A program made the translations under genes and the position numbers. From Candidatus Heimdallarchaeum aukensis (GTDB taxonomy: Archaea > Asgardarchaeota > Heimdallarchaeia > Heimdallarchaeales > Heimdallarchaeaceae): a stretch of 64,000 bases of DNA. Each line of letters opens with the position of its first letter. Positions within the stretch are counted from its first letter, which is position 1. Positions 1 to 64,000 of this stretch are shown in pieces. Under the pieces are notes generated by a model that did no database searches, had not been told where the DNA came from, and saw only the letters and a list, made by a program, of their open reading frames with translations. The stretch is from the NCBI GenBank assembly GCA_021513695.1, contig CP084166.1, positions 2,272,001 to 2,336,000 on the forward strand, given 5' to 3'.

Positions 1-983
1 ATACTCACAAGGATAAAATATATGGTTTCTTCCTTGGAAATGAGGACGGTATTATCTTTAAGCATAGAATTTTCAACAAGGAACTCTGTCCTGAATCAGT
101 GTTGGAAAATGTTGTAAGTTCTGTTTGTTCTTTTTTAAGAGAAACAGATCTCTCTGACCGGGGATCAATTACCTTGTCAAATTCTCTTATTTCATTTATT
201 AGAATTAAAGATGTTACTTATGTAATAAGTCATGGGATAGCAGAAATAAAAGAAGTCTATGAGATTCTGAATGAAATTGCAGACATATTTGAAGATCGGT
301 CTAAACGCCGTTTTCATAGTGGCAGTGAGAATCAGTTATTTTCTGGAGCTTCAGCTTCTTTTTCAGAAGTAGTGGAGGAAGTATTTAGAGAGATAATAAT
401 AGCTCAACAGAGGAAAGTTATGTACGAAGAAACAGTAGAAACAGATGCTGAAGAAATAATTCTTTCTGATCTAGAAATTGTTGACTTTCCTGTTTCTGTT
501 TCAGGAGAATCAAAAACTGAGCAAATTTCAAAAGAAAAAGAAGAAAAAGCAGCTACTGAAGGAAAAGAAGAAAAAGTAAAACCTGTTAGTAAGGAAGATC
601 ACTTGAGATCTATTTCATATAATATATTAAATTCTCTATCTGGAATCAAGCATCTAGTTTTTATCGAACATGCTGATAACAAAGCTAAAATGTTTTTTGA
701 ATATGGTGAGATTGAAGAAAAAATAGTTCAGCAAACGGTATCTATATGTGAAAAATTCCTAAAAGAAATTATAGAACTTATGGCTGATAAAGAAGAAAAA
801 AGTGCGATAGAAGTAAGTAAGAACTATCAGATTATCTTTGTTCCATTAAATGAAACTAATTTTATGTATGCTATCGCCACAAAAAGTATTGACCCTGTAA
901 TTATGGAACCTGTTTTTGAAAGAATTGCAAGACGGATAGTCCAGCTTGTTCTTGACTATAAAAAAGAAAAAAATGAAAGTTAA
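1..983 (+). CDS. Hypothetical protein with two roadblock/longin-like halves separated by an acidic KE-rich linker; 5'-partial (frame is open to the window edge, so GTG at 99 may not be the true start)
   Basis: Reading frame from 99 stays open upstream to position 3 (…YGFFLGNEDGIIFKHRIF…). Each half has an alternating hydrophobic pattern like LC7/longin folds. No enzymatic motifs. Confidence 0.35.
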   Translation, partial: THKDKIYGFFLGNEDGIIFKHRIFNKELCPESVLENVVSSVCSFLRETDLSDRGSITLSNSLISFIRIKDVTYVISHGIAEIKEVYEILNEIADIFEDRSKRRFHSGSENQLFSGASASFSEVVEEVFREIIIAQQRKVMYEETVETDAEEIILSDLEIVDFPVSVSGESKTEQISKEKEEKAATEGKEEKVKPVSKEDHLRSISYNILNSLSGIKHLVFIEHADNKAKMFFEYGEIEEKIVQQTVSICEKFLKEIIELMADKEEKSAIEVSKNYQIIFVPLNETNFMYAIATKSIDPVIMEPVFERIARRIVQLVLDYKKEKNES

Positions 984-984
984 T

Positions 985-1683
985 TTATGTGTTGAAAGCT
1001 CTATCTCCTGCATCTCCTAATCCTGGAACAATGTAACCTTTTTCATTCAGTTCCTTGTCTATGTCTCCCGTGAGAATAATGGTTTCTGGATATTTATCCA
1101 ATATCCTATTGATGCCATATTCAGAAGCTATAGCACTTAATACAACAATCCTTTTCGGTTTTTGCTGGTAAAGATGATCTAGAATGAACAACATCGTTGA
1201 TCCACTAGCTAACATGGGGTCTACAATAATAGCTACATTTGATTCATCTAAATAAGGTATGTTTATGTAAGGGACATCAATTCTGAACTCTTTTCCTCCC
1301 TCCCGAAGCATTTTTCCTCTAGATGCAGAAACAACGCCCATTGAAGCTCTAGAAAACTGATTAATTACGCCCTCTGCCATTGGTAGCGCAGCTCTAAGTA
1401 TAGCAACCACTACAATATTGTCTCTAATCTTTCTTACTTCTGCAATACCTAATGGCGTTTCTACTTTTTCTCCTACATTATCAAAATATCTAGCTGCTTC
1501 ATAAGCTAGGTAAGTACCCAACTTTTGAAGATTAAATCTGAATTCTGCAGGTTCTGTTTCTTTATTACGTAAAGTTCCAACAACTTGAGAAACAAGTAAG
1601 TTTTCGTTACTTATATTTTTATACATCTCAAGAGGACTATAAATTTGAAAGAAGAAAAACATTTCTGAAGATGTAAACTTCAT
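985..1683 (-). CDS. upp: Uracil phosphoribosyltransferase
   Basis: UPRTase motifs: IVDPMLASGSTM (PRPP-binding) and C-terminal YIVPGLGDAGDRAFNT (uracil-binding). Confidence 0.8.
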   Translation of the reverse strand: MKFTSSEMFFFFQIYSPLEMYKNISNENLLVSQVVGTLRNKETEPAEFRFNLQKLGTYLAYEAARYFDNVGEKVETPLGIAEVRKIRDNIVVVAILRAALPMAEGVINQFSRASMGVVSASRGKMLREGGKEFRIDVPYINIPYLDESNVAIIVDPMLASGSTMLFILDHLYQQKPKRIVVLSAIASEYGINRILDKYPETIILTGDIDKELNEKGYIVPGLGDAGDRAFNT

Positions 1684-1773
1684 GTCAAGTAAAGTTATCC
1701 TATAAGAAAGAATTATCTTTATTCAAAAAGTAAATTAAGAATAGTGAATATAGTTAATCATTAGATTTACAAG

Positions 1774-2463
1774 TTGTTCAGCATGTATTCGGAGCTAGAT
1801 AAAAAAAATAAAAGAAACTTAATTAAAAGAATAGGGGTTATGCATGGAATAGAGATTACAGATAGAATGATTCAAGCTTTTATTAATGTTCCACGTGAGG
1901 AGTTTGTTCTCGAAAGAGATAAAAATTCAGCTTATGTAGATTCTCCAAGACCAATTCTCGCTGGACAAACAATTTCAGCTATACACATGGTAATTATGTA
2001 TATTTCTCCCTCCCTCTCTGATCCAAAGGAAGGAGATATCGTTCTTGAAGTTGGAGCAGGAAGTGGGTACAATGCAGCACTTTTTGCAGAAATGGTGGCT
2101 CCAAAAGGGTCATCTAACCCTGGGCATGTGTATGCGTTAGAAATTATCCCCGAGCTGGTAGAGTTTGCAAGAGAAAACATCGAAAGAACAGGTTATTCTG
2201 ACAGAGTTACAATAATTCATGCAGATGGAGGTATAGGATATCCCGAAAAAGCTCCTTTTGATATAATCTCTGTTGCTGCTGCATCTAAAGGGATTCCAGA
2301 GCCGTTAAAGGAACAACTTAAGGTAGGAGGAAGAATGATTATTCCTGTTGGGACAACATTTTTTCAAGAACTGATATTAATAAGAAAGGAATCAAGTGGA
2401 AATTTTTCACAAAAAAATATTTGTGGAGTTAGATTCGTTCCTTTGACGGGAAAATACGGGTAA
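1774..2463 (+). CDS. pcm: Protein-L-isoaspartate O-methyltransferase
   Basis: SAM motif LEVGAGSGYNAALFAEMV, length ~229 aa, ISAIHMV and C-terminal PIMT-like region. Confidence 0.8.
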   Translation: MFSMYSELDKKNKRNLIKRIGVMHGIEITDRMIQAFINVPREEFVLERDKNSAYVDSPRPILAGQTISAIHMVIMYISPSLSDPKEGDIVLEVGAGSGYNAALFAEMVAPKGSSNPGHVYALEIIPELVEFARENIERTGYSDRVTIIHADGGIGYPEKAPFDIISVAAASKGIPEPLKEQLKVGGRMIIPVGTTFFQELILIRKESSGNFSQKNICGVRFVPLTGKYG

Positions 2464-2495
2464 AAAGAGAATACAAAGACAGCCAATTTCTCTAT

Positions 2496-3530
2496 TCAAC
2501 TAAAAAAGGAGTCTAATCTTTTTTGTTGGAGAATGGATTTTTGTTCTTCTTTTGTTTTTGACAAAACATTTCTTACTCTAGCTTCATCAAAGCCTCTTTG
2601 TTCACACAAGAATTCAACTATTCCTTCAATATCTATCTCTCCAAAACTAAGGTCATAGTCTTCAGTAATTACAGGATTTCTAAAAACTTCGCGTATCTCT
2701 TCATAATCTGCATTTAACTCAATGTTAACATTTTCTAGAACTTTCTCTATAGTACCATACTGCTGAATATATTTGTAAGCTGTTTTTGGTCCCACTCCTT
2801 TTACTCCATCAGGATTGAAATCAGTTCCAATTAGAATGGCCATATCGATAAGTTGATCCGGAGTTAAGTTCAATTCCTTTAACAGATTTTCTCTGCGATA
2901 TATCTCAACATTTACAGTAATATATCGATTACTTCTGGGGAGTTTTCTTCTACCTGAGAGAGTTAAATTTCTAATCAATATTGGAGCTCCAAATAACAAA
3001 CTATCAAAATCTTGTGAAGCTACACCCCATACTTTCCTATGTTGAGCTAGATAAGCAGCCTGAGCTTCTCCTTCTTGTGGAGCTTCAATATAAGGGATTC
3101 CCATTAATCTGAGCAAGTGTTTAGCATCTTTTAACATATCTTCAGTCAATGAAACAGTTCTTTGTGCAACAGTGCGAACACGTTCCATGTCTCCTCTTTC
3201 TCTCGCTTCTTCTAGTTCTTCTCTTGCTTTTTCTTTTAATTTTACTCTTCTTCTTATTTCTTCCTTTTTAAGTTCTGATGGTTTTCCATCAAAAACATAA
3301 ACCAATTTTATTCCATGTTGTAATAGTCTAGCATTGCGGTATAAAAGACCAGATAAATGACTAGTAACCATTCCGTCTATATTTTTTAAAAGAGAACCAT
3401 CCATTCCTCTGATGGAAGCTAAAAATTGGTAGAGAATATTATATGCGTCTACAGCTAAACGCTTTCGACTTAAATCAGAAAGTTCTATAGGTTCTCCTTT
3501 AATGAGGTCTGAAATTTTCTTTACTCCCAT
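2496..3530 (-). CDS. fen: Flap endonuclease 1
   Basis: N-terminal MGVK…LKGxxIELS…AIDAYNxLYQFL pattern, acidic active-site blocks, H3TH region GIPYIEAPQEGEAQAAYL, C-terminal PIP-like tail. Confidence 0.85.
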   Translation of the reverse strand: MGVKKISDLIKGEPIELSDLSRKRLAVDAYNILYQFLASIRGMDGSLLKNIDGMVTSHLSGLLYRNARLLQHGIKLVYVFDGKPSELKKEEIRRRVKLKEKAREELEEARERGDMERVRTVAQRTVSLTEDMLKDAKHLLRLMGIPYIEAPQEGEAQAAYLAQHRKVWGVASQDFDSLLFGAPILIRNLTLSGRRKLPRSNRYITVNVEIYRRENLLKELNLTPDQLIDMAILIGTDFNPDGVKGVGPKTAYKYIQQYGTIEKVLENVNIELNADYEEIREVFRNPVITEDYDLSFGEIDIEGIVEFLCEQRGFDEARVRNVLSKTKEEQKSILQQKRLDSFFS

Positions 3531-3656
3531 TTAAAACACCATTACTTGTATAACCTATATATTTTATTATTTAAAGTTAATTTCAAATAAAGATCTGAGA
3601 ATAAATGGTCTGAACAGACAAGAATTAAATAAGGAAAGAAAAAAGTTAAACCGCCA

Positions 3657-4898
3657 ATGACTAAAAGTAATGAATATGTATTTTTTAAACTTGGACGGAA
3701 TAAGGAGTTGGCGGAAGTTGAAATTTCCACAATTCTTGAGAAAGTGGGAATAAATAGAAAAATTAGTTATTTTCAGTGGAAAGAATTTCTCTTTGTTAAA
3801 ATAGAAAAAAAAGAAGAACAGAAGGTTCTTCAAAAAATTAGAGAAACTGGAAGTATAGTAAAAGTTGGTAGTTGTTTTGCAAAATGTAATTCTGAGATTG
3901 AAGTTAAAAAAGTGATACCAGACAAAATTAATCAGATAATAGAAAAATTCTCAGGAAAAAAAGAAAAAATAAAATTTTCAATTAACCTTCAAATAGAGAA
4001 AGAAAAACAAAAATCTTTTTCTGAAATAGTGAAGAATGAGATACTAAAAATTGCAAAAGATAAAAGGGTAGAAGTGAAGATAATTCCAAAAAAAGGATAT
4101 TCACTAGAACTTAGCCCTTACCAGTATCACAAAGAAAATATGCCAAAAAGAGGTGTAGAATTAATTATTTTTGGTATAAAGTCAAAGTTGTATCTTGGAG
4201 AAACAAAATGGGTAACAAATCCATTCTTTGACATAAAACTTGATGAAGGACGGCCAGAACGATTATTTACACATGGGACATCAATAAAAATGGCTCGTTC
4301 ATTAATTAATCTCACAAATATCAAGAAAGGTTGTAAAATAGTAGATCCTTTTTCAGGAACAGGAACTCTATTGATTGTAGGATTGTTACAAGGTTATGAT
4401 GTTTTGGGTTTTGAAAAAGATCCGAGATGTGTTAGAGTTGCTAAAACAAATATACGTTGGGCAGTTGATAAATACAAACTTGAGCGAAGTTGGAAAATAT
4501 ACAAGAATGATGCCAGGGATATGCATAAAATAATTAGTGAAAAAGTTGATGCAGTTGTAACAGAACCATATTTAGGGCCATTTCTAAAAACTCTTCCTGA
4601 TTTAGAAGAAGGAAAAAAAATAATCCATGAACTTGAAAAGTTATATGCTAAAGTTTTATATTCGTGTAGTCAAATCTTGAAAGATGATTCTAGAGTAGTC
4701 ATAATCTTTCCTTTTTATGAATATCCAGACAAAACTAAACTTTCAATTAATTTAGAACGTGTAATAAATGGTTTATCGTTAGAACTAGTAGAAAAGACTC
4801 TTCACTTTAATGTTAGTTTTCCTATCAGCATCGGAAGAGAACATAATATTATCTCAAGACAAATTGTTATACTAAAGAAAAATAGTATGAAACAATAA
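3657..4898 (+). CDS. THUMP-domain RNA (guanine-N2) methyltransferase, Trm14/TrmN-like
   Basis: Class-I MTase motif I DPFSGTGTLLIVG and motif IV-like VVTEPYLGP (N2-G/N6-A type), preceded by a long N-terminal THUMP-like region. Confidence 0.5.
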   Translation: MTKSNEYVFFKLGRNKELAEVEISTILEKVGINRKISYFQWKEFLFVKIEKKEEQKVLQKIRETGSIVKVGSCFAKCNSEIEVKKVIPDKINQIIEKFSGKKEKIKFSINLQIEKEKQKSFSEIVKNEILKIAKDKRVEVKIIPKKGYSLELSPYQYHKENMPKRGVELIIFGIKSKLYLGETKWVTNPFFDIKLDEGRPERLFTHGTSIKMARSLINLTNIKKGCKIVDPFSGTGTLLIVGLLQGYDVLGFEKDPRCVRVAKTNIRWAVDKYKLERSWKIYKNDARDMHKIISEKVDAVVTEPYLGPFLKTLPDLEEGKKIIHELEKLYAKVLYSCSQILKDDSRVVIIFPFYEYPDKTKLSINLERVINGLSLELVEKTLHFNVSFPISIGREHNIISRQIVILKKNSMKQ

Positions 4899-4931
4899 TC
4901 TTTCAATCTTTGTTTAATTTACTAATCTTAT

Positions 4932-5195
4932 TTAATCTTCGCCAACCGCAAGAAAACTCATATCTTTTGTTAGTTTTTGGATACGTCTTTTAGTTTTAGA
5001 AATCCATGAGACATGAATTAATCCATTAGTTTCCAAAGAGAGTAGAGCTTTGTTTAATTCAGTTTCGGAATAATCGCCATAAAGTTCTCTAAGTGGATTT
5101 TCTAGCTCATTCTCAATAATTACTCCGCCCCGTTTTTCTAAAATTGCGAGAATACAAGATTTTAATGGCGTAACTCTCCATGCTGCAGAGGTCAT
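4932..5195 (-). CDS. Small winged-helix DNA-binding protein (hypothetical)
   Basis: 87 aa with a wHTH-like pattern (ILAILEKRGGVI…ELNKALLSLETNGLI…). Confidence 0.3.
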   Translation of the reverse strand: MTSAAWRVTPLKSCILAILEKRGGVIIENELENPLRELYGDYSETELNKALLSLETNGLIHVSWISKTKRRIQKLTKDMSFLAVGED

Positions 5196-5343
5196 CGTAG
5201 AATCACCTAAAATAAAGATGTAGTAAGCTTTTTAGAATGTTTTGTTCCACAAGAAAAAGAGTCGAACTTTTAAATCTAAGAGACAAAATAAATTAGAAAG
5301 ACAAAATTTTTAATATATACTTTTTTTCAAGTTTTTAGTTATT

Positions 5344-5523
5344 ATGAACACACGAAATCGTATATATGTGATTATTACTTTATCGATAGCAATATTATTC
5401 TTAATCATTGCAATTGTTCAATCACAAATTGACAGTTTTAGCGCAATAACGAAGATGACTGAAGAAGAAGTGAAAAATTTCTTGTCGGGATACTTAGCAG
5501 GTTTCCCAAAACCATGGGAATAA
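5344..5523 (+). CDS. Small single-TM protein (59 aa), not in the ORF track
   Basis: ATG at 5344, stop at 5521-5523. Hydrophobic helix IYVIITLSIAILFLIIAIV. Lies just upstream of and on the same strand as the NapH-like gene. Confidence 0.25.
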   Translation: MNTRNRIYVIITLSIAILFLIIAIVQSQIDSFSAITKMTEEEVKNFLSGYLAGFPKPWE

Positions 5524-5538
5524 AGTGAGAGGATTGAA

Positions 5539-6465
5539 ATGACAAAGAACAAAGAAAAAAACATAACATTATCTTTACGTCCGATAACTAATCATAAAAT
5601 TAGAATAGTTAGAATCATTACACAATTAGTAATATTTAGCTTATTAAACGGGTTAATATTTGGGCTAGCTAGAGTAAGTTTAATTTTACCTATTGAATAC
5701 CCTACAGGAGGACCATTTTCTACGGTATGGAGTGGTTTTGAAGCGTTACAGTATGGGCTAACAATCTTTACCTTCCCCTATCTTGTAATAGCTATCTTTG
5801 GATTATTTGGAGCTGTGGCTGGAAAAACAACTTGTGGATGGGCTTGCCCAATGGGATTATTCCAAGATTTATTTAGTTACATCCCAATAAAAAAGAAAAA
5901 AGTTTCTAAACCAACAGAAAAGTCACTAAGAAGTTTCGCCGTGTTCATTATTATATTCGCTTTAGTATTCTCTTTAGTCATAGGAATATCTTATAATAAA
6001 AACGGTTCTGCAGCAAAAGACGCTTATGGAATATGGGGAAATATTCCTTATAGTGTGTTAGATCCCGTAGCAACAATTTTTGCAACTCTGTTTTATTATC
6101 TAAAATGGGGAATCCAAGCAGAAACACTTGGAGCTGAAATGGGTGATTGGAAATTTTGGTTTATTGCAAGAATATTATTCTTAGCAATAATCTTAATCCT
6201 CATAACCTTATATCCAAGAGCTTATTGTAGATGGTTCTGCCCAACAGGATACATATTAGGCTTTTTCAATAACTTTAGTCTATTTGGTTTAAAAATAAAT
6301 AAGAATAGATGTCCAACTGGTTGTAATAAATGTGAAAAAGCTTGTCCGGTTCAAGTACCTATACTAGATTATGATAAGAACATAACACATCCCAATTGTA
6401 CAAATTGTGGAGAATGTATAGATGCTTGTCCTGAAGGAGCTCTAAAAATAGGTTTCAGATTCTGA
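5539..6465 (+). CDS. NapH/MauN-like membrane polyferredoxin (4Fe-4S binding)
   Basis: Multiple TM segments plus CGWACPMG and CRWFCPTG motifs, and a C-terminal 2x[4Fe-4S] ferredoxin motif (CPTGCNKCEKACP … CTNCGECIDACP). Confidence 0.5.
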   Translation: MTKNKEKNITLSLRPITNHKIRIVRIITQLVIFSLLNGLIFGLARVSLILPIEYPTGGPFSTVWSGFEALQYGLTIFTFPYLVIAIFGLFGAVAGKTTCGWACPMGLFQDLFSYIPIKKKKVSKPTEKSLRSFAVFIIIFALVFSLVIGISYNKNGSAAKDAYGIWGNIPYSVLDPVATIFATLFYYLKWGIQAETLGAEMGDWKFWFIARILFLAIILILITLYPRAYCRWFCPTGYILGFFNNFSLFGLKINKNRCPTGCNKCEKACPVQVPILDYDKNITHPNCTNCGECIDACPEGALKIGFRF

Positions 6466-6519
6466 TTATCCAAACTTATTTCATAGAAATTCTTTTTCTT
6501 TTCTCTTTTCTTTTTTGTA

Positions 6520-7773
6520 TTAACTTTGAATTTGTAAAGAATGATGGTATGCTTCTTTTTCTGTTTTTTGAAGAATAGAACTGTAACCTTTTTCTAAATA
6601 ATCCTGAATAATCGAAAGAACTGATTTTGATATGGGAAGTTTAACACTGTTATTAGTTTTCAGTATTTCTTCTATACTCACTTCAAGAGAGTCAAGATAA
6701 AGAGCAGCAGAATAAAGTTCCTTAATAAAGTTGTAATTCTTATGTATAATGAACCCTTTTAAATGAGACATTTTTAATAAAATCTCTGATAAAATTAAAT
6801 TAACCTTATTCGCTTGCTCTGGAATATATCGAATAGGAGAATAACCAAGTTTCATTTCATAATTATATCTAAAAGCTTTAACGCGCGGAAGAACCAATCC
6901 TAATCTTTTGAATGCTTTTCTGTCGAAATCCCCATATTTATCATTGTTTCCGTAAAGCTCTAAATATTTGGCTACCAAATGAGGATAATGTTTTCTAAGG
7001 GTATCAATAAATTCATCTTTATTTCTCCCTGGCTTAAGAGTAAGTCCCCAAGTGATAACATACTCTGCATTAGCTTTTTTTGCTTTGTGAAAAATATTTT
7101 CAATGTTTTCTTTTGTATCTCCAATAAAGGGTAAACATGGATTGAAATAAACCCCAGAATGTATTCCTTCTTTACGTAATTTAGAGATAGCTCGAAAACG
7201 ATCCTCTGAAGAACTAGCACGAGGTTCGAAAATCTTACGAACTGAATCATCCGCGAGAGTGATAGTGAAATTAACACTAGCATAAGTCTGTTCATTAATA
7301 GCTTTAAGCAAGTCAAGATCACGAAGAACGAGAGTGCTTTTTGTGAGAATGAAGACTGGTAATTCATAATCATGTATGACTTGAAGAAGTTTACGAGTAA
7401 GTTGAAGTTCTTTTTCTGCAGGTTGATAGACATCGCAAACTCCTCCACCTACAAAAATAACGAATTTAGAAGGAGAAGGCATCTGAATTCGCTCAACTGT
7501 AGTATCTAAATAGTTGAGTAATGAGTGGGATGAATTAGGAGAAAAAAATCCTCTTTTTTTGAGATATTTCTCCAAGAGCTCTGGAGCATTAACCTTAACT
7601 TTGATTCGATTAGCAAAATCTTCATGCATATAATAGGATTCAGCTTTACCGTCACAATATTTGCAATCGTGCCAACAACCCTGATAGGGATTAAGGTAAA
7701 CTTTAGCCCAAGAGAAAAAAGAAGGTGTTACTTCTTTAATTAACGATTTAGCACGAATACGTTCAATGATCAT
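6520..7773 (-). CDS. Radical SAM protein, SplB/DNA-photolyase-like (COG1533-type) with C-terminal extension
   Basis: NPYQGCWHDCKYC gives a CxxxCxxC cluster in the context typical of the SplB-like family. Confidence 0.55.
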   Translation of the reverse strand: MIIERIRAKSLIKEVTPSFFSWAKVYLNPYQGCWHDCKYCDGKAESYYMHEDFANRIKVKVNAPELLEKYLKKRGFFSPNSSHSLLNYLDTTVERIQMPSPSKFVIFVGGGVCDVYQPAEKELQLTRKLLQVIHDYELPVFILTKSTLVLRDLDLLKAINEQTYASVNFTITLADDSVRKIFEPRASSSEDRFRAISKLRKEGIHSGVYFNPCLPFIGDTKENIENIFHKAKKANAEYVITWGLTLKPGRNKDEFIDTLRKHYPHLVAKYLELYGNNDKYGDFDRKAFKRLGLVLPRVKAFRYNYEMKLGYSPIRYIPEQANKVNLILSEILLKMSHLKGFIIHKNYNFIKELYSAALYLDSLEVSIEEILKTNNSVKLPISKSVLSIIQDYLEKGYSSILQKTEKEAYHHSLQIQS

Positions 7774-7876
7774 TGTTTTCCCAATTAATCAAATAGAGTT
7801 TTTTTTATTTATAAAGATAGTTAGGTTGCTAGATTATCACCTTTAGATAAAGAAAAAAAGACATAGAATTAAAATA

Positions 7877-8947
7877 TTAAAACGATAAGGAAAAAAAGTC
7901 ATTGTTATTAAGTTTCGAATGAAACAAATAGCTTTTCCATTCAAGTTTACACGAACAAGAAGGTAAGTCCTGAAGAATATTGGGATCTTGAGAAAGAGTG
8001 AAATCTTTTAGGGCTTGAACAATTGTAGAGTCACAAGAACCACAGTTATGAGCTCCTCTCTTTTTACCTCCTGCAACAGGGTCACAAATGATTCTTAAGT
8101 TGGGATAGAGAGTAGAAAGTTCTCGGCAGATATGTACAAGTGACCATAAGTAGGGGGGACGATAAAGATTCTTATCAAAAAGTGAAGAGAGATAAGTGTC
8201 GCGTTGTATATTTATTGCATTAATTGATACGGTGTCTACCCCTAAAGAAACAACCTGTCTAACACTGTTAAAAACGTCCAACATGGAGTCAAATTCTGAA
8301 ACAAAAGGTGGTTTGAAAAGAAGGTAAGCTTTAATTTTTGCCCCAAAGGAAAAAACACGTTTTGTAGCACGTTCGAAATCTTCCCAAAAGAAACCTTTGT
8401 TTATAGAATCACGAAGAATAGCATTATTCGCACTTTCTAATCCTATAGCAATCTCAACTTTAGAAATATCAAAGTGATCACGGAGAAGTGTTAGTTTTTT
8501 TTCTGTAACATATGAAGGTCGAGACTCTAGTACTAACTCTTTAATACTTGACGAATAAGGTTGAAGTTCATGAAGGATAGAAATTAGAACATGGTTTGGG
8601 ACTTCGAGAGAATCAAGAATGCTACCACTAGTAAATAGTTTTATAGAATAAGAAAGGGACGGATCAATTAAAGAGGATAATTTAGAAGAAAAATCAGAGA
8701 GCATCTCTGAAAAATCTGGTTTTTGAGGGTTATCATAAAGATAACCGCAAATTGAACAACCTCCACTACGAGAAAGAGCCCAAGAACAACCTCTTGTAGG
8801 AAGAATAAAAACAATAGCTTTTGCTGGGCCAGTACGAAGACGATGATCTTCAACCCATGCAACAAGACGACGTGAAGTAGAACGCTTGGAAAGGGCTGAT
8901 TGGCGGTAACTATGGATTATGGAACTAAAAGAAGGGTTTATTTTCAT
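7877..8947 (-). CDS. Archaeosine-associated radical SAM enzyme, RaSEA-like (TIGR01210/TIGR01212-type Cx9CxxC cluster)
   Basis: PTRGCSWALSRSGGCSICGY (C-x9-C-x2-C, as in the YhcC/TIGR01212 family). A 4-bp overlap with the upstream arcS-like gene suggests an operon. Confidence 0.5.
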   Translation of the reverse strand: MKINPSFSSIIHSYRQSALSKRSTSRRLVAWVEDHRLRTGPAKAIVFILPTRGCSWALSRSGGCSICGYLYDNPQKPDFSEMLSDFSSKLSSLIDPSLSYSIKLFTSGSILDSLEVPNHVLISILHELQPYSSSIKELVLESRPSYVTEKKLTLLRDHFDISKVEIAIGLESANNAILRDSINKGFFWEDFERATKRVFSFGAKIKAYLLFKPPFVSEFDSMLDVFNSVRQVVSLGVDTVSINAINIQRDTYLSSLFDKNLYRPPYLWSLVHICRELSTLYPNLRIICDPVAGGKKRGAHNCGSCDSTIVQALKDFTLSQDPNILQDLPSCSCKLEWKSYLFHSKLNNNDFFSLSF

Positions 8948-10872
8948 TTTGTTTCACCTTTTTTGAGTTTGAGTTTTTTCTTTACTATAGCTAAAGAACC
9001 AGATGACATTTTATTCATGTCAACACCAGCAATAAGTGCACGAGCAGTGGCCAAAACACAACCTGAATTAACAATAAATATTTCATCAGATGGAAGAATA
9101 AATTCAGAAGCGTGATTACAACCAGGGGCGTAGATAGAACTACCTGTGATGGTCTCTGCAGCAAAATCTAAGTTGACGAGAGAGTAATCGAGAATCTCTT
9201 GAGCTGCTGCTGGCTGGAGAGAAAGAAAACCTGTACGGGAAAGATATGTGGCTATAAGTTTTTTTTCTCTGAATATCTGGATGTCTCTAGGATATTTACC
9301 ACGAGTGCGAATTGGAGAAGAAAAGAGAATATTACCTGAGCCAGGACCGTATTGGTAATCTGCCGTAGCAATGAGTTTGCGGAGAAAAGGAGATAGATTG
9401 TGAGATGAATTGGAGTCAGTAAGGTCCAAAGAAGAAAAAACTTCGCGTAGGGTTGAAGAAAGATTAGAAAGAGATGAAGAACTAGTTGGACGATCAGATA
9501 TGGAAGTATGATATACAGTCAAATTCAAAGAATTAGAAACACGTTCAACTATATCAGAGTAACCTTGACCATATGTGTGATTAATAAGAATAATGTTTTC
9601 TGGAAACTTAGAAAGAACATCAATGAGAAGAGACGAAGTGACAGCTATTTCTTCTTCTGACCAGAAACCTGAAACTGGTATATCATAAAAACGAGGAGGA
9701 TAAAGAGATTCGAGTTCACGAGGAACAACAGAAAGCGGAGAGGTAATTATTAACTCTGAAAGAAATGGTAAAAAGGATTTTCCTGCTTGACGGAGAGATT
9801 GAATAAAAAGTGAATGAGAGCGAGAAAGAGAATAAGGTTTTCTTGCAGAACAAGGAAAAAGAATTACAACTCGAGTTTGAGGAGATGGATTAAAGCGTTC
9901 TCGAACACGATGTCGGAAAAGTTCAACTTCAGGACGATTAAGCGATGAAGAGCTAGTACAAACTAAAGAAGTAGACTGTTGAGCTGGAAAGCGAGAAAGG
10001 AAGGTAGAGGAATAGTTACGGTCGAAGTAATTGAGAGTCGAAGAAAGAAGGGGTGAAGAATGAACATCGCGTTCTACTAAAGTACGAAGGTTATCAGACT
10101 CCAAAAAGAAACGGATTTGAGAAAGTTTGTTAGCCATGACTTGAAGATTGTGTCCTAGGATGTCGGGAGGAGAAGAGCGGCAGAAAGAACAATAACATTC
10201 TGGATGATTAGAAAGAGGATAAACAGAATCAGAAGTGAGGAAAAAACCTCGTTCTGAGAGATAGTAAGCAAGAGAATCGTCGAAAAAGTCTATACCTGAA
10301 TAGACAAGAAAAGAATAATAGGCGGGGGCAATTGGACCAGGAACATATAGAGCTATATCTGGAGAAAGTCGAGAGCGTAGAGAAACAAATAATTCAGAAA
10401 GTTTACGCTGATTGTTAAAGAGAGAAGAAAGACCAGTAAGAACAAAAAAAGAACAGTCAGTAGATAAAACATCTTCTAATAGAGGAGAATCGAAGAAAGT
10501 ATAAGGTAAAGTAAAAATTTGAGAATGAAGGTCTGGGAGAGATAGAAAAGAGGTAACATATTCAGAAAAAGATGATTCTGACAGAGTAGATGAAACAAAC
10601 GAAGGGTAAAATGGTTGAGATGAAAGTGTAAAAGAAGAAGAAAGAACTCGCTCGGAAAGGTGAGGTGGAAAAGACCATCGTAACTGGAAAGAAGAATCTA
10701 AGTCAGAAAAACGGGGAGGAAAAGAAGAATCAAAAAAACCTGAAAAGCCAAAATTAGAAGGTTTGTTACCAGAATTGAAAGAGAGAAGACCTGGTGCGAG
10801 GATATGAGAAGTACGAGTCTCAGCTAAAAGGCGAGAAAAACCAAAGGCAGAGAGAGGTTGAAAGAAACGCAA
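8944..10872 (-). CDS. arcS: Archaeosine synthase ArcS (TGT-fold, Zn site, PUA C-terminus)
   Basis: Exact ArcS signature PCX3KPYX2SX2H (FPCSARKPYSLSRSH). TGT-like GIDFFDDS and Zn motif CYCSFC…H. C-terminal PUA-like domain. Extremely S/F/L-rich because of the pyrimidine-rich coding strand. Confidence 0.75.
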   Translation of the reverse strand: MRFFQPLSAFGFSRLLAETRTSHILAPGLLSFNSGNKPSNFGFSGFFDSSFPPRFSDLDSSFQLRWSFPPHLSERVLSSSFTLSSQPFYPSFVSSTLSESSFSEYVTSFLSLPDLHSQIFTLPYTFFDSPLLEDVLSTDCSFFVLTGLSSLFNNQRKLSELFVSLRSRLSPDIALYVPGPIAPAYYSFLVYSGIDFFDDSLAYYLSERGFFLTSDSVYPLSNHPECYCSFCRSSPPDILGHNLQVMANKLSQIRFFLESDNLRTLVERDVHSSPLLSSTLNYFDRNYSSTFLSRFPAQQSTSLVCTSSSSLNRPEVELFRHRVRERFNPSPQTRVVILFPCSARKPYSLSRSHSLFIQSLRQAGKSFLPFLSELIITSPLSVVPRELESLYPPRFYDIPVSGFWSEEEIAVTSSLLIDVLSKFPENIILINHTYGQGYSDIVERVSNSLNLTVYHTSISDRPTSSSSLSNLSSTLREVFSSLDLTDSNSSHNLSPFLRKLIATADYQYGPGSGNILFSSPIRTRGKYPRDIQIFREKKLIATYLSRTGFLSLQPAAAQEILDYSLVNLDFAAETITGSSIYAPGCNHASEFILPSDEIFIVNSGCVLATARALIAGVDMNKMSSGSLAIVKKKLKLKKGETK

Positions 10873-11055
10873 AAATTACACCTAATAAAAGAAAATAAAA
10901 GAAGATTAAAAAGAATACGATTAGAAAGAAAAGAAAGACGGAACATTAGAAATAATTAAAACGATTTATATAAAATTTAAAATAAAAAAGGCTAATACTC
11001 TTGAGAAAAAATCAGTTGTATAATAAAAAAAGCAAAAGAAAAACTTTTCAAAAGT

Positions 11056-11096
11056 AACGAAAATTTTAAAACAGTTAAAAAAGTAGAAGTATCAGA
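11056..11096 (+). repeat. 41-bp exact direct repeat, copy 1; imperfect similarity continues to ~11120. Upstream element of tRNA-Lys(CUU)
   Basis: Identical to 11275-11315. Contains the A/T-rich ttttaaaa box. Confidence 0.8.
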
Positions 11097-11132
11097 AAAG
11101 CCTAAAACTTGCGAAAACGAGCGTTTTAGATG

Positions 11133-11209
11133 GGCCTCGTGGCTTAGTTAGGTAAAGCAACGGACTCTTAATCCGTCGATCAGGGGTTCAAATCCCCTCG
11201 AGGTCACCA
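11133..11209 (+). tRNA. tRNA-Lys (anticodon CUU), CCA encoded
   Basis: Manual cloverleaf: acceptor GGCCTCG/CGAGGTC, anticodon stem ACGGA/TCCGT, loop CTCTTAA, T-arm GGGGTTCAAATCCCC, discriminator A plus CCA. Confidence 0.85.
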
Positions 11210-11274
11210 ATTTTTTAGATTGTTCTTTTAAATAAGTTTGAATCCTCTACAATCCATTTTTGATTTTATTCTTA

Positions 11275-11315
11275 AACGAAAATTTTAAAACAGTTAAAAA
11301 AGTAGAAGTATCAGA
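11275..11315 (+). repeat. 41-bp exact direct repeat, copy 2. Upstream element of tRNA-Lys(UUU)
   Basis: Identical to 11056-11096. Following ~25 bp are ~80% similar to those after copy 1. Confidence 0.8.
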
Positions 11316-11347
11316 CATGCTTAAGACTTGAGAAAACAACATTCTCG

Positions 11348-11455
11348 GGGCTTGTAGCTCAGCTAGGTAGAGCAGCAGGCTTTTAAGCTTTCTGCGAGCC
11401 ATGCAAAAGCGCTGACACCTGTCGGCCATGGGTTCGAATCCCATCAAGCCCGCCA
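11348..11455 (+). tRNA. tRNA-Lys (anticodon UUU) with ~31-nt intron at canonical 37/38 position (about 11386-11416); CCA encoded
   Basis: Acceptor GGGCTTG/CAAGCCC, anticodon stem GCAGG/CCTGT, loop CTTTTA then intron, T-arm ATGGGTTCGAATCCCAT, discriminator G plus CCA. Confidence 0.8.
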
Positions 11456-11556
11456 AACTCTTTTTACCTTGTTTGAAAAGAAATCAAGAAGAGATACTAT
11501 AAAGTCAAAAATTTTTTTCAACATATTTTAATAATTTATTATTTTCTATATCTTGC

Positions 11557-12606
11557 ATGAAAACTACTCATGAAATTATATACTCCTCTTCTAGCTCTCT
11601 TCCTTCTATTCTTTCAAGTAGTGTTAATATTGTTGTCACTTCTCCCCCTTATCCAATGATTGAGATGTGGGATGAGCTTTTTTTTAATCTTAATCCTGAA
11701 ATCAAAACTTCTTTAACCTCTTATCCATCTTTAGCTTTTGAGCTTATGCATTTAGAGCTTGACAAAACTTGGAATGAAATTGATCGTCTTCTCAAACCTG
11801 GTTCGATTGTTTGCATAAACATTGGTGATGCAACGCGAAAGATTGATGGTAACTTTGCTCTTTATTCTAATAGTTCTCGAATAATCAGAAAATTTCTTGA
11901 ATTGGGCTATTTTTGTTTACCTTCTATTCTGTGGCGCAAACAAACTAACTCTCCCACCAAATTTATGGGGTCAGGCATGCTTCCTCCCGGTGCCTATGTA
12001 ACTTTAGAACATGAGCACATCTTGCTTTTCCGTAAAGGTTCTAAGCGAGAGTTTAATTCTTCCGAATCTAAATTGAATCGTCGTCGTAGCGCTTATTTTT
12101 GGGAAGAACGTAACCTTTGGTTTTCTGATATTTGGGAGTTTAAAGGCGTAAGTCAAAAACTAAATTCTGAAGTTTTGCGCTCTCGTAGTGCTGCATATCC
12201 TTTTGAGTTAGCTTTTCGCCTTATTAACATGTTTTCAGTTCAAGGTGATACAGTTCTTGATCCTTTTTTAGGTACGGGAACAACTACTCTAGCAGCTATT
12301 ACTTCATGTCGTAACAGTATTGGTGTAGAAATTGATAAAAATTTCAAGGCTATTATTCTCGAAAGCATAAGAAAGGTAAAAGATTTTGCAAATGGTTATA
12401 TTGATAATCGTTTGCAGGCACATCTGGCTTTTGTTAAACAAAAAGAAGAAACACATTCCTTTAAGCATCGTAACTCTATTTATGGTTTTCCTGTTATGAC
12501 TGCACAAGAAACTGATCTTTACTTTCCTAAAATTAAAAATGTTAAAATAAAAGATGAATCGCTTTTCGAAATTATTTATAAAAATAAAGAAAAGATTTAT
12601 TCGTAA
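11557..12606 (+). CDS. Beta-class DNA methyltransferase (N4-cytosine or N6-adenine), orphan
   Basis: Motif IV VVTSPPYP near N-terminus, motif I DPFLGTGTT near C-terminus (beta circular permutation). No adjacent restriction endonuclease candidate. Confidence 0.65.
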   Translation: MKTTHEIIYSSSSSLPSILSSSVNIVVTSPPYPMIEMWDELFFNLNPEIKTSLTSYPSLAFELMHLELDKTWNEIDRLLKPGSIVCINIGDATRKIDGNFALYSNSSRIIRKFLELGYFCLPSILWRKQTNSPTKFMGSGMLPPGAYVTLEHEHILLFRKGSKREFNSSESKLNRRRSAYFWEERNLWFSDIWEFKGVSQKLNSEVLRSRSAAYPFELAFRLINMFSVQGDTVLDPFLGTGTTTLAAITSCRNSIGVEIDKNFKAIILESIRKVKDFANGYIDNRLQAHLAFVKQKEETHSFKHRNSIYGFPVMTAQETDLYFPKIKNVKIKDESLFEIIYKNKEKIYS

Positions 12607-13376
12607 AAATCATCTCTTGTTCCAAACTCTCTTTCTATTGCAGCGATTAGTGTTTCTATATTATGCATAGTTGTCGCGCTTATTGGAAACAGTTCACCTG
12701 TGTTTCTAAATTGTTCTATAGTTTGTATTATGTTCAATCCTAGTTGTTTTGATAATGATATTGTTTGTCCTCTTTCTATTTCTATTCCTATTGTTTCTGG
12801 TTCTTCTATCCATCTTTCTAATCTTTCTTTGTGATCTTTTTTTATTAAATCTGCTTTTGAAATTACGGGTATTTGAGGGAGTTCTAATTGGAATTCTACT
12901 GATAGGCTTAGTAATAATATGCTTGCTAAACCTTCAGGTTTTAGTACTAATGATGGATCTATTAGGAACACCGATACAGGTTCTCTGTTTTCTTTTAACA
13001 TATTAGCGATAAACTTTCCACTGCTTCTATATGCAAATAATTCTATTTGTCCTGGTGTGTCTACGATTAAATATTGAGGGTCAACGTACTCCACTTCTGA
13101 CATCAAATCATGTATTTTAGTTGCTATTAGGTCCATACTGGCTATCATCGCCCCATTTGGACCTAGGTTGTATTCGTTTACTATTTCATTTATGTCTACT
13201 ATATCTCTTACATCTATCGCAGGAGCGTAAGGTATTGTTCTTACACCCGCATCTAAGTTAAGTATACCTACATCTAACTTCTTTTCCGAGAACCAATCAA
13301 ATAATGTCCTTGTCAGAAAAGTTTTTCCTGCTCCCGCAGTTCCAAGTAGGTAAATTATGTATTTTCTATCTGGCAC
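12597..13376 (-). CDS. GPN-loop GTPase (XAB1/Gpn family)
   Basis: Walker A GTAGAGKT, signature GPNGAM loop, DTPGQIE, ISKADL. Confidence 0.8.
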   Translation of the reverse strand: MPDRKYIIYLLGTAGAGKTFLTRTLFDWFSEKKLDVGILNLDAGVRTIPYAPAIDVRDIVDINEIVNEYNLGPNGAMIASMDLIATKIHDLMSEVEYVDPQYLIVDTPGQIELFAYRSSGKFIANMLKENREPVSVFLIDPSLVLKPEGLASILLLSLSVEFQLELPQIPVISKADLIKKDHKERLERWIEEPETIGIEIERGQTISLSKQLGLNIIQTIEQFRNTGELFPISATTMHNIETLIAAIEREFGTRDDFYE

Positions 13377-13379
13377 TTT

Positions 13380-14165
13380 TTATTCTCCTATTTCTGTTAT
13401 CTTTATTTTGGGTTGATTCTCTTTTATTTTATCCATCAAAAACCTTTTTGCTTTTGCGACTATTTTTTCTCCTTCTTCTCCAGAATATGAAAAATGAATT
13501 GTTATTCCTTTTCTTTCTCCAAATTGAGGATGAGATTTAACATACAGTTTTTTAAATTTCTTCTTTGTTTGATTAATATAAGGTGCTATCTCACTTTCTC
13601 TACAGTTTTCTATCAGTATTTTACATTCTGTTATGCGGGTTTTTATTTTAGACGATAGGTAAGGGTGAATAGCCGTTGTGTATATAGATTTCACCTCCGT
13701 TGGGACACCAGGCAAACAGAATATCTCTGTTTTCTTATATTTTATTAAACATCCTGGCGCTGCTCCCGCACTGTTGTTTAGTATTTTTCCTCCTTCAGGT
13801 ATCATTGCCATCTTTCTTCTCTCTTCACTCATTTCTAATCCATACTTTTCATAATGCTCTTTTATTAACTCTAAGGCTTCTTTATTTTCTATAAGTCTCT
13901 TTCCTGTTACTCTTGATATAACTTCCATTTGTATATCATCATATGTTGGACCCAATCCACCTGTGACAATCAATATTTCTGGTTCTCTCTCTATGACTTC
14001 TTTAATGCACTCGCTTGCTTGTTCTAGATCATCCCTTACACTAGTTATTCTTCTTACTTCTATTCCTAATCTGGTTAGCTGTTCTCCAAGGTAAGTTGCG
14101 TTTGTATTAACAGTAATTCCCATTAGCAGTTCGTTTCCTAAACAAACAATCTCCGCTGTAACCAT
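13380..14165 (-). CDS. CinA-like molybdopterin-binding (MoCF-biosynthesis) domain protein
   Basis: N-terminal AEIVCLGNELLMG…VTGGLGPTYDDI is typical of the CinA/MoaB-fold N-domain. Confidence 0.55.
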   Translation of the reverse strand: MVTAEIVCLGNELLMGITVNTNATYLGEQLTRLGIEVRRITSVRDDLEQASECIKEVIEREPEILIVTGGLGPTYDDIQMEVISRVTGKRLIENKEALELIKEHYEKYGLEMSEERRKMAMIPEGGKILNNSAGAAPGCLIKYKKTEIFCLPGVPTEVKSIYTTAIHPYLSSKIKTRITECKILIENCRESEIAPYINQTKKKFKKLYVKSHPQFGERKGITIHFSYSGEEGEKIVAKAKRFLMDKIKENQPKIKITEIGE

Positions 14166-14195
14166 TTTTTTTCCTTCTTTACATTTTTCTAATTA

Positions 14196-15272
14196 TTATT
14201 TTGATCTGTTTACTCCCATTTTTGCTATTTCTATGAGATATTCTTTATACTTCTTTTCAAATGCAGGCTCTGCTTTTTCAATAAACAATTTACATGTTGA
14301 GAATAATTCTTCTGCTTTTGCTTTAGCATAATCTAAAGCTCCTGTTTCTCTCATAATGTCTTTTATTTCTTCTATTTCTTCTTTTGTTGCATTTCTTTTC
14401 CCAATTACTTGTTTGAGTTTGTCTTTTTCTTTGTCATTCGCATTTTCTATTGTCTTTATTAGTAAAATTGTTTTTTTTCCTTCTTTAATATCGCTATCTA
14501 CTGGTTTTCCTGTTTTCATTTCATCTCCAAACGTACCAATGATGTCATCTACAATCTGGAAAGCTATTCCCATATTTCTTGCATAGGATGACAAAGCTTT
14601 AAGTTGCGTTTCTTCTGCTTCTGCATAAATTGCTCCCATTTTTGTTGCTTTTTCAAATAACGCTGCTGTTTTTCCATTTATCATTTCAAAATATTGCTTT
14701 TCTGTTACTTCAAATCTCCCTTGCATGTCTGTTTCATAGATGACCCCTTTTACAACTTCCATAAATCCCTTATTAAATTCTGAAGCTGCTTTTATCATTA
14801 TATCTGGTTTGAAATCTACTCTGTTTAGTGCTTTGTATGCTAAATTATAAACAAAATCTCCCCCTAGTATCCCCATGGCTAGGCCATAATCTTCAGGTTG
14901 AACATTCTTTTTGGGATAATTTTGCTTTGAATAATCTCTTAAAACTACATGAAAAGCTTTTTTTCCTCTTCTTGTTTCAGCAAAATCCATTATGTCATCA
15001 TGAATTAAACTAGCATTATGAAGAAGCTCTATCGATAATGAAGCAGGATAAATGGATTCATTGAAGTTAGTGTTTAAACAAGCTTCATAGGAAAGTAACA
15101 TAAGTACTGGTCTTATCCTTTTTCCTCCTGAAAATAGAAAATTATTAACTTCTTGAACATAATATTCTAAAAAAGGATTGTCCTTACATGCAGCAATTTC
15201 TTCGTTTATAAACTGTGTAAGTGCAATATTTACTTGTTCCATTTTTTTAGTGTAGAAACCTTTGAAATTCAT
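14196..15272 (-). CDS. idsA: Polyprenyl (geranylgeranyl) diphosphate synthase
   Basis: FARM LIHDDIMDFAETRRGK and SARM IVDDIIGTFGDE (two DDxxD motifs). Confidence 0.8.
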   Translation of the reverse strand: MNFKGFYTKKMEQVNIALTQFINEEIAACKDNPFLEYYVQEVNNFLFSGGKRIRPVLMLLSYEACLNTNFNESIYPASLSIELLHNASLIHDDIMDFAETRRGKKAFHVVLRDYSKQNYPKKNVQPEDYGLAMGILGGDFVYNLAYKALNRVDFKPDIMIKAASEFNKGFMEVVKGVIYETDMQGRFEVTEKQYFEMINGKTAALFEKATKMGAIYAEAEETQLKALSSYARNMGIAFQIVDDIIGTFGDEMKTGKPVDSDIKEGKKTILLIKTIENANDKEKDKLKQVIGKRNATKEEIEEIKDIMRETGALDYAKAKAEELFSTCKLFIEKAEPAFEKKYKEYLIEIAKMGVNRSK

Positions 15273-15420
15273 TAACTATCCCTTGATATTTTGAGAGAAA
15301 GGTAATATTATTAATTTTTTTCTAAGAATTTATCCTTATCTGTATTTTCCATTTTTTTAAATTAAAAAATCCTTTATCCCAATTTATTTAAACTCTCTTT
15401 CCTTCCTTTATAAGAATAAT

Positions 15421-16050
15421 ATGCATTCCTATTTAAAAAAATTTCAAGAAGTTGCACAATCAATTGAAACAGAACTTAATAAAAAATCAACTTTAAAGGA
15501 AAAGTTGCTAAAGTTATCTCGTGATCTAGTAAAAACTTCTGGAAAAGTTATTTCAAATGTCCATTCAAAAAGAGTAAACGAAGCAGAACAGTTGCTCTCT
15601 ACTGCTATGTCACTTCACTCTCAGATCTGTGAGTTACTTTCTCAAGATCCGTCTTTTACAGATTCAGGATATATTTTAACAGCTTTACAAGAGTTTACTG
15701 AAGCCCACATTTTCTTCTCTTTGATTTCTAATTCTCCAATTCACTCTCCAACAGAGTTAAATGTAACTGATCAAGCTTACTTGTTAGGAATTGCAGATGT
15801 TATTGGAGAACTTCGGAGGCATATTCTTGAGATATTAATAAATGATAATATTGAGGAAGCAAAGAGGTTTTTTCAATTAATGAAAGACTTGTATGATATT
15901 TTCTTACAAATAGAAATCGACAAATCTTTGATCAGTGACTTTAGAAGAAAGCGGGACATGGCTAGAGTTTTGATAGAAAAAACTCTCTCCGATTTGTTTA
16001 TTGCAATTCAAAGTAAAAGATTAGAACTAAAAATGAAAGACTTAAGCTAA
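15421..16050 (+). CDS. Translin-like protein
   Basis: C-terminal region (YLLGIADVIGELRRHI … DIFLQIEIDKSLISDFRRKRDMARVLIEKTLSDL) resembles translin helical blocks. Homology judged by eye only. Confidence 0.45.
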   Translation: MHSYLKKFQEVAQSIETELNKKSTLKEKLLKLSRDLVKTSGKVISNVHSKRVNEAEQLLSTAMSLHSQICELLSQDPSFTDSGYILTALQEFTEAHIFFSLISNSPIHSPTELNVTDQAYLLGIADVIGELRRHILEILINDNIEEAKRFFQLMKDLYDIFLQIEIDKSLISDFRRKRDMARVLIEKTLSDLFIAIQSKRLELKMKDLS

Positions 16051-17423
16051 TCTCTTGTAATAATTAATACTCCCACATCCATTACGTTTGTACCAGTGTA
16101 TCCCGTGATTATTTCTCCATGGAATTTATGGAAAAAACTATTCGTATCATGCTTTTTTAAACTCTTTTTTGCCTCTTTTTTTCTTAGTCTGTTACTAATT
16201 GTAAACGGCCCTACAATTGCTCCAGCTGCCTCAGAATTTCCGTCAATACCATCAGTTCCAAATTCAATAAGATATGCTTTTTTATTCTTTCCTAGCTTTA
16301 ATACAAAAGACAGAGCTAACTCTTGATTTCTTCCGCCTTTTCCAATATTTTCTGTATTTTTAGGAAGTTCTACTGTGGTTTCTCCACCCCACAAAAAAAC
16401 TCTCTCTCGTGGATTTTTTTTCACATATTTTTTAGCTATCCACTTACCTATTTTTGCAGCCTTTCCTTCAATGTTGTATGAAATTATTTCTCCATCGATA
16501 TTGTTTTGCTCTAAAATGTTTTCTCTTAAATGGTTTAGAACTACTTGGTTGCTACCGATTAATACATTATTTACTTTACGGAATTTTTCTCTATCTTTCG
16601 GAGTTTCATAATTTTTTTGTTTATGTCTATCTTGTAGTATCTCTTTTACTTCTATTGGTAATTTCTTTTCAATTTTGTATTTTCTAATTATTCTTTTACA
16701 GTCTTCCCATGTTGTTGTATCCATAACCGTAGGACCTGAAGATATGTTTGTTGGGTCATTCCCTGGTACATCAGAGATAATAAATGAATAGATATTTGCA
16801 GATGTATAGTTAACTATTTTTCCCCCTTTGATTTGAGAAAAGTGTTTTCTTACAGTATTTATTTCATGTATTGTGGCACCACTTGATAATAAAAGTTTCA
16901 TTAACTTTACATAACTATCCATTTTGATTATTGGTAGTTCAAATAGAGATGATCCTCCTCCTGAGATGAGGAAAATGCAAACATCTTGTTCTTTTAATTT
17001 TGACAGTATTTCGATTGTTTTTTTGGCAGCTTTTATACTTTCATCATTTGGTATAGGATGTCCTCCCCTAAAAAAATGACAATTTGGGATATTTTTTATT
17101 TTATCACTTGGTTCATCAGGAGAAGAAATAAGTATCTGATTAAAGGAATAGGGGGCATTTGTTATAAACCAATTAGCCATTGTCTGTGCTGCTTTTCCAA
17201 ATGAAATTAAGTAAAAATTTGCATTTTTGTCAAATACAAATTTCTCTTTTTTGCATATCAAGCTATTTTCTTCAAATTTTATATTTCTATTCAAAAAAGA
17301 ACTCGGTTGTGCAAAATTTATAGCTTCTTCTGCTGTATCTAATAGAAGTTTTACATATTTTCTTTCCTTCTCATCTGAGATTTTTGATAGAATTTCTCTC
17401 TTATTTTTAATCCATTCACTCAT
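16047..17423 (-). CDS. Glycerate 2-kinase, MOFRL family
   Basis: N-terminal DUF4147-like region plus C-terminal MOFRL blocks (GGGSSLFELP, ISSGPTVMD, GGRNQELALSF, GTDGIDGNSEAAGAIVGP). Confidence 0.65.
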   Translation of the reverse strand: MSEWIKNKREILSKISDEKERKYVKLLLDTAEEAINFAQPSSFLNRNIKFEENSLICKKEKFVFDKNANFYLISFGKAAQTMANWFITNAPYSFNQILISSPDEPSDKIKNIPNCHFFRGGHPIPNDESIKAAKKTIEILSKLKEQDVCIFLISGGGSSLFELPIIKMDSYVKLMKLLLSSGATIHEINTVRKHFSQIKGGKIVNYTSANIYSFIISDVPGNDPTNISSGPTVMDTTTWEDCKRIIRKYKIEKKLPIEVKEILQDRHKQKNYETPKDREKFRKVNNVLIGSNQVVLNHLRENILEQNNIDGEIISYNIEGKAAKIGKWIAKKYVKKNPRERVFLWGGETTVELPKNTENIGKGGRNQELALSFVLKLGKNKKAYLIEFGTDGIDGNSEAAGAIVGPFTISNRLRKKEAKKSLKKHDTNSFFHKFHGEIITGYTGTNVMDVGVLIITRD

Positions 17424-17426
17424 TCT

Positions 17427-18062
17427 TTACATCCTGATGTTCTTTTGGATAATTTCTTGCATAATTTTTGAGGTTGATTTTCCTGGAACATATTGATTTA
17501 ATCTGATTATCTTTATATGTTCTAATCTATTCTCTTTTAATCTATTCTTTAGATCTTCTTCATTGAATTTTTGGTCATAACCTAAAGCTATAATATCTGG
17601 CATTATCTGCTTTACTGTTAAAATGAAATCTTCTTCATTTCCAATAACTGCCACATCTACATCTTTTATGTGGGCTATTACTTGTGCTCGATCCTTTTGC
17701 GAATTTGTTGGTTCGCGTTTTTTTAATTTCCTAACATTATTATCTGTAGTTATAACTACAACAAGCACATCCCCTAGTAACTTTGCCTGTTTAAGGGTAA
17801 AAATATGCCCAATGTGAATGAGGTCAAATACTCCCCCAGTCATAACTACTGAAATTTGTTTCCTCCCAAATTCTGTCAACGATAAATCATTTTCGTCTTG
17901 TCTTGCCAAAGAACCATTTCTTATTAATTCGTTAACAGTTTCTTGGATAATCTCTACAGGCAGTTCTAATCTTCGAGCAAGGTTTATACTATTCGTCTTT
18001 CTTTTTACTAATATGTCACAATAAGCATGTCTTAGAATCAAATTATCAATTGAGCCTGTCAT
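17427..18062 (-). CDS. ribL: FAD synthase RibL-like nucleotidyltransferase fused to an N-terminal winged-HTH domain
   Basis: VMTGGVFDLIHIGHIFTLKQAKLLGDVLVVVITTDNNV matches the archaeal RibL (H/T)xGH cytidylyltransferase fold. ~70-aa N-terminal HTH extension. Confidence 0.6.
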   Translation of the reverse strand: MTGSIDNLILRHAYCDILVKRKTNSINLARRLELPVEIIQETVNELIRNGSLARQDENDLSLTEFGRKQISVVMTGGVFDLIHIGHIFTLKQAKLLGDVLVVVITTDNNVRKLKKREPTNSQKDRAQVIAHIKDVDVAVIGNEEDFILTVKQIMPDIIALGYDQKFNEEDLKNRLKENRLEHIKIIRLNQYVPGKSTSKIMQEIIQKNIRM

Positions 18063-18068
18063 CTTTTA

Positions 18069-18761
18069 TCAACTTTTTTTTAATGAATATCGAATTATTA
18101 TTTCGTCTCCGTCCTTCAAGTTAAATTTTTCCCTAATATTAATGTCACTTACAATTTCTGCTATATTTTTTCCATAATGCGTTCTTCTTGGAACAATAAT
18201 TGCAGCTTTTTCATCAGAGTCAAATAGTTTAACTGAATAGCATAACACATCTCCAAAACTTCTTCCTTCTTCTTTAAAGCCAGTTATTATCTTTGGAAAT
18301 GATCCTCTAATAAGATCTAATTTCTCGACATCATTAGGGTCTATTCTTACATTTAGTGTTCCAGGGTAAGGGACAAAGCCTAGTGTCTTTTTGAAACTTT
18401 TTACATAACTTGGTTGAGACATATAATATTTTCCTTCTCCAAATCCAGTAAAAACTAATCCACGCAACACAAGTTCTGTTTTATCAGGGTGGATAGCTTT
18501 TTCTAGCTCAAATCGAAGGTTATGTAGTGTCTCAATACCCTTATCAGTTAACTGTGCATTAGAACCTCTAGGGCCTGATTCCCATAAAATAAAATCCATT
18601 GCTGCCAGTTTCAATAAGTATCTTGACGCACTTTGTTGAGACATATTGAATACTTTAGCAACTTCTGTTGTAGTAATCTCCACTTTATGATCGATTGCAT
18701 GCTTTTGTGCTATATATATTAGTAATCCAATCTCTCGATTTGATAAATGAAAAATGTTCAC
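18069..18761 (-). CDS. ribK: CTP-dependent riboflavin kinase with N-terminal HTH (RbkR-type)
   Basis: Archaeal RibK signature LRGLVFTGFGEGKYYMSQPSYV…PYPGTLNVRI. N-terminal wHTH (AKVFNMSQQSASRYLLKL). Confidence 0.7.
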   Translation of the reverse strand: MNIFHLSNREIGLLIYIAQKHAIDHKVEITTTEVAKVFNMSQQSASRYLLKLAAMDFILWESGPRGSNAQLTDKGIETLHNLRFELEKAIHPDKTELVLRGLVFTGFGEGKYYMSQPSYVKSFKKTLGFVPYPGTLNVRIDPNDVEKLDLIRGSFPKIITGFKEEGRSFGDVLCYSVKLFDSDEKAAIIVPRRTHYGKNIAEIVSDINIREKFNLKDGDEIIIRYSLKKS

Positions 18762-19073
18762 GAGTTATCAAAAACATAGATATTTGTACTTTCTTAAATT
18801 TTTCAGTTAATCAACTTAATTTTTTTGCATTTTTTTAATCAATTTTGCTCTCACGGACTTTTAAAGGGGTAGAACTGGTCTTTTATTGTACCATAGTAGG
18901 CGGTTGAGTGCCATACAAAAATAATTAGTTGCTTTTATGTTATCTCCTTCTTTTCATCAAAAGTATATTTTTTTGTAATTCGAATAAAAACCTTTAAATA
19001 TCCAGTTAGAAACTGTATAATGGGGACTTACATTTTTATGTAAGTCTTTTACATCTGATTGGAGTGAAGAAGG

Positions 19074-19208
19074 ATGTCTCGAAAAGAATCAGTGAAAAAA
19101 ATAGATGAGGAAGTAAAGAAATTGAAAGAGAAATTAGAAAAAGATGGAAAGAAAAGTGTTTCGTCTAGAGAATGGGTGAATTACGAAACTTTCAGTATTA
19201 TTTTTTAG
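19074..19208 (+). CDS. Small KE-rich ORF (44 aa), not in track
   Basis: ATG preceded by GGAGG at -8, downstream of a perfect hairpin. Lysine/glutamate-rich. Low confidence. Confidence 0.2.
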   Translation: MSRKESVKKIDEEVKKLKEKLEKDGKKSVSSREWVNYETFSIIF

Positions 19209-19219
19209 GAGGAATAAAA

Positions 19220-19516
19220 ATGAAAGAAGAAAATTACAATTTTGATTTATGGTCTGAAGAGCTATCAAAATCAATAAGAAATTGGGTTGAAACAACAATA
19301 TGCAATTTACAGAATGACCTAAAACAATTCCATGGTCCATTGAAACAATTCTCACAAATTTCATCAGAAGGAATACAAACTGCATTGGTTAATTTTACAA
19401 CAAATCTAAAAGAAACAATAACAGAATTATCGGAAGATTTCTTAGATACAATAGAAGATGCTCTTGATGCTATTGAGGATGTAATGGAAGATCTAGAAGA
19501 AGCTGCTGAAGAATAA
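19220..19516 (+). CDS. Small acidic alpha-helical protein (98 aa from the SD-preceded ATG)
   Basis: GGAGG then ATG at 19220. Very acidic C-terminus (EDALDAIEDVMEDLEEAAEE). The track ORF starts earlier at 19172. Confidence 0.35.
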   Translation: MKEENYNFDLWSEELSKSIRNWVETTICNLQNDLKQFHGPLKQFSQISSEGIQTALVNFTTNLKETITELSEDFLDTIEDALDAIEDVMEDLEEAAEE

Positions 19517-19785
19517 AAAGAGAAATAAAAAAAAGTAAACGGTGAAAAAAATGGAAAGTAAATATATTGGAATGAATTTGTTGAAAAGTTTATCAAACTT
19601 AGATAAGGGGATGAGAAAGAAAAATATTGGAATGTATTTCCTTTACTTTTCTTCTCTAAATAGAAATTATTTGTATAAGACTTTTAATTGTTTTGAATTA
19701 TCGTCAAACAAATTCTCAAATGATATAGCCTATCTTGTAGCAAATAATTCTTGGAATATCAGTTCTATAGAGAGGAGGATTTTCT

Positions 19786-20916
19786 ATGAGTGATGATGAT
19801 GAATATAAAATAAAGAAGGAATTGGAAGAATTAAAGAAAAGAAATCAAGAATTAGAGAAAATGATTAAAGCTGTATTTAACAGAATGGATAAGATAAATG
19901 GTTCAAGAAAAGAAGATGAAAAAACAGGTGATAATGTCTCTGATAAAATCGAAAAAAAAGAGATTGAAAAGCTTCTTGAAAAAGATCTCAGACGGTTAAA
20001 AAAGGAAAGAATCAGCAACCAACATCATAGACACCACTTCTCTCCTAATTTAGAAGAAAGAAGATTTGAACGTGATGAGAGAGTTCATTCGATACGAAGA
20101 GCTCCTTCTCCTCCTAGCGCTCCTTCTACACCTAGAACTCCTTCCACACCTAAAGAACCTTTACCTCCAGAACATATCGGTCGTCCTCCAAGAAAACACA
20201 TTTTATTGTCTAAAGAAGAGATTGCTCGAGCTAGAGAAGAGATTAAACGTGCAAAGGAAGAGCTTCGACGAGAAAGAGAACGAATGAGACTTGAAGCTAG
20301 AAGAAAAGCTTTAGAATCTGCAAAAAAATCTGATGTTAAGCCATTTATTTTTTCTAAAAATATCGATTTAGATGGTTTTGGAGAAACAATCTCAAAGTAC
20401 GTTGAAAGTATCCTAGAATCTGTTTCAAGAAATATCGAAGAAACTGTAAAAAGTGCTTTTTCAACAGAAAAATCTTCAACTGGTAGAATCTCTGGTTCCA
20501 ATTTTCCCACATCAAATAAAAAGGCTAGTAAATTTTCCTTTCCTTACGATTACAGGAGGATTCCTATAGACGAAATAGAATCCTACCTTGATGAGATATC
20601 TGAGCTTTTATCTGCAATAGGTGATAAGAATCGATTACATATCTTAAAATTGCTTGAACTTCAACCTGAATATCAAAAAGAGCTTTCAGAAAAAACTGGT
20701 CTTCGTGGTGGTACATTTAAGCATCATACAGACATTCTTGCAAAAAATGGACTTATTACACAAGAAACAGTAAGAGGAAGATATCTTATAACACAACTAG
20801 GGATTGAAGCTCTAAAGTTAGCAGAGATATTATATACCAGAAAACAGGACCTGTATTCTTCAGAAGATTCGTTAGATGATGAAGATGATGATGAAATAAA
20901 TATTGATATTAATTAG
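19786..20916 (+). CDS. Coiled-coil / Pro-rich / C-terminal ArsR-type wHTH protein
   Basis: N-terminal KE coiled coil, PSPPSAPSTPRTPSTPKEPLPPE linker, second coiled coil. C-terminal HTH (RLHILKLLELQPEYQKELSEKTGLRGGTFKHHTDILAKNGLI). SD GGAGG upstream. Confidence 0.5.
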   Translation: MSDDDEYKIKKELEELKKRNQELEKMIKAVFNRMDKINGSRKEDEKTGDNVSDKIEKKEIEKLLEKDLRRLKKERISNQHHRHHFSPNLEERRFERDERVHSIRRAPSPPSAPSTPRTPSTPKEPLPPEHIGRPPRKHILLSKEEIARAREEIKRAKEELRRERERMRLEARRKALESAKKSDVKPFIFSKNIDLDGFGETISKYVESILESVSRNIEETVKSAFSTEKSSTGRISGSNFPTSNKKASKFSFPYDYRRIPIDEIESYLDEISELLSAIGDKNRLHILKLLELQPEYQKELSEKTGLRGGTFKHHTDILAKNGLITQETVRGRYLITQLGIEALKLAEILYTRKQDLYSSEDSLDDEDDDEINIDIN

Positions 20917-20930
20917 GGGGAGTTTAAAAA

Positions 20931-21593
20931 ATGACATTGAGTATTAGAAATTCTCCTATAAAAATTAAGAAAACAATTACGCACACCTTTAACAGTAAAC
21001 ATGTCAAATTAGAGTTGAAGAAGGGGTCTTTGCTCTTTCCTATTTTTGATGATTCTAACGATGTTCAAGTGGGTTGGCTGTTCTCTGGAACACTTACTGT
21101 TTTTGGTGATTTAATTGTCCACACTAATGATGGAGCTGCAGGAAAAATCGTTTCACAACAATACTCTAATAGTGTTTTTATGCCTGTAGTTCTTGAATTT
21201 TTATCTTTCAATGCTGTAAGAGAAATTAAACCTTTATCCGATTTTAGTTATTATACGAAGATTATAATGGACTTTAATAAAAAGATAATTTTCACTAATT
21301 TTATAAGAAAAACAGCACCCAACACCTTTATTTGGGGAGATAAACATGGGTCTTTTTGGATGATCTCAAAGGAAAAAACGTTTTTTGTGAATTTACCTGA
21401 AGTACTAGCGAGAGAAAGAGATGATGAATTACTATATCTAGATAAAAAGGGTTTCACTATAGTAAAAGACGGTGTTATTTCCTTCGAAACATCTACATTT
21501 TTATCTGGTCAAAGAATTAGGAAATTCATTTCTGAAATGTTGGATAATGTAAACATCGATACTTTTCTTAAAAATTTTAATATTACTTTTTGA
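20931..21593 (+). CDS. Beta-rich hypothetical protein (possible beta-helix / DUF4097-like fold)
   Basis: Strong SD GGGGGAG; 15-bp gap to the upstream HTH gene. Repetitive beta-strand-like segments (VQVGWLFSGTLTVFGDLIVHTNDG). Confidence 0.35.
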   Translation: MTLSIRNSPIKIKKTITHTFNSKHVKLELKKGSLLFPIFDDSNDVQVGWLFSGTLTVFGDLIVHTNDGAAGKIVSQQYSNSVFMPVVLEFLSFNAVREIKPLSDFSYYTKIIMDFNKKIIFTNFIRKTAPNTFIWGDKHGSFWMISKEKTFFVNLPEVLARERDDELLYLDKKGFTIVKDGVISFETSTFLSGQRIRKFISEMLDNVNIDTFLKNFNITF

Positions 21594-21682
21594 AATTTTT
21601 TTCTTTTTTTATTTAAATCATCGAAATTGAATATTTATACAAGAAAAAGTAATTAAGAAGAAATTGTTTTTGAACTTAATTT

Positions 21683-22117
21683 TCAAAACACTTGTTTTAG
21701 TTTTTCAGATATTTCATTTAGCAATTGTTCCAGTTCTAACAATTCCGTTTCTTTCTTTGCTTTTAATTGACTTTCAATATTTTCTTTGAATTGCTTTAGA
21801 TCCCTTAGCACTAAAATATATTGTTCAATTTTTTCTTTCTTTTTTTCTATTAGTTGGGGAATGTCTTCTATTGATGTAACTGAAGATAATAAACTAGGGT
21901 CATTTTTTTCTTTTGCTACTATCAAGTTGCTAATTTCATTATCCAATTTGTCAATATTTCGATTAGTTGCATATATTTTTTGATTGATCTTTATTAAAAT
22001 ATCTTGAGCTCTTTCGATTATAGGCGATTGCTCTTGCTTTTTTCTTAATAAAATAAGCAATAAGGCAATTGAAACTATTCCAATTACACATAAAATTATT
22101 ACTAAAATGGTTTGCAT
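21683..22117 (-). CDS. N-terminally membrane-anchored coiled-coil protein
   Basis: TM helix ILVIILCVIGIVSIALLLILL followed by ~110 aa of coiled coil. Confidence 0.4.
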   Translation of the reverse strand: MQTILVIILCVIGIVSIALLLILLRKKQEQSPIIERAQDILIKINQKIYATNRNIDKLDNEISNLIVAKEKNDPSLLSSVTSIEDIPQLIEKKKEKIEQYILVLRDLKQFKENIESQLKAKKETELLELEQLLNEISEKLKQVF

Positions 22118-22259
22118 AAGTAAAAGAATCTGTACTAATAAAAAAAACTATTGAAATATAAATTTGATTTATTGATTGATTTACTGCTGAAAGTTCCTTT
22201 TGGCTTGTATCTTTGAAAAATAAATTTTTTTTATAAAAAAAAAAGAATAGTATTAACAG

Positions 22260-23723
22260 TTAGAGTTGTTTGTAATTGATAATTCTAACTGTTAGTGGTT
22301 TTTTTGAAATATCTGCAATTCTTGCACCAATTATAAGTGAGATTCCTTTTGTATGTGCAATTTCAAGTAATCTTTGAGTTACTACTCCATCCACTATCAT
22401 TGTTTGAGCTTTTTCAATATTTTGTAGTTTGTTAAAAATCTCTTTTACTGAACTTTTTAGCACAACATTATAATTTTCATCAAAAACAACAGCTTCAAAT
22501 TGTTGTTTTACATCATTTACAGCTTTTTCTAACTGTTCAGGAAGCCTTATTCTTCTGATTACGCGTCTGGTGTGTTGTTGTCTTCCGCTTTGTGGATAAC
22601 TTCTTTGTTGTCTTCCGCTTTGTGGATAACTTCTTTGTTGTCTTCCGCTTTGTGGATAACTTCTTTGTTGTCTTCCATTCTGTGGATAACTTCTCTGTGG
22701 ATGACTTATTTGCTCTTTTTGTGGAGTGTGTCTATGATGAATCTCTTGTTCGTCTCTTCTTATAGTTTTTGAGGGGCGGAGTTCATGTTCATCTCTTTTT
22801 TTGCGTTTTTTTGGTTCTCCCTTTCTCTTTGTTCTCTCCTTGAACTCTGCAACAGTGATACCTTTATCGCTTCCAGTCAAGAAAATTGCTTTTTCTATCG
22901 GAACAGCATTTTTTAGTGCTTCATGTATCTCTGCCTCTGTGAGGTCTTCTACTTCTTTTCCCACAGGTGCTCTAGCTACATAACTTACATTAGCAACTTG
23001 AATTAGTTCTTTTAAAATTAAGTCTGCTCCCCTATCTCCATCGAGAAAAGCTGTTACTGTTTTATTTTTTATCAATTCTAGTAGTTTTTTAGGTATACTT
23101 GTTCCATTAACTGCTATTGTATTATCTATTCCAACTTTCAATAGGTTTATTACGTCTGCTCTACCTTCTACTAGAATAACCTTAGACGATTTCTCAAACC
23201 CAGGTCCTGCGTTGAATTTTTCATCTGTTAAACGTATCACAGTAGATTCTTTTACTTTTTTTGATGATTCTTCAACTTCTCTTTGAATTGAAGCACTAAA
23301 AGGACTTACCTTTTCATCCCATTGTCTAATAATCTCTGCGGCCCGATTAACAATGGCTTTCCTCTTTTTTATTCTTACATCAGTTATCTCATTCAGTTTT
23401 ATTTCACAATTACAAGGTCCAACCCTATCTACTGTCTCAAGTGTTGCAGCTAAAATCGCTGTTTCAGTTCTTGATAGACTAGATGGGATGATAATTTCAC
23501 CTGTTGTTATTCCCTCTTTGCTTGATATTTTTACATCAATTCTTCCAATCTTTCCAGTTTTTTGTAATTCTCTAATATCTAATTCCTCACTGAGTAAACC
23601 ATCAGTTTGGCCATATAATGCCCCTATAATGTCTGGTTTTTCTACTATTCCAATTACTTTAAAATTTGCATGTATCTCATATTTTGTCGTTGCTGTATCG
23701 GTTTTAGCACCCATTTTCATCAT
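22260..23723 (-). CDS. dnaG: Archaeal DnaG-like primase (TOPRIM); contains an in-frame low-complexity tandem-repeat insertion
   Basis: N-terminal KYEIHANFKVIGIVEKPDIIGALYGQTDGLL. TOPRIM ILVEGRADVINLL … FLDGDRGADLI. Confidence 0.8.
   Translation of the reverse strand: MMKMGAKTDTATTKYEIHANFKVIGIVEKPDIIGALYGQTDGLLSEELDIRELQKTGKIGRIDVKISSKEGITTGEIIIPSSLSRTETAILAATLETVDRVGPCNCEIKLNEITDVRIKKRKAIVNRAAEIIRQWDEKVSPFSASIQREVEESSKKVKESTVIRLTDEKFNAGPGFEKSSKVILVEGRADVINLLKVGIDNTIAVNGTSIPKKLLELIKNKTVTAFLDGDRGADLILKELIQVANVSYVARAPVGKEVEDLTEAEIHEALKNAVPIEKAIFLTGSDKGITVAEFKERTKRKGEPKKRKKRDEHELRPSKTIRRDEQEIHHRHTPQKEQISHPQRSYPQNGRQQRSYPQSGRQQRSYPQSGRQQRSYPQSGRQQHTRRVIRRIRLPEQLEKAVNDVKQQFEAVVFDENYNVVLKSSVKEIFNKLQNIEKAQTMIVDGVVTQRLLEIAHTKGISLIIGARIADISKKPLTVRIINYKQL
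22581..22700. repeat. 4 x 30-bp tandem direct repeat (tcttccgctttgtggataacttctttgttg) inside dnaG, encoding QRSYPQSGRQ x4
   Basis: Three perfect copies plus one degenerate copy, in frame. Confidence 0.85.
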
Positions 23724-24144
23724 CTCATGTAACTTTTTGTTAAGTCAGAATGGATACAGCGTTTCCTCTAACTCTCCCTACCTACTCTCAACAATAACAT
23801 TATCAAATCTGTTAAATCTTGATTATTCTAATTTATTTATTATGAATTATGATATTGTGATGTGAGTGTGATCGTGATGAGTCAGAGGATAGTTCTATCC
23901 ATACTATTATAGTTATTATTAAGACTCAATTATTTACTTACTGTGTCTGACACTTATTTTTATTATTTCTTATCAGACCTCATGATTAACTCCACATACA
24001 ACATTAAAAAACTTACCATTCTGTACAAACAGTAACTGTTAAACTTCCTAGAATGTAGTTTCTTTAGAGTTGAGGATTGTTTGATGTATTTAAATATTTA
24101 TAGCTGATAAAAAAAACTAAAAGAGAGTTTAACTATTTTATATT

Positions 24145-24801
24145 ATGCAAGAATTCACTTCTCATTTACTTCCTTTTAATGAAAATCACTCTCTTCATTA
24201 TTTAAAAATTGGAGAATCAGAAAATGCTATTATCTTAATTCATGGAGGGGATAGAAAATTCCAAAATGCACAATATTGGACCCCTCTCTTCCATGATTTG
24301 TCAAATAGTTTTACCGTGTTCGCAATTGACCTTTTAGGACATGGTGATTCTATCCCTGGAGAATCTCTAGCACAAAGTCAAAGAGTTCCAATTGAAACTC
24401 AAATAGAGGTTTTGAAAAAATTTAGTGATAAAGTGCTGATAAACTATGAAAAAAAGATTTGGGTTGGTCGGTCATATGGTGCAAATGTAGTTCTACACTT
24501 TACAAATAAATATCCAGAAGTAGTAACTCATCTATCTCTAATAGCTCCAGCTGTTTTTAGTATTTTCGTGGAAAATTTGAGTGATATAGTAAAGAATAAA
24601 CCTTTAATGCTATTTTGGGCAGAGAATGACCCAATTGTTCCTTTTTCCAATAATCATTTCTTTCTTAAACATTTTACTGATTGTAAATTAGTAAATGCAG
24701 GAACTATTACTTGCTCTGAAACAGAAAAATGGAGAGCACATACTCCTGAAATGGAAAAAAAAGATTTATTTCTCTCTTCTTTTTTAGCTTCTCTTCGTTA
24801 A
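24145..24801 (+). CDS. Alpha/beta-hydrolase fold protein
   Basis: ILIHGG… and nucleophile elbow GRSYG. ~218 aa. Confidence 0.5.
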   Translation: MQEFTSHLLPFNENHSLHYLKIGESENAIILIHGGDRKFQNAQYWTPLFHDLSNSFTVFAIDLLGHGDSIPGESLAQSQRVPIETQIEVLKKFSDKVLINYEKKIWVGRSYGANVVLHFTNKYPEVVTHLSLIAPAVFSIFVENLSDIVKNKPLMLFWAENDPIVPFSNNHFFLKHFTDCKLVNAGTITCSETEKWRAHTPEMEKKDLFLSSFLASLR

Positions 24802-24846
24802 TTTTTTTGACCAAAAAAAGAAAATAGGTGTTGATTAAAAGTTAAA

Positions 24847-25350
24847 TTATACATATTCTATGTAGACTCCAGTTCCCAATATTGATGAAACTGTTTGTAC
24901 TAATACTTCTTCTGATATTGGGAGTTTGTCTTTGTATTTTTTGTTAATCTCAACTTTGTATTCTTTGTCGCTAAAGGGAGGAATATACAAAACAGTAACA
25001 TTTTGTACAGGTGTTGGATCAATTAAGCTTTCTACTAGTTTTTTAGGATCATTTGTCTTCTTTAAGAATCGTATTTTTTTAGCTGCGATATTCTCTAACT
25101 CAGGTAAGATATAATCAGAAGATAAAACTGGAACATCTTGACTTCGTACAACTAGTATTACTAAATCTTCTAATTCAATAGAAGAATAAAAGTGAATATC
25201 ATTAAGTTCTTTATGTGATTTAGCTAGATCTACTAATAATTTTGAAATTTCTATGTCTAAATCGCTGATTTTTCCTTCCCTGTAAAGAACTTTGCATTTT
25301 CTACATAGAGTATTTGTTTGGGCGTCAATACGACATATTGGAAGTTTCAT
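24847..25350 (-). CDS. Hypothetical protein with N-terminal Cys cluster (possible Zn-binding)
   Basis: ICRIDAQTNTLCRKCK near N-terminus. No confident family assignment. Confidence 0.35.
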   Translation of the reverse strand: MKLPICRIDAQTNTLCRKCKVLYREGKISDLDIEISKLLVDLAKSHKELNDIHFYSSIELEDLVILVVRSQDVPVLSSDYILPELENIAAKKIRFLKKTNDPKKLVESLIDPTPVQNVTVLYIPPFSDKEYKVEINKKYKDKLPISEEVLVQTVSSILGTGVYIEYV

Positions 25351-25601
25351 TCTACATCACGTATAGCAAATTATTAGTTTTAAATTTCAAGTTTTATTTA
25401 AAAAACTATTTATGTCTTCAAATTTAACGGACATCTTCTCTTTGATGTAAAATCCTTATTTCTCAAAGAATATGTTGGTTATTATCTTATTCTCTTAATC
25501 TGATAGGTTACGATCTATCTTTTCGATTAAAAAAACTGTGTCCATAGTAATTAAAACTTAAAAAATTGTTTAATAAAAAAAAATGAATTAGGTTTCTGGA
25601 G

Positions 25602-26657
25602 CTATATAAGACCCCTTTCCATGAGAACTCTAAATTCTTCAAGAGATAAACTCTCACCATTCTTATATTTTGTCAGAATGGCTTCAGCTCTTGAATCTAG
25701 AATCTCATCTCTTATTTGTTTAGCTCTGATTTTCCTTTCTTTTCTTCGTGCTTTTAGCTCAATTCCTACTGTTTTTGAAAGGATTTTCATATCTTTTGTT
25801 ATAGAATCTAATTCTTTCTTTATTTCTTTAATTTTAGAGCTAATAGTTAATACTTCTGCGTGTAATGAATCTGCTTCTTCTTTTGCAATTTTAGCTTCTT
25901 TTGTGGCTTCAACCATTCTCTTCTGATGAACTTGTGATTGATTAGCTAGTGTAGTGACGCTTGTATGATATGTTTTAATTTCCATTTGCATTTGTCTGAG
26001 TTTATTTTGCATTTCTTTAATTTCACTCTTTAGTTCTCTGAAAATCTCTAGTTTTTCAAGTGCTCCACTTAATGCTTCTAACTGCTTAAGGGTTTCTCTC
26101 TCTTGATCTTTATCCAGAAAAGGAGTTGTTTCTAGTTTTCTTTCAATAGCTCTTATTTTTTCACCTACTCTTCTATCTCGAGGAGCTCCTACATCTTTTA
26201 TCTTTGAGGATAGCTCTAAAAGTCTATTTTTAATCTTCTCTGCTTCCTCTTTAAGGATATCTCTCATCTGTTTTCTTACTTGTACTTCTTCGTTGATTTT
26301 GTCTCTTTTCTCTTTTTCACTTCTTGCTTCCTGAAAAAGTTTCTTCACAAGTTCATTTTTCTCGTCTCGTAACTTTCTCTTCTCACTTCTTTCTTCTAAA
26401 AGTCTATGTAATTCATTAGAAAGCATACTTCGTCTTTGTCTAAGATAACTTAGTTTCTCTTTCTTTTCCTCAAGACTGAGTTCAGCAAAACGTGATTCTT
26501 CTTTCTCTTTTTGTTCTTCAGTATCTGTTTTTGGGGTAGCTTGTTCCTGTATTAATTCTTGTTTTTGTTCTTGTTCTGGATTAGCTTTGTTTTCCCCTGT
26601 TAATTCAGATTCACTCTCTTCCTCTTTGATATTAATATTTTCCTCGTTCGAGCTCAT
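25602..26657 (-). CDS. Large KE-rich coiled-coil protein
   Basis: 351 aa, almost entirely heptad-like E/K/R/L. No catalytic motifs. Confidence 0.45.
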   Translation of the reverse strand: MSSNEENINIKEEESESELTGENKANPEQEQKQELIQEQATPKTDTEEQKEKEESRFAELSLEEKKEKLSYLRQRRSMLSNELHRLLEERSEKRKLRDEKNELVKKLFQEARSEKEKRDKINEEVQVRKQMRDILKEEAEKIKNRLLELSSKIKDVGAPRDRRVGEKIRAIERKLETTPFLDKDQERETLKQLEALSGALEKLEIFRELKSEIKEMQNKLRQMQMEIKTYHTSVTTLANQSQVHQKRMVEATKEAKIAKEEADSLHAEVLTISSKIKEIKKELDSITKDMKILSKTVGIELKARRKERKIRAKQIRDEILDSRAEAILTKYKNGESLSLEEFRVLMERGLI

Positions 26658-26749
26658 TTGTCAGCACACTAGAAGTTCTAAATTCTTTTTTAGCAAAGAG
26701 TTTTCCACTCTCTGCGACACAACCTTTGGATAAAGGAGATTATTATAAT

Positions 26750-26908
26750 TTATTTTTTGTCAGATCGTCTCATACGTAGATTCTTTGATCTGCATTTTCT
26801 ACATTTTTTTGCAGTTATCGGGTTAGTAGCTGAGCATTCTCTACAAACCTTTACATCCATCAGATGTGCTCGTGCTATTGCGCGATGTTCGGGATTAGTT
26901 ACTGGCAT
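26750..26908 (-). CDS. rpl40e: 50S ribosomal protein L40e (52 aa), missed by the ORF track
   Basis: Translation MPVTNPEHRAIARAHLMDVKVCRECSATNPITAKKCRKCRSKNLRMRRSDKK has the L40e C4 zinc-ribbon pattern (CxxC…CxxC, NPxxAxKCRKC). Confidence 0.7.
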   Translation of the reverse strand: MPVTNPEHRAIARAHLMDVKVCRECSATNPITAKKCRKCRSKNLRMRRSDKK

Positions 26909-27257
26909 TTTTTTAAACTCCTATAATTCTCCTTTACGTGTCCTAATTTCTGCTCTGTGTTTGATATTAAAAAAATTTCTATCGGTGTCTTGAACTTTTG
27001 TCTGAAGGAGTATTTATCAAGTAAAATTTAGTGTTGTTGTTTCTCCGTTAAACAACTTGATTTCTGCGTAGTTTTTTGTATGTTGATCCTGCACTCAGAT
27101 AAGCTAATTCAAGAGAGTGCAACTAGCATCTATTAACCTGAGGAGAAGGTTAAGTTTTCTTATATTAATTGGAGCAAAATGAAACAAACTCTTGCTCATA
27201 AAGAGCTGTTAGTATTTATGCTTCTATGTTTTAGAAAGACTAAAAAGTGATAATGTT

Positions 27258-28523
27258 TTGAATTACTCAAAGCGGTTTAATAATTGTCGAATGGCGGTTG
27301 TAACAATGAATAAAACTATACAAGAAACGCTTAAATGGTTTGAAAATGAAATTTCTTCTGAACTTGCTAAACCTAGAAAAACTGCTTCTAAGCACCTTGA
27401 TGTTATAAAAGATAGGGTAAATGATATTAAAGATACTTCAGAAAGATTTGATTATAGTGATGTTAACGATCCTGATGTTTATCAAAACTATGCTACATCA
27501 ATTTATAAGAAAACTTTAGAAAAAATGAATGAAATTGAATTTCCAGAAGTAATTACATATAAGAATATTGACGATTTTTATAATCGGACTTTAAATATCC
27601 TTAATTCATATATTGAAATTCTAGCGAAGTACTTAACTTGGCTTAAACGTGATCGTTCTTATAAAACTAGAGTTAAAAATTTAGATAGGGCAATTACTAG
27701 ATTACAGCAAGAATTGTATAAACTTAACACAAAAACACTTGATGAATACTTAGAATATGAAAAATATGAGAGCGTGATTGATGATTTAAACTATCTGCAG
27801 GAATTAATTAATAGAAAAAAAGAAATTGAAAATGAAATTGAATCTCACAAAGATGATATTGAGCGATTAGATAAAATCATTGCAGAAAAATCTCGTGAAA
27901 AAGAAGAATTAGAGGGTCACCCGGGTTTTGCACAGCTAAAAGAAAATAAGGCGAAACTTTCACAGATTGAACTTACTATCTCTTCCAAAGTTAATGAAAT
28001 TAAGAAATTATGCTCAAAAATACTTAAAGCTGCTGATACAAGAAAAGTTGAACTTGACGATTATACACGAGAGCTGATTAAATCTATTATCAAAAATCCG
28101 CTAGAAGAGCTTGTTAAGGAAACTGATGGATATCCTGGCATCAAAAGTATGTTAAAAGAAGTTAGAAAGATTAGTGAATCACCAAATATTCAAATGAAAA
28201 AGGAGAAACTAGAAAAAGCTTTTAACAATATGGAGGAAATTCTAAACGATAGTTTACTTGACCTACAAAAAGAAGCTAAATTTTTACTAAAACAAACACA
28301 AGCTATTGAAGAGAAATTCGCTGAATTAGAAATTGATCGGAAAATATCCAAATTAAAACGTGAAATTGAAGACCTAAAAATAGATAAAGATAGAATAACA
28401 TTAGCTCAACGACGCGAATTAGCTGAAATAGAAAAAGAAGTAAACAATCTTTATGAAGATTTAATGAAACGTATAGAAGAATATACTGGAAAACACGTAA
28501 ATATTCTCTTAGAAGCCACTTGA
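27258..28523 (+). CDS. Large coiled-coil protein (true start may be the internal ATG ~27306)
   Basis: 421 aa, heptad-rich E/K/L/I. No enzymatic motifs. Confidence 0.45.
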   Translation: MNYSKRFNNCRMAVVTMNKTIQETLKWFENEISSELAKPRKTASKHLDVIKDRVNDIKDTSERFDYSDVNDPDVYQNYATSIYKKTLEKMNEIEFPEVITYKNIDDFYNRTLNILNSYIEILAKYLTWLKRDRSYKTRVKNLDRAITRLQQELYKLNTKTLDEYLEYEKYESVIDDLNYLQELINRKKEIENEIESHKDDIERLDKIIAEKSREKEELEGHPGFAQLKENKAKLSQIELTISSKVNEIKKLCSKILKAADTRKVELDDYTRELIKSIIKNPLEELVKETDGYPGIKSMLKEVRKISESPNIQMKKEKLEKAFNNMEEILNDSLLDLQKEAKFLLKQTQAIEEKFAELEIDRKISKLKREIEDLKIDKDRITLAQRRELAEIEKEVNNLYEDLMKRIEEYTGKHVNILLEAT

Positions 28524-28694
28524 TTAATAGCTTTTTTTTTTATTTTTTATAAAGAAATGATATTGCAATTATCAACACAATTTTTAAATGATATGACTAA
28601 ATGATATAAGATAGTAAACATAGAACAACATTTAATATGTTTAACATCATTTAGCATATTAAGGATATGTAAATATATTTGAGGAGAATCAACT

Positions 28695-28994
28695 ATGATT
28701 TCACAAAAACAATTTGAAGAAACTCTGAAAAAGTTAGAAAGCCATCCCAGTGTAAGGGGCGTTATAATAACAAGTAATGATGGCTTACCTATCTCTAGTA
28801 CAAAAAATCTTTCAATAGAAATGCGAGAAAATGTTTCAGCATTAGTAGCTTCATTGGTTGGAAGAGCTAAAGCTGTGGTTAGCGAACTAGAAGAAGGAGA
28901 CTTGAATTTCTTTACTTTAGACACAACAAAGGGTGAGATTCTTGTCGCTCCAGAACAGGATTATGTGTTAATCGTTTTACGTAATAAGCAATAA
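28695..28994 (+). CDS. Roadblock/LC7 (MglB-like) domain protein
   Basis: 99 aa. [19 protein letters not shown] … [14 protein letters not shown] … [15 protein letters not shown] fits the roadblock alpha-beta-alpha fold. Confidence 0.7.
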
Positions 28995-29065
28995 TAGAGT
29001 CATCATTAGTAGAAATTATATATAAAAGAAATAGGTTTCATTAAACAACGGAAGAGAGAGTTAGA

Positions 29066-29632
29066 ATGAGAAAAGATGCCTCAGGAAAGCAACACTTTAA
29101 GATAGTGTTTGTTGGACCTAGTTTAGCTGGAAAAACAACTTTACTTAGAAGACTCCATTCTGATGTCACAGGAATAAAAAAAGGTGGATTAAACAGTATA
29201 GAAGATCCTTCAGGAAGAACAATTTACTTTGATTTCTCACCTTTTATGGCGACATCAAATGTCATTTTGGATATTTACACAGTGGCTGGTCAAAAAAGGC
29301 ATAGACACCAAAGGGCGTTAGTTTTGAAGGGTGTTGACGGTCTCTTGTTTGTTGCAGATTCTTCAAGAGCGATGTTGGCCGATAATGTCGAATCAGCAGA
29401 AGAATTGAAAAAAGAACTTGGAGACAAATTAAACAATGAGATTCCACTAGTTATAGTTCTAAATAAACGTGATTTGCCAGATGCAATGGATAAACGAGAG
29501 TTAATCGATGCTTTAAATCTTGGAACAAATTTACCAGTTTACGAAACAATCGCCACAGAAGGTATAGGTGTTAAACGCGCTTTTCAGTCCCTAGCTAGAG
29601 AAGTTTTATTAAAACAAGTTTATAACATGTAG
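29066..29632 (+). CDS. Small Ras-superfamily GTPase, MglA/Arf-like
   Basis: G1 GPSLAGKTT, G3 TVAGQ (MglA-type), G4 LNKRDL. 188 aa. 71 bp downstream of the roadblock gene. Confidence 0.75.
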   Translation: MRKDASGKQHFKIVFVGPSLAGKTTLLRRLHSDVTGIKKGGLNSIEDPSGRTIYFDFSPFMATSNVILDIYTVAGQKRHRHQRALVLKGVDGLLFVADSSRAMLADNVESAEELKKELGDKLNNEIPLVIVLNKRDLPDAMDKRELIDALNLGTNLPVYETIATEGIGVKRAFQSLAREVLLKQVYNM

Positions 29633-29653
29633 GAATAATCGTCACATAATAAG

Positions 29654-30994
29654 ATGAACTTGGAGAACAATTTTTTAACCTTTTTTTTAGCTTGTAAATA
29701 TCGTTTTAAAAATTTAAAAGGAGAAAAGCTTCAAAGATATCAAGAAAATCGGTTGAAGAAAATTGTTGATTATAGTGTAAAAAATTCTCCTTTTTTTAAG
29801 AGGTATTATTCTAATTACAACATTAATGATGTTTTCAATTTACCGACTGTAAATAAACATATAATGATGGAAAACCTATCAGAGTATAACACAGTTGGTT
29901 TTACAAAAGAAGAATTAATCAATTTCTGTTTGGAAGTGGAAAGGTCTAGGGACTTTTCTAAGAGATATAAAAAGTATAATGTTGCTATGTCTTCTGGAAC
30001 AAGCGGAAATAAAGGAATTGTAATAACTAGTCCAAAAGAAGAACGATATCTTAAAGCAGCTTTTTTTGCACGATTCCCTTTTCCTAGAACCTTGAAATTA
30101 AATATCGCTTTTATTTTGAGGGTTAGTACTCCTGCATTTAACATTAATAAATTTGGACAGAAACTCACCCATTTCAGTTTGCTTGATCCCCTAGAAGAAA
30201 TAGTAGAAAATCTAAACTCGCTTCAACCAAATATTCTCTCTGCTCCTCCTTCAATGCTCAATCTTCTTGCGGACGAGTACAGTGAGGGAAAGTTATGCAT
30301 TAAACCAAAAAAAATTATCTCTTATGCTGAAATCTTATATCCCGATATTAGAAAAAAAGTTGAAGAAACTTTTGGTATTAGAATTGATGAAATCTACCAA
30401 GCAAGTGAAGGCCCAATCGCTATGACTTGTAAACATGGATCATTACACATAAATGAAGACCTACTTGTTTTACAAACTCTAAACGAAGATGGTAGTCCAA
30501 CAGAAAAAGGAGAACTTTGCCACAAACTTATTGTATCTGATTTATATAAAACATCTCAACCCATAATCCGCTTTGAACTTAACGATATGATTAGAATAAG
30601 AGCTGAAAAATGTACTTGCGGTTCTGGATTTAGAATAATCGATGAAATTGTAGGGCGAACTGATGATTTATTAATTGGGGTTAATTCATCTACTGGTCAG
30701 GTTCATTACATTTTTCCTGATTATATACGCAGAGCTATTATCTCTTCTTCTGAGCAAGTAATCGAGTATCAAGCAATTCAAACCAGTAAAAACAGATTAG
30801 AAATTTCAATTCAATTATCAAAAGATAAAGACGAATTCCAAAACATCAAATCAGTTATCAAAAGAGCTGTAGAACAAGTTTTCAAAACTTACAATTGTGA
30901 GATTCCTGATGTTACAGTGAAAATTAGTCAATCTCAACTTCATCCAGTTTCTAAGAAGTTAATACGCATTCAACGAAAGTTTTCTATTGCTTGA
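29654..30994 (+). CDS. Adenylate-forming enzyme, PaaK/CapK/F390-synthetase-like (ANL superfamily)
   Basis: AMP-binding P-loop MSSGTSGNKGIV, YQASEGP, and a C-terminal ligase-domain Lys region. Confidence 0.55.
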   Translation: MNLENNFLTFFLACKYRFKNLKGEKLQRYQENRLKKIVDYSVKNSPFFKRYYSNYNINDVFNLPTVNKHIMMENLSEYNTVGFTKEELINFCLEVERSRDFSKRYKKYNVAMSSGTSGNKGIVITSPKEERYLKAAFFARFPFPRTLKLNIAFILRVSTPAFNINKFGQKLTHFSLLDPLEEIVENLNSLQPNILSAPPSMLNLLADEYSEGKLCIKPKKIISYAEILYPDIRKKVEETFGIRIDEIYQASEGPIAMTCKHGSLHINEDLLVLQTLNEDGSPTEKGELCHKLIVSDLYKTSQPIIRFELNDMIRIRAEKCTCGSGFRIIDEIVGRTDDLLIGVNSSTGQVHYIFPDYIRRAIISSSEQVIEYQAIQTSKNRLEISIQLSKDKDEFQNIKSVIKRAVEQVFKTYNCEIPDVTVKISQSQLHPVSKKLIRIQRKFSIA

Positions 30995-31046
30995 AGATTA
31001 ACTCTTCTCTTTAAACTTTATATACGAGAGCATTAATTTTCCTTTT

Positions 31047-32309
31047 ATGCGCCGTTATTTATCTATAGATTTTCTTCGAGGGTTAGGCATATTTTTTGTT
31101 GTGTTATTACATCAGCTTGTGTTTCATTACACTAATATTATTGAAGCAATTGAAAATCCCAACATTATTGTAATAATAGTAGGTTTTCTTTTAGAATTTG
31201 GAGGATTATTTGTTATAATCTCATCTATGGCGCATACGGTAACCAACTATGGAAGATTGAGAGACAATACTCAATCTCTCAGAAATATCTTAACTAGTTC
31301 AATTTTTTATGGATTCTTTTTCTTAATAATGAATTACATTTATTTCCTTATTTTTGCTCCTGGTCTATTAGACAGAGGTGTGGGAGAATTCAGAATGTCT
31401 ATTATTCCCGCTTTAATAAGGAAAGGAGTTTTTGTTCCTCCTGACATTGATCGTTATTTCCACGCAACTATTTTGGGAATCATTGGTTGGAGTATAATCT
31501 TTGTGAATATAGTTCTTTATTTCATATTTAGGAAAAATGGTTTACAAAAAGTTAAACGAAATATAATAATCATGTTTACCATAGGGACTCTATTTACAGT
31601 AGCAGGATTATCTCGAATATATCTTTATCCCGTATTTAACGGACTTGTTGACAATTCAAATTATTTTTCTGCGATTTTCCTTGGATTTTTAGTAAATAAT
31701 TATTATCCAATTTTTCCTTATCTTGGGTTCGCTTTCTATGGTTCTATGATAGGGTTAGCAATAGTGTATGAAGAATATAAAAAATATTACTGGAAGTTCT
31801 TTTTTGTTCTTGGTTTTTTCTGGTTAATATTAGGTGTTGCTGGTTATGTCTCTTTTGAAGATACAATGCTTGAGCGAGCTGTTGATATGCATGCTGTTTC
31901 TTTTGAAGCACTAATGTTAGGTATTTTTATTCTGTTATTTCAACTATTCTTTAAACTCATTGATCAAAATGGAGATGATGTTAGCCCAAAAAAAGAAAAA
32001 ACTACTCGTTTCTTTAGAAGATTTGGTGTTGTTTCATTTACAATTTTTATGTTTGAAACTACCTTCTCTGAACTGATCGGAAAAGTATTCGATTTAGTTT
32101 GGGCTGGCTGGAACACAGAAATGTGGTCATGTTTTATATTTTCATTTACAAATCTGATTCTTTGGACAATTATTATTGTTTTATGGGAAAAAACGGGATT
32201 TAAATATGGGTTAGAATGGATGACTGGAAAGATCCTCTATTTACTAGTAAAACGCCCTTCTACAAAAATCTATTTGAAGCAAATTCTATATTTAGAGGAA
32301 ACAAAATAA
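31047..32309 (+). CDS. Polytopic membrane protein, acyltransferase-3 / DUF1624 (HGSNAT)-like
   Basis: N-terminal RYLSIDFLRGLGIFFVVLLHQ matches the RxxxxDxxRGxAxxxVxxxH family start. ~10 predicted TM helices. Confidence 0.4.
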   Translation: MRRYLSIDFLRGLGIFFVVLLHQLVFHYTNIIEAIENPNIIVIIVGFLLEFGGLFVIISSMAHTVTNYGRLRDNTQSLRNILTSSIFYGFFFLIMNYIYFLIFAPGLLDRGVGEFRMSIIPALIRKGVFVPPDIDRYFHATILGIIGWSIIFVNIVLYFIFRKNGLQKVKRNIIIMFTIGTLFTVAGLSRIYLYPVFNGLVDNSNYFSAIFLGFLVNNYYPIFPYLGFAFYGSMIGLAIVYEEYKKYYWKFFFVLGFFWLILGVAGYVSFEDTMLERAVDMHAVSFEALMLGIFILLFQLFFKLIDQNGDDVSPKKEKTTRFFRRFGVVSFTIFMFETTFSELIGKVFDLVWAGWNTEMWSCFIFSFTNLILWTIIIVLWEKTGFKYGLEWMTGKILYLLVKRPSTKIYLKQILYLEETK

Positions 32310-32356
32310 TACTTTTTTCTACCCCTATTATGTAACAAACAATTAATTAACAGGCA

Positions 32357-32833
32357 ATGAGAACTTTTTTTAGATTGAGAATGAGTTTAAAAACAAGTTT
32401 CTACTGCTATGGACATAAAAATGTTTTATGTAAGCATTTAACTACACTTGAATTTACTACAGATGACTTTCTTACATTAAGAGGTGACTGTATAATAGGA
32501 ATAAGATCCAACATGAGTTTGTTTTCACTACCAGAAAAAATGAAACAATTTATCAGAAATGATAATACAAAAATAATTGTCAAGATGGAAGTTGACGATT
32601 TAGTTGAAGAAGTAATAGGCTATGGAAATTCAAAGCTGGAATTATCAGACACACATGCAATGATTATTAGAAAAAGCTCTTACACATGTTCAAGGACTTT
32701 AATGATAGGTGCAAATAAGGCTGCAATTGATATTTCAAGAGAGATTGTTCAAAAAATGAAAAACCCTGATTCTAAAATGAGGGTCACAATTCAAGTGTTT
32801 CCTGCAGATAATAGAAGATCAATACACGCATGA
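32357..32833 (+). CDS. Conserved archaeal hypothetical (DUF371-like)
   Basis: YGHKNVLCKHLTTLEFTTDDFLTLRGDCIIGIR resembles the DUF371 core (RGDCII). Recalled from memory. Confidence 0.35.
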   Translation: MRTFFRLRMSLKTSFYCYGHKNVLCKHLTTLEFTTDDFLTLRGDCIIGIRSNMSLFSLPEKMKQFIRNDNTKIIVKMEVDDLVEEVIGYGNSKLELSDTHAMIIRKSSYTCSRTLMIGANKAAIDISREIVQKMKNPDSKMRVTIQVFPADNRRSIHA

Positions 32834-33864
32834 ATCTCATGTGGAGCACTTTCTCTTATTTTTTGAAAGTGAAGAATTTGCTTTATTCTCCAATTTGTTT
32901 TACTTAACTCGTTTTTTACTAAATTGTAGAGGTCATTTCTTCCTGTTTCATCTTTGACAAAAGAATAAAAGTGTAGAATTGTTCCTTCTTTAAAAATTTG
33001 TGAAGCTAATTGTAGAAATTGGATGGACGTTTTTGGTAAATTCATAATGACTCTGTCGGTTTTAGGTAGGTTGTCTATAATTTCTCTAATATCACCTACA
33101 ATTGGGTAAATTTTTCCTTTAAGTTTGTTTAGTGAAATTGATTTCTTAAGGCAATCAATAGCTTTTTGGTTAATATCTATTCCATAAATAGTAGCTTTTG
33201 TTTTTTTGGCTATATGAAGAGGAAAAGGACCTGTACTTGTAAACATGTCTACAACAATTTCTCCCTCTTTGACTAAATTTGCTATTCGATTATGTTCGTC
33301 TCCTAACCTGGGACTAAAATATGTTTTTTCTACATCTACAAATATTCTTATTCCATATTCTTTATGAATTGTTTCGGTTTTTTTTTCGCCAAATAAATGT
33401 TCAATTTTTCTGAGTCTGTATTCACCTGAGACAGCAGAAGTTTTTCTATAAACACTTTTTATTGAAGGAAAGAGGTTACAAAGCATCTTTCCAATTTCAT
33501 GTTTAAAAGGTGAAAGCGTTTCATCAAATTCGATAATTGCGATGTCACCAATTTGATCAAACGATTTTGGGATAAAATCCACCATATTATTTGGAATAAC
33601 ATTTTTTAAAGCTTCAGCAAGGCTTTTTGGTTTTTGTCTTTTTTTCTTAAAGAAAAATTCTACTATCTCTCCTTGCTCTTTTAGTGGAAAATCATTGATG
33701 AAGGCTTTTTTTTTATCAAGATTTATTTTTAATGGAAAAAAAAGATAGTCTTCTTGTTTTGAAATTTTAAAATTAAAATCCAAATAATTGTTATTAATTA
33801 ACCATTTTCTAGTCTGTTCTCCATATGAACAATGAATTTTTAATGCAATGGAACGAACAGACAT
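32791..33864 (-). CDS. trm5: tRNA (guanine37-N1)-methyltransferase Trm5 / Taw2-like
   Basis: Met-10+ like fold: VVDMFTSTGPFPLHIA (DMFxGxGxF), IYGIDIN, NLPKTS. Confidence 0.65.
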   Translation of the reverse strand: MSVRSIALKIHCSYGEQTRKWLINNNYLDFNFKISKQEDYLFFPLKINLDKKKAFINDFPLKEQGEIVEFFFKKKRQKPKSLAEALKNVIPNNMVDFIPKSFDQIGDIAIIEFDETLSPFKHEIGKMLCNLFPSIKSVYRKTSAVSGEYRLRKIEHLFGEKKTETIHKEYGIRIFVDVEKTYFSPRLGDEHNRIANLVKEGEIVVDMFTSTGPFPLHIAKKTKATIYGIDINQKAIDCLKKSISLNKLKGKIYPIVGDIREIIDNLPKTDRVIMNLPKTSIQFLQLASQIFKEGTILHFYSFVKDETGRNDLYNLVKNELSKTNWRIKQILHFQKIRESAPHEIHACIDLLLSAGNT

Positions 33865-34023
33865 ACTTTGCTTTCATTTTGTTTTTTTATAAATTTATTT
33901 TTATAGAATGAATTTTTTCTTTTTTATGCGTAAAGAAAAGAAAAAGTGAGAACCAACAAGCGATAAGAGTTTTTATACTAAATTAGCTTACGAAAAATAT
34001 AGCTAATAAAGACAGAATAATTA

Positions 34024-34455
34024 TTATTGTTTAATCTTTTCTTTTTTGACTACTTTGATTTCATCAATTTCTGTAACAGGATACTGTCCATCTTTATCTT
34101 TTTCTAGATATTTTACCATATCCCAGATTGTTGAAAGGAAAATACTTACTCCTACAACTGCTTCCATTTCTACTCCTGTCCGAGCAACAGTCTTTACTGT
34201 TACCTCTACAATTATCTCCTCTTCTTTAATCTCATGATTAAAATCAACGTGTGTTATTGGTATTTGATGACACATAGGAATTAGTTCAGGAGTACGTTTA
34301 ATTGCTTGCATAGCTGCAATTTTTCCTACAACTAATGGGTCACCTTTTTTTATTGTGCGTTCATTTATTTGTTTTATAGTTTCTTTTTTAAGTTGTATTT
34401 TTCCTCTAGCTGTAGCGATCCTGGTAATATGATTTTTATTACTTATATCAATCAT
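34024..34455 (-). CDS. moaC: Cyclic pyranopterin monophosphate synthase MoaC
   Basis: MIDISNK…GKIAAMQAIKRTPELIPMCHQIPITHVDF…VARTGVEMEA. Start taken at the internal Met, giving an 8-nt overlap with moaA. Confidence 0.8.
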   Translation of the reverse strand: MIDISNKNHITRIATARGKIQLKKETIKQINERTIKKGDPLVVGKIAAMQAIKRTPELIPMCHQIPITHVDFNHEIKEEEIIVEVTVKTVARTGVEMEAVVGVSIFLSTIWDMVKYLEKDKDGQYPVTEIDEIKVVKKEKIKQ

Positions 34456-35350
34456 AGAAATTTTTTCCTTTGACAAAAAAGGGTCTCCTCCTTTCCATTG
34501 CTTTTTTAAGAGATTTCTCAATATCTTCTTCTATTGGAACTAGGTTGTCAATTCTGTATAAACATGGTTGAAATTGAAAATCGTTTGTTACACGTAAAGT
34601 CTTACAATTCATGCAGAAATTGGTGTTGTGAACTGGATTAACTATTTCTATTTTTGCACCGTTTGGGAGAGTATACTGTTTTCTATGATGTAAATCTCTT
34701 ATTTTTATTTCAACCGCTTCTTTTTCTAATTTTGAAGCAAGATCTTTTAGACTAACATGAAATTTGTTAAAGTATTCTTTGTCTAAATCGATTAATTCAA
34801 TGATTTGCAACATAACATCCTTTTCTGCAGCAAAATTAATCATAGGTTCAATCTCATTCTCATTTATGCCCTTTAGTAAAACCATGTTTAGTTTGATAGG
34901 TGTCAAACCTATTTCTTGTGCAATTGTAATTTGCTTGTCTATTGACTTTAATGATTTATACGAAGGGTTGTAGTGATATGAGTCACAACTGATGTTTACC
35001 CTATCTAAACCTGCTTCTTTTAGCTGTTCTGCATATTTTTCTAATAGAAGTCCATTTGTTGTCATAGATAAATCTTCAATTTTTGGGTGCGATGAAAAAA
35101 TTTTTACTATGTCAACAATTTGGGGGTGAATTAAAGGCTCTCCACCCGTAATTTTTATGCTTGATATTGAATACTTGTCAATAATCGACAAAAGTTTTTT
35201 TATTTGATCAAGAGTTAATTTATTAGAATTATGTGAAGAAAAACCTTCATTGTGGCAATAAGGGCAGTTTAGGTTACAACTAGAAATAACAGAAACTCTT
35301 AATCTTGTTATCTCTCTATTGTATTTATCTATTAGTTTTATAATGATCAC
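34448..35350 (-). CDS. moaA: GTP 3',8-cyclase MoaA (radical SAM)
   Basis: CNLNCPYCHNEG (CxxxCxxC). C-terminal MoaA-like Cys cluster CMNC. Confidence 0.85.
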   Translation of the reverse strand: MIIIKLIDKYNREITRLRVSVISSCNLNCPYCHNEGFSSHNSNKLTLDQIKKLLSIIDKYSISSIKITGGEPLIHPQIVDIVKIFSSHPKIEDLSMTTNGLLLEKYAEQLKEAGLDRVNISCDSYHYNPSYKSLKSIDKQITIAQEIGLTPIKLNMVLLKGINENEIEPMINFAAEKDVMLQIIELIDLDKEYFNKFHVSLKDLASKLEKEAVEIKIRDLHHRKQYTLPNGAKIEIVNPVHNTNFCMNCKTLRVTNDFQFQPCLYRIDNLVPIEEDIEKSLKKAMERRRPFFVKGKNFYD

Positions 35351-35353
35351 CTG

Positions 35354-35800
35354 TTATTTAATAACCTCTATTTTATCGTCAACAGAGATGGTTCCTGTTT
35401 TTATAACTTTAGTAAATATTCCTTCTTTTGGCATAATACAATTTCCCACTAACTTCCTTATTTCACAGCCATGATGGCACTCTTTTCCGATTTGAGTAAC
35501 TTCTAAAACTACATTATTTATCTTTATTTTTGTTCCAATTGGTAGTTCATGAAGTGATATACCTTCTGTCGTTATATTTTCAGCAAAATCACCGTAGTTA
35601 AGGGATAAACCTTGTTTTTTCATCTTGTCAATACTTTCTTTTGCTAAAAGAGAAACTTGTCTGTGCCAATCTCCAGCGTGAGAATCCCCTTTTAATCCAG
35701 TTTGGGTAATTTCACAGCTGTACACATTAGTTTTTTTTGTTCCTTTTCTTTCACTAATATTTACAGCTTTAACCCTTCCTATCATTTCAATAAAAAGCAC
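35354..35800 (-). CDS. MOSC domain protein
   Basis: ~148 aa beta-barrel-like. Conserved Cys near the C-terminus (GKECHHGCEI). Confidence 0.55.
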   Translation of the reverse strand: MLFIEMIGRVKAVNISERKGTKKTNVYSCEITQTGLKGDSHAGDWHRQVSLLAKESIDKMKKQGLSLNYGDFAENITTEGISLHELPIGTKIKINNVVLEVTQIGKECHHGCEIRKLVGNCIMPKEGIFTKVIKTGTISVDDKIEVIK

Positions 35801-35905
35801 CTATGTTCTTTTTTAAATATTTACTATTTACACTTTTACTTGTAGAGACAGAGAGAATCCTTGCCATTTGTTAAAATTTATAAAAGGAGAGACGACAATC
35901 AAAGT

Positions 35906-37114
35906 ATGAGACCCTTTAAAAGATTAATTAGTTTAGATGAAGCTTTAAGAATTCTAGATGAAAATACAACTCCATTATCTGAAACGGAAACTGTTTCTAT
36001 CTTTGAATTATTAGGTAGAGTTTCTGCACAAGATGTCATTGCTGACCTAAATATTCCCCCATTTAACAGATCAGCAATGGATGGTTTTGCTGTGAAAGCA
36101 TCCTCAACTTTTTTGGCTTCTGATAGAAATCCTGTGTATTTGGAGTGTATAGATAAAATACTAGCGGGTGACGTTCCGCATAAAGAAATAAATGAAAATG
36201 AGTGCATTGAAATCGCAACAGGAGCAATGCTTCCTAGTTCTGCAGATGCTGTAGTTCCAGTGGAATATACTAATAGAGAAGGAAATAAAATTGAAATTAT
36301 CAAAAGTTTTCCTCCTAACGCTAACGTTTCCTTAGAAGGTGTTGACATTAAAAAAGGAGAAAAAGTTATTGAAAAGGGAATGGTTCTAGTTCCAGGAAGA
36401 ATAGGTGTGTTAGCTGCCTTAAATATCTCTTCTTTAGAAGTTTACCGGAAACCAAAGGTTGCAATTATTCCAACAGGAAGAGAGATTGCTCCTTTAGGTG
36501 GAGAATTAAAATTAGGACAAGTCTATGACATTAATACTTATACAATTACCTCTTTAATAAAAGATATTGGTGGAGAACCAATTGTTTTTGATATTGTAGA
36601 AGATAAATTCGAAGATCTGGAAAAAGCAATTTTAGAAGCATTAGAAAAAGCAGATTTAGTTTTGATACTAGGCGGAAGTTCTGTTGGAGAGAGAGACATT
36701 AACATTGACGTATTAGAAAAACATGGTACTATACTTTTTCACGGAATTCAACTTAAACCAGGAAAACCGAATTTATGTGCAAAAATTAATGGAAAATTAG
36801 TTTTAAATCTTGCAGGTTATCCTACGTCTTGTCTTACTAATGGCTATATTATCGTTTCTCCAGTTTTAAAGAAAATGGCTCGCCTTCCTCAAAGACCAAA
36901 ACAGAAAATCAAAGCAAAGTTAGGAAGAAAAATTGTTTCAAACCTTGGAAGACATCAGTTTTTCACTGTACGTTTAGAAGGTGATATCGCCTATCCCGCA
37001 TTCAAAGAATCTGGTGCAATTACAAGTATTGCTTTAGCTGATGGTTATATTGAAATCCCCTATAATGTAGATTTGATTGAAGAAGGGGCAGAAGTTGAAG
37101 TAACATTATTTTAG
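35906..37114 (+). CDS. moeA: Molybdopterin molybdenumtransferase MoeA
   Basis: SAMDGFAV, IATGAMLP, PTGREI, ILGGSSVGERD. Start at the SD-preceded ATG 35906 rather than 35861. Confidence 0.8.
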   Translation: MRPFKRLISLDEALRILDENTTPLSETETVSIFELLGRVSAQDVIADLNIPPFNRSAMDGFAVKASSTFLASDRNPVYLECIDKILAGDVPHKEINENECIEIATGAMLPSSADAVVPVEYTNREGNKIEIIKSFPPNANVSLEGVDIKKGEKVIEKGMVLVPGRIGVLAALNISSLEVYRKPKVAIIPTGREIAPLGGELKLGQVYDINTYTITSLIKDIGGEPIVFDIVEDKFEDLEKAILEALEKADLVLILGGSSVGERDINIDVLEKHGTILFHGIQLKPGKPNLCAKINGKLVLNLAGYPTSCLTNGYIIVSPVLKKMARLPQRPKQKIKAKLGRKIVSNLGRHQFFTVRLEGDIAYPAFKESGAITSIALADGYIEIPYNVDLIEEGAEVEVTLF

Positions 37115-37650
37115 TGATTAAAATGAATGAAACTCCCAAAGAGAAACATACGGTTAACAAAAACATTTCAATAAATGTTCAGCTTATAATGGTAAGTGAT
37201 TCTTTATCTAAAGCAGATGATATAACTAGAAAAAGAAACGATAAATCTGGAAATATAGCTAAAGATATGCTTGAAAAAGCAGGGATTTCTCCAGGAACTA
37301 TAATTTATGTAGAGGATAGCCTTGCAGAAATTCAGAAAAAAATAAAGCTAGCAGTTGAAGAAGGCAAAAATTTTATTATAACTATGGGTGGAACCGGAAT
37401 TAGCTCACGAGACGTAACTATTGAAGCAGTAAAACCTTTATTAACAAAACAGCTAGATGGTTTTGGAGAACTCTTCCGATCTCTAACATTTGAACAAGTA
37501 GGTACAGTTTCAATAATGACCCGTGCACTTGCAGGAATAATAAAACAATCACTTGTTGTTTCTCTCCCAGGTTCTCCAAATGCAGTTAAATTAGGAATAG
37601 ATATTATCTTAAAAGAGCTGATGCATATATTGAATTTAATTAGTAGATAG
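37114..37650 (+). CDS. moaB: Molybdenum cofactor biosynthesis protein MoaB/MogA
   Basis: GGTGISSRD, LPGSPNAV. Confidence 0.75.
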   Translation: MIKMNETPKEKHTVNKNISINVQLIMVSDSLSKADDITRKRNDKSGNIAKDMLEKAGISPGTIIYVEDSLAEIQKKIKLAVEEGKNFIITMGGTGISSRDVTIEAVKPLLTKQLDGFGELFRSLTFEQVGTVSIMTRALAGIIKQSLVVSLPGSPNAVKLGIDIILKELMHILNLISR

Positions 37651-37662
37651 TGAGATGAATAA

Positions 37663-38070
37663 ATGAGTAAAAAAAGAGCAACAAGTTACGAACGAAATCT
37701 GGGTGATAGATTTTGGAAGGAGGGATTCGCTGTTATGCGTGCCCCTTCTTCTTCAGGAACCTCTGTTTTTCCTAGGCCTGATCTACTTGTAGGGTCATCA
37801 AAAAAGAAGAAAATCTTTGCTATCGAACTTAAAACAGCAAGACAAGATACTTTTTACGTTACGAAGAAACAAATAAATGGATTAACTAAATTTTCTGAAA
37901 TCTTTGGGGCAATTCCTATTTTAGCTGTTAAATATGTGTCAAAACGTCTTCCTTTTCTTTTTCTTAAAATCCCTGACGATTTGATTGAAAGTCGAGGAGA
38001 GAGCTACGTCATAAATATAGAACATGTTACTAGGGTTGGAAAAAAATTGGAAGAACTAATTAGTGATTAA
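37663..38070 (+). CDS. hjc: Holliday junction resolvase Hjc
   Basis: SYERNLGDRFWKEGFAVMRAPSSSG…PDLLV…IFAIELK: archaeal Hjc PD-(D/E)xK arrangement. Confidence 0.7.
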   Translation: MSKKRATSYERNLGDRFWKEGFAVMRAPSSSGTSVFPRPDLLVGSSKKKKIFAIELKTARQDTFYVTKKQINGLTKFSEIFGAIPILAVKYVSKRLPFLFLKIPDDLIESRGESYVINIEHVTRVGKKLEELISD

Positions 38071-38179
38071 GTTAGTTTTTCTCTTTTCTTTTTATACTAA
38101 TTTCTTTATTAAAAAACTGACCAACCACTAAATTTAAAACAGTCTTTATGGCGAGGATTTAACCAGAGAAACAGAACGG

Positions 38180-38464
38180 ATGAACACTATGATTACAATA
38201 AAACGAGAAATAAAGTCACCTTTCAGTAATTACGGTTTTGAGAAAACCAGTAGTCAATACCAGGTGATTTTAACTTATTTAGAAACCAATGATGCAGAAA
38301 AGAGAAGAATTGGCTACGCACTTTCTATTCCGAAATTTGATGAATTACCAGATGGGCTTAAAGAAATAGTACGCCAAAAATGGTTTTCCGAACAAAAAAA
38401 AGAAAACTTTGAAAAAGAATTTTGCGCTTTATGTGACAAAGTTTTTCGTTTTCAACCAGAGTAG
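38180..38464 (+). CDS. Small hypothetical protein
   Basis: 94 aa. No motifs. Confidence 0.3.
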   Translation: MNTMITIKREIKSPFSNYGFEKTSSQYQVILTYLETNDAEKRRIGYALSIPKFDELPDGLKEIVRQKWFSEQKKENFEKEFCALCDKVFRFQPE

Positions 38465-38502
38465 TTTGTATTCAAAGAACTTATATTTTTCCTCTTAGTT
38501 TT

Positions 38503-39603
38503 TTGATAAGGTGTGAAAAATACTTGAAAATTCTAAGGCAAGATTATCGTCATGGCTATCTTGAACTAATTCCTGAAACCATAGATGATCTCTATGCTAT
38601 CTATCGTATTCTAAAACCAGGAGATAGAGTGCGTGCTTCAACAAAGAGGAGAATACGTAAAGATTCTGAAGATAGCCGAGCAGATTCTGGGGAAAGAGTC
38701 AAATTAGTTTTAGAAATTAAGGTTGAAAACATTTCCTTTGGAGATAACCTTAGTATTAAAGGACCTATTGTCGCGGGAAATGAAAATCTTATTTCCTTAG
38801 GTGAGTACCACACCATTGCTTTAAAAGAAATGGAAAAAGTCATAATTTATAAGGATCACTGGAATACTTCGGAGAAGCAGATAATTAGCGATATAGAAAA
38901 AGAATCTCGATTAGCTAAAATAGTAATTATTACTCTTGATGAAGGAAGCGTGTGTGTTGCTTTAGTTACACAATTCGCGGTAAAAATTGTTGCTGAAATT
39001 GATCATTCTATCACTCGTAAATTTTCTGATGCAAAACAGCATTCTTCTGCTTTAGGAAAGTTTTTCCAAGAGGTTCTTGAGATCATCAAAGAAGTCTATG
39101 AACAACACAATCCTCAAACGATTATTCTCGCTGGACCTGGCTTTACTCCAGAAAATTTTCTAGATTTTGTTAGAAAAAGAGATAATAGTTTAGCTCAAAA
39201 AATTCAATTTGTTCATGCTAATACTGGAGGACGAGTAGGTTTACATGAAGTTTTGTCCCGCAACCTTCCTGAAAAAATAGCTGAAGAACAAAGAGTAGTT
39301 TACGAAACCAGGTTACTTGAAGAATTCTTTAAGCGTGTAGGTAAAGATACTAACACTGTAACATATGGTTATGACAATGTAAAAAAGGCATTAGAAATGG
39401 GTGCTGTAGATACGTTAATGATTTCAGATGATAAATTGCGGATCTATGACGAAAAAGAGCGAGAAAAAGTTGAACAGCTTATAGAGCTTAATAGACAAAT
39501 GGGTGGAAAAACTGTGTTTTTTTCGACACAACATGAGACAGGAGAAAAGTTAAAATCATTGGGCGGTATCGTAGCGCTATTACGTTATTCAGTTGAGATA
39601 TGA
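38503..39603 (+). CDS. pelA: Pelota / Dom34 mRNA surveillance factor (start likely TTG at 38524, MKIL…)
   Basis: N-terminal LKIL…GYLELIPETIDDLYAIYRILKPGDRV and eRF1-like domains 2 and 3. Confidence 0.75.
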   Translation: MIRCEKYLKILRQDYRHGYLELIPETIDDLYAIYRILKPGDRVRASTKRRIRKDSEDSRADSGERVKLVLEIKVENISFGDNLSIKGPIVAGNENLISLGEYHTIALKEMEKVIIYKDHWNTSEKQIISDIEKESRLAKIVIITLDEGSVCVALVTQFAVKIVAEIDHSITRKFSDAKQHSSALGKFFQEVLEIIKEVYEQHNPQTIILAGPGFTPENFLDFVRKRDNSLAQKIQFVHANTGGRVGLHEVLSRNLPEKIAEEQRVVYETRLLEEFFKRVGKDTNTVTYGYDNVKKALEMGAVDTLMISDDKLRIYDEKEREKVEQLIELNRQMGGKTVFFSTQHETGEKLKSLGGIVALLRYSVEI

Positions 39604-40706
39604 CTTTTTTCAAAAAGGGGATCAAGGTAAGTAATAAACCCATTTTCCATAGGATATTGTTCAATTATAGCTATTTGGGATATCTTATCCTCAAATTTAT
39701 TTTTTAGAATTTCAGCTGTCTCTTTTATTATTAGTGAACTAGTGTAAATTGCCTTTTTTTCTATTTCAGCACTGAGCATGTCTTCAGAAACATATAACTC
39801 ATTTTTCATGTATTCCAATATATCTTTAATATCCTCTTTTTTATCTACAATTATTCTTCCTCTGACAATTAATCCTTCTTTTGTTATCCAGTCATGCTTT
39901 TTAGCATAGTTCTTTGCTCGTCGAATAAATCTATTACGCAGTTGTATTCTGTCTTTATACACTGAAGAGCAAAAATGTAAAGTGATGTTACTCTTTCTAA
40001 ATTTTTTTAATATCTTCAAAGCTAGTTCCTTACTTCCTTTTACTGCAGATTGTGTGTTAGAAACTGGTCTAAAATCCTTTTTCCTTAAGTTCTTGAAATT
40101 TGTTTCAGCAAATTCGAACTCATTTAAATTTACAAAATCTAACTTATTTTTAATTGCAAATTCTACAATATGTTCTATTTCTAATTTCTTTCCCGGTATA
40201 GCTGGTATCTCTATACCTACTTTCCAATTGTGTTTTGCAGCTTCTTTAATCGATTTTTCTATCTCTTCGCTTTTTTTTAATTGAGGAAAATGAAAACGAA
40301 TCTCATCTAGTCCTACACTATAAAGCATTTCCAGTTCTTCATTAGGTATGGCTCTTGCTGTGTAGAGGTGTATATGAAATTCTTTTCCAAATTCTTCTTT
40401 CAATCTCTGAATATAATTTAAAGTCCTTTCAATTTTGAGTGTTGGTTCTCCCCCAGTAATACTCGCTCCTAAAGCATTGATTTGTTTTGCTTCATCTATT
40501 GCTTCCTCCACTGCATCAATTTTTTGCTCATTAGCAAAAATTACGTCTGCTTTTCTTTGTGTACTGACAGGACAATAGTAGCAATTGAAAGGGCATTTAC
40601 CTGTAATAAAAATCACTAATTTAGAACCTAATGCGCATAGTTGACAACCTAAAGGGGGCTTACCCACTATTTTATTCTTTTTTGACCATGTTCGGACTTT
40701 TAACAT
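39585..40706 (-). CDS. Radical SAM protein related to PFL-activating enzymes (COG2108/PflX-like)
   Basis: GCQLCALGSKLVIFITGKCPFNCYYCP: an upstream CxxC plus the CxxxCxxC cluster. Confidence 0.5.
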   Translation of the reverse strand: MLKVRTWSKKNKIVGKPPLGCQLCALGSKLVIFITGKCPFNCYYCPVSTQRKADVIFANEQKIDAVEEAIDEAKQINALGASITGGEPTLKIERTLNYIQRLKEEFGKEFHIHLYTARAIPNEELEMLYSVGLDEIRFHFPQLKKSEEIEKSIKEAAKHNWKVGIEIPAIPGKKLEIEHIVEFAIKNKLDFVNLNEFEFAETNFKNLRKKDFRPVSNTQSAVKGSKELALKILKKFRKSNITLHFCSSVYKDRIQLRNRFIRRAKNYAKKHDWITKEGLIVRGRIIVDKKEDIKDILEYMKNELYVSEDMLSAEIEKKAIYTSSLIIKETAEILKNKFEDKISQIAIIEQYPMENGFITYLDPLFEKSHISTE

Positions 40707-40797
40707 CTGTTAAATAACAAACTTGGACAATATTATAAAGTATAGGATTTGTTTCTTCCAAAAAAGACTTATTGGTATCCTCCTTTTTTTCCTTAAT

Positions 40798-41743
40798 GAA
40801 ATGTACATTTTGCGGGACTGATGAAGTTGTCTACGTTCGTCCATATGATAAAATTGCCTTGTGCAAAGAACATTTCAACGAGCAGTTTGAAAGGAGAGTT
40901 AAGCGAACAATTAATCGTTATAAAATGTTTCAACGAAAAGACAAAATTGCAGTAGGAGTTTCTGGAGGAAAAGATAGTATAGCACTTCTTGATACACTTG
41001 TAAAAATCGAAAAGAATTTTCCCGAAAGTGAAATTATTGCTATAACAATAGATGAAGGTATTGAAGGATACAGAGAAGAAGGTTTGTATTACGCTAAAAA
41101 ACACGCAAAAAGGCTTAACGTTGAACACCATATCTTTTCTTTTGAAGAAGATTTTGGTTATTCTTTAGATGAAATTATAGCCATTTTAGGAGAGAGAGGA
41201 GGAAAAAACCGCGCTTATGGAGCTTGTTCATATTGTGGAATTTTACGAAGAAAAATACTTAATGCCGCAGCTAAAACAGTTGGGGCAAATGTAGTCGCAA
41301 CTGGACACAACCTTGAAGATGAAGCTGAAACAGTTCTTTTGAATATAATACGAGGAGATGTCAATCGTTTAAGCAGACAAAGTCCTTTCCCTAAGAAAGT
41401 TCACAAGGATTTAGTTCCAAGAGTGAAACCCTTTAGACTTACTCCTCAAGCAGAAATTGTAATGTATATGATTGTTAATGAATTAGAATATCAGGAAGTT
41501 GCATGCCCATATGCAGTTGAGGCATATAGAGGAAATGTTCGTGATTTTATATTTGAATCACAAAATTCACAACCCATGCTTTCGTTCAATATTGTGAAAG
41601 CTCAAGATAAACTAGTTCCATACTTAACAAGAAATAGAGATGAAACTAAAGCAAAAATTAAAAGTTGTAAAATGTGCGGTGATCCTTCTGCTAGTGAAAT
41701 ATGCAAGGCATGTAGCCTGAAAGAACAATTGTCTAATCTTTGA
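40798..41743 (+). CDS. ncsA: tRNA 2-thiolation protein NcsA (Ncs6/Ctu1 homologue)
   Basis: PP-loop VGVSGGKDS. N-terminal and C-terminal Zn fingers (CTFCG…CKEH; CKMCG…CKAC). Start at ATG 40798 (MKCTFCG). Confidence 0.7.
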
Positions 41744-41762
41744 GAAAAAAATAGAAAAGAAG

Positions 41763-42404
41763 TTATCCTAAAGGAGCTCCGCAATTTGCACAAAAACTGT
41801 AAGAAGATTTTTGTTTTGCTCCACAATTGTCACAATAGACGAAACTTTCTGTTTTTTTAACAGTCTTTGAGGTGTAGGGTTGTGCATAAGCTGAAGAACT
41901 TGTGGGCGCGCTTGATACTCCAGTTTTTGCAGCTCCACCGTAAGGCTGGTATCCAGTGCTTTCATAATTCGCTGCTCTTATTACAGAACGAATAATTGAG
42001 CCTGCAATTATAAATATGAAAATAAATACAATAATTGGTACTATAAATGAAGTTTCATAAGATGTCGCAAGTGTGGATACAATTATTATTATGAAAATAA
42101 ACGCAATGAACATAAATATAGGCAAAAAGCAGAATCCACTGAAATAATGTCCGTGTCTATAGTGTCTTCGTCTATAATAGGGATAGATACCCCAACCTGC
42201 TCTGTGGTAGTGACGACTACTTGTATGTCTTCGTGTACTTCCAGCTCTTATTAATGAACCACTGGAGCGATGAAATGATCCTCCTCCTCTTGTTATTGAT
42301 CTTCCAAATGAAGAAGAACCTATTCGACTAAACGATCTACCACCAAAGCTTCTAGCTCCGCTGAAGCCTCCACCTGTTCTTGATATTCTTGGCATAACTA
42401 CCAC
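41763..42404 (-). CDS. RG/S-rich low-complexity, TM, C-terminal Zn-ribbon protein
   Basis: N-terminal GGGFSGARSFGGRSF… repeats with a Tyr/His/Arg-rich stretch. Two hydrophobic helices. C-terminal CDNCGAKQ…CANCGAP Zn ribbon. Confidence 0.45.
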   Translation of the reverse strand: MVVMPRISRTGGGFSGARSFGGRSFSRIGSSSFGRSITRGGGSFHRSSGSLIRAGSTRRHTSSRHYHRAGWGIYPYYRRRHYRHGHYFSGFCFLPIFMFIAFIFIIIIVSTLATSYETSFIVPIIVFIFIFIIAGSIIRSVIRAANYESTGYQPYGGAAKTGVSSAPTSSSAYAQPYTSKTVKKTESFVYCDNCGAKQKSSYSFCANCGAPLG

Positions 42405-42539
42405 GATACTATTTTTTTTGGAAGAATATAAAGTCTTCTAAATAGATTGACAAAAATGATAATTATAAAAGAATATTTAATATGGTAGAAAACAAAATCA
42501 TAATGTTTAAAATCTCTTTACTTTTTCTAACATAAGAAG

Positions 42540-42878
42540 ATGCTGAGCTGATAGCAACAGCTAAAGTGGGAAGCTAGGGCTCTCCTGTAACCGGAAACGC
42601 TCTATATGCCGGGCTGAAAACTGCTGCTGAGGGCTCGTCGAGGAAGATACGCTCTGTCTGGAAAGCGTCGAAGCATCGCCCCATGAGATTGTGCACACCC
42701 GAGGCGCCTTTGGAGGAAGGTGTTAGAAGGGTTGAGATCAAAAAGGGTCAGGCACGGAAGTGAGCAGCCCTAAGATCGATGCATGATGCCCATGGCAAGC
42801 GGTGTGGAGCTTAAGGGCAGTAAAACGGCTTCCAAAACGGGTTCGAACAGCAGGCTGCTAAGATTAGTTCAGCAGTCT
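42540..42878 (+). ncRNA. ffs: Signal recognition particle RNA (archaeal 7S-type)
   Basis: GC-rich island in an AT-rich genome. Alu-domain motif CCTGTAACCGGAAACGC…ATATGCCGGGC. Helix-8 motif GGTCAGGCACGGAAGTGAGCAGCC. Terminal helix GCTGAGCTGA/TTAGTTCAGC. T-tract after the 3' end. Confidence 0.65.
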
Positions 42879-42977
42879 TGTATTTTTTATTTAAGGAAAG
42901 AGTAAAATTAATTCTTTCTACAGCAACCAAAAAGTTATTTTATTAATATACCTTAACCTATCAAAGAAGAAAATAAG

Positions 42978-44132
42978 ATGGTCGTTATGAGTGGATATAG
43001 CCCTACTTGGACTTCAAAAGGCTCTGACAAATTAAGGATCCTTCAAGTCACAAAGATACTAATGAATATAATAGATAGATTGATCAATTCGATTGACGTA
43101 ACTGATGAAAAAACAAGAAATATGGTTGAAGGAATAATAGCGAACACAATTTATAATTATTTTACACCAAACAAAGATTTAGCGATCGAAAAACAGTATG
43201 AATATCTACTAGAATTCTTAGGTTGGAAATTAATTTCTATCGAAAAAAAAGATGATGATTCACTCTCATTAAGTTTAGGTGCAAATCGTTTTATTGATGA
43301 AGAAACAGATAATTTAGCATATAACGCAATTGTTTTAGGCATTGCAAAATCTATTGGATATTTCATTTTCAATAAAGATGTTAAAGTAGAATTGATGGTA
43401 AGTCAGTTTGATTCGACTCAAATAACTGCTCTAATTGAGCGAACTGATAAAGAAATAGCTGTTGAAACTCAAGAAAAGTTAGGTATTCAAATCTCAAAAG
43501 AAGAAGGAGAATTAGGAATCGAACAGAAACAAGCTCCAGCTACCAAAAAAACTCCTGCAATTGAAGTTAAGCCTGAATTAGAATTAGATGTTAAATCTAT
43601 ATTTTCTCCTATTCTTCAGAATTATCCACCCACATCAATTTTGCCTGTATTTCATAAAGTTTTATCTGAAATTGTTACAAGCTTCTTTTCAGAGATTGAA
43701 GACAGTCAAGTAATTAATGCAAAGGCATCGTATTCCGAAATAAACACCGTTTTCTTAATAGAATTTATACTTAGAACCTTACCAACTATTGGAAAAGATG
43801 TGAGTGAGATTGCTACTCTCGCAGGGCAATATCTAATTAAAGCTATACTTACAAAAACACCTGATGATATCATAAAATATTTACCAAAAGAACTTCTTTC
43901 TGAAATCTCTAGACGTGTATCTTATGTTGAATTTGGTGCGCGAGATTATTGTTCTTATGCTCCAGGAGAACGATGTGTTGAAGGGAAAAGAGATTTATGC
44001 GACTTTGTTCTATTTCTTTGGCAAGGAATGTTAGATTCTCTCATTCCTGAAAAAAAATTCAAACTTGGAGAACGCATTCCGGCAACAAGAAGAGGAAAAT
44101 TCTGTTTGGTGGAATTTATAAAACAACAGTAG
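42978..44132 (+). CDS. Hypothetical protein; C-terminal Cys-containing region with faint V4R-like character
   Basis: 384 aa. C-terminal CSYAPGERCVEGKRDLCDFVLFLWQG. Confidence 0.35.
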   Translation: MVVMSGYSPTWTSKGSDKLRILQVTKILMNIIDRLINSIDVTDEKTRNMVEGIIANTIYNYFTPNKDLAIEKQYEYLLEFLGWKLISIEKKDDDSLSLSLGANRFIDEETDNLAYNAIVLGIAKSIGYFIFNKDVKVELMVSQFDSTQITALIERTDKEIAVETQEKLGIQISKEEGELGIEQKQAPATKKTPAIEVKPELELDVKSIFSPILQNYPPTSILPVFHKVLSEIVTSFFSEIEDSQVINAKASYSEINTVFLIEFILRTLPTIGKDVSEIATLAGQYLIKAILTKTPDDIIKYLPKELLSEISRRVSYVEFGARDYCSYAPGERCVEGKRDLCDFVLFLWQGMLDSLIPEKKFKLGERIPATRRGKFCLVEFIKQQ

Positions 44133-44142
44133 GTGTGAAAAA

Positions 44143-44604
44143 ATGGGTAGAAAAACAATAAAAAAAACATATAAGGATACATATGCAAGAGGACAAGTTG
44201 ATAAAAGTGAATTTCAAGGTAGATATTTTGTTAAAATAGAGCTTGTATCTCTGAAGGTACTGGAAGATAAAGATTTACTTGGAAATGAAAGTGAATTTTA
44301 TTTTAAAGTGGGAAGAATGTTACACAAGCATCGAATTCCTCAGAAAGGTACTATTAATTTAGAGAAAAATGAGGTTTTTCAGCCAACAGATGGGTTGACT
44401 TTATATACACAATTTATTCATAAACCTGAAAGGGGAACAATTGTGGTTCCTTTTCGTCTACGCGAAAGAGATCCATTGAAGGTGGATGACCACATTATTA
44501 AAACTAAGTTATCTATTCCTCTAGGATCTTCTGATTATATAGTTCTGGTAGAAAAATCTGTAAAAGTAAAACTAAAAATTTCAGCTTTGGAAACTCGATA
44601 CTAA
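44143..44604 (+). CDS. Hypothetical beta-rich protein
   Basis: 153 aa. SD-like GGTGTGA before the ATG. 10-bp gap to the upstream gene. Confidence 0.35.
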   Translation: MGRKTIKKTYKDTYARGQVDKSEFQGRYFVKIELVSLKVLEDKDLLGNESEFYFKVGRMLHKHRIPQKGTINLEKNEVFQPTDGLTLYTQFIHKPERGTIVVPFRLRERDPLKVDDHIIKTKLSIPLGSSDYIVLVEKSVKVKLKISALETRY

Positions 44605-44616
44605 AATAACAAATTC

Positions 44617-45828
44617 TTACCATTTATTTTTTTTAAAAATAAATTTCAACCCTGTTTTCATGAAGAAAGGCCAAAGTTCTAATTTTGTTAATAACTTCCA
44701 AACTATGGCCTGTTGATTATCTACATCTCCTTTAGATGTAAATATTTGTTTATACTTTGGTTTATTGAATATTTTTAGTAGATTATCGATGTCTTTGTCA
44801 TCTAAAGAATCTAAATATTGTCTAACAAGCTTCATTATGAAAAGATTTCTAGCAAATTCCTTTTTCCACCTTTTTTCATACTGCTTTAGGAATGATTTTT
44901 TATAATTTTCTTCGATTATTGCTTTTGCAGCTATCTCTCCCGCAATTCTGGCTGCTATACCCCCTAAAATTACACCGCCCCCTGTCGTAGGTTTCGTCTG
45001 TCCTGCTGCATCTCCAACAACTAAGATATTATCAGTATAGCTTCTGTTAATATAAGATCCTAATGGTATCGCTCCACTCATTTCTCTCAAAATTTTTGCA
45101 GAATAAAATCTCTCCTTCAATAGTTCGCTATTTATAAAATTTCTCAAATATTTTTTTGCTGGTCGATATCTAGTTCCTATTCCTACCTTTGCCACACTAT
45201 TGTCTATTGGAATAATCCACCCAAAGAAACCTGGGGCATATTTTGATATCTGATATAACTCCACATATCTTTTATCTAAATTTTCTATACCATCAATTAT
45301 AAATTGCGAAGCAAAGATTATCTCATCAGGATTAGATAATCCGACTTGAGAATTAAGTTTAGGAAATCTTCCTTCTGCTAGAATCGAAACTTTAGTTGTT
45401 ATTCTACTCTCTTTAGCTTGTTTTCCTAACACTAATTCAATATTTTCTGATTTTCTGTGTATATTTTTAACCCTTGAATTTGTTCTTATTTCTATTCCAT
45501 TATCATGTGCAATTGATGCCAAATATCTGTTAAACTTACTTCTATCTACTACAAGTGCATGATTTGAATTTTTTTCAACTACTAACTCTGTTCCATTAGC
45601 AGAAAATATTTTGGCTCCTATTATTTCCTTGTTTTGAATAATTTCTGATGGTAATTTGTTGAGACCTATTTTTTCTAACCCTTCTATACTTAGTAATCCT
45701 GCACAGTGTTCAGTAATTCCTATTTCTTTTTTGGATTCAAGTACTAGAACATCTACATCATATTTACTCGCTTCAATTGCAGATAGTAGTCCAGCTGGTC
45801 CTCCACCAATAACAACGATTTTTTTCAT
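44617..45828 (-). CDS. Geranylgeranyl reductase family FAD-dependent oxidoreductase
   Basis: N-terminal KKIVVIGGGPAGLLSA (FAD Rossmann), GDAAG motif, ~400 aa. Confidence 0.75.
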   Translation of the reverse strand: MKKIVVIGGGPAGLLSAIEASKYDVDVLVLESKKEIGITEHCAGLLSIEGLEKIGLNKLPSEIIQNKEIIGAKIFSANGTELVVEKNSNHALVVDRSKFNRYLASIAHDNGIEIRTNSRVKNIHRKSENIELVLGKQAKESRITTKVSILAEGRFPKLNSQVGLSNPDEIIFASQFIIDGIENLDKRYVELYQISKYAPGFFGWIIPIDNSVAKVGIGTRYRPAKKYLRNFINSELLKERFYSAKILREMSGAIPLGSYINRSYTDNILVVGDAAGQTKPTTGGGVILGGIAARIAGEIAAKAIIEENYKKSFLKQYEKRWKKEFARNLFIMKLVRQYLDSLDDKDIDNLLKIFNKPKYKQIFTSKGDVDNQQAIVWKLLTKLELWPFFMKTGLKFIFKKNKW

Positions 45829-45881
45829 TAAGAATGAAGAAAACTAACTATTCAAAAATAATGTTGTCCTATTATAAAAAA

Positions 45882-46805
45882 TTAAAAAGCTAGTTCTAAC
45901 TCATCTACAGCTTTTATTTCATTTTGTTTAATGATGTGCTTTTCCCATGTTTCTGTGTCGATAGCCAACTTTAGAACTTCCTCGAATTCTATTCTTTTGT
46001 TATAGTCTTGAAATATCTCAATAGCTTTGTTTTCATTTTCTTTAATCCACTCGTTAGAAAAATTAGATAGAAATTCAGTAAATATCTGGTAAGCTTTTAT
46101 TTTTTCTTTATTTGTTGTTAAAACGATTGTAAACGCTTTTTCTATTTTTCTAATGAGGACTATGATGTGCTCTGATTCTATTTCAGTTAAATCTCCTAGA
46201 CCATATTGCTGACTCATGTTCAGTATTGCAGAAATAAAAGCGACTAATAAAACAGCATCATAAGGTAAAGATTGGGTAATTAGCAGATACAAAGGTTGTC
46301 CATCTTCATTTGCAATCAATATGTCTAAATCCTTTAGAACCAAGCCAAACGATGTAAATATTTTTTCGTTACCAACTTTTATTTTTTCAATATTTGTTCT
46401 TTTGTTTACAACTAAATTTAGTGATCTCGCAAAATTACTCACTTGCTTTCTCTCATATTCTATAGTCTTTTTATCTTCCATTATGTCATTTATAGAACTA
46501 CTTTTGACCCATGCAAATTGTTGACGAAAGATTTTTACTACTTTTTTGACTACTGTTGAATAATAATCCTTTTTCTTGACGATAACTAAAAAATAATCAT
46601 TTACTGCTTCATAAATAACTTCATTTTCTCCAAAAATGACTTTTTTTGGTATTTTTTCTCCTAATTCTGTAGTAAGTGTTGTCACAGCACTTATGAAACT
46701 TATAAGGGACGCTTTGATTTCCCTGTTAGACCAGGTTCCATGATAGATTCTGTAAAACCTACATGAACCGTTTCTTTTTAGTATCAAAATGGCCTTGATT
46801 AACAC
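45882..46805 (-). CDS. Hypothetical protein with N-terminal longin-like domain
   Basis: IKAILILKRNGSCRFYRIY…ENEVIYEAVNDYFLVIVKKKDYYSTVVKKVVKIFRQQF fits the longin pattern. The second half may repeat the fold. Confidence 0.4.
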   Translation of the reverse strand: MLIKAILILKRNGSCRFYRIYHGTWSNREIKASLISFISAVTTLTTELGEKIPKKVIFGENEVIYEAVNDYFLVIVKKKDYYSTVVKKVVKIFRQQFAWVKSSSINDIMEDKKTIEYERKQVSNFARSLNLVVNKRTNIEKIKVGNEKIFTSFGLVLKDLDILIANEDGQPLYLLITQSLPYDAVLLVAFISAILNMSQQYGLGDLTEIESEHIIVLIRKIEKAFTIVLTTNKEKIKAYQIFTEFLSNFSNEWIKENENKAIEIFQDYNKRIEFEEVLKLAIDTETWEKHIIKQNEIKAVDELELAF

Positions 46806-46913
46806 TGTTTTTCACTTTGTTTTATTTTCTTTATTTATCACTTTTTTTATAGTCTCAGTTTTTATGTGCGCAGTTTAAAAAAGTATAAATTGGTTTTTTC
46901 TAATTATAACTAA

Positions 46914-47990
46914 TTAATCAATAATATAAACTGATGAAGCTTTGAAGATTGCGCATATTTCTTTTCCTTTCTTTATATCTAACTTTCTTTTTGATGTTCT
47001 CGTAATTACAGATGTAATCTCTATTCCACAATCCAGTACTACTTTCACATTTGATGATAAGTTTTCAATGATTTCAACAACTTTGCCCTCAAAACAATTT
47101 CTTGCACTGGTGAAATCCATTTTTTTAGGAGAAAGTATAATGTCCTCTGGTCGTATTGTTATAGTTATTTTTTGATTCGGTTTGAGTTTAAGATCATCAG
47201 ATAAAAATATCTTAATTTTCTTATTAGCATTTTCTGGAATAAAAAAAGTGAGATTCTCTTCATGATAAATAGTTCCTGAAAAAATATTCTCAAAATTAAA
47301 AAACTCTGCAATAAATTGAGATTTAGGATCCTCTATTATATCTTCAGGAGTGGCAAATCGTTCTATTTGTCCATTATTTAGTATTATGACTTTATTTGCT
47401 AATTCTGTTGCATCACCAATATTATGAGTAACATAAATAATTGTTTTATTGTAAACCTCTTTCGCTTTTTTAAGTAGTTTTATTATCTCTCTAGCTTTTC
47501 TTCTATCAACTCCAGAAAGAGGTTCATCCAATAAAATCAGTGGAAAATCAAGAATTAAAGCTCTGGCAATCGATATCCTATGCGCTTCTCCTCCAGACAA
47601 ATTTTTAGGTAATCGATTCCTCTTTTCTTCTAATCCCATGAATTCAAGAATGTCGTTAATTCTTTTTTCTCGTTCTTCTTTTGGAAAGTGATTAAGAATA
47701 AGTGCATATTCAAGATTTTCCTGAACTGTCATGTGAGGAAATAGTGTCGGTTTTTGTGGTACATAAGCTATTTGCCTTTTATTTAGAGGAAGGTAGGTGA
47801 TATCTTTCCCTCTGTAAACAATAGTCCCTTCGTTAGGAGAATAAATACCAAGGATAGTTTTTAGTAAAGATGTTTTTCCACTTCCAGAGGGCCCCAAAAT
47901 AACTATTGAATCATTTTTGGAGGCAGAAAATGTTATATCCTTTAACTCAAATTTTCCTAGAGTTAATCTAATTGAATTCACTTTTAACAT
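46914..47990 (-). CDS. wtpC: Molybdate/tungstate ABC transporter ATP-binding protein (ModC/WtpC) with C-terminal TOBE/MOP domain
   Basis: Walker A GPSGSGKTS, signature LSGGEAHR, Walker B ILLDEP, C-terminal MOP-like beta domain. Confidence 0.8.
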   Translation of the reverse strand: MLKVNSIRLTLGKFELKDITFSASKNDSIVILGPSGSGKTSLLKTILGIYSPNEGTIVYRGKDITYLPLNKRQIAYVPQKPTLFPHMTVQENLEYALILNHFPKEEREKRINDILEFMGLEEKRNRLPKNLSGGEAHRISIARALILDFPLILLDEPLSGVDRRKAREIIKLLKKAKEVYNKTIIYVTHNIGDATELANKVIILNNGQIERFATPEDIIEDPKSQFIAEFFNFENIFSGTIYHEENLTFFIPENANKKIKIFLSDDLKLKPNQKITITIRPEDIILSPKKMDFTSARNCFEGKVVEIIENLSSNVKVVLDCGIEITSVITRTSKRKLDIKKGKEICAIFKASSVYIID

Positions 47991-48806
47991 TTATCTGTCC
48001 TCCTTCATCATAATTCTTGCTCCTACTCTTGCTAAGGCAAAAAGAATTGTACTTATAATAATGATAAAAACAGCAACAGGTCTAGCTGCATTTGTTCCTT
48101 GAGAGTTGTATAAATCGAAAACAATTACTGGAGCTGTTAAGGGATAATATGCCATGAAAACCACGGCACCAAACTCTGATGCTGCTCTTGCCCAACACAA
48201 AATAGTACTTGCTAAAATACTTTTTCTCGTTTGAGGAAAAACCACTTTTCTAAATGTGGTAAAAGATGATGCACCTAATATGTGCGAAAAAATTTCAAAA
48301 TCTGGGTCTATTAGATCAAATGTCTCTCTTGCACCTTGTATTAAAATGGGGGCGCTAACGAATAATTGAGCTATTACTATTCCTAGAATTGACCTTGTAA
48401 ATATAGTACCATACTCTGATGGGAATATTTGACCGATTAAACCATATCTACCAAAAACAGATAATAAAGCAATACCAGCAACACTATGGGGGAGAGCTAA
48501 AGGTAAATCTACTAATGTAATAAGAAAATTTTTTCCAAAAAACTCTTTTCTTGAAAAAATATATCCTAAACTAATTCCAAAAAATATTGAGACTATTGCT
48601 GTAATTGTAGCTGTAAAGAAAGTTGTCAGTATTGCTAGTTGCACTTTCTCAATCTTTAGAATCTCAATAAGACTTTGAGGTTTTTCTGAAAAAACCATCC
48701 ACAAAATAGGAATCACTAAAAGAAATAGGGCTAACATACTAAATAAGTAAAGAATAAGATAAAAAAGAGATATTTTTTTGGTAAAATGTTTTATTTTTAC
48801 TTTCAT
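47991..48806 (-). CDS. wtpB: Molybdate/tungstate ABC transporter permease
   Basis: 6 TM. EAA-like loop (ASEFGAVVFMA). Confidence 0.75.
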   Translation of the reverse strand: MKVKIKHFTKKISLFYLILYLFSMLALFLLVIPILWMVFSEKPQSLIEILKIEKVQLAILTTFFTATITAIVSIFFGISLGYIFSRKEFFGKNFLITLVDLPLALPHSVAGIALLSVFGRYGLIGQIFPSEYGTIFTRSILGIVIAQLFVSAPILIQGARETFDLIDPDFEIFSHILGASSFTTFRKVVFPQTRKSILASTILCWARAASEFGAVVFMAYYPLTAPVIVFDLYNSQGTNAARPVAVFIIIISTILFALARVGARIMMKEDR

Positions 48807-48809
48807 AAT

Positions 48810-49844
48810 TTACAGCTCTACATTAGCTATAACTTTATCTTTTAATTTTTCTGGTAATAAACTTATGTTTTTTGTTTGTGGAGGATTAATAACCGGTTGG
48901 TAAGCTTGTTCGCTAATTATTCTTAATCCTTCTTCTGAAAGAATAAAACTAACAAAATCAACGGCTTCTTGGAAATTGGGTGCATTGTTTGGGATTGTTA
49001 ATCCGTACCATATTGCTTTACCTGTTTTTTCAGTAATACCTGGGCCTGTTGTATTTACAACTTCTCCAGTTATCGAGTTAAAGTAAACTGTTGCCTTACT
49101 ATAATAATCATTAAACGATTGGTTTGCGAGATTAATGTGTTCATCCAATTTGATATATGATAAATTATACTGAAGAGCCATGCTTTCATAAAGAAAAGCA
49201 TAGTCTATTTCTCCGATTTGTAATGGCCCCACAAGCTGTGCTTCATTACTTGTCCAAGGGTTTTTGAGTGTGGGGTGATTTATGTAATTATTCCACAGAC
49301 TACTATCATTATAAAAGAATGAAGCAAGTTTAAGAGTAATAAGTGTTCTATATCCACATGGATCATCTGCAGGATTAGATCTAGTTGTTATCACAGATGA
49401 TCGATTTGCATATAGGTACCAATTTGAAGCGTTTATCTCCGATGAAAATTGACTTTTTGAAGTGTAGGCTAAAACTATTGCATTTCTGGCAAAAACAACA
49501 CTCCAATTTGCCCATTTTGGTTGTGTTTCAACCATCATAGTATCAATTAGTTTATAATCAGAACTGAAAAGGATATCAGCTAATCTTCCTTCCTCAGTTA
49601 TTTTTCTTATTGAAGCTGCGCTCCCTGCTGATTCATGTTCAATAACAATATTAGGGTGTTGTCTTTCATATTCTTCTGCTAATTTTTCGATAGGGTAACT
49701 CAAGCTTCCTGCATGAAAAATAACAAGATGTGTTTTTTTATCACGTAAAAGTATCATACTAGCTGAAAATATAAAAGCTACGATAAAAAGACCGATTAAG
49801 ATATTAATAATGATCTTTTTGCTATTCATTATCTTCGAGAACAT
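48810..49844 (-). CDS. wtpA: Molybdate/tungstate ABC transporter substrate-binding protein (WtpA/ModA-like)
   Basis: N-terminal signal/TM anchor. LVIFHAGSL…SAGSAASIRKI…ADILFSSDY resembles the ModA/WtpA anion-binding blocks. Confidence 0.7.
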   Translation of the reverse strand: MFSKIMNSKKIIINILIGLFIVAFIFSASMILLRDKKTHLVIFHAGSLSYPIEKLAEEYERQHPNIVIEHESAGSAASIRKITEEGRLADILFSSDYKLIDTMMVETQPKWANWSVVFARNAIVLAYTSKSQFSSEINASNWYLYANRSSVITTRSNPADDPCGYRTLITLKLASFFYNDSSLWNNYINHPTLKNPWTSNEAQLVGPLQIGEIDYAFLYESMALQYNLSYIKLDEHINLANQSFNDYYSKATVYFNSITGEVVNTTGPGITEKTGKAIWYGLTIPNNAPNFQEAVDFVSFILSEEGLRIISEQAYQPVINPPQTKNISLLPEKLKDKVIANVEL

Positions 49845-50118
49845 CTACAAGATTTAAAAAAATATTTGTTGATATATGGACTTAATTTCTTATAAAATCA
49901 AGCAATAGAGCTTGAGAGATGTTTATCGACACAATAACATTAAATCAAATAGTGGTTATCAAATTGTCGCTTGTAATATATTATGAAGACAGTAAAACAA
50001 CCTTTAGCTTGTTTATCAATTAGAAATAACATATTACTATTTTGTTCTTATTTTCTAATTTTTAAATTAAAAGAGATTTTTTTGTTGTTTTCTCATCTCA
50101 TTAATTGTATCAAAAAGT

Positions 50119-50571
50119 CTAAATTTTTACCGAAGCTATTACAGTTTCAAAGTTTATGTCTTCGAATTTATTAATAATTGAATATCCTTCACTATTAATT
50201 GGTAAGTTTGAAATAAATAAAGCATGTATTCTTCTTCCTTCTGGTTTTACTCTTGTAATACGTTCGATGAAATCTTTTATGTCTTCAATAGGAACAAAGC
50301 TGTCTCTATAAAACCTACATTCACCTAAAATAAGTTTTTGTTCATTAAAAGCTACAAAATCAAAAATGAGTATCTCGTTCAGTGTCCAACTTACCCATTG
50401 ATATCCATCGTTTTCATAATCATACATAGGGATATCGAAACCTGATTTTTTTAATTCCTCAACACATAGTTTTACAACATCTGGATGAGCCTTACCAGGG
50501 ACAAAGTAACTTAATTTAGGTAATATATTTGATATTTTTAGTACTAGTTGTGTTGTGAGATTCATCCTCAT
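50119..50571 (-). CDS. Hypothetical protein (possible PD-(D/E)xK-like nuclease fold)
   Basis: FDFVAF…LGECRF could be a degenerate D…ExK. Weak. Confidence 0.25.
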   Translation of the reverse strand: MRMNLTTQLVLKISNILPKLSYFVPGKAHPDVVKLCVEELKKSGFDIPMYDYENDGYQWVSWTLNEILIFDFVAFNEQKLILGECRFYRDSFVPIEDIKDFIERITRVKPEGRRIHALFISNLPINSEGYSIINKFEDINFETVIASVKI

Positions 50572-50752
50572 TTTTTATATTGGAAAATAGTATAAGAATA
50601 TATTCATCATCTTGATTTTCGTATATTTTTTTCATTCTCTGTTGTTACTTCATATTTTGTCCTATTTCATTCATTTTTTTCATTTTCTTCTTTAGTAAAA
50701 GGTCTTTATCTCTAAACTTAAATATAATAGTAAAAATCTCGATTTAGTTAAA

Positions 50753-51625
50753 ATGAGTTTCGAGATTCTGGATACACGAGAGTTAAATTCCGAGAATACT
50801 TGGATGAAAATTAAAGCTCCTTTAATTGCTGAAAGATGTAAAGCAGGACAATTTGTTATTATACGTGCAAATGAAAAAGGAGAACGAATTCCTCTAACCA
50901 TTGCTAATTGGGATAAAGAAGAAGGTTCTTTTGAAGTTGTTTTTCAAAAAGTGGGTGCAAGTACATTAGAATTAGGCACTTACAAAAAAGGAGATCTATT
51001 GCTCGATGTTGTAGGTCCTTTAGGAATACCCACACATACAGAAGGAGCGGGAAATACCGTGGTTATTGGTGGAGGATTAGGAATTGCAATTGCTACTCCT
51101 GTTGCACGAGCTTATAAAGAAGCAGGAAATAAAGTACATGTTATTATAGGGGCTCGAACAAAAGAATTGCTCTTTAATATTGAAATTTTAGAATCTTTTG
51201 CAGATGGACTAACGATTTGTACAGATGACGGTAGTTTTGGTATTAAAGGCTTTGTGACCCAACCATTACAAGAAATGATCGATAAAGGAGAAAAAATTGA
51301 TACTGTATTTTGTGTTGGCCCCCCCATAATGATGAAGTTTATTTCAAAAATAACAGAAAAACATGGGATTCACACTGTTGCTTCTCTCAATACTATTATG
51401 TTAGATGGAACAGGTATGTGTGGTGCATGTAGAGTTACTGTTGGTGACGAAATTAAATTTGTTTGTGTTGACGGTCCTGACTTCGATGCACATTTAGTAG
51501 ATTGGGATGAAATGATGGCTAGAACACAAGCTTATAGAGAAGAAGAGAAAATAGCATTAGAGCACTACCATAAATGTAGAGCTGAAAAGGCTTTAGAAGA
51601 GCAAAATGCTCAAGAAAATAAGTAG
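50753..51625 (+). CDS. nfnA: NfnA / sulfide dehydrogenase beta-subunit-like FAD/[2Fe-2S] protein
   Basis: FNR-like fold (GQFVIIR…RIPLTIANW), GGGLGIA, C-terminal CGACRV…C cluster. Immediately upstream of the GltD-like partner. Confidence 0.7.
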   Translation: MSFEILDTRELNSENTWMKIKAPLIAERCKAGQFVIIRANEKGERIPLTIANWDKEEGSFEVVFQKVGASTLELGTYKKGDLLLDVVGPLGIPTHTEGAGNTVVIGGGLGIAIATPVARAYKEAGNKVHVIIGARTKELLFNIEILESFADGLTICTDDGSFGIKGFVTQPLQEMIDKGEKIDTVFCVGPPIMMKFISKITEKHGIHTVASLNTIMLDGTGMCGACRVTVGDEIKFVCVDGPDFDAHLVDWDEMMARTQAYREEEKIALEHYHKCRAEKALEEQNAQENK

Positions 51626-51637
51626 AGGTAGAAAAAG

Positions 51638-53104
51638 ATGGGTTCCGAAGCAAAAAAAAGTAGGGGTAGAAAGCCATTAGTAAGAACAAGATTACCTATG
51701 GCTACACAGAGACCAGAAGATAGAGTAAAAAATTTTAATGAAGTTCCTTATGGTTATAATGAAGCAGAAGCAGTCCTTGAATCACAAAGATGCCTTCAAT
51801 GTAGAAACGCTCCTTGTGTTAAAGGATGTCCTGTTGAAGTTCCAATTCCTCAATTTATTAAATTGGTTCAAGAAGGTAAATTCGTTGAGGCTGCAGAAGT
51901 AATAAAAACAAAAAATAGTCTTCCTGCTATAACTGGAAGAGTATGCCCACAAGAACTTCAATGTGAAGCACGTTGTGTTATGGGGAGAAGATATCAACCT
52001 GTATCAATAGGTAATCTTGAACGTTTTGTTGCTGATTATGCAAGAGAACATGGTGAAGCGTTACCTGAACTCCCTGAACCAACTGGAAAAAAAGTGGCTG
52101 TAGTAGGTGCAGGCCCAGCAGGATTAACATGTGCAGGGGATCTAGCTTTACTTGGACATGAAGTAACAGTTTTTGAAGCTCTTCATGCTCCTGGTGGTGT
52201 TTTAATATATGGTATTCCAGAATTTCGTTTACCTAAAGATATTGTCAGATATGAAACTAATTACTTAAAGAAATTAGGTGTAAAGATTATACCCAATTTT
52301 ATTATTGGGAAAAATAAAACCGTTAAAGAGCTACTAAATGAATTTGATGCAGTTTTTATAGGCACTGGTGCAGGTTCTCCAAGATTGCTAAAAATTCCAG
52401 GAATAAACCTAGTTAATGTATATTCAGCTAATGAATACCTAACCAGAGTAAATCTGTTGAAAGGTTATCTGTTTCCTGAATATAAAACTCCAGTGAAAAA
52501 AGGAAAAACTGTTATTACAATTGGAGCTGGAAACGTAGCTATGGATGCGGCACGAACCGCAAAAAGACTTGGAGCAGAGAACTCAATAATAGTTTACAGA
52601 AGAAGTAAAAAAGAATGTCCAGCTAGAGTAGAAGAAGTACATCACGCAGAGGAAGAAGGTATAGATTTCAGATTTTTAACTAATCCAATTAGAATAATAG
52701 GCGATGAAAATGGACGTGTAAAGGCTTTAGAATGCCTGCGTTACAAACTTGGCGAACCAGATGAAACAGGAAGAGCTAAACCTATTCCTATTGAAGGTTC
52801 AGAGCATATAATCGAATGTGATGTTGTTATAATTGCAATTGGAAACAATCCTAACCCCATTATTCCTCAAACTACACCAGACTTAGAAACTAGTAAGTGG
52901 GGAACAATAATCACTAACTCGAAAACAGGAGAAACTAGTTTACAACGAGTTTATGCTGGAGGAGATATAGCAACAGGAGCAGCAACAGTTATTGCAGCGA
53001 TGGGAGCAGGAAAAATAGCCGCAAAAAGCATCCACAAACAATTAATGGGTCACGAAATCGATGAAGAAGAACATAACCTCGAAGTTGGCAAATGTGACTC
53101 TTAA
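51638..53104 (+). CDS. nfnB: NfnB / GltD-family NADPH-dependent oxidoreductase (sulfide dehydrogenase alpha-like)
   Basis: CLQCRNAPCVKGCPV and CPQELQCEARC (2x[4Fe-4S]). Two Rossmann motifs, VVGAGPAGLTCA and TIGAGNVAMDAA. Confidence 0.8.
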   Translation: MGSEAKKSRGRKPLVRTRLPMATQRPEDRVKNFNEVPYGYNEAEAVLESQRCLQCRNAPCVKGCPVEVPIPQFIKLVQEGKFVEAAEVIKTKNSLPAITGRVCPQELQCEARCVMGRRYQPVSIGNLERFVADYAREHGEALPELPEPTGKKVAVVGAGPAGLTCAGDLALLGHEVTVFEALHAPGGVLIYGIPEFRLPKDIVRYETNYLKKLGVKIIPNFIIGKNKTVKELLNEFDAVFIGTGAGSPRLLKIPGINLVNVYSANEYLTRVNLLKGYLFPEYKTPVKKGKTVITIGAGNVAMDAARTAKRLGAENSIIVYRRSKKECPARVEEVHHAEEEGIDFRFLTNPIRIIGDENGRVKALECLRYKLGEPDETGRAKPIPIEGSEHIIECDVVIIAIGNNPNPIIPQTTPDLETSKWGTIITNSKTGETSLQRVYAGGDIATGAATVIAAMGAGKIAAKSIHKQLMGHEIDEEEHNLEVGKCDS

Positions 53105-53177
53105 ATTTCTAAACCTTTTTTTAATTCCCTTTCAATCTTTTTTTGGTAAAAAAGTCTTAATCCAGTATTGATCTTAT

Positions 53178-53657
53178 CTATAAGATTAAACGATAAAGAT
53201 AGGCATTTTCTCCATCTTCATAATATTTTCGAATAGTTCTGATTCGCTTAAAACCCATTTTTTCATATAGATTAATTGCATAATTATTAGTTACTCTTAC
53301 CTCGAGTTTAATCGAACTAAAACCTAGTTCTTTTACTTTAGTTACGAAGTATCTAAGCAGCATTTTTCCGTATCCTTTCTTCCTAAAATTTCTATGAATT
53401 GCTATAGAAAGTATATGTGCTTCAGACTTAAATGATGATCTTCCACCAAGAATGAAACCTATTATCTTGCTATTAGAATTACTATTATCCAATAAATTAA
53501 CATCTGTTTCTAAAACAAAGCATAGGTCAGGATTCTGAAAGAAAATTAAGGAAATATACGATTCAGGGAAAGGAAATGCAAACGTGATTCGCTCTAAATC
53601 ATAAACATCAATAATATCTTCAGCTTGCATTTCCCTTATCTGCACCATAAGTTTCAC
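53178..53657 (-). CDS. GNAT N-acetyltransferase (RimI-like)
   Basis: 159 aa. GNAT motif A region RKKGYGKMLL. Confidence 0.6.
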   Translation of the reverse strand: MKLMVQIREMQAEDIIDVYDLERITFAFPFPESYISLIFFQNPDLCFVLETDVNLLDNSNSNSKIIGFILGGRSSFKSEAHILSIAIHRNFRKKGYGKMLLRYFVTKVKELGFSSIKLEVRVTNNYAINLYEKMGFKRIRTIRKYYEDGENAYLYRLIL

Positions 53658-54057
53658 AATTAGTAGTCATTGATTACAACCATAGTTTAGTAGAAAAAAA
53701 CTTTGTGTTCTATTAAATAGTTTAAAATAGGGAAAGTTAAATAAGACTTTGAGTAGATTCTTATGCCTTCTATCGAGGACTTGCTAGAGGTTGTTTATGA
53801 CAAACGATGAAAGCAAGAGCAAAAAGAAGGCTACAGCCTATCATATACGGGCTCTTTACCAAGTTGAGTGTGTCACTCAGAACAATGAGGTTGAGTCAAC
53901 CCTGATAGGCTACATTGGGTTCTCCTGAGGAGCTCTGCTAGCAGATGTGGGGTTGTCCCAAAGATGAAGCTTAGTGTTAGCCTTAGGGGAACCCTTTAGT
54001 TATATTGAAACAGAAAAATTAAAAATAGGTTGGAATTAAGCAATTCAGTAGAAAATA

Positions 54058-54132
54058 GGGGTAGTAGTCTAGTGGTATGACAACGCCTTCACGCGGCGTA
54101 GGTCGCAGGTTCAATTCCTGCCTACCCCACCA
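54058..54132 (+). tRNA. tRNA-Val (anticodon CAC), CCA encoded
   Basis: Acceptor GGGGTAG/CTACCCC, anticodon stem ACGCC/GGCGT, loop TTCACGC, T-arm GCAGGTTCAATTCCTGC. Confidence 0.85.
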
Positions 54133-54140
54133 CTAACAAT

Positions 54141-55121
54141 TTGTTGAGAAATCAAATGTCAGAATCAAATACTGATCACGGATTTATTGACCTTTTTTCG
54201 GGAGCTGGAGGTTTTAGTTCTGGGTTTAGACTTGCTGGCTTTAAAGAATTACTCGCTATTGAAAGAGATCCCTCTGCCTTAAGAACATACAACTTGAACC
54301 TGCCTGATGCAATTTGTATAAATGATGATATACGAAATATTCATTCCTTAGAAATAGAACAAAAATGTTCTCAAAAACCAACAGTTATATTAGCTTCTCC
54401 TCCTTGTGAACCATTCACTGCTGCAAATACAAAACGAAAGGAAACTGCGTGGGAAAGGTTTTTTGAGGACCCTCAAGGTGATTTAATTTTTCATGCAATA
54501 AGGATAATCAAAGACTTGAATCCCGATTTTTTTGTTATTGAAAATGTTGTGCCTATTATAGATGGTGAAGGAAAAGATATTATTCTCGAAGCTTTTGCAG
54601 ACTCCAAATTCCAAGACATCCATTTTAATGTTATTCGTGCAGAAAAACACGGTTCTCCTTCTTCTAGAAAACGTGTTTTTATTTCTAACATTAATCTTAA
54701 TTTAGAGAAAAAAAAGACTGTTACTGTTGGTCAAGCTTTATCTGGTCTTCAGGATCCTTCCTATCCAAATGATCTTCCCAATCATTTTTTATCTCCTGTT
54801 CCTGATAAGATTCAAAAAAGAATTCATCAAATCAAGCCTGGGCATGCAGCTGTTTACTTTGAAGGAGCTTTAAGTGAAAAAGTAAATTGGGTCAAGCTTG
54901 ATAAAGACAAAGTTTCCCCTACTGTGATGGGGAAATCTCGATTTATTCATTTTCATCAAGATAGAGCCTTAACTGTACGTGAACATGGACGATTGATGAC
55001 CTTTCATGATGATTTTAAATTTACTGGAACGATTGAGGAAATGTATAACCAAGTTGGAGAGGCAGTTCCTCCATTAATTTCTTATTTGATCGCAGAAGAG
55101 ATAAAAAAACAAATTAGTTGA
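54141..55121 (+). CDS. dcm: DNA (cytosine-5)-methyltransferase, orphan
   Basis: Motif I FIDLFSGAGGFSSGF, motif IV ASPPCEPFT (PCE instead of canonical PCQ), motif VI FVIENV, motif VIII region QDIHFNVIRAEKHGSPSSRKR. Starts 9 bp after tRNA-Val. Confidence 0.8.
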   Translation: MLRNQMSESNTDHGFIDLFSGAGGFSSGFRLAGFKELLAIERDPSALRTYNLNLPDAICINDDIRNIHSLEIEQKCSQKPTVILASPPCEPFTAANTKRKETAWERFFEDPQGDLIFHAIRIIKDLNPDFFVIENVVPIIDGEGKDIILEAFADSKFQDIHFNVIRAEKHGSPSSRKRVFISNINLNLEKKKTVTVGQALSGLQDPSYPNDLPNHFLSPVPDKIQKRIHQIKPGHAAVYFEGALSEKVNWVKLDKDKVSPTVMGKSRFIHFHQDRALTVREHGRLMTFHDDFKFTGTIEEMYNQVGEAVPPLISYLIAEEIKKQIS

Positions 55122-55174
55122 AAGTATCAATTTTTCCAAAACATTTAATTTTTCTATAGTAAATTTCTTTTAGA

Positions 55175-56227
55175 ATGTCTTCGAGTAAATCATCTAGTAA
55201 AGCGAAAAGGATAAATTTTTCCACTCTTTTTAAAGGAATAATTAAAGCTGGTTATTGTGCTTCTTGTGGAGCTTGTGTAAGTGTCTGTCCTGTTAATAGT
55301 ATTGAAATGCAAAATGATCTTCCAAAACTTGTTTCTACATGCATTTCTTGTGGAGCTTGTGTAGATGCTTGTTATCGTTTCCAAAAACGAGAGAAACAAG
55401 AACAAGCAGCAATGGATCCGAATGAAATTTTAGAAATATATACTGCTAAAGCTAAAGATGAACGTATTTATACTCAAGCACAGAATGGGGGTGTTGTTAC
55501 AACTCTTCTAGTTCATGCATTTGAGGAAGGGCTAATTGATGGGGCTTTAGTTACGGATAAGTACTCTAATCTTTTTGAACCTAAACCTATCCTAGTAAAT
55601 ACCTCAGAAGGTGTTATTCATGGGGCTGGATCAAAATATGTTATTAGTAATAGCTTAACAAAATTAGATGCTGTTCGTACTAGTCATAAAAAGAAAGCAG
55701 CAATTGTTGGTGTTCCTTGTCATATTGAATCTCTTACACGAATCATGGAATTTGGATATCTGGGACTTGATCATAGGGTTGCTTTGAAAATAGGTCTATT
55801 CTGTATGCACTCTTATGATAAAAATCTGCTCAAACAATTTGTTGCTGATAAATTTAACATTACTCCTGAACAAATAATAAAGATGGATATTGATAAAGGT
55901 AAGTTCATTTTTGTTACTGAAACAGAGAAATACAAAGTAAAGTTATCAGATATAGATTCCGCTTTCTACAATGGATGCCACTTTTGTTCAGATTTTACTG
56001 CAGACTATTCAGATATTGCTGTAGGTAATATTGGTGTAGACACAAAGAGCAATGTTGTTTTAGTTCGCACTCAGAAAGGCAAAGAATTGTTTGAATCTGC
56101 AATCGAAAAGGGACTTCTTGAAGTAACAAAAATTGATTCTTCAGAATGGGAGACAAAATTTGGGCTTGTCTTCAAACTTGAAAAAAGAAAGAAAAAAGAG
56201 GCTAAAGCCCTTCCCGCTCTAGACTAA
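55175..56227 (+). CDS. Coenzyme F420 hydrogenase/dehydrogenase beta-subunit family protein (FrhB/FdhB-like) with N-terminal 2x[4Fe-4S] ferredoxin
   Basis: CASCGACVSVCP and CISCGACVDAC, followed by a FrhB-type flavin domain (GAGSKYVISN…GVPCHIES…CHFCSDFTADYSDIAVGN). Confidence 0.55.
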   Translation: MSSSKSSSKAKRINFSTLFKGIIKAGYCASCGACVSVCPVNSIEMQNDLPKLVSTCISCGACVDACYRFQKREKQEQAAMDPNEILEIYTAKAKDERIYTQAQNGGVVTTLLVHAFEEGLIDGALVTDKYSNLFEPKPILVNTSEGVIHGAGSKYVISNSLTKLDAVRTSHKKKAAIVGVPCHIESLTRIMEFGYLGLDHRVALKIGLFCMHSYDKNLLKQFVADKFNITPEQIIKMDIDKGKFIFVTETEKYKVKLSDIDSAFYNGCHFCSDFTADYSDIAVGNIGVDTKSNVVLVRTQKGKELFESAIEKGLLEVTKIDSSEWETKFGLVFKLEKRKKKEAKALPALD

Positions 56228-56235
56228 CCATTGAT

Positions 56236-57000
56236 TTGGTGATCTCTTCATTGAAAAAAATTGAACTTTTTTCCATTCCTTTTCCTATTGTTAAAAAAGG
56301 AGATAATATCGCTGAACTGATTCTAAAAGAATTAAGTGAAAACAATATAGAAATTCAAGATGGAGACATTTTTGTTATTGCTCACACTATTATTTCTCGC
56401 GCAGATGGAAATGAATACTATCTACCAACAATTTCTCCTTCTTTTCTTGCTGAAATAATTTCTCGTAAAACAGGAAAAGACCCTTCTTTAGTTCAATTAA
56501 TTCTAAATGAGTCGTCTTCTCTAGAGAAAGTTCAGAATAACATTATTATTAGTAAACATCGTCTAGGGTGGATATCTGCTAATGCCGCAGTTGATCAGTC
56601 CAACTCTCTTCCTAACCATGCTGTTACGTTACCTACTGATCCTGAAAAAACTGCTAAAAAAATTGGCTCTTATTTACAATCCAAATTAAAGAAAAAGATT
56701 TCAATATTGATTTCAGATACTCATGGTCGTGCTCTTAGGAGAGGAGCAATTAACATAGCAATTGGTTCTTATAATTTTTCAGTAATTGATGATGCAAGAG
56801 GTCGCAAAGATATTTTTGGCAATGAACTAAAATCCACTCTTGTGGCATTAGCTGATGAAGTTTGTTCTGCTGCAGAGTTATTAATGGGACAAGCTGACGA
56901 AATGTCTCCGATTGTTATTATAAGAGGATTTACTCAACGTTCACCTGTTTCTTCAATTTATGAATTGCAATATGAAGATGATAAACGACTTTTTAAATGA
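56236..57000 (+). CDS. cofE: Coenzyme F420-0:L-glutamate ligase CofE
   Basis: Block-wise similarity to CofE: KKGDNIAELIL, GDIFVIAHTIISRADG, ISDTHGRALRRGAINIAIG, DIFGNELKST, ELLMGQADEMSPIVIIRGF. Confidence 0.75.
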   Translation: MVISSLKKIELFSIPFPIVKKGDNIAELILKELSENNIEIQDGDIFVIAHTIISRADGNEYYLPTISPSFLAEIISRKTGKDPSLVQLILNESSSLEKVQNNIIISKHRLGWISANAAVDQSNSLPNHAVTLPTDPEKTAKKIGSYLQSKLKKKISILISDTHGRALRRGAINIAIGSYNFSVIDDARGRKDIFGNELKSTLVALADEVCSAAELLMGQADEMSPIVIIRGFTQRSPVSSIYELQYEDDKRLFK

Positions 57001-57063
57001 AAAAAGAGTAAGTTTAAATAATAACCAAATTAATTCAATCAACAAAAGCAATTCGCTTGTAAG

Positions 57064-57795
57064 GTGTATTATGTGTTTAAACGTTCAAAACGCTCAAAGC
57101 TTGAAGAAGCTAATATACTCTTAGGAGAAGCAAAGGTTCTAGGTCAGCAAAGGAAATATCAAGAAGCCACTGAAACAATTGAAAAAGCAATAGCACTTTT
57201 TACACAGGAAAATGATAGACAAAAACTTGATCTGTCTAAAGCTCTATTTTATGAATTCAAAGCTGAACAATCTATAAAGTCTAACAGAGCTTTAGAAGCT
57301 TCTAACTATCTCGGGAGAGCCGGAGGATTTTACATGCGTTTGCATATGGTTAACGATTTAAACCGGGTTTACAAGAAACAAGCGGACATTTTACTTATTC
57401 TAGCTAGACAAACTATGAAAGAAAAACATTTTATTGAAGCAGCGTCTTATTTTGAGCAAGCCGCTATGGCTTATCAAAAATTAAAAAATAAAGAAATGGA
57501 ACTTGATTGTAAAGCTAAATCTTATGTTTCTCGTGCAGCTGCAGAAAAAACTATATCTGGAAGGAAGGTTTATCTTAGAAAAGCAGTGGAAATAATGCAA
57601 GAAACAGGAACTGATAATCCAATAATAAAGGGCCATCTAGCTTATTATAATGGTTTATTTATTAAGGAAGAAAAGAAAGAGGAAGCTCTTCGCTATTTTA
57701 GTGAAGCTTTACAGAACTATCAAAAAGCTGGAATGTCAAAAAGGGTAGAAGAAATAAAAAAGATGATTAATGACCTAGTTTCAAGCCAGATCTAG
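57064..57795 (+). CDS. TPR-like helical repeat protein
   Basis: Repeated ~34-aa A/Y/L patterns. Confidence 0.4.
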   Translation: MYYVFKRSKRSKLEEANILLGEAKVLGQQRKYQEATETIEKAIALFTQENDRQKLDLSKALFYEFKAEQSIKSNRALEASNYLGRAGGFYMRLHMVNDLNRVYKKQADILLILARQTMKEKHFIEAASYFEQAAMAYQKLKNKEMELDCKAKSYVSRAAAEKTISGRKVYLRKAVEIMQETGTDNPIIKGHLAYYNGLFIKEEKKEEALRYFSEALQNYQKAGMSKRVEEIKKMINDLVSSQI

Positions 57796-57847
57796 TTTCA
57801 AAATAGTAGAATTGTTCTGACTTACTTTATTAGAGATGAATAAAATA

Positions 57848-58444
57848 CTATCTAATGTATATCTCTCTAAATTTCAAAACCTTTTCTTCACTTTGGATAG
57901 CTAATCTTGCAGCATGAGAAAAAAGTTTTTCAACATTTTCAGATGATAATGCAGATGTTTCTATATAATCAAAATTATTTTCTTTTGCATATTCTTCTGC
58001 TTTTTCTCTGTCTACAGCTCTTGCATTTTTTAGATCACTCTTATTTCCACATAAAATAATTGGAATTTCTGAACATTTTTTCTTTATTTCACTAACCCAA
58101 AAGGATACATCATCAAATGTTGACGTTTTAGTAATATCATAGACTACGATAGCAACTTTAGCTCCTAGAAAATATTTTTGTCTAACAAATCCAAAAATTT
58201 CTTGAGCTCCTGTATCCCATAAACTAATTCTAACATTAACATCATCGGTGAGTATATTTTTAGACAAATTTTCATTTAATTCGTCCTTTGTTAAGGAAAG
58301 ACTTTTCGTTAACCAACTCACACCCATTGTTGGGATATAAGAATATGAGAAAGTGTTCATAGCATATCTTCTTGCCAATGATGTTTTTCCTACAAAAGCT
58401 GAACCAATTGTTATAATTTTATACAAATGTCGTTCTATCATTTT
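57848..58444 (-). CDS. Rab/Ras-like small GTPase
   Basis: G1 GSAFVGKTS, canonical G3 WDTAGQE, G4 GNKSDL, G5 ETSAL. Start taken at the internal Met (MIERHLYKI), which overlaps the stop of the upstream longin-like gene by 4 nt (ATGA). Confidence 0.75.
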   Translation of the reverse strand, partial: KMIERHLYKIITIGSAFVGKTSLARRYAMNTFSYSYIPTMGVSWLTKSLSLTKDELNENLSKNILTDDVNVRISLWDTGAQEIFGFVRQKYFLGAKVAIVVYDITKTSTFDDVSFWVSEIKKKCSEIPIILCGNKSDLKNARAVDREKAEEYAKENNFDYIETSALSSENVEKLFSHAARLAIQSEEKVLKFREIYIR

Positions 58445-59292
58445 TATCTCCAAAATATTTCTATTAGTTTTCTTTCTATGTTGATACTGCTTAAACGCCT
58501 CCAATCATCGAGAATCAAAGGCTTTGTATTCGTATTGATTAATTCTCTAAACTGTTCTGGTTCAAAATACTTACTAGTGATATCAACAAATTCTGAAATG
58601 AAATTAAGGAATGTCTCCTTTATTTGGCTATAATCTTCAATTTCTGTTATTTCTGTTGAGTTTACTTCATCTCTTATAAAGAACCCTTCTTTGTCAAAGA
58701 AAAATAACTCGTCAATTTTTTTGTAATCATTTATTAATTTATTAACATCATTTCTTAGTAACTGATTAATTTTTTTCCTTTTCGATTGATCTTCCACAAC
58801 TTTTTGTATTCCTGAACATACTGAATTTATTATATTCTCAAATATTTCTAATAAATTTCTGAACTCAATATCTTTGATGTGATTAGATATAATAGCGTTC
58901 ACTTTGAAAACTTCGGAAATCACCATAGATGGCGATAAGGGTTTTTTTACTTGTTTAATTTCATCAAGGAAATTTTTAGCAGTTTCTTTATCATAGATGT
59001 CAAAAGAGTATAGAAAGAGATTCATTAAAAAGAATAATTGAGAATACGCCATTCCTTCTTTTTGCTCTTGGGAGATTAGTACAAATATGAAATCATACTT
59101 CTTTTCAACTAAAACAATTGTTTTCTTAAAAATTATTTCTCTTAATGGTCCTAATTCTCTTTGTTCTCCCATCTTTATGAATTTTAATAGTTCCGCAAAT
59201 TGGTCAGGTTTAAGAATTAAATTTTCACTATTAGGCGTGTCTGTAAAGATAGTATCGTAGTTATTTTTGTTGAGTATGTAAAAATTAACCAA
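58444..59292 (-). CDS. Longin/roadblock-like domain protein (partner of the Rab-like GTPase)
   Basis: N-terminal YILNKNNYDTIFTD…IVLVEKKYDFIFVLISQEQKEG… fits the longin fold. Remainder helical. Confidence 0.45.
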   Translation of the reverse strand: MVNFYILNKNNYDTIFTDTPNSENLILKPDQFAELLKFIKMGEQRELGPLREIIFKKTIVLVEKKYDFIFVLISQEQKEGMAYSQLFFLMNLFLYSFDIYDKETAKNFLDEIKQVKKPLSPSMVISEVFKVNAIISNHIKDIEFRNLLEIFENIINSVCSGIQKVVEDQSKRKKINQLLRNDVNKLINDYKKIDELFFFDKEGFFIRDEVNSTEITEIEDYSQIKETFLNFISEFVDITSKYFEPEQFRELINTNTKPLILDDWRRLSSINIERKLIEIFWR

Positions 59293-59419
59293 TTAGTACA
59301 CCTTTCTATAATTACTTTTAAATAAATTTAAACTTATTCCTTCTTTAGATTCTGCGTTAACTTTGCCAGTTTCTATTTTTCTTCTATAAATTTTAAAAAG
59401 TATAAAAAAAGATAGAAAC

Positions 59420-61612
<2,193 letters not shown>

Positions 61613-61780
61613 TTATTTCCTCTGATGAAATTCATTTATTATTCCTTGATTCAAAACCTTAATTGACCTTTATTAAGGTTATTTTTTGACAGCATTTTAT
61701 TAACAAATGGGAAATTAGTATTTATATTATATTTTATAAAGAACAAAGAAAAAAGAAACAAAGAAAAAGAAAATGTACTT

Positions 61781-63499
61781 TTAGCAACCCGGAGTGAAGT
61801 AAGGCTTAAGTTCTCCAATATGAGAATCTTCTTCGAGAGTTGCTATCTGATAAATTTTATACCCTCCAGTTAGATTTCTTGGATCAAAACCATGTTGCTT
61901 TAGAATTCGGTATGCGAGATAAGAAGTGAATCCAGTCACACAATGTAGATATACTGGCTTATTTTTTGGAATCTCATCTAGCCTTTCTCTTAATTGACCA
62001 ATAGGTATGTTTATCGCACCTGGAATACAACCTTCAGCATGTAATTCTGGTCCTCTTACGTCAATAATTGTCGCCCCTTCTTCTTTTAATTTCTGTGCTT
62101 CATTCCAATGCCATATCTTCACTTCTCCCCTCATTACGTTAGAAGCAACAAAACCAGCCATATTTACACAATCTCTGGCACAACCAAATTGTGGAGCATA
62201 GCACAATTCAAGATTTTCTAAATCATATACTGTCCCCTTAAAGTTTATAACTGTTGCAATGACATCTATCCTTTTTTCTGTTCCTGGCCCACCTACTGCT
62301 TGTGCTCCTAATATTCTGCCATTTTTAGAGTCAAAAATCAGTTTCATTGATATTTCTTGGGCATCAGGGTAGTAACTTGCATGATTTTGGGGATGAACAT
62401 AGATTTTCTCATAGTTAGTAATTCCTAATGATTTGAGTTGTTTCTCGTTTAATCCAGTTTGAGCAACAGTTTTGTCAAAGACTTTAAGAACAGCCGTACC
62501 TATTGAGCCTTTGTAAGTTGTATCTCTTCCAGCAAGATTGTCAGCAGCTATTCTCCCTTCTCTGTTAGCTGGACCAGCAAGAGGAACAACAGTCGGCTTT
62601 TCAGTAATGAAATTTTTAATCTGAACAGCATCACCTACAGCATATATATCAGGGTCAGAGGTTTGCATGTGTTCGTCAACTATTATATATCCTCGTTCAG
62701 TTAGTTCGAGACCACAATCTTTAGCTAAATGTGTGTCTGGTCTAATCCCTATACTCAAAATGACAAGATCTGTTCCAATTTTCCTTCCGCTTTTAGTAAT
62801 AACTTTGTACTTTCCTTCTCCATCTGTAGACTTCTCAATGCCTACAACCCCATCTCCTAAAATAAGTTTGACCCTATTGAGTACAAGTTCATTATGGATA
62901 AATTGTGCCATCTCTCTGTCTAATGTAGGTAAAACTTGGTCTAAAAGTTCAATTACTTTTACACGAATACCTCTTCGACTAAGATTTTCGACCATTTCTA
63001 ATCCTATATACCCTCCTCCTATTACTGTTGCTGTAACAGGGTTGTTCTTCTCAATAAATTCATATATTTTTTCTGTATCTGGAATATTACGGAGAGAAAA
63101 AATAGGTATATCATCCATTCCTCTGAAAGGAGGACGAATTGGCTCTGCACCAGGTGCTAAAACAAGCTTGTCATAAGAAAGTTCATACTCTTTTCCCACT
63201 TCTCTGTCAATCACTTTAACTATTTTCCTTTCTCGATCGATTGAAATAGCCTCATTCAAAACTCTGACATCAATATTGAAAAACTGTTTAAATTTTTCAG
63301 GTGTCATTAAAACTAGTTTTTCGCGGTCTTGTATCACTTTTCCAATATAATAAGGAAGACCACAGTTTGCAAAAGAAACATATGGTCCTCGTTCTAGTAT
63401 TATTATTTCCGCAAATTCATCTAATCGCCGATATCTAGCTGCTGTGCTTGCGCCACCAGCAACACCACCTATTATTATTATTCTCTTTTTCAATTTCAT
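61781..63499 (-). CDS. CoA-disulfide reductase with C-terminal rhodanese domain (CoADR-RHD)
   Basis: FAD GGVAGGAS, redox Cys SFANCGLPYYIG, NADH GGGYIGLE, C-terminal rhodanese CVTG loop. Confidence 0.75.
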   Translation of the reverse strand: MKLKKRIIIIGGVAGGASTAARYRRLDEFAEIIILERGPYVSFANCGLPYYIGKVIQDREKLVLMTPEKFKQFFNIDVRVLNEAISIDRERKIVKVIDREVGKEYELSYDKLVLAPGAEPIRPPFRGMDDIPIFSLRNIPDTEKIYEFIEKNNPVTATVIGGGYIGLEMVENLSRRGIRVKVIELLDQVLPTLDREMAQFIHNELVLNRVKLILGDGVVGIEKSTDGEGKYKVITKSGRKIGTDLVILSIGIRPDTHLAKDCGLELTERGYIIVDEHMQTSDPDIYAVGDAVQIKNFITEKPTVVPLAGPANREGRIAADNLAGRDTTYKGSIGTAVLKVFDKTVAQTGLNEKQLKSLGITNYEKIYVHPQNHASYYPDAQEISMKLIFDSKNGRILGAQAVGGPGTEKRIDVIATVINFKGTVYDLENLELCYAPQFGCARDCVNMAGFVASNVMRGEVKIWHWNEAQKLKEEGATIIDVRGPELHAEGCIPGAINIPIGQLRERLDEIPKNKPVYLHCVTGFTSYLAYRILKQHGFDPRNLTGGYKIYQIATLEEDSHIGELKPYFTPGC

Positions 63500-63664
63500 C
63501 CCTTAAAAGTTATTTAGTAGAGACTCCTAAATAGAAATATAAAATTAAAGGTATAACTATATTATATCTAATACTAAAAAATATCCAGCAAACTAATGTT
63601 TTTTACATTTTTAGTTAATAGAATTTTGGAAAAATATTAACATATAAAAAAAGAGAAAGTGCAT

Positions 63665-64000
63665 TCACTCTATTTCTTCTAATTCTTCTAACAAATAGCG
63701 AGTACTAGTTTGTTTCATTCGTGAATCTTGTTCTTTTTCTCTTTCACTAATAATATCTCTTTCTATTCGGTCTAAGGCAATAGCAAACGCTCCAAATAAT
63801 CCATAACCCTCTGAGCGAGAGACATAAGTTTTTCCTTTATTTGTTGTTATTCTTAATCTAATCTGATACAAACTGTATCCTCTAAATTTCTTCTTTGGAA
63901 TAGATTTAATATGGATATAGAAATGTCCTGCATTCCCAATCATCAAAGAATATTTATCAATGAACTCTGAAGATAAATCAAAAAGTTGCTTTAAATCTTC
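63665..64000 (-). CDS. Ribosome hibernation factor (HPF/RaiA S30AE-family)-like protein, 5'-partial (frame open to window end)
   Basis: SEGYGLFGAFAIALDRIERDI resembles the HPF C-terminal helix (Y.AID.a.dklerQ). Frame stays open beyond 63946 to the window edge. Confidence 0.4.
   Translation of the reverse strand, partial: EDLKQLFDLSSEFIDKYSLMIGNAGHFYIHIKSIPKKKFRGYSLYQIRLRITTNKGKTYVSRSEGYGLFGAFAIALDRIERDIISEREKEQDSRMKQTSTRYLLEELEEIE

Follow-up and report, generated by a model that had tools for sequence, protein, structure and literature searches.

In the window, the whole 64,000-nt stretch of Candidatus Heimdallarchaeum aukensis DNA analysed here, the odd composition of the archaeosine synthase gene ArcS was found to be no property of the gene itself: it is one half, the left, of a mirror-image bias whose centre lies at the tRNA-Lys genes. 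On either strand, the DNA is purine-rich 5′ of the tRNA-Lys site and pyrimidine-rich 3′ of it. The bias peaks at tRNA-Lys, declines over about 1–12 kb, and affects silent sites and intergenic DNA whatever the identity or orientation of the genes. The probable explanation is a native ArcS–RaSEA pair exposed to a position-locked mutation pressure that is centred on tRNA-Lys and arises as strands separate, or DNA is synthesised, outward from there. The features concerned are listed in Table 1.

Table 1. Features of the window discussed in the text
Feature	Position	Strand	Basis or remark
PA0069/Rv2578c-like radical SAM protein	6520..7773	−	marks the outer left flank of the spike
RaSEA (radical SAM partner of ArcS)	7877..8947	−	TIGR01210, 306 bits, above the cutoff of 212
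ArcS (archaeosine synthase alpha subunit)	8944..10872	−	642 aa; domains, motif, composition, pN/pS
Purine-rich (A-rich) intergenic region	10873..11132		holds promoters of ArcS and tRNA-Lys(CUU); ends at the first tRNA
Promoter repeat copy 1 (AACGAAAATTTTAAAACAG…)	11056..11118	+	upstream of tRNA-Lys(CUU); repeat family D1
tRNA-Lys(CUU)	11133..11209	+	ARAGORN; Rfam 71.8 bits; purine-to-pyrimidine switch point (fine-scale profile)
Promoter repeat copy 2	11275..11337	+	upstream of tRNA-Lys(UUU); 92% identical to copy 1
tRNA-Lys(UUU), intron 3′ of anticodon loop	11348..11455	+	Rfam 60.7 bits; ARAGORN with intron search; fold
Orphan beta-class N4/N6 DNA methyltransferase	11557..12606	+	PF01555, 130 bits; first gene on the pyrimidine-rich side
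Seven-gene housekeeping block	12597..18761	−	right flank of the spike; GPN GTPase, MoCF-type, polyprenyl synthase, translin (+), MOFRL, CTP-transferase-like, riboflavin kinase
tRNA-Val(CAC)	54058..54132	+	weak same-polarity step, Y4 0.51 to 0.64; only non-Lys tRNA control

From about 9150 to 11100 the plus strand is rich in purines, with GC skew up to +0.49 and AT skew up to +0.56, bearing out the first-pass annotation, which had described some 2 kb of nearly pure purine. The purine fraction of the ArcS coding strand was 0.344 compared with 0.559 ± 0.039 in 42 distant genes (z = −5.5), and the bias of RaSEA was moderate (coding purine 0.425, four-fold purine 0.28). In 60-nt bins, the purine fraction of the intergenic region was 0.62–0.78 up to 11139, followed by 0.48 and 0.40 in the next two bins, over tRNA-Lys(CUU) and the early inter-tRNA spacer. 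Gene by gene, the plus-strand pyrimidine fraction at four-fold sites (Y4) was 0.42, 0.30, 0.28 and 0.21 to the left of the tRNAs (11133–11455) and 0.77, 0.73, 0.64, 0.66, 0.55, 0.66, 0.62 and 0.63 to their right. The value of 0.77 belongs to the methyltransferase, those of 0.62–0.73 to the six minus-strand housekeeping genes, whose coding strands are hyper-purine, and 0.55, a weak shift, to the plus-strand translin gene. The step is independent of gene orientation, fixed to the absolute strand and antisymmetric at the two tRNA-Lys genes; in the window the effect spans at least 12 kb and crosses several genes of opposite orientation. The flanking genes had been taken as ordinary in composition. 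Instead, four-fold purine was 0.30 in the radical SAM gene at 6520, and 0.64–0.73 in the coding strands of GPN, MoCF and polyprenyl synthase, relative to a mean of 0.50; the latter are opposite in coding terms but biased on the same absolute strand.

Other Heimdall lineages show the same step at their tRNA-Lys genes, for both isoacceptors. Jumps were scanned in 87 sequences (86 loci and the window) at 2076 test positions, for which the background standard deviation was 0.073 and the 99th percentile 0.19. The eight largest jumps all fell at Heimdall tRNA-Lys genes and came from five loci independent of one another: 0.70 in L011, 0.54 in the window and its strain variants L083 and L084, 0.49 in L012, 0.22 in L081 with L082 and 0.19 in L009. 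The jump was positive at every tRNA-Lys site in the scan, and additional loci in which genes flank the tRNA on either side stepped in the same direction. In L011, Y4 ran 0.52, 0.46, 0.41, 0.39, 0.37, 0.29, 0.32, 0.15 and 0.10 before the switch and 0.87, 0.67, 0.64 and 0.51 after it. L097 has switches at tRNA-Lys(UUU) and tRNA-Lys(CUU), with 0.46, 0.24, 0.18, 0.11, 0.05 and 0.04 before the first and 0.97, 0.92, 0.71, 0.38, 0.08 and 0.05 between the two; its ArcS, 11 kb away from them, is normal at 0.53. Elsewhere, tRNA-Lys(CUU) marks switches from 0.30 to 0.78 (L100), 0.45 to 0.81 (L104) and 0.30 to 0.50 (L106). No sawtooth was seen in L105, a 20-kb Heimdall stretch without a tRNA, where genes offering 49 or more four-fold sites gave 0.43–0.62 and one 147-aa gene (47 sites) gave 0.70.

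Orthologues swap bias with the side of the tRNA that they occupy, and their amino-acid composition moves accordingly. Coding four-fold purine in the window compared with L011 was 0.63 and 0.10 for riboflavin kinase, 0.62 and 0.15 for the CTP-transferase, 0.66 and 0.32 for MOFRL and, in the opposite orientation, 0.45 and 0.71 for translin. In the most extreme genes, where silent sites reach 95% pyrimidine, the four-fold sites of the pyrimidine-rich strand are T 0.74, C 0.20, A 0.035 and G 0.018, while G+C is nearly unchanged (0.22 versus 0.26 in baseline genes).

The ArcS frame carries FPCSARKPYSLSRSH, the PCX3KPYX2SX2H signature, and matches Pfam DUF5591 (146 bits), TGT_C2 (30.5) and TGT (27.4); the NCBIfam ArcS profile aligns with residues 137–632 at 363 bits, below its curated cutoff of 440. 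These matches uphold the original identification of ArcS, as the score in Table 1 does that of RaSEA, whose frame overlaps the ArcS stop by 4 nt. The PUA domain also assigned to ArcS did not hold up at the Pfam threshold (19.5 against 24.8). The first 136 or so residues lie outside the NCBIfam match, yet are conserved among Heimdall ArcS; invariant residues were taken from an alignment of 13 such sequences, the window's own included. The frame is not an artefact of a stop-poor strand, because the chance of a stop-free frame of this length is about 2e-12. With a pN/pS of 0.15 (0.20 for RaSEA), ArcS evolves under purifying selection. The protein had rightly been called rich in Ser, Phe and Leu: S+F+L+P make up 45% of residues versus about 31% in orthologues. 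Lys falls to 2.8%; orthologues that lack extreme bias have 6.3–8.1%, and the L011 orthologue, which is skewed independently, has 3.3%. The composition of neighbouring proteins is shifted because the bias of silent sites and intergenic DNA works through to it.

ArcS–RaSEA of Euryarchaeota (Thermococcus kodakarensis; PMC11298593) likewise combines a TGT-like N-domain, DUF5591 with the same signature, C2 and a PUA-like C-terminus with an adjacent radical SAM RaSEA. The window's ArcS differs in its coding strand (66% pyrimidine), its 17% Ser and low Lys, its score below the NCBIfam cutoff and its unmatched N-terminal residues. The order tRNA-Lys(UUU)–ArcS–RaSEA is kept across Heimdallarchaeia, with full-length ArcS about 50% identical. 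The tRNA lies 50–130 bp upstream of the ArcS start, as called, in L001, L002, L003 and L081, and within about 4 kb of ArcS in the other Heimdall loci with tRNA-Lys(UUU). Judged from this synteny and the pN/pS of ArcS, the pair is the organism's own tRNA archaeosine pathway, the conservative reading of the first-pass annotation. The supposed duplicated tRNA-Lys unit proved to be two isoacceptor genes, CUU and UUU, with duplicated promoters, one 63-nt repeat copy ahead of each. The Heimdall tRNA-Lys genes that were examined are preceded by a related CGAAA(G/A/C)TTTTA element.

It had also been proposed that an ArcS-like enzyme and a DNA methyltransferase form a laterally acquired nucleic-acid modification island at a tRNA gene, retaining donor composition. 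The methyltransferase is beta-class as first described, with SPPY ahead of FLGTG, and is 95% identical to a Ca. Heimdallarchaeum endolithica protein. Its family recurs in many archaea and bacteria at 57–63% identity, some matches being named M.MthZI or cytosine-N4-specific, and is a widely transferred one. The methyltransferase and the radical SAM gene at 6520, which has no orthologue in the other Heimdall loci compared, are the sole lineage-specific additions; other Heimdall lineages lack both at this locus. Mobile elements (aloposons, HeimV1) do integrate at Heimdallarchaeum tRNA genes (PMC8813620), and these too share a compositional anomaly beside a tRNA gene, lineage-specific genes at the junction and a rearrangement-prone locus. 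Nevertheless, an island is very improbable here. Synteny with full-length Heimdall-type orthologues is conserved and ArcS is under purifying selection; the bias recurs in L097, where ArcS is not adjacent; no tRNA 3′-end duplication (att repeat) was found, and the scanned ORFs of the window include neither an integrase nor tgt/dpdA or queC/D/E. The anomaly around the tRNA locus stands, centred on the tRNAs, but not as an island, since its sign flips across them and it covers conserved housekeeping genes on both sides. The locus looks native, without marks of an inserted element, and lateral acquisition is largely refuted.

Selection for purine- or pyrimidine-pure strands near tRNA-Lys, in some structural or regulatory role such as chromatin exclusion, triplex-prone DNA or polar motifs, would suit the strength of the bias and its conserved location. 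It is the least credible of the alternatives: the Lys-poor ArcS shows that the protein composition of essential enzymes is degraded, the bias can be extreme in one lineage and nearly absent in a close one, and it decays smoothly with distance, as is typical of a rate process. We infer a position-locked mutation pressure rather than selection or foreign origin. Recent substitutions polarised with Ca. H. endolithica, with 23 R>Y and 14 Y>R in the left flank, are too few in number to establish a directional bias.

As the most probable cause of the pressure, DNA at very heavily used tRNA-Lys genes would be repeatedly opened, or synthesis repeatedly begun, and the process would move outward in both directions. 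The strand running 5′ to 3′ away from the tRNA would be most often single-stranded and might lose purines, for example when a base is depurinated or oxidised and A or G is then inserted opposite the lesion. Of two processes that fit the geometry, R-loop-primed or origin-like synthesis is slightly preferred to read-through plus divergent transcription.

Transcription as the only cause, with the strongest promoters at tRNA-Lys, read-through and divergent antisense transcripts running outward for kilobases, and an unrepaired non-template strand losing purines, is possible at perhaps one chance in a few. The organism is AT-rich and lysine-rich, and the non-template strand is proposed to be exposed and outside transcription-coupled repair. 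In human tumours, purine-adduct mutagenesis is biased to the non-template strand. The switch falls exactly at tRNA genes with near-palindromic TATA elements (AAAATTTTAAAA), and divergent transcription has been reported from symmetric archaeal promoters. Decay on the kilobase scale suits progressive termination, both Lys isoacceptors show the effect, and the low-demand tRNA-Val(CAC) gives a weak step. However, the upstream flank is affected about as much as the downstream one, tRNA orientation shows no consistent link to the effect, and the reach of at least 12 kb across several opposite-orientation genes would require essential genes to be transcribed massively in antisense. The pyrimidine-rich non-template strand is also rich in T5+ runs (14 in ArcS, without depletion), which terminate archaeal RNA polymerase, and the SRP RNA gene shows no step. 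Because the controls were a single non-Lys tRNA gene (Val-CAC, step 0.13) and this SRP RNA gene, Lys specificity is not separable from scaling with tRNA expression. Thornlow et al. (2018, PMC6130373) described a mutation excess that has active tRNA genes at its centre and proposed that it scales with how strongly they are transcribed. Theirs extends over tens of bases and is dominated by transitions (C>T, G>A), whereas the Heimdall effect is kilobase-scale, consists of purine-to-pyrimidine transversions, is mirror-imaged and reshapes neighbouring proteins.

Less plausible still are tRNA-Lys genes acting as fork barriers, termination sites or recurrent double-strand breaks, with skew from converging forks or resection-and-repair tracts. 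An antisymmetric shape with an abrupt centre and kilobase tails is expected of a barrier with dispersed initiation or of resection tracts. The locus is also a rearrangement hot spot: compared with L081 and L011 the housekeeping block is inverted, the tRNAs of Ca. H. endolithica are arranged differently and come with a 1.2-kb insert, and two contigs stop at about 11524. In yeast, tRNA genes are known sites of fork pausing and R-loops. The exposed single strand would, however, run 5′ to 3′ towards the tRNA, which is the purine-rich strand here; from lesion chemistry, purine loss should give the opposite polarity.

Outward opening or synthesis has its closest formal parallel in origin skew jumps (bacterial and archaeal oriC, upward jumps bounding human N-domains), which share an abrupt antisymmetric point change independent of gene orientation and a roughly linear fall between neighbouring jumps, as in L097. 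The Heimdall skew differs in being purine/pyrimidine (T and C together) rather than the usual G+T type, in its nearly saturated amplitude (0.04 versus 0.97) and short tails, and in its centring on tRNA-Lys, with no Orc1/Cdc6 gene or ORB-like repeat at the switch. According to a published report (PMC11291895), Heimdallarchaeia show no GC-skew signature of replication across the genome. Against outward synthesis, the kilobase-scale decay differs from ordinary replichore skew, the L097 switches are only 5.8 kb apart, unlike classical origins, and C exceeds G on the pyrimidine-rich strand, the reverse of the usual leading-strand or non-template deamination signature. Amplitude also varies about 30-fold between lineages with no identified correlate.

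No prior description of a tRNA-Lys-centred strand bias was found in the literature searched. With the pressure taken as mutational, the finding means that mutation bias from tRNA-Lys genes in Heimdall archaea reshapes the adjoining genes and their proteins.

The compositional anomaly around the archaeosine synthase gene is a strand-bias spike centred on the tRNA-Lys genes, and it recurs across Heimdallarchaeia. Purines make up 34.4% of the coding strand of ArcS, compared with 55.9% ± 3.9% in a set of 42 remote genes (z = -5.5), confirming that the anomaly described in the first-pass annotation is real. The corresponding z-scores for RaSEA and the DNA methyltransferase (MTase) are -3.4 and -2.5. 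In ArcS the shift is present at all three codon positions. Its four-fold degenerate sites hold T 0.64, A 0.19, C 0.15 and G 0.02, and the protein contains 17% Ser and 2.8% Lys, compared with 9-12% Ser and 6-8% Lys in Heimdall orthologues without extreme bias. A chance ORF on a stop-poor strand was ruled out (P ~2e-12). Comparison with a 98.7%-identical strain variant gave pN/pS values of 0.15 for ArcS and 0.20 for RaSEA; ArcS is under purifying selection.

The ArcS ORF translation includes FPCSARKPYSLSRSH, the PCX3KPYX2SX2H motif as first read, and residues 316-475 match PF17884 (DUF5591) with 146 bits. P340, C341, K345, P346, Y347, S350 and H353 are invariant among 13 Heimdall sequences, and in a comparison with solved structures the DUF5591 region aligns with AF0587 (2q07). 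The TGT-like N-terminal domain (PF01702, 27.4 bits; cutoff 26.3) and the C2 domain (TGT_C2, PF14810, 30.5 bits; cutoff 25.3) were both recognized. The TGT zinc site proposed earlier was also found, its Cys-rich residues C226, C228 and C231 and H241 being invariant in the same 13 sequences, and ArcTGT (1iq8) matches residues 156-324 in the structural comparison. The PUA domain (PF01472) is sub-threshold at 19.5 bits (cutoff 24.8), while the NCBIfam ArcS alignment reaches profile position 574 of 575. The NCBIfam equivalog NF040592 scores 363 bits, below its cutoff of 440, and aligns only with residues 137-632; this is put down to compositional drift because orthologues of about 50% identity align over the full length. 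RaSEA adjoins ArcS, with the ORFs overlapping by 4 nt, and gave no Pfam Radical_SAM match at E <= 0.01. What is seen is the genetic pairing of the two; lysine transfer to preQ0-tRNA is their predicted activity. Public annotations name orthologues of the two proteins "DUF5591 domain-containing" or "hypothetical".

Features of the tRNA-Lys locus, of the rest of the window and of related contigs
Feature	Sequence	Coordinates	Strand	Evidence or remark
PA0069/Rv2578c-like radical SAM protein	window	6520-7773	-	NCBIfam
RaSEA	window	7877-8947	-	TIGR01210, 306 bits (cutoff 212)
ArcS (archaeosine synthase alpha subunit)	window	8944-10872	-	642 aa; Pfam, NCBIfam and motif
tRNA-Lys(CUU)	window	11133-11209		between ArcS and MTase
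tRNA-Lys(UUU), intron-containing	window	11348-11455		between ArcS and MTase
Beta-class N4/N6 DNA methyltransferase (MTase)	window	11557-12606	+	PF01555, 130 bits, residues 23-268
Pyrimidine-rich ORF, 120 aa	window	19234-19596	-	probably spurious
JGI-called gene, 91 aa	window	~19221-19496	+	opposite strand to the 120-aa ORF
Archaeal SRP RNA	window	42554-42861		Rfam, 114.8 bits
C5 cytosine DNA methylase	window	54141-55121		PF00145; feature region 54058-55121
Hairpin-rich non-coding DNA, ~450 nt	L011 (MAG contig)	9445-9890		between tRNA-Lys(UUU) and ArcS
Stretch of 850 nt without credible ORF	L094 (compared contig)	1200-2040		between PCMT and UPP synthase
Convergent tRNA-Lys pair	L102 (Ca. H. endolithica, CP084167.1)	8188-10000		counterpart of window 10873-11556

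The bias was followed as the plus-strand pyrimidine fraction at four-fold degenerate sites (Y4). Left of the tRNAs, Y4 runs from 0.42 (gene at 5539, +) through 0.30 (6520, -) and 0.28 (RaSEA, -) to 0.21 (ArcS, -). On the right it is 0.77 (MTase, +), 0.73 (GPN, -), 0.64, 0.66, 0.55 (translin, +), 0.66, 0.62 and 0.63, and drops to about 0.5-0.55 past ~24 kb. The flanking genes, taken at first pass to be of ordinary composition, are thus shifted on both sides. As plus-strand Y4 is low on the left and high on the right, minus-strand genes have a hyper-pyrimidine coding strand left of the tRNAs and a hyper-purine one to the right. A coding-strand bias, whether gene-specific or arising from each gene's own transcription, was rejected on this reversal. 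Intergenic DNA behaves likewise, the purine fraction being 0.62-0.78 as far as the first tRNA and 0.30-0.50 past the second. The switch is located inside the tRNA-Lys pair.

The only other tRNA available in the window, tRNA-Val(CAC), reads a rare codon and shows a weak step of 0.13; no strand-bias step surrounds the SRP RNA gene, and the next 10 kb to the right of the window hold no tRNA genes. The C5 methylase starts 9 nt after tRNA-Val(CAC), so that a second DNA MTase in the window follows a tRNA directly and in the same orientation. Y4 is raised (0.60-0.67) in the next four genes to the right of this methylase.

ArcS orthologues of ~50% identity over the full length occur throughout Heimdallarchaeia, in most cases with tRNA-Lys(UUU) directly upstream, and most are near-normal in composition (purine fraction 0.49-0.53). 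The step was surveyed in 87 sequences (86 loci and the window) by comparing the flanking 2.5 kb to the left and to the right at each of 2076 positions. The eight largest jumps all lie at Heimdall tRNA-Lys genes, at five independent loci: 0.70 in the MAG contig CAZHRF010000009.1 (L011), 0.54 in the window and its strain variants L083 and L084, 0.49 in L012, 0.22 in L081/L082 and 0.19 in L009, against a background with sd 0.073 and a 99th percentile of 0.19. Every tRNA-Lys site tested in the survey gave a positive jump, and the step has the identical direction in the further loci with genes on both sides. Jumps at tRNA genes of other archaea (-0.09 to +0.13) fall inside the background range. A metagenome scan for the tRNA-Lys pattern returned 10 contigs, mostly short. 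In L011, across genes of both orientations, Y4 takes the values 0.52, 0.46, 0.41, 0.39, 0.37, 0.29, 0.32, 0.15 and 0.10 before tRNA-Lys(UUU), then 0.87, 0.67, 0.64 and 0.51. The mixed-composition non-coding stretch in this contig is absent from the window.

That the bias is a property of ArcS itself was rejected from three loci in which the step stays with the tRNA or ArcS is normal. L009 and L012 have another gene between the tRNA and ArcS and keep the step at the tRNA (0.24 to 0.84 in L012); ArcS of L009 is normal (Y4 0.46). In L097 (Logan contig ERR15087768_1633) ArcS lies 11 kb from the nearest tRNA-Lys and is normal at 0.53. The same contig has two switches 5.8 kb apart, at tRNA-Lys(UUU) and tRNA-Lys(CUU): Y4 is 0.46, 0.24, 0.18, 0.11, 0.05 and 0.04 up to the first switch, then 0.97, 0.92, 0.71, 0.38, 0.08 and 0.05 up to the second, a sawtooth that crosses 0.5 midway. 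Switches at tRNA-Lys(CUU) were also seen in L100 (0.30 to 0.78), on the same contig as L011 and 16.5 kb from its UUU gene, in L104 (0.45 to 0.81, at a two-intron tRNA read by eye) and in L106 (0.30 to 0.50). No sawtooth was present in L105, a 20-kb Heimdall stretch without tRNA genes, where Y4 is 0.43-0.62 in all genes offering 49 or more four-fold sites and 0.70 in one gene of 147 aa with 47 such sites. The 850-nt stretch in L094 has a higher G+C (0.42-0.46) and no Rfam match, and may encode an RNA missed by annotation. To the right of this stretch the genes have Y4 of 0.07-0.08, which implies another strong switch just past the contig end.

The block of seven genes from GPN to riboflavin kinase lies on the opposite side of the switch, or in the opposite orientation, in the window relative to L011 or L081. 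The coding-strand purine fraction at four-fold sites is 0.63 in the window and 0.10 in L011 for riboflavin kinase, 0.62 and 0.15 for the CTP-transferase-like gene, and 0.66 and 0.32 for MOFRL; for the oppositely oriented translin gene it is 0.45 and 0.71. The amino-acid composition follows the bias, S+F+L+P amounting to 22.7% of MOFRL in the window and 34.7% in L011. Since the bias of orthologues flips with the side of the switch, the pressure acts by position, and rearranged genes have come to a new equilibrium under it. That the bias is positional and mutational in nature is well supported; its molecular cause is a matter of proposal.

These results bear on the earlier suggestion of a laterally acquired island or nucleic-acid modification module. 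The bias changes sign at the tRNAs by absolute strand and reaches housekeeping genes, and ArcS-RaSEA is Heimdall-type and syntenic in relatives. The duplications of the tRNA-Lys 3' end expected of such an island were not found, each tRNA 3' end occurring once with 3 mismatches allowed, and the Pfam matches of the window genes scanned include no integrase. A tRNA-integrated island was rejected on these grounds. A Dpd-like cluster for 7-deazaguanine DNA modification is not supported either, as neither dpdA/tgt nor the preQ0 synthesis genes queC/D/E were found among the window ORFs scanned (small ORFs covered in part). The genes are ordinary and native, and lateral transfer is not supported.

The MTase has the motif order of the beta class called at first pass, with VTSPPYP (motif IV, SPPY) preceding DPFLGTGTT (SAM motif I, FxGxG). 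It is flanked by a tRNA and by the GPN GTPase, with no adjacent restriction gene. It is 95% identical to the protein of Ca. H. endolithica, a close relative, and the window flanks show 91-93% DNA identity to the genome of that species (CP084167.1, ~2.51-2.53 Mb). Family members of 57-63% identity occur across many archaea and bacteria, some named M.MthZI or cytosine-N4-specific. Only the MTase and the radical SAM gene at 6520 are lineage-specific at the locus. The MTase is itself probably an acquired gene, which now carries the local bias because of its position.

The locus is a rearrangement hot spot. The window tRNA-Lys genes are in tandem, 138 nt apart, and each is preceded by a 63-nt promoter unit, the two copies being 92% identical. 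In Ca. H. endolithica the two genes are convergent, ~1.2 kb apart, with a 106-aa ORF between them; both contain extra introns, one in the T-loop region, and were detected by neither ARAGORN nor Rfam. Two metagenome contigs of the strain variant, independent of each other (L085 and L086), end at about window position 11524, just past tRNA-Lys(UUU) and ~30 nt before the MTase start, which suggests structural heterogeneity or a repeat in the population. Divergence between window positions 1-20800 and L083, the 98.7%-identical variant, is patchy, at 0-0.5% in some kilobases and 2.1-3% at 6-8, 9-11 and 16-18 kb, a pattern that imports by recombination would be expected to give. Raised divergence near the switch was rejected, the tRNAs not being the centre of this 0-3% per kb pattern. 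When substitutions were polarized with Ca. H. endolithica as outgroup, transversions were too few for a directional spectrum.

In the most extreme genes the four-fold sites of the pyrimidine-rich strand hold T 0.74, C 0.20, A 0.035 and G 0.018, and four-fold G+C is nearly unchanged (0.22 compared with 0.26 in baseline genes). Pyrimidines would have replaced purines on the strand running 5' to 3' away from the tRNA. When purines in single-stranded DNA are lost or oxidized and a purine is then inserted opposite the lesion, the outcome is a purine-to-pyrimidine change. The exposed strand could be the template for the lagging strand at forks that leave the site, the one displaced by outward synthesis (strand-displacement or R-loop-primed), or the non-template strand when transcription runs outward. 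Break resection and forks converging on a barrier are considered unlikely, as the strand they expose is not the one that would be losing purines.

A close rival is a transcription model, in which outward transcription from tRNA-Lys exposes the non-template strand. The spike resembles transcription-associated mutagenesis at tRNA genes in being centred on them, but spans kilobases, consists of transversions and is mirror-imaged; at eukaryotic tRNA genes the excess of mutation spans tens of bases and is dominated by transitions (PMC6130373). Simple read-through is opposed by upstream and downstream tails of near-equal size and by an extent of at least 12 kb, over genes in opposite orientations. 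Archaeal RNA polymerase takes runs of T5 or longer as termination signals. In the coding strand of ArcS there are 14 of them, so expression of the full-length ArcS mRNA may be attenuated. They are undepleted relative to synonymous shuffles, a further point against read-through; selection against T-runs as a sign of read-through constraint was rejected accordingly.

With an archaeal chromosomal replication origin the window and its relatives share a polarity switch independent of gene orientation. The Heimdall switch differs in being of purine/pyrimidine type and in decaying locally, over kilobases, and two centres can lie only 5.8 kb apart. Orc1/Cdc6 was found neither among the window ORFs scanned nor in annotated relatives, and the switches share no ORB-like or other repeats beyond the tRNA promoter element. 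The evidence argues against a classical origin.

Given the points against a classical origin and simple read-through, the favoured proposal is that DNA would be repeatedly opened or primed at very heavily used tRNA-Lys genes, with outward synthesis of limited range. Lys codons dominate AT-rich genomes with Lys-rich proteomes, which makes it plausible that the strongest promoters are those of both tRNA-Lys genes. Heimdallarchaeia are the archaeal group nearest to eukaryotes. A bolder version, which we hold very tentatively and consider rather unlikely, is that their tRNA-Lys genes are fixed start sites of outward DNA synthesis, R-loop-primed or promoter-associated, in short tracts or as densely spaced competing initiations, producing a eukaryote-like sawtooth asymmetry that remodels neighbouring proteins.

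The literature covered, itself only part of the whole, yielded no account of a mirror-image purine/pyrimidine spike on the kilobase scale at tRNA genes, and such absence is no more than absence of evidence; the paper on closed Heimdallarchaeum genomes does not mention skew (PMC8813620). As far as found, a near-saturating bias of this kind tied to particular tRNA genes is undescribed.

The spike is a clean natural experiment on how mutation bias by itself changes the composition of proteins that purifying selection maintains. Under strong local mutation pressure, genes that are essential and vertically inherited can drop below the curated cutoffs of their families; here drift has weakened the annotation of ArcS, its PUA domain and RaSEA. 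Since drifted native genes can resemble foreign islands, a strand-aware control is needed wherever lateral transfer is called from composition. Uncultured Asgard genomes have been reported without classical skew, the genome-wide GC-skew signature of bidirectional replication being absent in Heimdallarchaeia (PMC11291895). If the bias marks DNA opening or copying, it would make replication, R-loops and the interplay of transcription with replication accessible to tests in uncultured Asgard archaea; if tRNA-Lys genes are start sites, silent-site skew would show from sequence alone where replication or repair is initiated in these organisms.

Follow-up and report, generated by a model that had tools for sequence, protein, structure and literature searches.

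The window that we analysed, a stretch of 64,000 nucleotides from Candidatus Heimdallarchaeum aukensis, contains a short roadblock gene followed by the gene of a small MglA-type GTPase (Table 1). The host belongs to the Heimdallarchaeaceae, an Asgard lineage close to eukaryotes, and its locus is collinear with that of Ca. Heimdallarchaeum endolithica PR6; nucleotide identity is 81-90% for the most part and 97% over one short segment of 498 nt. The original prediction, made from the sequence, is exact in position, size and motif for the 99-aa roadblock protein, the 71-bp gap and the 188-aa GTPase with its TVAGQ motif. The flanks that it listed (two large coiled-coil proteins, L40e, an adenylating enzyme and an acyltransferase-like membrane protein) are also present as described; the last of these, a 420-aa membrane protein near the pair, matches Acyl_transf_3 only below threshold (E = 0.0017). 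For the all-helical 406-aa protein, the lengths of the homologues favour the ATG start over the TTG start of the ORF list.

Table 1. Genes and sequence features around the roadblock-GTPase pair (positions in the window).
Feature	Position	Strand	Remarks
DUF7121 coiled-coil protein	25602-26657	-	
L40e gene	26750-26908	-	
All-helical 406-aa protein	27303-28523	+	ATG start; ORF-list start TTG 27258 (421 aa)
T10 and T6 runs	28532..28548	+	Directly after the stop codon of the 406-aa gene; read from sequence
Roadblock gene	28695-28994	+	ATG start, 99 aa; Robl_LC7 family
Roadblock-GTPase spacer	28995-29065	+	71 nt, AT-rich; read from sequence
MglA-type GTPase gene	29066-29632	+	ATG start, 188 aa; Group-1 MglA (MglA1)
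F390-synthetase-related adenylating enzyme	29654-30994		TIGR02304, 322 bits vs cutoff 252

Direct reading of the spacer between the two genes found no run of five or more T within its 71 nt, which fits co-transcription of the roadblock and GTPase genes. The spacer has a TATA-like stretch (about 29013-29028) and, immediately ahead of the GTPase ATG, a run rich in purines (29050-29060). An internal promoter in the spacer is possible. Termination at oligo-T is established in archaea. The T10 and T6 runs downstream of the 406-aa gene look like such a terminator, and this predicted terminator would part the 406-aa gene from the roadblock-GTPase unit. T-runs upstream of the pair, with none between its genes, fit the coupling of the two.

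What kind of GTPase is encoded here? The Arf, Ras and Roc small-GTPase models of Pfam all match the protein, with Arf the best at 65.7 bits, and the small_GTP model of NCBIfam matches at 4.3e-13. Some homologues are named 'ADP-ribosylation factor-like' or 'SRP receptor beta' in databases. The protein could then be read as an Arf/SR-beta-like GTPase of membrane traffic with an incidental roadblock neighbour, a reading that we consider highly improbable. In a phmmer search of the PDB, MglA of Thermus and Myxococcus matched at ~4e-31 (111 bits) against 7.5e-12 (48 bits) for Arf, and when the AF2 model of the GTPase (pLDDT 86) was compared using Foldseek, the top 14 structures were all MglA (TM 0.81-0.88), with Arf-family structures ranking after them (TMq about 0.56-0.71). 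These sequence and structure matches effectively refute an Arf or SR-beta identity. The hallmarks of Arf are Gly2 and an N-terminal amphipathic helix. Neither is found in the GTPase, whose N-terminus reads MRKDASGKQ. Its G3 motif moreover starts with Thr and not Asp (TVAGQ vs DxxGQ), and this Asp is conserved in GTPases other than MglA (Wuichet & Sogaard-Andersen, PMC4316618). The adjacency of the roadblock gene is conserved across loci, and published trees place MglA1 apart from the Asgard Arf-related groups.

The catalytic motifs of the GTPase are intact, and we predict a catalytically complete enzyme. The original prediction had allowed that the P-loop or the NKxD motif might prove broken on careful alignment. 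Both are preserved: the P-loop (GxxxxGK[ST]) is G17PSLAGKT24, with G17, S19, G22, K23 and T24 invariant among 22 Asgard homologues, and G4 ([NT]KxD) is N133KRD136, with N, K and D invariant in the same set. R51-T52, an intrinsic Arg finger beside the G2 Thr, aligns with R53-T54 of Thermus and Myxococcus MglA and is also invariant. G3 is T72-V73-A74-G75-Q76, in which Q76 aligns with MglA Q82; its Thr and Gln never vary, and all 22 Asgard sequences deviate slightly from the bacterial consensus TVPGQ in having Ala for Pro. The aromatic residues of the beta2-screw, which in Thermus are F56, F57 and F59 and contact MglB, have their counterpart in Y54-F55-D56-F57; the homologues always have F55 and D56, and either F or Y at position 57. 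Identity to Myxococcus xanthus MglA is 40%. The two proteins align without gaps from G1 to G2, and the distance from K23 to T52 is 29 residues, equal to that from K25 to T54 in Myxococcus, so the G1-G2 insertion is present; the Arf profile, correspondingly, is matched by 173 query residues over 163 profile positions. Unlike bacterial MglA, the window GTPase has a beta2-beta3 loop that is shorter by four residues, and Ser (S19, invariant in the Asgard set) instead of Gly21 at the position equivalent to Ras G12. The latter residue is not part of the definition of the MglA family, and its replacement suggests that the kinetics may differ from those of bacterial MglA.

The original prediction was right to call the GTPase MglA-type; its assignment to an archaeal type does not stand. 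In the classification of Wuichet & Sogaard-Andersen 2015 (PMC4316618), the archaeal type has TT and GTPGQ, Group-1 MglA, found in bacteria, is defined by Arg beside the G2 Thr and by TVPGQ, and the G1-G2 insertion is described as bacterial-type. With its intrinsic Arg, TVxGQ and the insertion, the window protein falls into the bacterial-type Group-1. We conclude that it is a Group-1 MglA (MglA1), an already defined Asgard GTPase group, and not an Arf or a Rag. The name MglA1 is also said to have been used by Klinger in 2016. It is the name given to Group-1 MglA in Vargova 2024.

The roadblock protein matches Robl_LC7 of Pfam at 1.3e-19 (70 bits, cutoff 23). Its best match in the PDB is Odin-RBLC7 (7F8F; 1.6e-25), aligned end to end, and dynein roadblock light chains of eukaryotes follow at E-values between 1e-16 and 1e-9 (3L7H, 9.7e-17). 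It is 37% identical over 93 residues to human DYNLRB1, an affinity that the PDB matches check independently, and it aligns over its full length with RBLC7 and DYNLRB proteins of 94-96 aa. With 99 residues, the protein has no room for a C-terminal helix. This short architecture was defined by Tran et al. 2024, who proposed from the structure of Odin-RBLC7 that RBLC7 offers a free helix-binding face; the RBLC7 family is already known in Asgard archaea, with a crystal structure of its Odin member.

The pair had been taken for the archaeal MglB-MglA arrangement. On this reading it would be a canonical operon of a GAP and its GTPase with the 99-aa protein as MglB. Wuichet & Sogaard-Andersen count as 'coupled MglB' any Robl_LC7 homologue encoded within four genes of an MglA-family gene, and by this operational definition the window protein, whose gene adjoins that of the GTPase, would qualify. 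Its own features make such an identity improbable. No MglB chain was matched at E<=0.1 in the PDB search, as against about 1e-16 for dynein LC7; MglB, of which the solved chains have 136-192 residues, has a third helix and a C-terminal extension that are missing from the protein; and class profiles separate cleanly, giving 149 bits to RBLC7 and 19-28 bits to the other three roadblock classes (19 to MglB-like). A separate protein of 155 aa, encoded in other Asgard clusters, is the one that has MglB as its best PDB match. The proposed coupling of a roadblock protein with an MglA-type GTPase is therefore upheld without the MglB identity: the roadblock protein is of the short RBLC7 or dynein-LC7 type and not an MglB orthologue. 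The suggested relation to eukaryotic Rag/Arf regulators reduces to a generic analogy of roadblock platforms, with the LAMTOR5 family model at 26.0 bits, just under its cutoff of 27.

In the 14 closest loci (L001-L014, all Heimdallarchaeaceae), the RBLC7 and GTPase genes adjoin each other in this order on the same strand without exception. More widely, 79 loci have an intact GTPase ORF. At 56 of these, an RBLC7 orthologue lies within ~6 kb of the GTPase gene, in all cases but one (55 of 56) on its strand. Such recurrence argues that the pairing is not due to chance. Codon differences from the sister genome (L001) are 59 synonymous and 1 nonsynonymous for the GTPase, and 16 and 2 for the roadblock gene, which points to strong purifying selection on the pair. 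Conservation of the arrangement, as originally expected, is thus borne out for the two genes and not for a five-gene neighbourhood, whose flanks differ across loci. Most often the pair is flanked by unrelated housekeeping genes that run in the other direction, PCMT and FEN1 on the upstream side and an SDR gene on the downstream side. An F390-related gene follows the GTPase gene only in L001, L005 and L014, and the sister genome (L001) alone has the membrane protein and DUF7121/L40e genes close to the pair. A conserved five-gene neighbourhood was rejected, as these genes are linked to the pair in few loci.

We compared 80 Asgard loci. The commonest Asgard arrangement is RBD< RBLC7> MglB-like> MglA1> RB> (arrowheads give gene direction), in which RBLC7 and MglA1 are orthologous to the window pair and have the same order and strand. 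Thor-type loci add a Sec23/24-like gene, giving RBD< (Sec23/24-like>) RBLC7> MglB-like> MglA1> RB>. We found no published description of the RBLC7-MglB-MglA1-RB cluster with its adjacent Sec23/24-like gene in the literature, of which our coverage is incomplete, and such absence is not proof. The crystallised Odin-RBLC7 is 78% identical to the RBLC7 of Odin's version of this cluster. In the Heimdallarchaeaceae, including the window, the cluster comes down to RBLC7>MglA1, two genes that mostly stand by themselves; the locus has no MglB-like gene, no downstream gene of Thor-RB type (7F8M-like), no divergent RBD gene and no Sec23/24-like gene. The RBLC7>MglA1 unit is a reduced form of the Asgard-wide cluster. 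Class profiles detected neither an MglB-like gene nor any other further roadblock gene within the 64-kb window, and among the best 120 of 513 matches to the MglB-like profile none was named Heimdallarchaeaceae. An MglB-like gene may lie elsewhere in the genome, beyond the window.

These variants also bear on the question of whether RBLC7 touches the GTPase at all. It could serve a multi-roadblock assembly as an adaptor or accessory subunit without GTPase contact, in the manner of MglC, which accompanies MglB in Myxococcus, or of LAMTOR4/5, which accompany LAMTOR2/3. The true GAP would then be an MglB-like roadblock with its gene elsewhere in the genome, and the present adjacency would be a remnant, left after the intervening MglB-like gene moved away. 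The order RBLC7> MglB-like> MglA1, found in 37 loci, agrees with this. The Odin locus has RBD< RBLC7> MglB-like> RB> without a GTPase gene, and Hod-type loci have MglB-like>MglA1 without RBLC7, both of which suggest that RBLC7 is possibly an accessory subunit rather than a GAP. RBLC7 could receive a helix from the conserved C-terminal tail of the MglB-like protein, and multi-roadblock assemblies are known in Myxococcus. We nevertheless think an accessory role less likely than a platform role, though quite possible. An isolated pair that is kept in 14 of 14 Heimdallarchaeaceae loci under what appears to be very strong purifying selection is not what one would expect of leftover adjacency without functional coupling, and the window holds no second roadblock gene.

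Of the two coiled-coil neighbours, only the 406-aa gene is recurrently linked to the pair, and this only within Heimdallarchaeia. The original prediction had named both as possible effectors or scaffolds; they are unrelated. A common family for the 406-aa and DUF7121 proteins was rejected on an hhalign probability of 0.6%. The 406-aa protein belongs to an all-helical, Asgard-wide family. A profile of this family (100+ members) matched 11 ORFs, namely that of the window and those of 10 Heimdall loci among the 80, and the gene adjoins the pair in only 5 loci, from two Heimdall subclades. Family members in Loki-, Hod- and Hel-labelled MAGs and in one ENA contig have other neighbours, and an Asgard-wide linkage to the GTPase cluster was rejected. 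The 406-aa protein is a possible candidate for a lineage-restricted associate of the pair.

As the explanation of the locus as a whole, we lean on balance towards a unit of a Group-1 MglA1 and an RBLC7 protein in which a GTP switch works on a platform made by the roadblock dimer. In MglA of bacteria, the beta2-screw brings the intrinsic Arg53 and Gln82 into place, and the MglB dimer binds 2:1 and supplies no catalytic residue (Miertzschke 2011, PMC3199381). We argue that the window locus most likely encodes a comparable GTP switch, here predicted to dock on a roadblock dimer. The GTPase would cycle between GDP and GTP states like bacterial MglA. On GTP binding, the beta2 strand Y54-F55-D56-F57 would re-register and bring R51 and Q76 to the gamma-phosphate. 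The roadblock dimer would bind the switch face of the GTPase and steady this arrangement of R51 and Q76, thereby acting as a GAP-type platform with no catalytic residue of its own. In the Heimdallarchaeaceae lineage, the most likely platform would be the homodimer of the adjacent RBLC7. As RBLC7 has no C-terminal helix, the opposite face of its dimer could hold a helix of another protein; we infer such binding to the freed face from 7F8F and the dynein structures, and the 406-aa helical neighbour would be a candidate donor. By analogy, the output may be to position a partner at a site on a membrane or the cytoskeleton, depending on the bound nucleotide. Several observations run against this explanation: in the commonest cluster the GTPase gene is adjoined by the MglB-like gene and not by RBLC7, the Hod-type and Odin loci each keep a part of the cluster without the pair, S19 stands in place of Gly, and the linkage of the 406-aa gene is patchy.

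How does this unit compare with known systems? It resembles the bacterial MglA-MglB polarity module (Myxococcus xanthus, Thermus thermophilus) in having a GTPase gene beside a Roadblock/LC7 gene, and the GTPase shares with bacterial MglA the Arg finger by the G2 Thr, a Thr-for-Asp G3 with its Gln, NKRD, the G1-G2 insertion and the beta2 aromatics. The G3 motifs differ, as noted above (TVAGQ vs TVPGQ), as do the partners, a 99-aa RBLC7 in the window and, in bacteria, an MglB of 136-165 aa with third and C-terminal helices. The host, moreover, is archaeal, and no RomR or Frz genes are among the genes examined around the pair. The roadblock protein is closer to Odin-RBLC7 (7F8F; Tran et al. 2024) and DYNLRB/LC7, which have the same length, align over the full length and lack the C-terminal helix. 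Unlike DYNLRB/LC7, its gene is coupled to that of a small GTPase. Tran et al. 2024 linked no GTPase to RBLC7 and described the GTPase genes of MK-D1 as lying generally outside operons with roadblock genes.

A eukaryotic parallel is offered by the Ragulator, which resembles the Asgard system in combining short and long roadblocks with a small GTPase and, on the reading favoured here, in using the dimer as a platform. It contains the long roadblocks LAMTOR2/3 and the short roadblocks LAMTOR4/5 and works with Rag GTPases, for which a roadblock dimer is the platform. The window GTPase differs in being an MglA1 and not a Rag, and it has no C-terminal roadblock domain. No LAMTOR1-like wrapping protein was identified, and the LAMTOR5 match stays below threshold.

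We would like to point out that Asgard catalogues already list both gene families, and that the pair alone leaves the general picture unchanged. Its value is that of a clean and minimal test case, in which a roadblock protein of the dynein-LC7 type stands beside a bacterial-type MglA at a locus that lacks an MglB-like gene. Could a small GTPase be under the control of an LC7-type roadblock? This question was reportedly raised by Koonin and Aravind in 2000. It was raised again by Wuichet & Sogaard-Andersen (2015), and here two small proteins would suffice to ask it.

We also offer, tentatively and with more doubt than confidence, a broader reading: that RBLC7, and not MglB, is the working partner of MglA1 in the Heimdallarchaeaceae and, beyond them, an ancestral part of a multi-roadblock GTPase module that spans the Asgard archaea and would comprise RBD, RBLC7, MglB-like and RB, with a Sec23/24-like protein in Thor-type genomes. 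Dynein is not known from archaea. If the broader reading is true, the dynein roadblock light chain of eukaryotes would have a platform for a small GTPase as its closest relative among prokaryotes, and the idea that eukaryotes lost mglA while keeping and re-using its roadblock partner would gain a concrete ancestor.

In the window, both ORFs of the roadblock-GTPase pair, their sizes and the 71-nt spacer read from the sequence stand exactly as the original prediction placed them, and the flanks that it named (coiled-coil protein, L40e, adenylating enzyme and membrane protein) are also present, with only a sub-threshold acyltransferase match for the last. The GTPase has its nearest homologues in Heimdallarchaeaceae. 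Over most of the locus the window shares 81-90% nucleotide identity with Ca. Heimdallarchaeum endolithica PR6 (CP084167.1; locus L001), with which it is collinear. The ANI between the two published Heimdallarchaeum species is 88% (PMC8813620), so the window probably comes from the sister species. By the codon differences counted between the window and L001, constraint at the locus is strongest on the GTPase.

Features of the window, with synonymous/nonsynonymous codon differences from L001
Feature	Position	Strand	Description	Syn/nonsyn
DnaG-like Toprim protein	22260-23723	-	487 aa; C-terminal half with about four tandem copies of the peptide repeat RQQRSYPQ(S/N)G	
DUF7121 coiled-coil protein	25602-26657	-		
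L40e	26750-26908	-		
Helical protein	27258/27303-28523	+	406 aa	88/24
Roadblock (RBLC7)	28695-28994	+	99 aa; Pfam Robl_LC7 1.3e-19	16/2
GTPase (MglA1)	29066-29632	+	188 aa; Pfam Arf 4.8e-18, Ras 6.6e-12; NCBIfam small_GTP	59/1
S19 codon of GTPase	29120-29122			
F390-synthetase-related enzyme	29654-30994		TIGR02304, 322 bits	130/53
Membrane protein			420 aa; in the flank	92/41
DUF371	32357-32833			
Second small GTPase	57848-58504	-	218 aa; Ras/Rab-like, Pfam Ras 1.6e-45; unrelated to the MglA-type gene, no roadblock neighbour	

The GTPase is a Group-1 MglA. Among all PDB sequences it matches MglA of Thermus and Myxococcus best (about 4e-31, 111 bits), with Arf weaker by some twenty orders of magnitude (7.5e-12, 48 bits), and the top Foldseek matches of its AF2 model (pLDDT 86) are 14 MglA structures (TM 0.81-0.88), ranking above Arf-family structures (TMq about 0.56-0.71). 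It is 40% identical to M. xanthus MglA and the G1-G2 stretch is ungapped. R51-T52 align with R53-T54, the intrinsic arginine finger and G2 threonine, and Y54-F55-D56-F57 with the beta2-screw segment; the predicted MglA-type G3 motif, T72VAGQ76, aligns with TVPGQ including the catalytic Gln82, and the NKxD that was to be checked is intact as N133KRD136, aligned with G4. The arginine-finger, beta2-screw, G3 and G4 residues are invariant across 22 Asgard homologues. Since Wuichet & Sogaard-Andersen defined Group 1 by these motifs, describing it as bacterial and as having a G1-G2 insertion, and their archaeal Group 4 carries TT and GTPGQ, the GTPase is not of the 'archaeal' MglA type. It differs from bacterial MglA in having Ala instead of Pro in G3, a beta2-beta3 loop shorter by 4 residues, and Ser (S19) instead of Gly (Gly21) at the position equivalent to Ras Gly12, where Ser is found in 22/22 Asgard MglA1 sequences. 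The G21V substitution in bacterial MglA blocks GAP-stimulated hydrolysis.

The roadblock protein is of the dynein-LC7 type. Among solved structures its best match in the PDB search is Odin-RBLC7 from Tran et al. (7F8F; 1.6e-25, end-to-end alignment), followed by dynein roadblock light chains of eukaryotes (about 1e-16 to 1e-9), and human DYNLRB1 is 37% identical over 93 residues. It is not MglB, of which no chain is among the PDB matches at E<=0.1. With 99 residues the protein is too short to have the C-terminal helix seen in full-length roadblocks, which is the RBLC7 architecture, and Tran et al. proposed that this architecture leaves one face open for a partner helix. The observation of a roadblock-GTPase pair is confirmed, and its first interpretation as the archaeal MglB-MglA arrangement was partly right: an MglA-family GTPase does stand beside a roadblock, but the GTPase belongs to Group 1 and the roadblock is not MglB.

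To follow the pair across Asgard, 80 genome loci around GTPase homologues were fetched, ORFs were called, and roadblock genes were sorted into classes by seed searches and class profiles. In Heimdallarchaeaceae, represented by the window and L001-L014, the only adjacency left is RBLC7>GTPase, and the same searches detected no further roadblock gene across the whole 64-kb window. In most Heimdallarchaeaceae genomes the pair is flanked by unrelated opposite-strand genes (PCMT and FEN1 upstream, SDR downstream), and thus behaves as an isolated two-gene unit. In the window, a T10+T6 run follows the stop codon of the 406-aa gene, and T runs of at least 5 are absent between RBLC7 and the GTPase and between the GTPase and the F390-related gene, which would fit a transcription unit starting at RBLC7.

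The five-gene neighbourhood of the original prediction was not kept over the fetched loci. The F390-related gene follows the GTPase in L001, L005 and L014 only, and L001 alone has the membrane protein and DUF7121/L40e close to the pair. The 406-aa gene adjoins RBLC7/MglA1 in L001, L013, L024, L026 and L030, in three different arrangements, lies 3.9-9 kb away in five further Heimdall loci, and is absent from all other fetched loci; in Loki-, Hel- and Hod-labelled genomes its family is unlinked to the GTPase cluster. A lineage-restricted association with the pair is suggested, no more. The family is Asgard-wide and unnamed (218 clusters at 50% identity, mostly about 400-435 aa), with conserved motifs including RFDYSD..DPDVYQNY, KYLSWLKRDRSYK and HPGF; the TTG start at 27258 probably lies 15 codons too far upstream, compared with 27303. 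Several Heimdallarchaeaceae genomes have a second roadblock-plus-coiled-coil adjacency, about 7.4-9.5 kb downstream of the GTPase (L003:9845-11400, L005, L008, L013), in which the gene for a Thor-RB-type roadblock immediately precedes a coiled-coil gene weakly matching the window DUF7121 protein (E 1e-9 to 1e-16).

Four roadblock classes recur among the loci: RBLC7, orthologous to the window roadblock; RBB (155 aa, conserved C-terminal tail), which is the MglB-like member because its best PDB matches are bacterial MglB (1.7e-5 to 1e-4); RBC (about 121-128 aa), of the Thor/MKD1-RB type (7F8M, 7.9e-27); and the divergently transcribed RBD (about 117-122 aa). The commonest order is RBD< RBLC7> RBB> MglA1> RBC> (e.g. 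L016, L019, L023; L023:8262-11065), and RBLC7>RBB>GTPase occurs in 37 of the 79 loci with an intact GTPase ORF, from Thor, Jord, Freya, Baldr and unclassified Asgard MAGs. RBLC7 is lacking from Hod-type loci, where the order is RBB>GTPase...RBC>. The GTPase stands alone in seven Heimdall-labelled loci; in the Heimdall-labelled MAGs of L037, L039, L047, L051, L056, L059 and L075, no roadblock gene is detectable within 10 kb of MglA1 and the MglA1 orthologues are 58-59% identical. In Odinarchaeia (L086, L087, 4016-5872) the order is RBD< RBLC7> RBB> RBC>, with RBLC7 78% identical to the crystallised 7F8F protein; the GTPase is missing and its usual site is a gap of only 23 nt, so the roadblock quartet persists without MglA1.

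SMC often lies just upstream of the commonest MglA1 cluster, joined in Odin by ScpAB. In L088:1834-3519 and 30 Thor-type loci, a same-strand Sec23/24-like gene (540-560 aa) directly precedes RBLC7, giving the Thor-type order Sec23/24-like> RBLC7> MglB-like> MglA1> RB> (e.g. Sec23/24-like gene L055:5819-7441). Its product has a zinc finger, trunk and beta-sandwich in this order (Sec23_trunk 35-40 bits, above cutoff; Sec23_BS up to 34.6 bits). The gene is absent from the window, and we found no mention of it beside RBLC7 in the searchable literature.

Beyond the established identity, intactness and conserved pairing of the two proteins, a mechanism may be drawn by analogy with the well-studied bacterial MglA-MglB system (PMC3199381). 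GTP binding would re-register the beta2 strand, with the GTPase's own Arg and Gln reaching the gamma-phosphate, and a roadblock dimer on the switch face would stabilise this catalytic arrangement, contributing no catalytic residues. In Heimdallarchaeaceae the platform would most likely be a homodimer of the adjacent RBLC7, whose open face might serve to bring in a helical protein. In the main rival reading RBLC7 would be an accessory subunit, with an MglB-like GAP encoded at another place in the genome. This alternative is serious because the gene order of clusters in other Asgards counts for it, as do the Odin quartet without the GTPase and the Hod variant with RBB>GTPase but without RBLC7.

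The coupling of MglA-family GTPases to Roadblock/LC7 proteins was reportedly known already to Koonin and Aravind in 2000. It was also described by Wuichet & Sogaard-Andersen (2015). As Vargova et al., citing Klinger 2016, already count MglA1 as a defined GTPase group of Asgard archaea, Asgard MglA1 is not new; the Odin-RBLC7 structure was solved by Tran et al., AF3 models of a Thor MglA-MglB pair are published, and Roadblock/LC7 genes and small GTPases are among the conserved Asgard eukaryotic-signature genes (PMC8813620; also Liu et al.). According to Tran et al., the GTPase and roadblock genes of MK-D1 do not generally share operons, and Liu et al. stress another operon, roadblock/Rab-like/DENN. 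Our searches of the accessible literature turned up no account of the RBLC7-MglB-MglA1-RB cluster, though their incomplete coverage leaves novelty unproven. The point to keep is that the roadblock beside the GTPase is of the dynein-LC7 type, which makes the two-gene unit a convenient test of LC7-type roadblocks acting on small GTPases.

Follow-up and report, generated by a model that had tools for sequence, protein, structure and literature searches.

Protein X, a 'hypothetical protein' with a predicted longin fold, and a Rab-like small GTPase are encoded by a strictly conserved gene pair found within a single family of Asgard archaea, the Heimdallarchaeaceae, and we put at somewhat better than even (a probability of roughly 0.55) the reading that X is a direct partner or regulator of the GTPase, which it would physically bind. 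The pair was identified in a 64,000-nucleotide stretch of DNA (the window), in which X is 100% identical to H. aukensis K9W45_10475 and the GTPase is 100% identical to a Candidatus Heimdallarchaeum aukensis entry, identifying the source as an Asgard archaeon. In 20 of 20 GTDB species genomes, and at every other locus retrieved, the next gene after X on the same strand is the GTPase, and at no locus examined did X or its GTPase clade occur alone. Small GTPases number in the dozens in Asgard genomes, which also carry many roadblock and longin proteins, and the matching of regulators to GTPases is rarely clear. In the cultured Asgard archaeon MK-D1 operons are not the norm, which makes GTPases hard to match to GEFs or GAPs (Tran et al. 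2024, PMC10933270). A strict, near-abutting pair with apparently shared translation signals, present in all 20 species genomes, therefore offers a specific X-GTPase combination for testing. The pair adds a further lineage-restricted case to a class of systems known already from Asgard archaea, and its function is putative.

The 282-aa open reading frame listed in a preliminary description of this DNA is present and begins with TTG, and this start codon aligns with those of the X orthologues, several of which use ATG (Table 1). The GTPase lies directly downstream as described, although the 198 aa assigned to it are reached only by counting the stop codon, the protein itself having 197. An ATGA overlap of stop and start codons had also been proposed, but the junction reads ...TGG AGA TAA aa ATG..., with the X stop codon at 58446-58444, the GTPase ATG at 58441-58439 and a spacer of 2 nt. 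An overlap arises only with a TTG start at 58504, which gives the longest open reading frame and was rejected because all orthologues begin at the aligned ATG with GGAG upstream. Junctions of the form ..TGG AG(A/G) TAA (a/g)a(a/g)a ATG.. are conserved, and the spacer is 2-5 nt in all 20 species genomes when alternative upstream in-frame starts chosen automatically are discounted. Because the GGAG lies inside the last codons of X, translation of the two genes appears to be coupled, and the invariant pairing, narrow spacing and embedded GGAG(G) ribosome-binding site together argue for a partnership. Both genes are under purifying selection (dN/dS against H. endolithica of 0.09 for X and 0.05 for the GTPase), with X evolving faster (about 30% identity across the family versus about 57% for the GTPase), as is usual for regulators, a pattern that also favours the partner reading.

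Table 1. Features of the X-GTPase locus and the adjacent CDC48 gene, in window coordinates
Feature	Position	Strand	Details	Basis
CDC48/p97-type double-ring AAA+ ATPase	59420..61609	-	729 aa; CDC48_N 1.4e-31, CDC48_2 1e-16, two AAA domains 1.6e-95	Pfam
Promoter-like A/T box TTTAAATTTATTTAAAAG	59315..59332	-	23-40 nt upstream of X start	conservation
Shine-Dalgarno-like GGTG	59299..59302	-	6 nt upstream of X TTG start	read from sequence
Protein X	58444..59292	-	282 aa, TTG start; public annotation 'hypothetical protein'	ORF list
X longin domain	58951..59292	-	residues 1-114	AF2 model
X interdomain linker	58909..58950	-	residues 115-128; low confidence, pLDDT <50 for 116-128; holds invariant S122	
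X helical domain	58447..58908	-	residues 129-282; pLDDT 80-93	AF2 model
Shine-Dalgarno-like GGAG	58448..58451	-	within last two X codons (W281-R282), 6 nt upstream of GTPase ATG	read from sequence
Rab-like small GTPase	57848..58441	-	197 aa; ATG at 58441, stop at 57848	Pfam Ras 1.1e-45
GTPase clade-specific insertion	58247..58291	-	about 15 aa, T51-T65 TKDELNENLSKNILT; beta2-beta3 interswitch hairpin	
GTPase G3/switch II	58199..58216	-	D76-T-G-A-Q-E81; tgg gat aca gga gct caa gaa = WDTGAQE	
GTPase C-terminal tail	57851..57880	-	VLKFREIYIR; clade consensus LKFRKEYIL	alignment, tails of 20 genomes

The structure of X was predicted using AlphaFold2 (AF2) with an 11-sequence alignment (pLDDT 79.7), a model built on only five near-identical sequences having been discarded (pLDDT 48.9). 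Longin domains are alpha-beta-alpha sandwiches of about 110-140 aa with the order b1-b2-a1-b3-b4-b5-a2-a3. Residues 1-114 of the model fit this order, with b1 at 2-8, b2 at 14-17, a1 at 29-44, b3 at 52-55, b4 at 58-65, b5 at 68-75, a2 at 79-96 and a3 at 102-114, and with a pLDDT of 68-92 by 10-residue block. The preliminary description had called the frame longin/roadblock-like and had considered that 58444-59292 might yield neither fold; the model gives an N-terminal longin fold confined to the first 114 of the 282 residues, while the roadblock half of the label is not supported by the topology. In the AF2 model this domain shows significant structural similarity to solved longin domains, the best matches being HPS4, Mon1, Inturned and Ccz1, with a small margin of these tri-longin GEF subunits over the longins of adaptor complexes. 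HPS4, Mon1, Inturned and Ccz1 are all subunits of Rab exchange factors. The C-terminal domain is modelled as two long helices (131-165 and 169-196), a beta hairpin (197-206) and four or five more helices. Across 29 sequences H138, N146, E149, N153, W264, R266 and W281 of this domain are invariant and R145, N156, K225, R249 and E263 nearly so, and most of the invariant polar residues of X sit here and not in the longin domain. The active part of X may therefore work without longin precedent, which weighs against the partner reading.

No Pfam model matches X above threshold; the highest longin score is 14.8 bits to PF19036 (Fuz_longin_1) against a cutoff of 26.1 bits, and other longin or roadblock Pfam models gave no match. 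Fuz_longin_1 is, however, the only Pfam model to recur, below threshold, in the X family (16 of 29 members; best member E 1.8e-4), and as the sole recurrent match it is consistent with X being a longin partner of the GTPase. Profiles of full-length X and of its N-terminal part retrieved no longin protein from PDB sequences, only an interferon and an OHCU decarboxylase at E >0.01. That every sequence-level link to longins falls below the curated threshold, and that no solved longin is reached by the X profile, counts against X being a longin regulator. The helical domain gave no PDB sequence match and no consistent Pfam match; scanning eight diverse C-terminal domains gave a separate Pfam family for each (AF0941-like, CRAL_TRIO, Reticulon and others) at E >0.005, which was treated as noise. 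A viral fold library returned low-TM matches only, to a giant-virus 'sensor histidine kinase' (TM 0.21-0.24) and to longin-SNAREs. Among 1.84 billion representative proteins, exhaustive HMMER searching placed X in about 8 clusters at 50% identity and linked it to no other family. A word-seeded search with the single sequence found only sequences at least 83% identical, and the corresponding profile search added at least two further diverse members.

Several other architectures were considered for X and set aside. A DHp/histidine-kinase-like reading of the helical hairpin carrying H138 lacked any HisKA or HATPase signal and did not fit the motif spacing. X does not have the SNARE motif plus membrane anchor that follow the longin domain in longin-SNAREs, nor the alpha/beta DENN core that follows it in folliculin/DENN proteins, and an NPRL2-like architecture was likewise rejected. 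A search of a literature library found no paper on the X family or on Asgard proteins tied to tri-longin GEFs.

The GTPase belongs to a Rab-like clade specific to the Heimdallarchaeaceae, as judged from sequence comparison. It scores 155.6 bits against the Pfam Ras model (cutoff 21.6 bits), so that the Pfam searches put forward in the preliminary description succeeded for the GTPase, whereas no longin or roadblock model rose above threshold for X. Its best 60 PDB matches are all Rabs, led by a Thorarchaeota Rab (7ezb, 2.4e-33) and including Rab11, Rab35, Rab6, Rab5 and Ypt1, and in comparisons with reference sequences it scores 102 bits to Rab7A versus 19 bits to MglA. The clustering with bacterial MglA that had been raised as a possible outcome was thus not observed. 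A second GTPase, MglA-like, is encoded elsewhere in the window at 29066-29632. The orthogroup, whose members are named 'Rab family GTPase' at NCBI, consists of 195-aa proteins that are 56-71% identical and occur only in the Heimdallarchaeaceae; the next-best matches are eukaryotic Rabs at 42% identity or less.

Four of the nucleotide-binding boxes of the GTPase are intact, namely the G1 P-loop GSAFVGKT (aa 13-20), G2 T38 and, as had been noted earlier, G4 NKSD (133-136) and G5 ETSA (161-164). These boxes, the retained catalytic Gln and the Rab-like character of the protein agree with its being the target of a Rab regulator. The WDTAGQE switch II motif attributed to it is, on the other hand, a misreading: the DxxG glycine (Ras G60) is replaced by Ala and the preceding residue (Ras A59) by Gly, and the canonical DxxGQ is consequently absent from the window GTPase. 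DTGAQE is limited to Heimdallarchaeum and its closest relatives (the window and loci L007, P0008 and P0009), whereas all other orthologues carry DTGGQE, in which DTGGQ satisfies DxxG. In H-Ras the corresponding G60A substitution locks the protein in inactive state 1 and leaves hydrolysis impaired (PMC4867591). These natural variants, DTGGQE in most of the family and DTGAQE in Heimdallarchaeum, are of side-interest for GTPase mechanism. In alignments every orthologue has the interswitch insertion (consensus LTPEQLNENLTKE...), which eukaryotic Rabs, a Lokiarchaeota GTPase and Thor-Rab lack, and the aligned tails from 20 genomes contain no cysteine and hence no prenylation site. Compared by eye with the reference motifs, RabF5 (VVYDIT) is good, RabF4 (YFLGA vs YYRGA), RabF1 (MGVSW vs IGVDF) and RabF2 (RISLW vs KLQIW) are partial and RabF3 is poor. 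The description of the two genes as a eukaryote-like GTPase-plus-regulator pair of the Asgard kind fits a Rab-like GTPase, a predicted longin fold and a pairing kept in every species genome.

Longin platforms in Mon1-Ccz1, BLOC-3, Fuzzy-Inturned, TRAPP and DENN proteins are dimeric and dock onto the switch regions of small GTPases. We propose that the two genes form a two-gene operon specific to the Heimdallarchaeaceae, probably with its own promoter, in which the longin domain of X would be of the type that forms such GTPase-docking platforms in eukaryotic Rab exchange factors and the second gene would encode its cognate Rab-like GTPase. By analogy with those platforms X may itself dimerise, and the beta2-beta3 insertion and conserved C-terminal tail of the GTPase would probably serve binding specificity and non-prenyl targeting. 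X would bind the GTPase and set its nucleotide state, most plausibly as a GEF, although exchange activity specifically is a tentative assignment.

That X is a GAP for the adjacent GTPase and not an exchange factor we regard as unlikely. Precedents exist in the roadblock protein MglB, which acts on MglA, and in FLCN-FNIP and GATOR1 (Nprl2), GAPs that have longin domains and contribute an arginine finger. However, the nearest structural neighbours of X are GEF subunits and not GAPs, its topology is longin and not that of the MglB roadblock, and its GTPase is not MglA-like. In addition, the candidate finger residues of X belong to its helical domain; in the known longin GAPs the fingers, FLCN R164 and Nprl2 R78, sit in the longin domain.

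Upstream of X, the A/T box recurs as T(T/A)AAA..ATTTTTAAG at a comparable distance in 19 aligned sequences (the window plus 18 related loci) and is a candidate archaeal BRE/TATA element, a proposal based on conservation in a genome of 32% GC. Related loci share a Shine-Dalgarno-like A(A/G)GGT(T)G at 8-12 nt before the start codon of X, and the presence of both signals ahead of X supports the partner reading. In 23 of 23 related loci the gene immediately upstream of X is that of CDC48. The gap between the two genes is 120-245 nt. The preliminary description was right about this adjacency but had placed the pair just upstream of CDC48; in the direction of transcription it lies downstream, 127 nt away in the window. 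At the locus of one relative (L003), a Robl_LC7 plus GTPase pair is found near CDC48.

It is rather improbable that X is an effector or adaptor that recognises the GTPase in its GTP-bound form, in the way that SR-alpha binds SR-beta-GTP through its SRX longin domain, with the helical domain of X coupling the switch to another machine, possibly the CDC48 unfoldase. The oligo-T runs after the CDC48 stop codon, the length of the gap and the conserved promoter-like box indicate that CDC48 is probably a separate transcription unit from the pair. CDC48 is also about 85% identical across the family, which is housekeeping-like, gene order is broadly conserved in the family in any case, and Pfam detected no Cdc48-binding motif or domain (UBX, SHP, VIM or PUB) in X. 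Any functional link between the pair and CDC48 is conjectural.

Conserved adjacency in a largely collinear region of a fairly narrow family is weaker evidence than it would be across phyla. Even so, simple inheritance of gene order, with X a lineage-specific longin protein acting on something besides the downstream GTPase, is hardly probable: although all carriers belong to one family, neighbouring genes (CBS protein, FrhB, F420 ligase and TPR protein) are also largely collinear and MK-D1 GTPase genes generally lie outside operons with roadblock or longin genes (PMC10933270), the 2-5 nt spacing and embedded ribosome-binding site persist in all 20 genomes while X itself has drifted to about 30% identity, X and the GTPase clade are not seen apart at any locus examined, and in Heimdallarchaeum, where both flanks are rearranged relative to other genomes, the breakpoints fall just outside an intact CDC48-X-GTPase trio. 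The survival of this trio in rearranged surroundings is further support for X being a partner of the GTPase.

If the resemblance of X to Mon1, Ccz1, HPS4 and Inturned reflects ancestry, the gene pair bears on the way in which the Rab activation machinery originated ahead of eukaryotes. In a more speculative and improbable form of this idea, X would be a single-longin survivor related to the ancestor of the tri-longin Rab GEFs (Mon1-Ccz1, BLOC-3 and CPLANE). It would act as a GEF, in homodimeric form, on a Rab-like GTPase of its own, and its novel helical domain, bearing a conserved polar stripe (H138/R145/N146/E149/N153/N156), would contribute a new catalytic or targeting function that is possibly coupled to CDC48. 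Were this so, the pair would be the first genomically assigned cognate Rab/GEF pair in archaea and would place the root of the GEF family in archaea.

Compared with the tri-longin Rab GEFs (Mon1-Ccz1, BLOC-3 HPS1-HPS4 and CPLANE Fuzzy-Inturned), whose first longin is PF19036, the model to which X matches below threshold, X has one longin domain in place of three consecutive ones, followed by helices and the single beta hairpin. Those GEFs are heterodimers of two paralogues, whereas X is encoded by one gene per locus and HMMER detected no paralogous family or partner among the 1.84 billion representatives, where a very divergent partner could escape. Mon1-Ccz1 uses a switch I lysine in Ypt7 that is absent from the window GTPase, which reads SYIPTMG. 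The bacterial MglA-MglB system combines a Ras-like GTPase with a roadblock GAP; here the GTPase is Rab-like and X starts b1-b2-a1, as a longin and not as a roadblock. Similar in kind are the Asgard modules in which eukaryote-signature platform domains stand beside Rab-like GTPases, among them a LAMTOR1-like/Rab-like GTPase/DENN operon (Liu et al., bioRxiv 10.1101/2020.10.19.343400), and for which roadblock, longin and Thor-Rab structures are available (Tran et al. 2024, PMC10933270). From these modules X differs in joining a longin to a 155-aa helical domain, without DENN or roadblock, and in its restriction to the Heimdallarchaeaceae, and the GTPase clade differs in its own beta2-beta3 insertion and G3 variant; the prenylation cysteine is likewise absent from other Asgard Rabs. 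Set against eukaryotic Rabs (Rab11/Rab25, Rab5, Rab35 and Ypt1/Ypt31), the GTPase departs in DTGAQE versus DTAGQE, the interswitch insertion of about 15 aa, the lack of a C-terminal Cys prenylation motif and only partly recognisable RabF1-F4, but is 34-42% identical over the whole G domain and shares with them G1, G2, G4, G5, the catalytic Gln and the RabF5-like YDIT motif.

The genes for CDC48, a 282-aa protein (protein X) and a Rab-like GTPase lie consecutively on the minus strand. The products of the latter two were each 100% identical to database entries of the Asgard archaeon Candidatus Heimdallarchaeum aukensis, where X is annotated as a hypothetical protein. The ATGA stop/start overlap given in the preliminary description is absent; the junction reads TGG AGA TAA aa ATG, with the X stop codon at 58446-58444, the GTPase start at 58441 and a 2-nt spacer between TAA and ATG. 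X was followed on the same strand by a GTPase orthologue in all 20 species genomes and at every further locus retrieved, with a spacer of 2-5 nt throughout, and a GGAG(G) just upstream of the GTPase ATG is formed by the conserved terminal Trp-Arg codons of X. CDC48 was found directly upstream of X at 23 of 23 loci, and the same order was seen in L027, a locus retrieved later. The CDC48-X gap spans 120-245 nt across loci, opens with oligo-T runs in the window, and contains a conserved A/T box and, preceding the X start, a Shine-Dalgarno-like A(A/G)GGT(T)G conserved across 19 loci. From this conservation we infer a separate putative promoter for a bicistronic X-GTPase message.

Features of the window, with coordinates and strand
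Feature	Position	Strand	Basis
CDC48-type AAA+ ATPase, 729 aa	59420-61609	-	ORF reading
Conserved A/T box, T(T/A)AAA..ATTTTTAAG	59315-59332	-	shared in the CDC48-X gap across 19 loci
X, 282 aa, TTG start	58444-59292	-	ORF reading
Small GTPase, 197 aa, ATG start	57848-58441	-	ORF reading
G3 box (GTPase aa 76-81)	58199-58216		
TPR protein, 243 aa	57064-57795	+	
ORF, 326 aa	54141-55121	+	by-eye motif reading
CoA-disulfide-reductase-like gene	61781-63499		
ORF, 93 aa	63665-63946	-	
Second small GTPase, 188 aa	29066-29632	+	
Neighbour of second GTPase, 125 aa	28547-28924	-	

The GTPase was assigned to the Ras family by Pfam (1.1e-45; Arf model just 3.6e-8), and its best 60 matches among solved structures were all Rabs, led by the Thorarchaeota Rab 7ezb (2.4e-33) and followed by Rab11, Rab35, Ypt31, Rab6, Rab5 and Ypt1. 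Bit scores against reference sequences, which serve as a lead only, were 102 for Rab7A, 101 for Ran, 86 for RhoA, 71 for H-Ras, 26 for Arf1 and 19 for MglA. The earlier placement as Ras/Rab-like is thereby upheld, and by sequence the GTPase is not MglA-like. Its P-loop reads GSAFVGKT, and its NKSD and ETSA boxes agree with that description; switch II, given there as WDTAGQE, is W-D-T-G-A-Q-E (codons gga gct for G-A). A search of 5.8 billion proteins returned a tight orthogroup of ~30 clusters (56-71% identity, mostly 195 aa), in which all members with a source name were Heimdallarchaeaceae or Heimdallarchaeota; beyond it, the nearest matches were eukaryotic Rab11, Rab25 and Rab5, at no more than 42% identity. 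Alignment revealed three clade hallmarks: a ~15-residue insertion (LTPEQLNENLTKE...) in the β2-β3 interswitch hairpin, a conserved C-terminal tail, LKFRKEYIL, without cysteine, and a G3 motif of DTGGQE. The G3 box varies naturally inside one orthogroup, mostly DTGGQE and DTGAQE in the Heimdallarchaeum lineage; the latter, in which the DxxG glycine becomes alanine, is confined to Heimdallarchaeum and its nearest relatives (the window, related locus L007 and orthologues P0008 and P0009). DTGGQE corresponds to Ras A59G and DTGAQE to A59G+G60A, changes that altered switch II dynamics in mutant studies. H-Ras G60A favours the inactive state 1 and has drastically reduced intrinsic GTPase activity (PMC4867591).

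A Pfam/NCBIfam scan of X gave no model at threshold. The best relevant Pfam match was Fuz_longin_1 (PF19036), a model of longin domain 1 in FUZ, MON1 and HPS1, at residues 5-96 (E 0.033; 14.8 bits against a 26.1-bit cutoff). The same model was by far the commonest Pfam match when family members were scanned individually (16/29, best E 1.8e-4), with no other longin or roadblock model matching among the 29. At the level of fold, the longin reading is supported: in an AlphaFold2 model (pLDDT 79.7, 11-sequence alignment), residues 1-114 follow the longin order β1-β2-α1-β3-β4-β5-α2-α3. Structural comparison is suggestive of a special closeness to tri-longin Rab GEFs, by a small margin, although X has one longin domain and those proteins three. 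A low-confidence linker (residues 116-128) leads to a helical domain (129-282) of two long helices, one β hairpin and further helices, which carries most of the invariant polar residues. His138, Asn146, Glu149 and Asn153 are invariant and line one face of helix 131-165; Trp264, Arg266 and Trp281 are also invariant, and Arg145, Asn156, Lys225, Arg249 and Glu263 nearly so.

X is a rare protein. Word-seeded searching gave six proteins with identities of at least 83%, and exhaustive HMMER searching across 1.84 billion representatives gave eight clusters, with nothing further. More divergent members (~30% identity) came from the gene upstream of GTPase orthologues and from species genomes in GTDB; the latter numbered 20, AB_125 among them, and all were Heimdallarchaeota. 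Family-wide identity was ~85% for CDC48, ~57% for the GTPase and ~30% for X, and dN/dS against the related H. endolithica was 0.01, 0.05 and 0.09, respectively. X is a genuine gene under purifying selection.

Longin and roadblock domains form dimeric small-GTPase platforms, mostly GEFs and sometimes GAPs (PMC10933270). On the evidence of a strictly kept operon, a longin fold and Rab-GEF subunits as nearest structural neighbours, the best-supported model is that X would bind the co-encoded GTPase and set its nucleotide state, most likely as a GEF. The interswitch insertion is a plausible predicted specificity determinant, and the basic-hydrophobic tail could plausibly replace a prenyl anchor. 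X might instead be a GAP, to which the conserved Arg and Asn residues of its helical domain could point, or an effector or adaptor, possibly linked to CDC48. Merely inherited adjacency is a further alternative. Much of the wider neighbourhood is likewise collinear, so synteny carries less weight; in Heimdallarchaeum, however, both flanks of the trio are rearranged with CDC48-X-GTPase intact.

In the two Heimdallarchaeum genomes, the TPR/F420 ligase/FrhB block is inverted and abuts the GTPase (window 57848-64000 compared with loci L001, L003, L005 and L008-L027), and the CBS-domain gene now lies beyond the CoA-disulfide-reductase-like gene. The 93-aa ORF matches the C-terminal part of relatives' 388-393-aa CBS-domain proteins (55-92% identity), which suggests the 3' part of a longer gene. 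The TPR protein, convergent with the GTPase, had only TPR matches in Pfam; its orthologue at L003, a locus from a related Heimdallarchaeaceae genome, has a weak precomputed match to SNAP (soluble NSF attachment protein), and a SNAP-like protein beside a CDC48/NSF-type ATPase is a curious, unsupported idea. Also at L003 (1-686, ~2 kb upstream of CDC48), a Robl_LC7 gene (99 aa) and a GTPase gene of Arf/Ras type sit side by side in the same orientation, a further roadblock-GTPase pair near the trio. The 326-aa ORF carries C-5 cytosine DNA-methyltransferase-like motifs (FSGAGG, PPCEPF), as read by eye, and has a conserved counterpart beside FrhB in H. endolithica. The second small GTPase belongs to the Arf family by Pfam (4.8e-18) and by sequence is MglA-like (39% identity, 119 bits to Myxococcus MglA); its divergently transcribed 125-aa neighbour gave no Pfam match and could encode an undetected roadblock/MglB-type partner.

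Both roadblock/longin proteins and GTPases of the Rab-like kind count among the established eukaryotic signature proteins of Asgard archaea, and the X-GTPase pair is a lineage-restricted addition to this class. A search of one literature library turned up no paper on the X family and none connecting Asgard proteins with longins of the Mon1/Ccz1 type. A conserved LAMTOR1-like/Rab-like/DENN operon has already been described (bioRxiv 10.1101/2020.10.19.343400). In MK-D1, GTPases generally lie outside operons with roadblock/longin genes, making regulators hard to match to GTPases (Tran et al., PMC10933270). The present pair is distinguished by a conserved helical domain without an assigned fold, the GTPase insertion and natural G3 variants, and offers an unusually clean cognate pairing.
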